NCBI GenBank assembly: GCA_965612865.1
Contig: CBFDTJ010000026.1
Location: forward strand, 1-18,186
Direction: 5' to 3'
Length of the DNA: 18,186 bases
Source: an uncultured bacterium
Lineage (GTDB): Bacteria; Caldisericota; Caldisericia; B22-G15
Part shown: positions 1-18,186 of the stretch, in pieces
Layout of the letters: each line of letters starts with the position of its first letter
Position numbering within the stretch: position 1 is the first letter of the stretch
Notes under the pieces: model-generated
The model's database searches: none
What the model was told of the DNA's origin: nothing
The model's input: only the letters and a program-made list of their open reading frames with translations
Program-made: the position numbers and the translations under genes

Positions 1-6
1 TTTTTT

Positions 7-72
7 CAAGCAGAAGACGGCATACGAGATCATGCCTAGTCTCGTGGGCTCGGAGATGTGTATAAGAGACAG
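7..72 (+). other. Illumina Nextera adapter artefact: P7 (7-30), i7 index CATGCCTA (31-38), read-2 arm (39-53), Tn5 mosaic end (54-72)
   Basis: Exact CAAGCAGAAGACGGCATACGAGAT-[8 nt]-GTCTCGTGGGCTCGG-AGATGTGTATAAGAGACAG. The leading T6 fits the reverse complement of post-adapter poly-A. Not genomic. Confidence 0.99.
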
Positions 73-1201
73 AGAACCGGGAAAGGTTGTTCCAAATAGA
101 AATGCATTTAGAAAGTGGGGAGCGTGGATAAATGCTTACACTGCAAAGAAGTATAATAGACCTTTGTTTATAGCCATGTCTGCTGACCTTGCTGAATCCA
201 CAAGAATTGATGGCTTTGCAAGGCCCTTTGGTGATTTTCCCGGTTATGGATGGTATGATAAGGAGAAAAATCCTGATGGAGTCTTACTTCCCCAGGAGAT
301 TACAGAGTTTGTAAATTCTGGTATTTGTGCAGGCATTGAAACTGTTAATGTGGCTAAGGACCCCTATAAAGAATTTGTTGGATTTTATTCCACATCATCT
401 ACCTATGGTTCCTTTGCATATCTGAAATACGGTATGATGAGACTGTTCTCACAGCTTGCCCAGGATTGTCCATTAAAAGTTGGAAAAGTTATATGGGTTG
501 CAGGTCACTCTGGACCAGAGACAGCAGATGACTCAAGAACGCATTTTGGAATATTTGCTCCTTATGTGGGAAAACTATTCCCAAGAGGTCAGGTGATAAA
601 CCTGCATCCATGGGAATACAATGAGGTTCCTGTGGTTCTTGGGAGAGCGCTGAAGGAGGATGCACCAATAATTGTGCTTCATCTTACAAGGCCGGGAATT
701 CCCATACCTGATAGAGAAAAACTTGGTATACCAAGCCATTTTGAGGCGGCACATGGCGCATACATCTTGAGAGATTACAAAAAAGACCTTCCAGAGATGG
801 GGACTGTTATTGTTCAGGGAACAAGCTCCACCCTCGGTGTTGTTAAGATACTACCAAAACTTGATGAACTTGGATTAAATGTAAAAATAGTGGCAGCCAT
901 AAGCTACGAGTTATTTATGAAAGAACCCAAGGATTATAGAAACAAAGTCTTACCTCTCTCACACTGGAGAGATTCAATGGTTATAACCAGCGAGGCTTTA
1001 AGAAACATGAGTGACTGGTTGTTCAGTAAGGTGAGTGAAGAATACTCAATGTCCTCTGATTGGGATAACAGATGGAGAACCGGTGGTACAGTTGATGATG
1101 TGCTTGAGGAAGCTCACTTAACGCCAGATTACATACTTGAACGAATTAAAAAGTTTGCTTTAGAAAAAGATAAAAGATTAAAGAAGCTCTCAGAAATGTG
1201 A
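73..1201 (+). CDS. Transketolase family protein, pyrimidine-binding and C-terminal domains (5'-truncated)
   Basis: Motifs MSADLAEST, EITEF, STYGSF, HSGPETADDSRTH and LHLTRP align by eye with transketolase SADL / E / TF / H-x-G-x3-G-E-D-G-x-T-H / L-x-R motifs. ORF start MPSLVGSEMCIRD is translated adapter. Stop TGA 1199-1201. Confidence 0.85.
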
Positions 1202-1202
1202 T

Positions 1203-1236
1203 AAAAGGGAGGCTTCTGCCTCCCTTTTTATTTTTT
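1203..1236. terminator. Bidirectional rho-independent terminator between convergent transketolase and Mo-hydroxylase genes
   Basis: AAAAGGGAGGC-ttct-GCCTCCCTTTT is a perfect 11-bp stem with A-tract before and T-tracts after. It lies between the stops at 1201 and 1235. Confidence 0.9.
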
Positions 1237-3565
1237 ATACCCTTTCCTTTAAAAGTTTAAATACCCTTTCTGGAGTAAATGGTGCTTCTTTCAACCTAAT
1301 CCCTACCGCGTCATACACTGCATTGGAAATTGAGGGTAATGCACCATTTATATTTACCTCTGCAACGGACTTTGCTCCAAATGGTCCGGTAGGTTCATAG
1401 GTTGGAACAAACTTTACCACAATTTCTGGTAGGTCAAGAGATGTGAAGATTTTATAGTCAAAGAATGTGGGATTTGTTGATGAACCTGTTCTTGTGAATT
1501 TTAATTCCTCAGTTAAGGCGTATCCGAGACCGTTAACTATTGCTCCCATAGCCTGACCTCTTGCAAGTTTTGGATGTATAACAACTCCAGCATCTATAAC
1601 TGCCACATACTTCACCGGTATAATCTTTCCAGTTTCTGTATCCACATCAACGAGAACAAAGTGAGCGGCAAATGGAGGAGGGGATTTGGGAGAAACATGA
1701 GATCCTACTCCTATCAGGTGTTCCTGCTTCTCCTCATAATAACTCTTAAGTCCTATCTCTTTGTATGTTATACTCTTTCCACTCTTTTTGCTTATGACAG
1801 TTGAATCCATAATATAAAGATTATCTGGATCCTCTTTGAGTAATTTCGCCGCATAATTTATGATCTTGGTCTTTAGGTCTTTAGCGGCCTTTAGGACAGC
1901 TCCACCAGAAATGTAGGTGGTACTTGATGCGTATGCGCCAGTATCAAAAGGAGTGAAATCTGTATCTGATGAATAAACAAAGAAGTTCCTGTAATCTGTC
2001 TTTAATTCCTCTGCTGCAATCTGTGCAAGAACTGTATCTGAACCTGTTCCTATATCTGTTGCACCTGCAAAGAGCTGAAAACTTCCATCGTCGTTCATTC
2101 TTATTTCACAGGATGCCATATCTATTAAAGGTATACCAGATCCCTGCATGAGTATAGCCATACCCACTCCTCTAATGTATGATCCTTTTTTAACTTTCTT
2201 GTTTCTCCATCTATCCCATTCTATCTCCTTCTTTCCTATTTCAATACATTTATCCAGAGCACAGCTTTCAATGATTTGAGGTATTCCCTCCCTGCCTTCT
2301 CCGAGTTTTTCAAATATGGGAGATGTTTCACCCTCTTTTATGTGATTTCTCTTTCTAAATTCCACTGGATCAATACCCATTTTTTCGCTAAGTTCATCTA
2401 TGGCAGTTTCAAGAGCAAAATAAGCCTGAGTTGCACCATATCCTCTGTATGCGCCAGCAATGGGAAGGTTGGTGTACACTGCATCTCCAACAAATCTTAC
2501 ATTCTTTGCCTTGTTGTATATGGGAAGAGACTTGCTGCCAACATTAAATAGAACAGTAGGTCCATGTGTACCATAGGCTCCTGTGTTTAAAACAACTTTC
2601 ATGTCTATTCCTGTAAGGATACCTGAGGAGTCAGCGCCAAGTCTTATGTAAATCTTTGATGGATGTCGTGTTCTTGCGGAAACAAACTCCTCTCTTCTTG
2701 TATATTCCATCCTTACAGGTCTTTTTGTTCTTAATGTCATAAGAGCGCATATATCCTCAAGCACTATCTCCTGTTTTGTGCCAAACCCTCCACCAATTCG
2801 AGGTTTAACGACCCTTATGTTGTTGATGGAAATTCCAAGTATCTGTGAAATTATTCTTCTTACATGGAAAGGAACCTGAGTTGCGCTTCTTATCACCAGT
2901 CTATTATTTTCGTCAAGATATGTTATGGTTACATGTGTTTCCATGGGCACATGCTGAGCATACTGGGTTTTTGTATAGTATCCTTCAATTTTAAAGTCTG
3001 CATTCTTTATGGCCTTATCAACGTCTCCTATCTCTATTTCAACATGTGAAACTATGTTTCTTTCCTTGTTGTAAATTCCAGTGCTTTCGTCTTCGTCATG
3101 AATAACTGGTGCACCTTCTTTCATTGCCTCCTCTGGATCAAAGACTGACGGTAAATTTTTGTATTTAACCTTTATAAGTTTCAGTGCCTCCTCGGCAATT
3201 TCTGGAGTTTCAGCACCCACAGCAGCAACCCTGTCACCTACAAATCTTACCTTCCTATCAAAGATAAAGGCGTCATAAGGTGATGGTTCTGGATAACCCT
3301 GACCGGCAGTGGTATGAGGTATCCTTGGAGTATTCTTGTATGTGAGAACTATTTTAACACCAGGGAGTTTTTCTGCCTCAGTTGTATCAATGTCAATTAT
3401 CTCTGCATGTGGAAAGGGACTGGTCAGAAGTTTTGCATGAATCATGTCAGGGAGATTGATGTCATCTGTGAAGAGTGGTTGTCCTGTGGCAAGGGCAAGC
3501 CCATCGTATTTCTCTACACTATCCCCTACAACTTTCAATTCTTCCTTTTTATCCTTTTTAGACAT
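1235..3565 (-). CDS. Xanthine dehydrogenase/aldehyde oxidoreductase family molybdopterin-binding large subunit (XdhA/XdhD-like)
   Basis: Motifs QHVPMET, GGGFGTKQ, GAYG, AYRGYGATQ, DIGTGSDT, YASSTT and GAKSVAE (catalytic Glu). Start reassigned to ATG 3565 (MSKKDKK) because AGGAGGA lies at 3571-3577 and it overlaps the upstream stop. Confidence 0.93.
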   Translation of the reverse strand: MSKKDKKEELKVVGDSVEKYDGLALATGQPLFTDDINLPDMIHAKLLTSPFPHAEIIDIDTTEAEKLPGVKIVLTYKNTPRIPHTTAGQGYPEPSPYDAFIFDRKVRFVGDRVAAVGAETPEIAEEALKLIKVKYKNLPSVFDPEEAMKEGAPVIHDEDESTGIYNKERNIVSHVEIEIGDVDKAIKNADFKIEGYYTKTQYAQHVPMETHVTITYLDENNRLVIRSATQVPFHVRRIISQILGISINNIRVVKPRIGGGFGTKQEIVLEDICALMTLRTKRPVRMEYTRREEFVSARTRHPSKIYIRLGADSSGILTGIDMKVVLNTGAYGTHGPTVLFNVGSKSLPIYNKAKNVRFVGDAVYTNLPIAGAYRGYGATQAYFALETAIDELSEKMGIDPVEFRKRNHIKEGETSPIFEKLGEGREGIPQIIESCALDKCIEIGKKEIEWDRWRNKKVKKGSYIRGVGMAILMQGSGIPLIDMASCEIRMNDDGSFQLFAGATDIGTGSDTVLAQIAAEELKTDYRNFFVYSSDTDFTPFDTGAYASSTTYISGGAVLKAAKDLKTKIINYAAKLLKEDPDNLYIMDSTVISKKSGKSITYKEIGLKSYYEEKQEHLIGVGSHVSPKSPPPFAAHFVLVDVDTETGKIIPVKYVAVIDAGVVIHPKLARGQAMGAIVNGLGYALTEELKFTRTGSSTNPTFFDYKIFTSLDLPEIVVKFVPTYEPTGPFGAKSVAEVNINGALPSISNAVYDAVGIRLKEAPFTPERVFKLLKERV

Positions 3566-4034
3566 TTTCTTCCTCCTTGAGCAACTTGATAGCTTTTTCA
3601 ACAGCTTCTATCTGCTGAACATAACCTGTGCATCTGCAAAGATGTCCTGAAAGAGCCTTTTTAATATCCTCCCTTGTGGGATCTGGATTTTCATCAAGTA
3701 GCGCTTTCATGGATAGTATTATTCCAGGAATGCAGTAGCCACATTGCACGGCGCCTTCTTCCACGAAGCTTTTCTGTAGTGGATGTGGTTTCTCCATATC
3801 TCCTATTCCTTTGATTGTGATAACGCTTCTATCTTTAACTCTTCCTGCAAGTATAGTGCATGAAGGAACAGGTACTCCATCAAGTAGAACTGTACAAGCA
3901 CCACACTCACCTGTCTTGCAGTTGTTTCCTTTAACTTCTGTGTGTCCATTCCTCCTTAGAAGTTCAAATAGTGATTCTCCAGGGTAGGCATCAAATTCAA
4001 CATATTCGCCATTTAATTTAAACTTTATCTTCAT
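3558..4034 (-). CDS. 2x[2Fe-2S] small subunit of Mo-hydroxylase (CoxS/XdhC-type)
   Basis: CKTGECGAC...C and QCGYC...CRCTGY cysteine motifs. Start overlaps the upstream stop (ATGA). Confidence 0.95.
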   Translation of the reverse strand: MKIKFKLNGEYVEFDAYPGESLFELLRRNGHTEVKGNNCKTGECGACTVLLDGVPVPSCTILAGRVKDRSVITIKGIGDMEKPHPLQKSFVEEGAVQCGYCIPGIILSMKALLDENPDPTREDIKKALSGHLCRCTGYVQQIEAVEKAIKLLKEEENV

Positions 4035-4879
4035 ATTTCCTCCCTTATGCTCATCAGATTCCTGTTGGTTAAAACCCCGCTTAATTCTCTTCTGTAATCT
4101 CCTGATATCCTCATGTCATCTGCCACTTTTACAGTTTCCATCACAAGTTCCTTTGCTTTTCCTATAACTTCATCTGTGAGCGTCTTACCGAGTAAGAAAT
4201 CCTCAACATCTTCCATCCTTATAGGACCAAAGGGTCTTGCGCCGATGACAACTATTGCATCTTCCACCTTCTTCTCTTTGTCAAATTTCAAAAGCATACC
4301 CTCATCTAATAGTGGAATATCTGCGCTTGTCCTGGTGAATCTTATATATGAAAAATGGTATGATGGATCAAACTTGTCTATCCTTACTTCCTTTATTATG
4401 GCTTCGTCCAGGAATTCCTCAATTTCAACCCGCATAAATTCTGAAAGTTTCATTTCCTTTTCTTCCCCTGTAAATATAACAAGTGATGCATCAAGGGTTA
4501 AAAGAATTGCAGTAATATCTGACCACGGATAGTTTCTTGCCACACTTCCACCAAAACTTATTACATTTCTTATAATGGGAGTTGCAATCTCAGAGAAAAC
4601 TTTCGTTAGTTTGCCTTTAAATAACTTCCCAACCACTAAGGACTTTTGAGCTTCACCGATGGTAGTTTTAGCACCAATCTTTATCCTTTTCTCATCTTCC
4701 TCTATATAGGAGAGACCAAGATTTTCAAGATCTATAAGGCATTCAACACTTTTCGGACTCCTCCATATGATGTCAAGTCCACCTCCCACAACTCTTGCAG
4801 ATTTACCCTTCTTTTTGAGCAAATCTAAAGCCTCGTTTAAAGACTCTGGATAAAGATACTCCTTTACATTTTTTAACAT
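4031..4879 (-). CDS. FAD-binding medium subunit of Mo-hydroxylase (CoxM/XdhB/YgfM-like)
   Basis: YLYPESLNEAL, VGGGLD, IGAKTT, IRN..FGGS, SD...L..LDA and DDMRISGDYRR motifs. SD AAGGAGGAA upstream. Confidence 0.9.
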   Translation of the reverse strand: MLKNVKEYLYPESLNEALDLLKKKGKSARVVGGGLDIIWRSPKSVECLIDLENLGLSYIEEDEKRIKIGAKTTIGEAQKSLVVGKLFKGKLTKVFSEIATPIIRNVISFGGSVARNYPWSDITAILLTLDASLVIFTGEEKEMKLSEFMRVEIEEFLDEAIIKEVRIDKFDPSYHFSYIRFTRTSADIPLLDEGMLLKFDKEKKVEDAIVVIGARPFGPIRMEDVEDFLLGKTLTDEVIGKAKELVMETVKVADDMRISGDYRRELSGVLTNRNLMSIREEI

Positions 4880-5796
4880 TCTTCCTCCTTTCTCTTCATA
4901 AACTCATAAATCTCTCCTTTAGAAGGTATGTATACCCCGAGTTTTGTTGTAGATAAAGCTCCAGATAGGTTTGCGAACTCAAGTGAATCCTTCAGGTTAG
5001 CTGATTCAAGATACTTGTATACAAAAGATGCATTAAAGACATCCCCTGCTCCTGTAGTATCCACTGATTTTACCGGTATTCCAGAGAAGACTATTTTTTC
5101 TTCCTGTGTAATCAACATTGCACCCTTTTCACCCATTTTAATTACAAAAAACTTTCCTTCATCTATAAGTTTATACTTAAATTCCTCCTTAATCAAAGAA
5201 AACTCCCTTAAATTTGAAAAAATTACATTGCTTCTCTCCATAAGATAATAAACTGCATCGATAAATCCATCTATTTCCTCCCCTATTCTTATCTGTGTGT
5301 CAAAAAATACCCTTATCTCTTTTTTGCTTATGAAATCAACTACTTCTCTTAACCTTTTCTGGGAAGCTTTACTTGTTAAAATTCCTCCTGAGATATACAC
5401 AGCTGAAAGGCTTGAAAAGTTTATCTCTTTCAGTTTTCCAACATTTATTTCTTCGTATGATACATCTTTAATGCCAGCAAATGTTGTTCTCTCCCCCTGT
5501 TCGTTTACTATAGCTACAATAAGTGCCGTTTTTTTATTTACTCTGTCAATAAAATCTTTCCGAACTTTGAAAAAATCAAGATGTTTCTCAATAATGGATG
5601 AGAAGGTATCGTTCCCTAAAGGAGTGAAATAAAAAACTTCGTATCCAAGATTGGAAAGTGCACAGGAAAAATTAACACCTGTGCCAGCAGGTGTAACCTT
5701 TATATCCTCTGGAACTATATTTTTGTCCCTCTCAAACTGAAAATTTCCTTTTATAGTGATGTCAACGCAGTTATCACCAATCACTAAAATTTGCAT
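4873..5796 (-). CDS. PfkB/ribokinase-family carbohydrate kinase
   Basis: IGDNCVD N-terminus, AGTGVNFSCALSNLG (PfkB signature 1), GND.F, GERT, NLRE (NxxE), K.GEKGA, DTTGAGDVF (signature 2 with catalytic Asp). Confidence 0.93.
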   Translation of the reverse strand: MQILVIGDNCVDITIKGNFQFERDKNIVPEDIKVTPAGTGVNFSCALSNLGYEVFYFTPLGNDTFSSIIEKHLDFFKVRKDFIDRVNKKTALIVAIVNEQGERTTFAGIKDVSYEEINVGKLKEINFSSLSAVYISGGILTSKASQKRLREVVDFISKKEIRVFFDTQIRIGEEIDGFIDAVYYLMERSNVIFSNLREFSLIKEEFKYKLIDEGKFFVIKMGEKGAMLITQEEKIVFSGIPVKSVDTTGAGDVFNASFVYKYLESANLKDSLEFANLSGALSTTKLGVYIPSKGEIYEFMKRKEEEC

Positions 5797-6455
5797 TCTC
5801 TCACCCTCTTAACAAAAAGCTCCACCTTTTTAATATCTTTCCTTCCATTACCTTCTGGAATGTCAAGAGAAGTTTTTGCATCAACTCCAGATGGCTTTAC
5901 CCTTTTTATAGCTTTGCATACATTCTCAGGCGAGAGGCCTCCTCCAAGAATAACAGGTTTTTTTACACTCTCAACGATTTTTCTACTTATATTCCAGTCA
6001 TGGGTCTTTCCTGTAGCACCAATAAAACCAGGCATCTGCTTACTCTCTCCAGGCGTATCAAGAATAAAGGAATCCACAAGGTCATCAAACAAGATAGCCT
6101 TCTCTATGGATTCCTCTCCTGAAACAGGTATAGCGAGAAGTATCTTACTCTTTACACTCTCTCTAAGTTTAATGAGGTATTCTCTCTCCACCTCGTAGCA
6201 TATGTGTAAGTAATCTGGTTTTATAAGCTCTATAGCAGGAACTATCTCCTCTATCTCCTTCACATCAAGGATAAGGCTTGTTTCTCTCCCCTGTTCTCTT
6301 ATGGAACTTATAAGTTCCTTTGCCTTCATGTAAGAGACAATTCCTTTCTCTACATCTCCATTTTTTGAGGTTACAATCCCCAATCTGTCCACTCCAAGCT
6401 CACACAATTTTTCTGCATCATGTAGATTGTTTATTGCGTAAATTTGAATTAACAT
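5784..6455 (-). CDS. Phosphoribosylanthranilate-isomerase-like (TrpF-fold) TIM-barrel protein, divergent paralog
   Basis: TrpF-type motifs ILDT, GATGKTHDW, ILGGGLSPENV, P.GVD and G.KD..K...F. The N-terminal KICG catalytic motif reads QIYA. No other trp gene is in the window. Confidence 0.85.
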   Translation of the reverse strand: MLIQIYAINNLHDAEKLCELGVDRLGIVTSKNGDVEKGIVSYMKAKELISSIREQGRETSLILDVKEIEEIVPAIELIKPDYLHICYEVEREYLIKLRESVKSKILLAIPVSGEESIEKAILFDDLVDSFILDTPGESKQMPGFIGATGKTHDWNISRKIVESVKKPVILGGGLSPENVCKAIKRVKPSGVDAKTSLDIPEGNGRKDIKKVELFVKRVRECKF

Positions 6456-6464
6456 AACAATTCT

Positions 6465-6494
6465 ATTTTAAGGCGTAGCCGTTACCCTTGTCAA
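6465..6494 (-). promoter_or_regulatory. Sigma70-type promoter for the trpF-like/pfkB/xdh operon (TTGACA-18-TAAAAT)
   Basis: Minus strand TTGACA (6494-6489), 18-nt spacer, TAAAAT (6470-6465), 9 nt before the ATG at 6455. Confidence 0.7.
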
Positions 6495-6504
6495 TTTTTA
6501 AATC

Positions 6505-6534
6505 TTGACAAGGAAAGTCAAGGAATTATAAAAT
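6505..6534 (+). promoter_or_regulatory. Sigma70-type promoter for the ABC transporter operon (TTGACA-18-TAAAAT)
   Basis: TTGACA 6505-6510 and TAAAAT 6529-6534 (alternative TATAAA 6527-6532). SD AAGGAGGTG precedes ATG 6567. Confidence 0.7.
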
Positions 6535-6566
6535 GGAAATTAGTAAAACAATCAAGGAGGTGTTAA

Positions 6567-7772
6567 ATGAAAAAAATTGGTGGGATTCTGGCAATCTTGA
6601 TGATTGTCCTCCTCCTATTTACTTCCTTTGCCATTTCATGCGCCCCCAAGGAAGAGAAACCACAAGAACAGCAACCGGCAGAAACCCAGGAGAAGAAAAT
6701 TAAAGCAGGTTTTATCTATGTTGGACCAATAGGAGATTATGGATGGACAAATGCCCACGATGTTGGAAGGAAGTATGTAGAGGAAAAATTCCCGTGGCTT
6801 GAGACAGTTTATGTTGAGTCAGTTCCAGAAGGTGATGCCGCAAGAGTTATTGACAGATTGATAAACGAAGAGAAATGCAATGTTATCTTCACAACAAGTT
6901 TTGGTTACATGGATGACACTATTAAAGCTGCAGAGAAATATCCAGATGTAATATTTGAGCATTGTTCTGGTTATAAGAGAGCAAAGAATTCAGGCACTTA
7001 CTTTGCTGAGCTTTATCAGATGTACTATCTTAATGGTTTGATGGCAGGAGCTCTAACAAAGACAAATAAAGTTGGATATGTTGGCGCTCACCCAATACCT
7101 GAAGTTGTAAGACACATAAATGCTTATGCTCTTGGTGTAAAAGAGGTGAATCCAGATGCAAAGGTTTATGTAAGATGGCTGTTCTCATGGTATGATCCAG
7201 CAAAGGCAAGAGAAGCTGCTGAGTCATTAATAGCTGAGGGTGTAGATTGTCTTGCCTTTACAGAGGATTCAACAGCTGTCATTGAAGTTGGACAGGAACA
7301 CACAAAGAAAGGACAGCAGATATACACATTCTCTCACTACAGTCCTATGCAGAAGTTTGGACCAGATACAGTGGTCTCCGGTCAGCTGGTGGACTGGGGA
7401 ATAATGTACGAGGAAATCTTAAGAAGAGTATATACAAACACATGGGATAATAGAGATTATTGGTGGCTTGCAAAAGAGGGAGCATGCGAACTTGGAGGCG
7501 AATTTGGCACTCCAATAAATCCAAAGTTCATAGATGAACTTAAATCAAAGATGGTAAAGGATCCAATACTTGGTGAGATAAGTGTGTATGATCTAATTAT
7601 GAAGAGATTAGAACAGATGAAGGAGCCAACAATTCTATTTGATCCATTCACCGGACCAATTTATGATCAAAATGGCACAATGAGGCTCAAACCAGGAGAA
7701 AGAGGAAGCCACGATCTTTTGTGGAGCATAGATTGGTTTGTTGATAATGTAGAGGGAGAGATTCCAAAGTAG
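6567..7772 (+). CDS. BMP-family (PnrA/Med-like) ABC transporter substrate-binding lipoprotein, nucleoside/nucleobase type
   Basis: Signal peptide MKK-hydrophobic with lipobox-like AISC (Cys25). Motifs GFIYVGPIGDYGW, IFTTSFGY, YL.G..AG..TKTN.VG, IPEV.R.INAYALG and WYDP.K. Strong SD. Confidence 0.93.
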   Translation: MKKIGGILAILMIVLLLFTSFAISCAPKEEKPQEQQPAETQEKKIKAGFIYVGPIGDYGWTNAHDVGRKYVEEKFPWLETVYVESVPEGDAARVIDRLINEEKCNVIFTTSFGYMDDTIKAAEKYPDVIFEHCSGYKRAKNSGTYFAELYQMYYLNGLMAGALTKTNKVGYVGAHPIPEVVRHINAYALGVKEVNPDAKVYVRWLFSWYDPAKAREAAESLIAEGVDCLAFTEDSTAVIEVGQEHTKKGQQIYTFSHYSPMQKFGPDTVVSGQLVDWGIMYEEILRRVYTNTWDNRDYWWLAKEGACELGGEFGTPINPKFIDELKSKMVKDPILGEISVYDLIMKRLEQMKEPTILFDPFTGPIYDQNGTMRLKPGERGSHDLLWSIDWFVDNVEGEIPK

Positions 7773-7790
7773 CCAGTGGATATTATATAC

Positions 7791-7817
7791 AAAGAGGGGG
7801 GAATTCTCCCCCTCTTT
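7791..7817 (+). terminator. Stem-loop after the binding-protein gene (partial terminator or mRNA stabiliser)
   Basis: AAAGAGGGGG-gaattct-CCCCCTCTTT is a perfect 10-bp stem followed by AGTATTTTT. Confidence 0.75.
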
Positions 7818-7842
7818 AGTATTTTTATAAAAGGGGTGAGAT

Positions 7843-9414
7843 TTGAAGCCAAAGAGAAGGAATACACTTCATTCTCAGGGGGGTAAAAAAATAGAATTAC
7901 TGGAGATGAAAAATATCTATAAAAAGTTTCCTGGAGTCATAGCCAATGACAATGTAAACCTTGATGTAGAAGGTGGAGAGATACACGCACTTCTTGGGGA
8001 GAATGGGGCTGGTAAGACAACTTTGATGAACATCCTCTATGGAATTTATCAGCCTGATAGGGGAGAAATTTATATAAACGGAAAGAAGGTAACCATAAGA
8101 TCCCCAAGAGATGCAATAGAACTTGGAATAGGTATGGTCCATCAACATTTTATGCTTATTCCAACTCATACAGTGGCAGAAAACATATCCCTGGGGTTTA
8201 AAGAAGCTCCTTTCTTCTATCCCACAAGAGTTATTGAGGAAAGAATATGTGATTTTACAGATAGGTATGGACTTAAAATAAATCCAAGAGCAAAAATATT
8301 GCAGCTTTCTGCTGGAGAACAGCAGAGGGTAGAGATTATAAAGACTCTCTTCAGAGGTGCAAGCCTGCTTATCCTTGATGAGCCGACTTCTGTTCTTACT
8401 CCTCAGGAGACAGAGGAGCTTTTCTCAATACTCAAAAGACTGGTGGAGGAAAAACATTCTGTAATCTTCATTACCCACAAACTTGAGGAGGTTATGGAGA
8501 TAAGTGACAGAGTTACAGTTTTAAGAAAGGGAAAGGTTATTGCCACAGTAAAAACAAAGGATACCAGCAAGAAAGAGCTTGCAAGAATGATGGTTGGAAG
8601 AGAGGTTATTTTTCAGCTTGAGAGGAAAAAAATAGAAAAGGGTGAGGAGGTTCTTAAAGTTAAAGATCTCTTTGTAGAAAACGACAGGGGTCTTATGGCT
8701 GTTAAGGGAGTTTCCTTTAACGTTCATAAAAATGAAATTTTTGGAATTGCTGGAGTTGCTGGAAACGGTCAGAGAGAGCTGGTGGAAGCAATAACAGGAT
8801 TGAGAAGAGTAAAGAGTGGGAAAGCGGAAATTCTGAATGTTGATGTTACAAACTCTTCTCCAAAAAGAATTGGAGATATAGGCGTTGCACATATCCCTGA
8901 AGAGAGAATTAGATTTGGAATAGTTCCCAATTTATCTGTATACGAAAATGCAGTTCTACGAGACTATTACCATGAACCATTCTCAAAGGGTTCATTCCTT
9001 AATTATCCCTATATAAAAGAACACACTAAAAAGCTTGTAAGGGAGTTCTCCATTGATACTCCCTCCATAGAAACTCCAGTGAAACTTCTATCAGGTGGAA
9101 ATATACAGAAGTTAATTCTTGCGAGGGAAATCTCTACAAAGTCAAATCTGATAATTGCTGCTCACCCCACCTATGGACTTGATGTTGCAGCAACAGAGTA
9201 TATAAGAAAACTGCTTTTAAAAAAGCGAGAGGAGGGTGCAGCTATTCTTCTTGTCTCGGAGGATTTAGAAGAGATATTTGAACTGAGTGACAGGATTGCA
9301 GTAATGTTTGAGGGGAAGTTTATGGGTATCGCTCCAAGAGAGAAGACAAGTCTTCAGGACATAGGTTTAATGATGGCAGGTTCGAAGACATTGGAGGAAA
9401 AGGATGAAGATTAA
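7843..9414 (+). CDS. CUT2/nucleoside-type ABC transporter ATP-binding protein with two fused NBDs (start uncertain: TTG 7843, ATA 7891 or ATG 7906)
   Basis: Walker A GENGAGKTT, LSAGEQQR, ILDEPT and ITHKL. Second domain has degenerate GVAGNGQRE, LSGGNIQK and PTYGLD. Confidence 0.95.
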   Translation: MKPKRRNTLHSQGGKKIELLEMKNIYKKFPGVIANDNVNLDVEGGEIHALLGENGAGKTTLMNILYGIYQPDRGEIYINGKKVTIRSPRDAIELGIGMVHQHFMLIPTHTVAENISLGFKEAPFFYPTRVIEERICDFTDRYGLKINPRAKILQLSAGEQQRVEIIKTLFRGASLLILDEPTSVLTPQETEELFSILKRLVEEKHSVIFITHKLEEVMEISDRVTVLRKGKVIATVKTKDTSKKELARMMVGREVIFQLERKKIEKGEEVLKVKDLFVENDRGLMAVKGVSFNVHKNEIFGIAGVAGNGQRELVEAITGLRRVKSGKAEILNVDVTNSSPKRIGDIGVAHIPEERIRFGIVPNLSVYENAVLRDYYHEPFSKGSFLNYPYIKEHTKKLVREFSIDTPSIETPVKLLSGGNIQKLILAREISTKSNLIIAAHPTYGLDVAATEYIRKLLLKKREEGAAILLVSEDLEEIFELSDRIAVMFEGKFMGIAPREKTSLQDIGLMMAGSKTLEEKDED

Positions 9415-10471
9415 AGTAGAAAGAAGAGGTGAGATATCCCCCAAGAAAAGATTTGTATACCTTATTCTTTCTTTGATAATTGGTTTTCTCATTGGTGGTC
9501 TTATATTTCTGTTCAAAGGTATAAACCCCTTTTATGCTCTTCAAAAGATATTTGTGGGTTCCTTTGGAAGTATTTATGGATGGAAAGAGACAATAACAAA
9601 GGCAATTCCACTTATGCTCTGTGGTATAGGTCTTACCCTCGCTTTTAAAGGGAAATTCTGGAACATTGGAGCAGACGGTCAACTTTTGTTTGGTGCACTT
9701 CTTGCCACATGGATAGGGCTTTCACTTGGAAAGACATACCCTGCCTTTGTGGTTTTACCCCTCATGTTTGTTGGTGGATTTATATCAGGAGCTTTCTGGG
9801 GAATTATCCCGGCTATTATGAAGGTTAAACTGGGGATTAATGAAGTTATTACAACTCTCATGCTTAACTACATAGCTGAGCAATTTATACAGTATCTTGT
9901 TTATGGTCCATGGAAAGGAAAAACCCAGTATGGATTTCCGTACACAGACAACTTTTCAGCCTCAGCAACACTCCCTGTTATAAAAGGTACAAGGATTCAC
10001 TATCCAACACTTATTATAGGTATTATTCTTGCCATACTCATTTACATATTTATTATGAAAACAAAGACAGGATACGAAATCAGAGTTATAGGAGAGAATC
10101 CCGAGGCAGCAAAGTATGCCGGGATAAATTTTTTAAAAACAACTATAATAATGATGGCTATAAGCGGTGGAATTGCTGGACTCGCTGGTGTGGGAGAAGT
10201 TGCAGGGATCCATCATCATCTTACCACACCAACTCAGATATCTTCAGGCTATGGATATACAGCAATAATTGTAGCATGGCTTGCAAGGCTAAATCCTTTA
10301 GTGGTTATTCTTTCCTCTATATTTTTTGGTGGTATTCTTGTTGGAGGAGATACCATTCAAACATCCATGGGTCTTCCTTTTGCCACAATCAATATATTTA
10401 ACGGACTGATACTCATATCTGTTATATCCATCAATTTCTTCCTTGAGTATAAAATTTCAATTAAGAGGTGA
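9404..10471 (+). CDS. Nucleoside-type ABC transporter permease 1 (BPD_transp_2 family)
   Basis: Hydrophobic. Motifs WNIGADGQ, NEVITTLMLNY, GYEIRVIGENPEAAKYAGI and GYGYTAIIVAWLA. Overlaps the ATPase stop. Confidence 0.93.
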   Translation: MKIKVERRGEISPKKRFVYLILSLIIGFLIGGLIFLFKGINPFYALQKIFVGSFGSIYGWKETITKAIPLMLCGIGLTLAFKGKFWNIGADGQLLFGALLATWIGLSLGKTYPAFVVLPLMFVGGFISGAFWGIIPAIMKVKLGINEVITTLMLNYIAEQFIQYLVYGPWKGKTQYGFPYTDNFSASATLPVIKGTRIHYPTLIIGIILAILIYIFIMKTKTGYEIRVIGENPEAAKYAGINFLKTTIIMMAISGGIAGLAGVGEVAGIHHHLTTPTQISSGYGYTAIIVAWLARLNPLVVILSSIFFGGILVGGDTIQTSMGLPFATINIFNGLILISVISINFFLEYKISIKR

Positions 10472-10475
10472 GAAA

Positions 10476-11408
10476 ATGGGAGGATATGAATTTTTAATTA
10501 TATCTGTTCTAAAAAGGACCCTTGTCGCGGGAACTCCGCTTCTTCTTGGAACACTTGGAGAGATATATGCAGAGAGATCTGGAGTTTTAAATCTTGGTGT
10601 TGAGGGCTTAATGGCTATCGGTGCAGTTTCAGGTTTTGGAGTGGCACTTGTTACTGGAAACCCATGGCTTGGACTGCTTGCTGCTGCAGTATTCGGTGCA
10701 ATTCTTTCTCTGGTTCATGCCTTTGTAAGTGTTACATTAAAGTCAAATCAAATTATATCTGGACTTGCCCTCACCATGCTTGGTCTTGGTATAAGCGGAC
10801 TCTGGGGAAAGGCATATATAGGTATTCCATTAACTACAAAATTTGAGTCAGTAAAGATACCAATACTCTCAAAGATTCCTTATGTGGGGGAGATTCTGTT
10901 TCATCAGGATCCAATATTTTACATATCTGTCATAGCTGGAATTGTTATGTGGTTTATCCTTTTTAAAACAGAGGTGGGAATAAATATAAGGTCTGTGGGG
11001 GAGAATCCTCTTGCTGCAGATGCCATGGGAGTAAATGTTTATAAGACAAGGTATGTGTGTGTTATTATCGGCGGAGTGCTTGCAGGTGTTGCAGGAGCGC
11101 ACCTATCCCTTGCCTACATACCTTCGTGGATAGAGGGTATGACGGGAGGTAGAGGATGGATAGTGATAGCTCTCACAATATTTGCACTCTGGAATCCTTT
11201 GAGAGCTATGCTTGGAGCCTATCTATTTGGTGGAATTTATGTATTGCAATACCTCCTTCAACCTATAGGGATACCACCAAACATTCTTCTTATGTTCCCG
11301 TATCTTGCAACGCTTTTTGTCCTTCTCGTAAGCGCGCAGGAGACATTTAGGAAGAGAATGGGAGCTCCCAGGTCTCTGGGTGTTCCCTATGACAAAGAAG
11401 AGAAGTGA
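10476..11408 (+). CDS. Nucleoside-type ABC transporter permease 2
   Basis: TPLLLGTLGE..ERSGVLNLGVEG, IRSVGENP.AA..MGVNV, GRGWI and P..LG.PY motifs. Start reassigned to ATG 10476 (SD GAGGTG 10465-10470). Confidence 0.93.
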   Translation: MGGYEFLIISVLKRTLVAGTPLLLGTLGEIYAERSGVLNLGVEGLMAIGAVSGFGVALVTGNPWLGLLAAAVFGAILSLVHAFVSVTLKSNQIISGLALTMLGLGISGLWGKAYIGIPLTTKFESVKIPILSKIPYVGEILFHQDPIFYISVIAGIVMWFILFKTEVGINIRSVGENPLAADAMGVNVYKTRYVCVIIGGVLAGVAGAHLSLAYIPSWIEGMTGGRGWIVIALTIFALWNPLRAMLGAYLFGGIYVLQYLLQPIGIPPNILLMFPYLATLFVLLVSAQETFRKRMGAPRSLGVPYDKEEK

Positions 11409-11914
11409 AGTAGTTTGATGGAGGCGGCAGAGAATAAGTAAACAAAAATTCCCTTGACAAAATCAAGGGGTAGAAATGGCAAAGAGCCTATTAAAAATGC
11501 CTTTGATAGGCTAATTTTCAAATTAAAAGATAAATAAGTAATCCCCAGAAGATGAATTTCCAGTATGGCTAAGATGATTCCAAATATAAGAAGTTTTTTA
11601 TTTTTTCTGTTTAGGGAACCTATAACAACAGGGGCAATTAAAAATCCGAGAAGATAGCCACCTGTTGGGCCAAGGAGGGCAGACAGACCAGCCTGCCCTC
11701 CTGCAAATACAGGAAAACCAAGAATCCCTAAAATTTCATACATTAAAACTGATAGAAAACCAAAGTATGGCCCCAGCATAACTCCTGACAGGAGAACAAA
11801 GAACAGCTGAAGGGTTAGTGGAACAGGGGTAAAGGGAAAGGGGATGGAGATGTAGGAGCCAATTACTATAAGAATGGAGAAAAGTGAGGAGAAAACGAGA
11901 TTCCTTAACTTCAT
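11387..11914 (-). CDS. bioY: Biotin transporter BioY (ECF S-component)
   Basis: PVPLTLQ, G.PVFAGG..G, GPTGGYLLGF and PF..D..K motifs. About 6 TM segments. Lies directly downstream of a biotin-dependent decarboxylase. Confidence 0.92.
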   Translation of the reverse strand: MKLRNLVFSSLFSILIVIGSYISIPFPFTPVPLTLQLFFVLLSGVMLGPYFGFLSVLMYEILGILGFPVFAGGQAGLSALLGPTGGYLLGFLIAPVVIGSLNRKNKKLLIFGIILAILEIHLLGITYLSFNLKISLSKAFLIGSLPFLPLDFVKGIFVYLFSAASIKLLHFSSLS

Positions 11915-11917
11915 ATA

Positions 11918-13051
11918 TTAATGTCCAAGAAGGGTTATCATAACTCCAGCAACTACAGCAGTTCCTATAACTCCAGCAACATTAGGACCCATAGCGTGCA
12001 TTAAGAGGAAGTTTCCAGGGTTCTCCTCCTGTCCAACTCTCTGAGAAACTCTTGCAGCCATAGGTACTGCAGATACACCTGCTGAACCAATGAGAGGATT
12101 TACCTTTCCTCCAGTTACCCAGTAGAACACTTTTCCAAGCAGGACTCCTCCTGCTGTTCCTCCTATGAAGGCAACGAGTCCAAGAACTATAATTCCTATG
12201 GTTTTTGCAGTTAAGAACCTTTCGGCAGTCATTGTGGAGCCAACAGTGGTGGCAAGAAATATGGTTACGATGTTTATAAGTTCGTTTGCAGCAGTATTTT
12301 TCAGTCTTTCCACCACACCGCTCTCTCTAAACAGATTTCCAAGCATAAGCATTCCAATTATTGGTGCCACTGCAGGGAAGAGCAAACTTATAACTATGGT
12401 AACCACTATAGGGAAGAGTATCTTTTCTGTCTTTGAAACAGGTCTTAACTGTTCCATAACAACAGTTCTTTCCTTTTTGGTTGTAAATAGTCTCATGATA
12501 GGAGGTTGAATGAGGGGAACGAGGGACATATAAGTGTACGCAGCAACTGCTATAGGACCGAGAAGATGGGGGGCGAGTTTTACCGCAGTATAAATCGATG
12601 TTGGTCCATCTGCTCCTCCTATTATTCCAATGGATGCTGCTTCCATCATGTTGAAGCCAAGAAGTAATGCTATTATCAGGGCAATAAAAACTCCAATCTG
12701 TGCTGCTGCACCGAGAAGTATGGTCCATGGATTTGCAATAAGAGGTCCAAAGTCTGTCATGGCTCCAATCCCCATAAATATAAGTAGCGGGAATATTTCA
12801 GTTTCTATTCCAGCTTTGTAGAGATAATAGAACAGACCGCCTGGATGAATTCCATGAGGTTCAGAGATTAACCCTGCAAGGGGAAGATTTGCAAGTATAC
12901 AGCCAAACCCTATGGGCATAAGTAAAAGAGGCTCGAACTTTTTCGCTATTGCAAGATAGATAAGAAAAGCCCCAACTCCAATCATTATCAATTCTCCCCA
13001 GGTCAGGGAGAGAACTCCACTCATGGAGAGAAGGCTTCCTAATGAGCCCAT
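11918..13051 (-). CDS. mmdB: Na+-translocating decarboxylase beta subunit (OadB/MmdB/GcdB family)
   Basis: [58 protein letters not shown] and [12 protein letters not shown] motifs. Confidence 0.95.
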
Positions 13052-13053
13052 TA

Positions 13054-13470
13054 TTAGCCTCCAATCTCTATTTCAACTAAAGGTTCTCCTGTTTCTACAT
13101 TCTGTCCAGTAGAAACATGAACGGCTTTAACAACTCCATCTTCTGCTGCAAATATTTCGTTTTCCATCTTCATGGCTTCAAGAACAAGGAGAATATCGCC
13201 TTTCTTTACTGCCTTTCCAGGAGATACATTGACGGTTAGTACCTTTCCCGGAAGTGGTGCAGATACAACAGTAACTCCTTCAGCTACCTTTACCTTTTTG
13301 GTTTCTTTCTTTACAGGCTGGGCTGGTGGGGGAGTGGAGACTGGAACAGTTGGAACTTCCCTTTTGACCTCCTTTACCTCTTTTACCTGGGGAGTCTTTG
13401 ACTCTCCTATTTCTTCAACAATAACTTCAAAAGTTTCTCCATCTACAGTTACTCTAAACTTTTTAGCCAT
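13054..13470 (-). CDS. mmdC: Biotin carboxyl carrier (gamma) subunit of Na+-translocating decarboxylase
   Basis: EAMKMENEI biotinylation motif, Pro-rich linker and N-terminal FRVTVDG. Start reassigned to ATG 13470 (SD AGGTGGA; overlaps upstream stop). Confidence 0.92.
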
Positions 13471-13834
13471 TCTTCCACCTCTTTGTTTTAATTTTTGAAG
13501 ATACTTTTCTTCCAACTATCTCTTTCACTCTCCAGAAATTTAGACCTTCACCAGTGGGTCCTATAAATCTTGTCTTTACTTCTTCATAAGCTGAAAGTGC
13601 TGCAGCAATTGCAGCTATTTTTCTTAATTTACTTCTCTTATCCTCTTTCTCTTTCTTTGGAGCTAAAACAGGACCTGTCTGTTTAACTTCTTCCTTTCCC
13701 CCTTCCTTTTCTGGATGATAGAAGATTAATTTGAACATTACCAGCACGAAACCAAGAAAAGCAAGTACTCCAAATACTATTGCTACTGCTACAATTGTGA
13801 ATTTTAGACCTTCCCATATAGAAGTTATCTCCAT
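13463..13834 (-). CDS. mmdD: OadG/MmdD-family membrane anchor (delta) subunit
   Basis: Single N-terminal TM with IVF.VL..L, charged linker, IAAIAAAL motif and C-terminal W...GR. Lies between the alpha and gamma genes. SD AGGAGGA. Confidence 0.85.
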   Translation of the reverse strand: MEITSIWEGLKFTIVAVAIVFGVLAFLGFVLVMFKLIFYHPEKEGGKEEVKQTGPVLAPKKEKEDKRSKLRKIAAIAAALSAYEEVKTRFIGPTGEGLNFWRVKEIVGRKVSSKIKTKRWKNG

Positions 13835-13843
13835 CTTTTCCTC

Positions 13844-15391
13844 CTAAAGAGGCATATTTCCATGTTTTTTCTCTGGTAAGCTTTCGCTCTTACTTCTTAA
13901 GAAATCAAGTGCTTCTGCTATTTTCTTTCTTGTAAATTTTGGATCTATAACATCATCAATGTATCCTCTCTCAGCTGCCCTGTAAGGATTTGCGAACATA
14001 TCTCTAAACTCTTTAATCTTTTCCTTTCTCATCTCTTCGGGATTCTCTGCTGCCTTTATGTCTTTTCTGAAGATTATCTCAGCTGCTCCCTCTGCTCCCA
14101 TAACTGCAATCTCTGCTGTGGGATAGGCATAGACAACATCAGCACCAAGATGACGGGAACACATGGCAATGTATGCTCCTCCATAGGCTTTTCTTAAGAT
14201 AACTGTAATCTTTGGAACTGTGGCTTCTGAATAGGCATAGAGAAGTTTTGCTCCGTGTCTTATAACTCCTCCGTGTTCCTGATTTACTCCCGGGAGATAA
14301 CCAGGGGTATCTGTGAATGTAACAAGGGGAATGTTAAATGAATCACAGAATCTCACGAATCTTGCAGCTTTATCAGATGAATTTATATCAAGAACTCCTG
14401 CAAGATACTTTGCCTGATTTGCGACAATTCCAACGCTTCTTCCACCGATTCTTGCGAATCCAACAACAATGTTTGGAGCGTATAGAGCATGAACTTCAAG
14501 GAACTCTCCGTTGTCAACTACTCTTCTTATAATGTCCTTAACATCGTAAGATTTTGATGGATCTGTTGGAACTATATCTCTTAATTCATCATCTGCTCTA
14601 TCAATGGGATCGTCTGTTTCAACCATGGCCGGCTCCTGAAGGTAGTTATCTGGAATGTAAGATAGAAGTCTCTTTGTAATTTCTATGGCATCTTCATCAG
14701 TCTTTGCAAGGAAATGAGCATTACCACTTCTCTGGTTGTGGACAAGTCCACCACCAAGTCCTTCGTGACTTATCTCCTCTCCTGTCACTGCTTTGACAAC
14801 ATTTGGTCCTGTGATATACATTGTTGCCTTCTCTGTCATAATTATGAAATCCATAATTGCCGGGGAATAAACTGCTCCTCCAGCTGTAGGTCCCATATTG
14901 ATGGATATCTGTGGGATAACTCCGGATGCTCTTGTGTTTCTGAAGAATATTTCTCCGTACCCAAAGAGTGAGTCAACACCTTCCTGGATTCTTGCTCCAC
15001 CAGAGTCGTTCATACCAATAAATGGAATTCCAAGTTTCATTGCAAGGTCCTGCATCTTTACTATTTTCAATGCGTGCATTTCACCAAGAGATCCACCAAG
15101 TGTTGTAAAATCCTGAGCATAGAGAGCTACTCTTCTTCCATTGACAGTTGCCACACCTGTTATGATTCCATCTCTTGGAATAAACATTTTGTCAAGACCA
15201 AAGTAGGTGCTTCTTGTTTTTACAAATTCTCCAAACTCTGTGAAGGAGCCGGGATCAACGAGGAGTTCAATTCTTTCCCATGCAGTTAATTTTCCTTTCT
15301 TGTGCTGTTTCTCAACCTTTTCAGGGCCTCCACCCTCTTCTATTTTCTTCCGCTTCTCCTCCAGCTCTTTCAAAAGATCTTTACTTTCCAT
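13844..15391 (-). CDS. mmdA: Acyl-CoA carboxyltransferase; methylmalonyl-CoA decarboxylase alpha subunit-like
   Basis: GKLTA.ERI..L.DPGSF, GGSLGE, DSGGARIQEG, GGAVYSPA, KAARFVRFCD, QEHGG.IRHGAK, KAYGGAY and KKHGN.PL motifs. SD AGGAGGT. Confidence 0.92.
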   Translation of the reverse strand: MESKDLLKELEEKRKKIEEGGGPEKVEKQHKKGKLTAWERIELLVDPGSFTEFGEFVKTRSTYFGLDKMFIPRDGIITGVATVNGRRVALYAQDFTTLGGSLGEMHALKIVKMQDLAMKLGIPFIGMNDSGGARIQEGVDSLFGYGEIFFRNTRASGVIPQISINMGPTAGGAVYSPAIMDFIIMTEKATMYITGPNVVKAVTGEEISHEGLGGGLVHNQRSGNAHFLAKTDEDAIEITKRLLSYIPDNYLQEPAMVETDDPIDRADDELRDIVPTDPSKSYDVKDIIRRVVDNGEFLEVHALYAPNIVVGFARIGGRSVGIVANQAKYLAGVLDINSSDKAARFVRFCDSFNIPLVTFTDTPGYLPGVNQEHGGVIRHGAKLLYAYSEATVPKITVILRKAYGGAYIAMCSRHLGADVVYAYPTAEIAVMGAEGAAEIIFRKDIKAAENPEEMRKEKIKEFRDMFANPYRAAERGYIDDVIDPKFTRKKIAEALDFLRSKSESLPEKKHGNMPL

Positions 15392-15479
15392 AAAATACCT
15401 CCTATAAATTTAAAAAGGGCCTCTCGGTCTCTTTCTCTCTTTTTATATTTTTGTGTTTCGTTTCTCTCAATCCCACAAA

Positions 15480-15508
15480 ATTATATCAGAGTTTTCTTTC
15501 AAATGGAA
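15480..15508 (-). promoter_or_regulatory. Putative promoter of the mmd-bioY operon overlapping the gatA stop
   Basis: Minus strand TTCCAT-17 nt-TATAAT, with the gatA stop TGA supplying an extended -10 (TGaTATAAT). Confidence 0.55.
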
Positions 15509-16907
15509 TGCTTTTTTCCAAATCTAAAGCTACTCTGTATATTTTATTTTCTTCAAGATAATTTGAGACAATTTGCATTCCCACAGGCAATCCATTGTAA
15601 ACTCCAGTGGGGACATTTATACCTGGAATTCCTGATAGGTTAACAGGGACTGTCATAACATCGGCAAGGTACATCTTTAATGGATCCTCTATCCTTTCAC
15701 CAATCTTAAAGGGAAGGGTTGGAGATGTTGGGAAGAATAATACATCCACCTTTTTAAATGCCTCCTCAAAGTCGTTGGTTATTAGTCTTCTCACCTTTGA
15801 AGCTTTTAGATACCACTGCTCATAGTATCCTGATGAGAGAACGAATGTTCCAAGAAGAATCCTTCTCTTAACCTCTTTACCAAACCCAGCCTTTCTTGTC
15901 TCTGTGTACATTGTTTTGAGATTACCACTTTCAACTCTTAAACCATACCTTACACCATCATACCTTGCAAGGTTACTTGAAGCCTCTGCAAAGGCAACAA
16001 GATAGTAGACAGGTAGTGAGTTGTGTATATTTGGTAGAGAGACTTCAACTATCTTATGACCCATACTCTCGAGGGCTTTTAGAGATTCCTCCATATTCTT
16101 TACGATGACATCTTCTATACCAAATTTGTTTATTTCCTTTATAATGCCTATTTTTAACTTTCCACCAAAGGGCTGAATCTTATTGTAATTTATATCAAGA
16201 GATGTGGAATCCCTTTCATCGTATCCCTGAATGAGATTGAGAACATAAAAGGTGTCTTCCACTGTTTTTCCAAAAATACCAATTTGATCAAGGGAGGAGG
16301 CAAAGGCTACAAGGCCAAATCTTGATAAAAGTCCGTATGTTGGTTTCAGTCCTACAACTCCACAGAAGGAGGCGGGTTGTCTTACAGAACCTCCTGTGTC
16401 AGAGCCAAGAGCCACCAAAGCCATATCAGAAGCAATTACTGCAGCAGAACCGCCAGAAGAACCACCAGGGACCCTCTCAGTGTCCCATGGATTTTTCGTT
16501 ACTTTGAAGGCTGAGTTTTCAGTGGAAGAACCCATGGCAAATTCATCCATGTTTGTCTTTCCAATTATAATACCGCCATATTTTTTAATTTTCTCTATAA
16601 CGAAGGCATCATAGGGAGCAATAAAGTTTTCAAGAATTTTTGAACCGCAGGTATTGGGAAGATTTTTAACAAGGATGTTATCCTTTATTGCAAAGGGTAT
16701 TCCATAGAGTGGTAAATCTCTTTCCTCTTTCTCAAGTTCCTTTGCTCTTTTTTTAGCTTCATTCCAGTTGAAGGAGAGATATGCATCTATATTTCCCTCT
16801 TTTTCTTTAACCCTGTTTTTGTACTCATCAACTAATTCAAGAGGAGAAATTTTTCTTTCTCTTAGAAGTTTAAGGGTTTCAGTTAATGATAGTCTAAATG
16901 GTTTCAT
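15486..16907 (-). CDS. gatA: Asp/Glu-tRNA amidotransferase subunit A
   Basis: IKDN, GKTNMDEFAMGSSTENS, PGGSSGGS, GSDTGGSVRQPA, SSNLARYDGVRYG and EVKRRILLGTFVLSSGYY motifs. Confidence 0.96.
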   Translation of the reverse strand: MKPFRLSLTETLKLLRERKISPLELVDEYKNRVKEKEGNIDAYLSFNWNEAKKRAKELEKEERDLPLYGIPFAIKDNILVKNLPNTCGSKILENFIAPYDAFVIEKIKKYGGIIIGKTNMDEFAMGSSTENSAFKVTKNPWDTERVPGGSSGGSAAVIASDMALVALGSDTGGSVRQPASFCGVVGLKPTYGLLSRFGLVAFASSLDQIGIFGKTVEDTFYVLNLIQGYDERDSTSLDINYNKIQPFGGKLKIGIIKEINKFGIEDVIVKNMEESLKALESMGHKIVEVSLPNIHNSLPVYYLVAFAEASSNLARYDGVRYGLRVESGNLKTMYTETRKAGFGKEVKRRILLGTFVLSSGYYEQWYLKASKVRRLITNDFEEAFKKVDVLFFPTSPTLPFKIGERIEDPLKMYLADVMTVPVNLSGIPGINVPTGVYNGLPVGMQIVSNYLEENKIYRVALDLEKSIPFERKL

Positions 16908-17202
16908 CTTTCTTCTCTATAATCTTTGGAACTTTTACAAACTCTTTTTCAAAGAATGGAGAAATCTTTTCTAAAACTTCCCTATCAAACCACTTTTTAG
17001 ATTCATCTTTTCTTAAGGAAAGTTTTTGTAATGGAGGATGAAACATGGGTTCCACATTGCTCGTATCTATTTCGTTTATTGACTTAAAGTGGGAGAGAAC
17101 CTGGTTTAACTGAGGAATTAACTCCTCTTTTTCTTCTTCTGATAGAGATAGTCTTGAAAGGTTCAATATTTTATTGACAGTCTTTTTGTCTATAATTCTC
17201 AT
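16894..17202 (-). CDS. gatC: Asp/Glu-tRNA amidotransferase subunit C
   Basis: 102 aa with LSRL.L..EE, I.EIDT.NVEP, LR.D and F.KVPKII motifs. Overlaps the gatA start. Confidence 0.92.
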   Translation of the reverse strand: MRIIDKKTVNKILNLSRLSLSEEEKEELIPQLNQVLSHFKSINEIDTSNVEPMFHPPLQKLSLRKDESKKWFDREVLEKISPFFEKEFVKVPKIIEKKDETI

Positions 17203-17211
17203 ACAAAATTC

Positions 17212-17220
17212 ATTTTATCA
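17212..17220 (-). promoter_or_regulatory. Putative extended -10 (TGaTAAAAT) 9 nt upstream of the gatC ATG
   Basis: Minus strand reads ...gTGATAAAATgaattttgtATG. No Shine-Dalgarno-like purine run. Confidence 0.5.
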
Positions 17221-17243
17221 CAAATTCACTTTTTGAAAAACCA

Positions 17244-18116
17244 CTATTTAACTTCTTTATTTTCTTTTCTCCTTCTGTAGATAAGGTAAATTATGTAAAT
17301 CAGGATAAGCCATGGAGTTAGCCATGCAAGGACTATGATTATTACGAAAATTGACATTACAAATCCATTTAAGGCTCTGTTTAAAGCATCAAGTATTCTT
17401 CTAATGATTGGGGGAACTACACCGGGCTTTTCACCTTTCTCTCTAATACTAATAGTGATTTGAGAAAAGTCAGTATGGAAGGAGATATAATTCATTCTTC
17501 CCTTAATCTTTTCTATCTCTGTCTCAATTTTATCAAGTTCACTTCTTATGGATAGCATGTCCTTTATATCTTTTGCATCACTTAGCCACGAGAGGAGTAA
17601 ATCTCTCTGCGATTCAAGAACCTTGAGCCTTGAGGAGAGATCCACATACTCTCCTGATAGATCCTTGGAGTTTATAGAGATATTTTCCACTTCTCCAAAA
17701 TCTGAGATTTTATCTATAAAGTTATCAAAGCCCTTTGATGGCACTAAAACCGTAATATTTCCGAAATAGCGATTATTCTGTCTGTAAAAGTTTGAATTAG
17801 AGACAAAGCCAGAGAAACTTTTAACTGTAAATGTTATCTTGTTCCATATATCCATAAATTTTCCCTCCTCCACAACAAGTTCCACTGCACCGTTTTTTAT
17901 AATCTTTAGACCAAAATTTTCTTCTTGGTATGAATTCTCACCTACTAAAGTTAAATTTAAATCTTGGAGTTTCTCTTCCTCTAATCCAGAGAATCCTTCG
18001 CCTTTCTCTCTAAATTCTGTTAGTAGTGGCATGTTTCCAGGTAGATAGAAAAAACCACCAATATTTGAGAGAATAAAGTATCCTCCCACCACACCCATAC
18101 AAAGAACCACTATAAG
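17244..18116 (-). CDS. DUF4349-like membrane-anchored coiled-coil protein (5'-truncated)
   Basis: IIK...L.V, T..VP...F..F, DL...YVD..RL..L, L.I..EL.....IE..KG...Y...FS.ITI pattern, then a C-terminal TM and basic tail. N-terminal MIRRPPRSTPKPSSAASDVYKRQ is translated adapter. Confidence 0.8.
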   Translation of the reverse strand, partial: LIVVLCMGVVGGYFILSNIGGFFYLPGNMPLLTEFREKGEGFSGLEEEKLQDLNLTLVGENSYQEENFGLKIIKNGAVELVVEEGKFMDIWNKITFTVKSFSGFVSNSNFYRQNNRYFGNITVLVPSKGFDNFIDKISDFGEVENISINSKDLSGEYVDLSSRLKVLESQRDLLLSWLSDAKDIKDMLSIRSELDKIETEIEKIKGRMNYISFHTDFSQITISIREKGEKPGVVPPIIRRILDALNRALNGFVMSIFVIIIVLAWLTPWLILIYIIYLIYRRRKENKEVK

Positions 18117-18186
18117 CTGTCTCTTATACACATCTGACGCTGCCGACGAAGGCTTAGGTGTAGATCTCGGTGGTCGCCGTATCATT
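18117..18186 (-). other. Illumina Nextera adapter artefact: mosaic end (18117-18135), read-1 arm, i5 index CTAAGCCT (18150-18157) and P5
   Basis: Exact CTGTCTCTTATACACATCT-GACGCTGCCGACGA-AGGCTTAG-GTGTAGATCTCGGTGGTCGCCGTATCATT. Confidence 0.99.

Follow-up and report, generated by a model that had tools for sequence, protein, structure and literature searches.

Gene organization of the locus

The window, i.e., the whole stretch of 18,186 nucleotides from an uncultured member of the Caldisericia analyzed here, carries a run of five minus-strand genes and, on the plus strand, importer genes facing away from it. The five genes, trpF-like (5784–6455), pfkB (4873–5796), xdhB (4031–4879), xdhC (3558–4034), and xdhA (1235–3565), overlap in this order by 13, 7, 4, and 8 nt, the last overlap being counted from the ATG at 3565, which is preceded by AGGAGG. 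The importer genes encode a BMP-family binding lipoprotein (6567–7772; PF02608), an ATPase with two ABC domains (7843–9414; PF00005 twice), and two permeases (9404–10471 and 10476–11408; both PF02653), and a plus-strand hairpin (7791–7817) separates the binding-protein gene from the ATPase gene. The ATG of the second permease at 10476 has a Shine-Dalgarno sequence; the longest ORF begins at 10443. Pfam families across the locus are PRAI, PfkB, FAD_binding_5, Fer2_2, MoCoBD, Bmp, ABC_tran, and two BPD_transp_2.

In the divergent intergenic gap of 111 bp (6456–6566), a motif scan locates two promoter-like TTGACA-N18-TAAAAT sites, one on the minus strand (6465–6494) serving the five-gene operon and one on the plus strand (6505–6534) serving the importer. 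Each agrees at 11 of 12 positions, and both rank top among the 20 promoter-like matches in 1100–11600, a total not above that of shuffled sequence (26.1); both are conserved in genomes G001 and G002. Overlaps, gap, and paired sites are therefore as originally described. Because the trpF-like start lies 10 nt past its promoter-like site and lacks a Shine-Dalgarno sequence, its transcript is probably near-leaderless. Convergent with the operon, beyond a terminator-like hairpin (1203–1228) between tkt and xdhA, lies the C-terminal half of a transketolase gene (73–1201, plus strand; TIGR00232, 40 bits), which is truncated by the contig end, belongs to a separate transcript, and has a full-length orthologue of 766 amino acids in G002. 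In agreement with the original prediction, a Pfam scan of the 18 window proteins finds no hydrolase or phosphorylase family; elsewhere in the window's genome (G000), contig C12 encodes PsuG, and contig C7 a ribokinase along with two IU nucleoside hydrolases.

The xdh genes encode a molybdenum hydroxylase of the XdhD/YgfM type. Its FAD subunit XdhB (PF00941, PF03450) has YgfM as best E. coli match (58.5 bits vs. 50.8 for XdhB), XdhC is the 2Fe-2S subunit (PF01799, PF00111), and the molybdopterin subunit XdhA is closer to E. coli XdhD (39.7% identity, 563 bits) than to XdhA (34.4%, 450 bits). The latter subunit conserves the catalytic C-terminal Glu and stays below all NCBIfam cut-offs (652.5 vs. 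1101.9 for TIGR03313, which models an Fe-S fusion, and 709 vs. 780 for NF043082); judged from its sequence, the enzyme is a probable purine oxidoreductase. The binding lipoprotein is predicted to be of the purine-base-binding AtzT/3S99 type, scoring 264 bits with 3s99 and 252 bits with 6pi5 as against at most 55 bits with other BMP structures. Of the ligand residues of AtzT, i.e., the Tyr45/Trp194 sandwich, Ser97, Glu165, Asn218, and Asn220 (PMC6834077), the corresponding positions, aligned by eye, have Trp, Ser, Glu, and Trp kept, Thr for Asn218, and Asp for Asn220. An Asp at the Asn220 position also occurs in 3s99.

The original prediction had joined all nine genes into a single route, in which the importer would bring in the kinase substrate and the molybdenum enzyme would oxidize the product of the barrel. 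Such a route seems improbable, although the five genes are translationally coupled and have a divergent promoter region in common with the importer in all three genomes of the genus, the kinase-xdhBCA order is retained in the sister genus, and a molybdenum hydroxylase could oxidize an aldehyde or a base. Against it, just 3 of the phylum's 18 carrier genomes, which belong to one genus, have the full combination, XDH and BMP genes are missing from all 14 wider loci of the other carrier family, the parts are dispersed in G016, G034, and G008, with importer and kinase far apart, and XDH remains with the kinase in the sister genus, where the trpF-like gene is missing. Moreover, the binding protein with its predicted purine-base pocket and the XdhD-like molybdenum enzyme both indicate purines, whereas the TrpF-like protein and its kinase indicate a pyrimidine C-nucleoside. 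The molybdenum enzyme and the importer seem to make up a purine module of their own.

The TrpF-like protein and its kinase partners

The TrpF-like protein (223 amino acids; PF00697, 63.7 bits) is a TrpF-derived (β/α)8 enzyme of a Q-x-Y subfamily that comprises 33 rows in the tree (SH-aLRT 100). It stays below all NCBIfam TrpF cut-offs (best equivalog 85.7 bits, 215 required), and its AF2 model (pLDDT 94.3) has the (β/α)8 PRAI fold, the top fold matches being the TrpF structures 1dl3, 1lbm, and 1nsj (TM-score up to 0.83). PF04227 (PsuG, Indigoidine_A) does not match it. Alignment to 1lbm places Q4, Y6, and D133 on K5, C7, and D126. We take Cys7 on β-1 and Asp126 on β-6 of TrpF to be the general base and the general acid, respectively. 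The acid position is kept as Asp133, but the catalytic Cys is replaced by Tyr6, as it is throughout the subfamily, and a classical Amadori rearrangement is doubtful because the base is lost. The subfamily-specific invariant residues are Q4, Y6, and H84, none of which supplies an additional active-site Lys that could form a Schiff base. Databases label the subfamily as phosphoribosylanthranilate isomerase.

That the protein serves as the host's working tryptophan-pathway TrpF is extremely unlikely. It has the TrpF fold and is encoded by the sole PF00697 gene of G000, yet Cys7 is lost and TrpC, TrpA, TrpD, and TrpE have no match in this genome (87.6% complete), in which the trp-type matches are limited to a TrpB-like protein (29%) and a glutamine amidotransferase. 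Of the phylum's 93 genomes, a single one, which has a canonical TrpF, contains TrpC, and none of the phylum's Q-x-Y carriers does; G093 and G096 possess a canonical TrpF in addition to the Q-x-Y gene. The Cys7 replacement and the missing trp pathway argue strongly against a functional phosphoribosylanthranilate isomerase, and the earlier view of a TrpF fold put to another use holds.

Of 23 Q-x-Y loci, 22 have a PfkB gene next to the trpF-like gene, as against 0 of 48 for other TrpF relatives; within the window's phylum, the pairing is seen in 18 of 18 carriers from two families. Of the predicted recurrence with pfkB, xdh, and BMP genes, only the pfkB part extends beyond one genus, and the idea of a kinase paired with a cleaving enzyme is borne out to the extent that a PfkB and TIM-barrel pair recurs in nucleoside-catabolic settings. 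It is this pair that forms the conserved core of the locus; all nine genes together do not make up a single conserved pathway. Partner kinases split into at least four clades, and the TrpF-like group of Lactobacillales, set on a long branch, does not come out as sister to that of the window, so that substrates may differ. Up to three Q-x-Y paralogues per genome in Anaerolineae likewise suggest several substrates; psuG is background there (92 of 121 genomes), and its co-occurrence is thus uninformative. Since all 18 carriers in families f1 and f2 also have psuG, a replacement pattern is absent in the window's own lineage, where the trpF-like gene is dispensable (missing from 15 of 33 genomes of f1 and f2 with kinase and psuG).

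Candidate pseudouridine kinases in Lactobacillales and Caldisericia

In Lactobacillales without psuG, the trpF-like gene immediately follows a PsuK-type kinase gene, which makes the parallel to PsuK/PsuG closer than was guessed in the original prediction. At the nine pseudouridine-binding and catalytic positions of E. coli PsuK (14, 16, 30, 97, 112, 114, 143, 170, and 256; PMC9061257), all 8 aligned partner kinases read NDSYNMNKD, as do the kinases of 19/19 loci in a sample of the order. NF007355 is the best family of the L012 kinase at 202 bits, below a cut-off (540) that was set on close E. coli relatives and is passed by only 1 of 14 control genomes. Of 401 Lactobacillaceae genomes, none has psuG and 22 have the Q-x-Y gene. 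In the 24 Lactobacillales genomes sampled whose PsuK-type kinase is intact, the trpF-like gene occurs without psuG in 17, psuG without the trpF-like gene in 5, and both in 2 (with two kinases each); none lacks both. An Fe-ADH gene lies at most two genes away in all 36 trpF-like operons read (22 + 14) and near neither of two psuG-type kinase loci (each read over 13 kb). Frequent extras, i.e., a CNT transporter, a RihA hydrolase, and an HTH-pseudokinase without Asp256, echo E. coli yeiI-nupX-rihB-psuTGK. These gene pairs suggest a pseudouridine breakdown route that is undescribed: our literature search found neither a TrpF-like and kinase system for pseudouridine nor any catabolic route other than PsuK/PsuG.

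The window's PfkB (PF00294, 133 bits, GAGD motif intact) belongs to a separate, Caldisericia-specific clade (14 rows, SH-aLRT 100) apart from E. coli PsuK. It is 14% identical to PsuK, its closest folds are ribokinase-like, and it lacks Ser30 and Asn143 of the uracil-binding triad Ser30/Asn143/Lys170 (PMC9061257), sharing with PsuK only the D-x-N that flanks the Ser30 loop. Identity, missing residues, and clade rule out a canonical PsuK/PUKI; none of the six PfkB proteins of G000 is PsuK-like. From its genomic associations, it is a candidate non-canonical pseudouridine kinase. No PsuK profile match occurs in the 93 genomes of the phylum, 54 of which have psuG. Of 35 genomes in two families, 33 have both psuG and a kinase of the window-type clade and the other two have neither, counts that consist of close kin and two double absences, one of them in a genome 56% complete. 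In locus L169, the window-type gene lies directly behind psuG. A non-PsuK PfkB adjoins psuG in 11/11 loci read in families f3 and f7 and in 1/10 in f1 and f2, the latter being of the window's type.

A proposed C-nucleotide pathway and its relation to known systems

Pseudouridine is the commonest modified building block of RNA, and ordinary nucleoside hydrolases and phosphorylases do not attack it. Our best reading draws on observed gene linkage, residue changes, and distribution, from which we infer substrate and reaction: a novel enzyme derived from TrpF would act upon pseudouridine 5′-phosphate (PsiMP) or a close C-nucleotide. In our judgment, it has an even chance of being right. The same balance applies to the presence of two modules at the locus, a C-nucleoside kinase and TrpF-like pair alongside a purine-base ABC importer with an XdhD-type molybdenum enzyme. 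A pseudouridine-type substrate is likely for the Lactobacillales enzymes; for the window's protein, which we propose to act on PsiMP or a related C-nucleotide, the case is evenly poised.

The kinase would phosphorylate O5′ of pseudouridine or of a close isomer or derivative. The barrel would then hold the 5′-phosphate while Asp133 opens the ribose ring, generating the exocyclic C5=C1′ acceptor, an intermediate common to PsuG. Given that Tyr stands in for Cys7 and that an invariant His84 has been gained, C–C bond cleavage may take the place of the Amadori proton shift. A retro-aldol reaction at C2′–C3′, yielding glyceraldehyde 3-phosphate and (uracil-5-yl)acetaldehyde, is our preferred option, albeit a tentative one. 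DERA and tryptophan synthase α are TIM-barrel retro-aldol enzymes that release glyceraldehyde 3-phosphate, and the DHAP shunt includes an aldehyde reduction. In psuG-free Lactobacillales, the always-linked Fe-ADH would reduce the aldehyde. PsuG opens the ring by retro-oxa-Michael chemistry with an equilibrium far toward PsiMP (PMC7722734), so that a pulled alternative route makes sense. In the window's genome, no Fe-ADH lies beside the pair, which would work alongside the PsuG encoded elsewhere, the same kinase probably serving both. Taken to its full extent, i.e., a second, PsuG-independent pseudouridine pathway through a Q-x-Y lyase, whose aldehyde is reduced by Fe-ADH in lactic acid bacteria or oxidized by the molybdenum enzyme in the window's genus to an excreted uracil-C2 metabolite, with the window's kinase as a convergent pseudouridine kinase, the proposal is a speculative one.

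Three other readings are similarly doubtful. The TrpF-like protein might be a second, unrelated PsiMP C-glycosidase releasing uracil and ribose 5-phosphate, in a non-orthologous replacement of PsuG. In Lactobacillales, its gene fills the psuG slot after a PsuK-type kinase and has a distribution that complements that of psuG, the ring-opening Asp is conserved, and users of pentose phosphate are nearby (transketolase; rpe and ribokinase in the sister genus), but the invariant Fe-ADH would be left unexplained, the enzyme would be redundant with PsuG in 18/18 carriers of f1 and f2, and a new Schiff-base Lys is missing from the invariants. About equally unlikely, an accessory isomerase would open and reclose the ring, turning α-PsiMP or another isomer unusable by PsuG into β-PsiMP, or would convert PsiMP to 1-deoxy-1-(uracil-5-yl)ribulose 5-phosphate for a dehydrogenase. 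Pseudouridine isomerizes spontaneously in heat, acid, or base, a conserved acid and a lost base fit ring opening without a proton shift, and further function-less barrels (BtpA) cluster with the trpF-like gene. Co-occurrence with orphan psuG in Caldisericia and Anaerolineae is consistent with such a role, although in Anaerolineae it is background, and an anomerase alone would be a dead end for the 17 genomes without psuG.

Slightly better placed, though still doubtful, is an N-linked or modified ribose phosphate (a phosphoribosyl-amine, or a ring-opened or 2′-O-methylated nucleoside sugar) as substrate in the window's lineage, an option that the original prediction had allowed for, pseudouridine use being a speciality of Lactobacillales. 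The window's kinase clade and TrpF-like group differ from those of Lactobacillales, nucleoside hydrolases adjoin the Anaerolineae copies, the missing Cys base would suit imine hydrolysis, and a cluster of hydrolase, DERA-like aldolase, and ribokinase is reported for 2′-O-methyl nucleosides (PMC6278475). Yet the window-type kinase tracks psuG and once lies directly behind it, without this kinase those genomes have no evident pseudouridine kinase, and the common Q4/Y6/H84/D133 set suggests a single chemistry.

If a TrpF-derived enzyme does act on PsiMP, pseudouridine catabolism would have a second solution, probably with other products, in food and gut-type bacteria; of the 24 Lactobacillales genomes sampled that have the kinase, 17 would use it in place of PsuG. 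A subfamily labeled phosphoribosylanthranilate isomerase would gain a function, the TrpF scaffold would gain a reaction, and orphan psuG genes would be explained by non-canonical kinases. Three small soluble proteins and commercially available pseudouridine would suffice for a test.

Compared with T. maritima TrpF (1nsj/1lbm), the Q-x-Y protein retains the fold, the Asp126 position, and the GG and β-8 phosphate-site motifs, but it differs by K5 to Q, C7 to Y, and Q81 to H replacements, a missing SPR arginine, and a gene linked to PfkB kinases instead of trp genes. Like PsuK (PUKI) and PsuG (YeiN) of E. coli (yeiI-nupX-rihB-yeiL-psuT-psuG-psuK), the pair consists of a kinase followed by a phosphate-dependent enzyme, and in Lactobacillales the operon also shares the nine-residue kinase, an HTH-PfkB, a CNT transporter, and a Rih hydrolase; in contrast, the second enzyme is a TrpF-fold barrel and not PF04227, Fe-ADH is always added in the psuG-free Lactobacillales operons, and the window's kinase stands outside the PsuK clade. 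With DERA, tryptophan synthase α, and the DHAP shunt, the proposed reaction would share C–C cleavage of a pentose phosphate and redox disposal of a small aldehyde, although no sequence test places the Q-x-Y protein among these enzymes and the uracil ring, not a lysine Schiff base, would serve as electron sink. The second module resembles the anaerobic purine-degradation cluster of E. coli (YgfM-XdhD), XdhD being the best E. coli match of the molybdenum subunit and homologues of ssnA, ygeW, yqeA, hyuA, ygfK, guaD, yqeB, and mocA being present in G000, but its Fe-S subunit is separate and its molybdenum subunit scores below curated cut-offs, while the predicted binding lipoprotein largely conserves the pocket residues of the AtzT/3S99 purine-binding proteins.

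Layout of the window and the conserved pair

The gene layout of the original prediction was recovered as described. Five minus-strand genes overlapping by 13, 7, 4, and 8 nt, i.e., xdhB-xdhC-xdhA for an XdhD-like molybdenum enzyme (1235–4879), a PfkB kinase (4873–5796), and a TrpF-like barrel (5784–6455), are separated by 111 bp from a divergent four-gene BMP-type ABC importer (6567–11408, plus strand). As to the mirror-image promoters claimed for this gap, the two TTGACA-N18-TAAAAT sites are the top two of 20 matches and are kept in two relatives, but the match total is not above chance. A TTGAC-N7-GTCAA repeat at the plus promoter was rejected as an operator since it is absent from G001, a genome of the same genus. 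Farther along the minus strand, mmdA-oadG-BCCP-oadB-bioY (11387–15391) form a sodium-pumping methylmalonyl-CoA decarboxylase-type operon, which as far as seen is an unrelated neighbor and whose bioY is convergent with the permease 2 gene (22-nt overlap at the end of the latter); gatC-gatA and an upstream DUF4349 gene follow (15486–17202, minus strand). Sequencing adapter is present at both window ends (1–72 and 18117–18186); the transketolase gene is cut, and the ORFs 32–1201 and 18185–17244 start in adapter-derived codons. The adapter motif occurs near an end in 80 of the 111 contigs of this 1.42-Mb genome (G000, 87.6% complete). The nearest named loci belong to Caldisericota.

The barrel is not the tryptophan enzyme. 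Its predicted structure is a confident TrpF fold, and its Atlas matches are PRAI clusters only. Cys7 and Asp126 are catalytic residues of TrpF; compared with T. maritima TrpF, Lys5 is replaced by Gln and Cys7 by Tyr in the barrel, and Asp126 is retained. No other gene of G000 matches PF00697, and TrpC, TrpA, TrpD, and TrpE were not found in this 87.6% complete genome. Given the loss of Cys7 and the lack of these partners, the possibility that the protein is simply the working tryptophan enzyme of the organism was discarded. The profile was matched by 21 of 93 genomes of the phylum; TrpC is encoded in one of the 93, which has a canonical TrpF. A separate profile search was built on alignment A1, in which subfamilies are mixed, and its totals therefore do not give the number of Q-x-Y proteins. 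Genomes G093 and G096 possess canonical TrpF (131–137 bits) plus Q-x-Y genes (50–64 bits). Proteins with Gln4, Tyr6, His84, and Asp133 form one clade of 33 rows (SH-aLRT 100) in a quick tree, as are all trees used here, with SH-aLRT as the sole support measure.

The conserved unit is the barrel plus the PfkB kinase. Among 71 GTDB loci, an adjacent PfkB gene on the same strand accompanies 22 of the 23 Q-x-Y genes versus none of 48 other TrpF relatives, and barrel and adjacent kinase are found together in all 18 carriers of the families f1 and f2 of the phylum. Regarding the gene combination predicted to recur, the kinase and TrpF-like pair does so, but XDH and importer genes lie beside it only in G000 and its congeners G001 and G002. 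No such genes surround the pair in 14 wider f2 loci (three of them <6 kb; G033 is not among the wide readings), and in f2 the kinase is flanked by polX and uvrB, or by other housekeeping genes, whether the barrel is present or absent. In 4/4 loci read from the sister genus (g2), xdhB-xdhC(-xdhA) come directly after the kinase gene and the barrel gene is absent; at L227 of this genus, genes for transketolase, rpe, ribokinase, a hydrolase, and another BMP importer are near the kinase. In genome G016, XdhA, the kinase, psuG, and the binding-protein ortholog map at 652, 675, 811, and 880 kb, respectively.

In two Anaerolineae, tandem Q-x-Y pairs precede a single kinase (L303, 8244–9585; L305, 8573–9869), and BtpA and hydrolase genes lie upstream at L303 and L307. 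The sister groups of TrpF paralogs, of the types Q-x-A and K-I-C with the THDW motif (L024–L069, from Ignavibacteria and others), have no adjacent kinase; loci L022, L026, L028, L029, and L057 of these groups are from CPR bacteria. Fusions in the sister groups involve PfkB (P0227), HAD (P0269), methyltransferase (P0188), Maf (P0222), and binding protein (P0259) domains. A weak search for longer forms (7998 candidates scored) yielded a single K-I-C-type protein fused to HAD. The PfkB-PRAI fusion P0227 was rejected as support, since it belongs to the Q-x-A group outside the Q-x-Y subfamily, and the TrpF relatives by a methionine-salvage operon in G088 and G090 were dropped, being convergent and of the K-I-C type.

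Lactobacillales operons and the substrate clue

Q-x-Y genes are encoded in 22 of 401 Lactobacillaceae, and psuG in none of the same 401. Their usual order is HTH-PfkB, PfkB, TrpF-like, YczE-like membrane protein, Fe-ADH, CNT transporter, small membrane protein, and RihA hydrolase. The minimal operon, frequent among those read, consists of kinase, barrel, and Fe-ADH, and Fe-ADH with intact metal ligands lies downstream in 36/36 operons read. For the partner kinase, the top family is pseudouridine kinase (202 bits, below the cut-off of 540), the closest structure is E. coli PsuK, and the nine ligand and catalytic residues of E. coli PsuK named in PMC9061257 are intact in 8/8 and 19/19 Lactobacillales proteins. 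HTH-PfkB (7629–8738 at locus L012, and relatives) keeps the pseudouridine pocket, its catalytic Asp256 being replaced by Ala or Ser; judged by its residues, it looks like a candidate pseudouridine-sensing pseudokinase regulator.

In an order-wide sample of 301 genomes, the kinase profile matched 25, one of which was dropped (pseudokinase only). The remaining 24 comprise 17 with the TrpF-like gene only, five with psuG only (the genomes covered by the Q-x-Y search), two with both, each carrying two kinases, and none with neither. The Fisher test (p = 0.0005) is descriptive only, as the 24 genomes were chosen by kinase and kin are non-independent. The Epulonipiscium locus L020 (kinase, TrpF-like, Fe-ADH; psuG not found) was rejected as an independent case because it nests within Lactobacillales rows. 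A 2′-O-methylribose route was dropped for Lactobacillales, because their kinase shares its nucleobase-binding residues with PsuK and their hydrolase is of the ordinary RihA kind.

Two Lactobacillaceae (L162, L163) harbor a second operon type with LacI-PfkB regulator, ECF transporter, TrpF-like, PfkB, HAD phosphatase, YqhD-like Fe-ADH, MFS, and hydrolase genes, in which the kinase differs from that of the main type and the Fe-ADH is unrelated. At L158 and L159, also from Lactobacillaceae, a RepA_N replication gene adjoins the operon, which suggests a mobile location.

Kinases, psuG, and a predicted purine module in the lineage of the window

The Lactobacillales clue applies only partly to the window. 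By residue comparison and tree, the window kinase is not a PsuK, fold and Atlas searches with it returned generic PfkB matches only, and a quick tree does not place the window barrel as sister to the Lactobacillales group. Within the phylum, PsuK is found in 0/93 and psuG in 54/93 genomes. In families f3 and f7, a non-PsuK PfkB is adjacent to psuG in 11/11 loci read; the two further PfkB types directly beside psuG there (L215–L218, L220–L226) are candidate independent pseudouridine kinases. In f1 and f2, psuG is an orphan in nine of ten loci read, and in the tenth (L169) a kinase of the window clade directly follows psuG. Of the 35 f1/f2 genomes, 33 have this kinase clade together with psuG, and the other two, G012 (95% complete) and G018 (56%), have neither, a co-occurrence to be taken as a lead and not as a statistic because these genomes are close kin. 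Since psuG also occurs in all 18 barrel carriers and the barrel is missing from 15 of the 33 genomes with kinase and psuG, the barrel is accessory in this lineage. Strict replacement of psuG everywhere was rejected, because Caldisericia and Anaerolineae include genomes with both genes. In the latter, Q-x-Y genes are found in 8/121 and psuG in 92/121 genomes, a background that led us to reject their co-occurrence as evidence; barrel neighbors there are hydrolases, BtpA, and other kinases. In G000, psuG (298 bits) is more divergent than f2 psuG (about 400) and stands last in another BMP/ABC operon (contig C12, 5866–11855), probably for a pseudouridine importer. Contig C7 (11474–22225) carries a ribokinase, two hydrolases, a BMP importer, and a phosphorylase-like gene.

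The other six genes of the locus are read, from their homologies, as a predicted purine module. The binding protein scored much higher against the purine-bound structures 3s99 and AtzT than against the remaining BMP structures, and it keeps in kind four of the six AtzT ligand residues given in PMC6834077. The molybdenum subunit is nearest to E. coli XdhD, and homologs of eight further E. coli purine-cluster genes exist in G000. Three more XDH-family clusters are located on C1, C3, and C9 of G000, that on C3 adjoining a dihydropyrimidine-dehydrogenase-like pair (labeled by eye).

Possible reaction and relation to known enzymes

According to PMC7722734, ring closure of PsiMP is an oxa-Michael step, and the hydrolysis constant of 8.9e-5 M lies far toward PsiMP. 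In the barrel, Asp133 might open the ribose ring of PsiMP to give the acceptor as in that work. An Amadori shift is unlikely because the Cys base is absent. The acceptor could instead be hydrated and then cleaved to uracil and ribose 5-phosphate, or reclose as the other anomer, but either course would leave the invariant Fe-ADH unexplained. With the acceptor as electron sink, retro-aldol cleavage at C2′–C3′ would yield glyceraldehyde 3-phosphate and (uracil-5-yl)acetaldehyde. We prefer this retro-aldol cleavage, though holding it rather doubtful, because it is the sole option that explains the Fe-ADH. The window molybdenum enzyme could dispose of the aldehyde; it is not counted as support since it is linked to the kinase and not to the barrel.

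No account of a TrpF-like gene paired with a pseudouridine kinase was found in the literature searched (listings and opening lines of abstracts, mostly from open-access journals), so that an earlier description is possible. The Q-x-Y barrel is probably a second enzyme family for pseudouridine-type C-nucleotides. Overall, the layout originally observed is confirmed and its interpretation supported in part. The window barrel is a member neither of functional TrpF nor of the PsuG family, and the window kinase is no member of PsuK; the likeness to PsuK/PsuG lies in the presumed working of barrel and kinase as a pair.

Follow-up and report, generated by a model that had tools for sequence, protein, structure and literature searches.

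A widespread TrpF-like clade without the catalytic cysteine and its partnership with PfkB-family kinases

TrpF serves as a model of how enzymes evolve; its catalysis is attributed to an Asp/Cys pair with D126 as the acid (PMC9088769). The Chlamydia trachomatis TrpF was kept after the loss of trpC and trpD and acts on another phosphoribosylamine; in this new role it depends on RibA and is still active as a PRA isomerase (PMC4161248). Related barrels have been recruited to nucleoside pathways, PriA being the case treated (PMC13055916).

The locus compared here with these systems lies in a window of 18,186 nt (the whole stretch of DNA analysed) from an uncultured bacterium, and encodes a TrpF-like protein with Tyr at the position of the catalytic Cys (Table 1). 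The clade to which it belongs, named QIY, is a large natural Cys-less clade, under selection and annotated trpF in public sources. A literature search, mostly outside subscription journals, returned no description of the QIY clade or of a TrpF-PfkB module.

Table 1. Positions of the TrpF-like gene, its active-site codons and the neighbouring features in the window.
Feature	Coordinates	Strand	Basis or remark
QIY-clade TrpF-like (beta/alpha)8 protein, 223 aa	5784..6455	(-)	ORF, Pfam PRAI, fold, tree
Tyr6 codon (TAC), position of TmTrpF Cys7	6438..6440	(-)	profile alignment to 1lbm
His84 codon, position of TmTrpF Gln81	6204..6206	(-)	alignment; coordinate counted from ORF start
Asp133 codon, general acid Asp126	6057..6059	(-)	alignment; coordinate counted from ORF start
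Lys194 codon, position of TmTrpF Ser180	5874..5876	(-)	alignment; coordinate counted from ORF start
PfkB-family kinase, 307 aa, conserved partner	4873..5796	(-)	Pfam PfkB 133 bits
Xanthine-dehydrogenase-like molybdoenzyme, three subunits	1235..4879	(-)	directly downstream of kinase; below XdhABC cut-offs
Molybdoenzyme FAD subunit	4031..4879	(-)	
Molybdoenzyme 2Fe-2S subunit	3558..4034	(-)	
Molybdoenzyme Mo subunit	1235..3601	(-)	
Sigma-70-like promoter, 11/12	6465..6494	(-)	ends 9 nt before TrpF-like ATG; hexamers kept in G001, G002
Divergent sigma-70-like promoter of the ABC transporter genes, 11/12	6505..6534	(+)	hexamers kept in G001, G002
BMP/PnrA-type ABC transporter (binding protein, ATPase, two permeases)	6567..11408	(+)	divergent from TrpF-like gene

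Fold and active site of the TrpF-like protein

The TrpF-like ORF contained no internal stops in translation, and its dN/dS of 0.08-0.13 against two congeners indicated purifying selection, with values similar to those of the adjoining kinase and FAD-subunit genes. The protein passed the Pfam PRAI model (PF00697; 63.7 bits for a gathering cut-off of 22.7) and reached none of the 13 TrpF-type NCBIfam cut-offs (best: 85.7 vs 215 bits, equivalog); it is a member of PF00697 outside the TrpF equivalog. An AlphaFold model built from 56 sequences had a pLDDT of 96.3, and its best structural match was T. maritima TrpF (1nsj; Z 26.2, rmsd 2.1, 203 aligned residues, 26% identity), the first non-TrpF fold appearing at Z 19.7. 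The top 11 VIA-align rows for the model were TrpF or TrpCF, Foldseek was concordant, and the ESM Atlas returned solely PRAI-labelled clusters. A phage collection held seven weak matches (24-28% identity) in unannotated records.

The active site was compared with that of T. maritima TrpF (TmTrpF) in a profile alignment, with residue numbers counted along its 1lbm row. In beta-1 and beta-2, K5, C7 and R36 correspond to Q4, Y6 and G38; further on, Q81 and H83 become H84 and C86, and D126 is retained as D133. The loops GGSGKTFDW and SGGL read GATGKTHDW and GGGL, and in the C-terminal part D178, S180, S181 and E184 align with D192, K194, T195 and D198. This alignment bears out much of the preliminary description of this DNA, which had read QIYA for KICG with Tyr6 in place of Cys (TAC at 6440-6438), HICY for QLHG and GVDAKTSLD (including Lys194) for GVDVSSGVE, and had listed Asp133, the G-x-TG-x2-DW loop and GGL as kept. 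It contradicts one point: the S-x-R loop after beta-2, described as missing, is present with three additional residues and carries an invariant Gly38 at the position of TmTrpF Arg36. Arg36 and His83 of TmTrpF are presumably anthranilate-side residues, and Gly38 and Cys86 stand in their places.

Among 32 close homologues (47-95% identity, the named loci all belonging to Caldisericota), H84, C86, D133 and K194 were invariant, and Y6 was found in all sequences except one that is N-truncated (31/32). With a wider profile search, 268 hits could be aligned, a set skewed towards the query; position 6 was Tyr in 116 of them, Cys in 42, Ala in 75 and another residue or a gap in 35. Across this wider Tyr group, Q4 (99%), D133 (99%), H84 (90%) and D192 (100%) were conserved, with 46% for C86 and 40% for K194; the initial emphasis on Cys86 and Lys194 as marked changes thus holds for the query and for Caldisericia and fails in the wider group. 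The family-wide conserved set comprised Q4, Y6, G26, H84, D133, the TG-x2-DW loop, GGL, D192, T195 and K206. Because the altered residues are conserved in the clade and dN/dS is low, the active-site changes are not drift or error. Judged from the alignments, Y6 and H84 are conserved in the manner of catalytic residues, and either could take the role of base; the changed chemistry first proposed is a possibility at this stage. Lys194 aligns to Ser180, a position variable across the clade, and is therefore a weak catalytic candidate.

A separate clade outside the tryptophan pathway

A tree (IQ-TREE, LG+G4) was built on a 49-sequence subsample with 30 Tyr-group, 15 Cys-type and 4 Ala-type sequences; two trp fusions and a TrpF encoded next to trpA were among the Cys-type ones. 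All 30 Tyr-group sequences, including one with Phe at position 6 (P0129), formed the single QIY clade (SH-aLRT 99.1/UFBoot 100) apart from the Cys- and Ala-type sequences; the TrpF-like protein did not cluster with Cys-type TrpF, in line with the divergence first proposed for it. Members came from Caldisericota, Bathyarchaeota, Anaerolineae, Erysipelotrichaceae, Andersenbacteria, Rhizobiaceae, Mesorhizobium and the haloarchaeon Halostella. Among 93 genomes of the phylum, 18 carried a QIY-clade gene and three carried other PRAI proteins. The QIY protein is not described by its current label: clade members are named phosphoribosylanthranilate isomerase in public sources, as had been predicted for automatic annotation, and it is a real, widespread, misannotated enzyme variant. 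The trpF annotation of the clade can cause false tryptophan-pathway calls in auxotrophs. The term "paralog" used at first is apt for the family and misplaced within the own genome, where the gene is the sole PRAI match.

Other TrpF-like proteins were recovered alongside. The Ala-type (QIAG) proteins, likewise without the Cys, formed a separate clade (99.8/99) with Ala at position 6 and a D-x-HTG motif; on sequence evidence their loss of the Cys is independent of that in the QIY clade. One Ala-type gene (L043:7992-8672) headed a Corynebacterium plasmid cluster with upp, an AMP-binding protein, a tautomerase and PsuG, which we take to be indigoidine-like. KICC-type TrpF-like genes occurred in two Caldisericota genomes without TrpA, convergent with a PfkB kinase (L034:403-1131, L035). 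TrpF-like domains were also fused to a metallo-beta-lactamase fold, Maf, 2-thiouracil desulfurase, HAD and Smr (L115:200-1684, P0166, P0250, P0269, P0065), and several of these fusions point to nucleotide housekeeping. A QIY gene at L061:5992-6192 ended after about 35 codons in unrelated sequence, possibly in a chimeric contig.

The own genome is 87.6% complete, and all 14 controls were positive in each trp-enzyme search. It gave no match to TrpA, IGPS (TrpC), the TrpD family or chorismate-binding enzymes (TrpE), and its TrpB-like match was below the cut-off (162.9 vs 392). TrpA above the cut-off was found in 0/18 Caldisericota carriers and in 2/93 genomes of the phylum, both non-carriers, and IGPS in 0/36 sampled genomes of the class. 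The gene had been called an orphan, and these searches agree, within the 87.6% of the genome covered and with TrpA found in no carrier; a trp operon lacking only trpF does not describe the own genome, as TrpA, IGPS and the TrpD family were not found either. On genomic grounds the TrpF-like gene is almost certainly not a working trp-pathway gene. That it serves as the physiological PRA isomerase of tryptophan synthesis would agree with the Pfam PRAI score, with TrpF as the closest fold and with the incompleteness of the genome, but is very improbable in view of the missing enzymes in the own genome, the carriers and the sampled class genomes, the TrpB-like match below its cut-off, and the separate clade.

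A folate bypass as in Chlamydia, in which the RibA product would be turned into dihydroneopterin monophosphate, has the precedent of an orphan TrpF (PMC4161248), and FolK is present. RibA was not found in the own genome or in 14 sampled relatives from families f1 and f2, whereas FolE was present in the own genome and in G001, and FolE2 in 5/5 f2 genomes tested; this bypass was rejected as the least probable of all the functions weighed.

Linkage to PfkB-family kinases

The PfkB kinase partnership of QIY TrpF-like genes is new here and was absent from the preliminary description. In the window the kinase gene overlaps the 3' end of the TrpF-like gene by 13 nt, and its product reached no NCBIfam equivalog cut-off. 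A PfkB gene follows the TrpF-like gene in 16/16 loci and in 18/18 Caldisericota carrier genomes, sets that overlap and consist of related genomes rather than independent observations. The molybdoenzyme genes downstream of the kinase were seen only in the own family of genomes, and unrelated genes (polX, uvrB, nadE) surround the pair in most Caldisericia.

No Shine-Dalgarno sequence was visible before the TrpF-like ATG, and the transcript is probably leaderless. The promoters at 6465-6534 stand back to back. Together their TTGACA hexamers make up an inverted repeat, TTGTCAA...TTGACAA, which is conserved in G001 and G002 and might serve as a common operator of the transporter genes and of the unit formed by the TrpF-like, kinase and molybdoenzyme genes. 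Elsewhere in the window, a transketolase-like ORF (32-1201) converges on the molybdoenzyme genes, and BioY and a sodium-pumping decarboxylase set (beta, biotin carrier, gamma, carboxyltransferase) occupy 11387-15391 (-). The corresponding gene at L001:13256-15556, also convergent with the molybdoenzyme genes, encodes a transketolase-like protein of 766 aa that is diverged in sequence, with 95.6 bits against the 682 set by the bacterial transketolase model. Positions 1-72 and 18117-18186 are, we assume, Nextera/Illumina adapter sequence, and similar ends were seen in most of 40 contigs examined from the own genome (G000); with adapter at both window ends, the N-termini of ORFs 32-1201 and 17244-18185 are therefore artefacts.

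Outside these genomes, a QIY-specific DNA pattern retrieved 120 metagenome loci, of which 114 were family members; flanks were available for 80 (75 members), and loci were counted as informative when at least 1.2 kb lay downstream, 34 of the 75 being too short. The sub-clades DSKT and long DSCT were drawn on the tree after the contexts had been seen. A PfkB gene was adjacent or in the cluster in 10/10 informative loci outside these two sub-clades (nine Pfam-confirmed, L086 by local profile only), and in 0/15 DSKT, 0/14 long DSCT and 0/2 unplaced informative loci. As two large QIY sub-clades are without PfkB (0/29), Tyr6 does not imply a kinase partner. Long DSCT genes (~255-300 aa; L060, L080, L092, L101, L114, L116) often lay upstream of efp and in divergent orientation to guaA; they had no kinase, nor did a Mesorhizobium DSKT member or a Limosilactobacillus fragment. 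On plasmids of Sinorhizobium medicae, Ensifer canadensis and Shinella, the QIY gene was found with RpiR, a sugar ABC transporter, a Met-gamma-lyase-like PLP enzyme and PfkB, while in Halostella it was followed by PfkB, a nucleoside hydrolase, an ADP-ribosylglycohydrolase and a BMP transporter.

Neighbour content was assessed on 125 selected neighbours, a subset of the ORFs. Kinase-linked loci included nucleoside hydrolase (4 loci), ADP-ribosylglycohydrolase (2) and an MTA/SAH-deaminase-like amidohydrolase (2), as well as a macro domain, a uridine-phosphorylase-like protein, BMP transporters, BtpA/SgcQ and GlmS-like SIS proteins.

The partner kinases fell into at least three groups and no single clade, which fits repeated recruitment; one co-inherited partner-kinase clade was not recovered in a tree with few outgroups. 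A kinase orthologue occurred in 32/93 genomes, 14 of which had no TrpF-like gene, often by clean deletion within the same gene order; there the kinase stood between polX and uvrB (8), upstream of molybdoenzyme genes (5) or beside psuG (1). The pair is therefore not obligatory. No carrier lacked the kinase (0/18), and this one-way dependence of the TrpF-like gene on the kinase fits an accessory enzyme. In a sister genus (L172:7040-10842), an inverted block stands where the TrpF-like gene would be, with a PASTA protein, rpe, an RHH/PemK pair, a ribokinase-like gene and a nucleoside hydrolase.

The gene order might be largely historical, with a TrpF-like protein that acts on, or simply binds, some phosphorylated metabolite to which the kinase has no connection. 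The kinase standing alone in 14/32 genomes and the kinase-free DSKT and long-DSCT sub-clades, the latter often between guaA and efp, speak for this; an archaeon and several bacterial groups remote from one another nevertheless show the link, their kinases belonging to different sub-groups, and all 18 carriers have the kinase, so that we regard a historical order as rather unlikely.

Candidate functions and comparison with known systems

The TrpF-like protein probably handles phosphorylated ribose-type compounds in nucleoside salvage. From gene order, its substrate is somewhat likelier than not the product of the partner kinase, a link that reduces the candidate substrates to a small panel. In the preferred reading, it would be a TrpF-fold, non-tryptophan enzyme forming the second step of a salvage module in which the kinase acts first. 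The adjoining PfkB kinase would phosphorylate a non-standard riboside, taken up from outside, at C5', and GGGL 171-174 and Thr195 would hold the phosphate as in TrpF; Asp133 would protonate the ring oxygen, opening the furanose. As Tyr stands in place of the Cys that removes the C2' proton, the ring-opened intermediate would be re-closed as the other anomer or hydrolysed, and ribose 5-phosphate and the aglycone would enter catabolism. This reading is supported because the acid and phosphate-site residues are kept while the Cys and anthranilate-side residues are changed, and because the neighbours are riboside-handling genes. Taken overall, furanose ring opening without Amadori rearrangement, as the residues suggest, is a tentative proposal with a less than even chance.

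A reverse-Amadori deglycase is a less probable but serious alternative. Here the kinase would phosphorylate a ketosamine (a ribulosyl- or fructosyl-amino acid) and the barrel would run the TrpF reaction backwards, with Tyr6 or His84 as base and Asp133 as acid, the Schiff base being hydrolysed to sugar phosphate and amine; such a protein would be a TIM-barrel analogue of FrlB/FraB. TrpF catalyses an Amadori rearrangement (PMC9088769), and FrlB works by isomerisation followed by Schiff-base hydrolysis (PMC10285752). Fructokinases are among the best PDB matches of the partner-kinase profile, and the conservation of Y6 and H84 would suit a base. The N-terminal GDNCVD motif of the partner kinase may resemble FrlD; on the fructoselysine 6-kinase (FrlD) model PRK09813, by contrast, the window kinase scored 36.4 vs 247 bits and did not reach the cut-off. 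The Rhizobiaceae cluster, with its sugar ABC transporter, RpiR and amino-acid lyase-like PLP enzyme, fits a deglycase better than nucleosides and, together with the SIS-domain neighbours (GlmS-like proteins near the QIY gene in L053, L070 and L117), suggests a conjugate of a sugar and an amino acid more than a nucleoside. Nucleoside genes nevertheless form the majority of neighbours, and the SIS proteins, where present, could themselves deglycate. Substrates may differ between QIY sub-clades.

An isomerase, epimerase or class I aldolase acting on a free sugar phosphate from the kinase, possibly via a Schiff base at Lys194, would account for the kept phosphate site, the invariant K194 in 32/32 Caldisericia sequences and the transketolase-like gene found nearby both in the window and in L099. 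It is an unlikely reading, as K194 is replaced by L, F, C, N or Y in other kinase-linked members and RpiB is present in 81/93 genomes, including the own genome and 17/18 carriers. Given this distribution of RpiB, the TrpF-like protein is no replacement for ribose-5-phosphate isomerase, and Lys194 (40% conserved) was ruled out as a family-wide Schiff-base residue. A ribose-1,5-bisphosphate isomerase analogue was also set aside: ribose-1-phosphate kinase models ranked high for some partners, all far below the cut-off. A house ribokinase as partner was rejected, a separate ribokinase-like gene lying with two nucleoside hydrolases on contig C7.

For Caldisericia, the preferred salvage reading would have pseudouridine 5'-phosphate or a relative as candidate, with the TrpF-like protein providing an accessory step before PsuG. 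PsuG was found in 33/35 genomes of the two kinase-bearing families, in 32/32 genomes with the kinase, which are related to one another, and in 18/18 carriers; its presence in all carriers rules out its replacement by the TrpF-like protein. In G011 (75% complete) the kinase gene is immediately preceded by psuG (416.8 bits), the sole adjacency seen. No PfkB lay within 1.5 kb of psuG in 22/23 loci of family f2 and in the own genome, where psuG follows ABC-transporter-like genes; in families without the partner kinase, psuG had its own PfkB in 6/7 loci. The partner kinase may thus be the pseudouridine kinase of its two families. It scored 23.7 vs 540 bits on the pseudouridine kinase model (PRK09850), far below the cut-off, and the own genome has five other PfkB matches. 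By eye, D12 and N42 of the window kinase match Asp16 and Asn45 of E. coli PsuK, ribose-binding residues according to PMC9247573, and Cys10 stands where PsuK has Asn14. Pseudouridine (or its 5'-phosphate) as the substrate in Caldisericia is a speculative suggestion with a low probability. Equally doubtful is the fuller idea that the kinase-linked QIY proteins are an undescribed ribotide ring-opening class whose Caldisericia member is a C-nucleotide anomerase. If true, the anomerase would convert alpha-pseudouridine 5'-phosphate, or a modified form, to the PsuG-cleavable beta form, a repair step in RNA-nucleoside recycling with the TrpF acid kept and the Cys base dropped. The literature found on pseudouridine kinase, PsuK and PsuG made no mention of "anomer". 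The function can be tested directly, as carriers exist in culture (Sinorhizobium medicae WSM419, Ensifer, Shinella, Halostella) with a transporter and regulator in the cluster.

Among known systems, PsuK and PsuG, as described in PMC9247573, share the kinase-first logic with a PfkB kinase proposed here; PsuG belongs to a family unrelated to the TrpF-like protein, and the partner kinase is not a PRK09850 member. FrlD/FraD with FrlB/FraB combine phosphorylation, acid/base isomerisation and Schiff-base hydrolysis, a chemistry possible for a TrpF barrel, but FrlB is a SIS-fold dimer using Glu/His (PMC10285752), whereas the protein here is a TrpF-type barrel with a kinase below the FrlD model. The Chlamydia trachomatis TrpF, likened by description, is also a TrpF-family protein without a trp pathway; here RibA was not found and FolE/FolE2 are present. 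TrpF itself (PF00697; 1nsj/1lbm) differs in the residues changed here (Cys7 to Tyr, Lys5 to Gln, Arg36 to Gly, Gln81 to His, His83 to Cys), and the TrpF-like protein is set apart by the missed equivalog cut-offs, its separate clade, the trp genes not found and its kinase partner. It shares with TrpF the fold, the general-acid Asp, GGL, D192/T195 and the G-x-(T/S)G-x2-(H/F)DW loop, and is akin to TrpF in fold and probably in ring opening.
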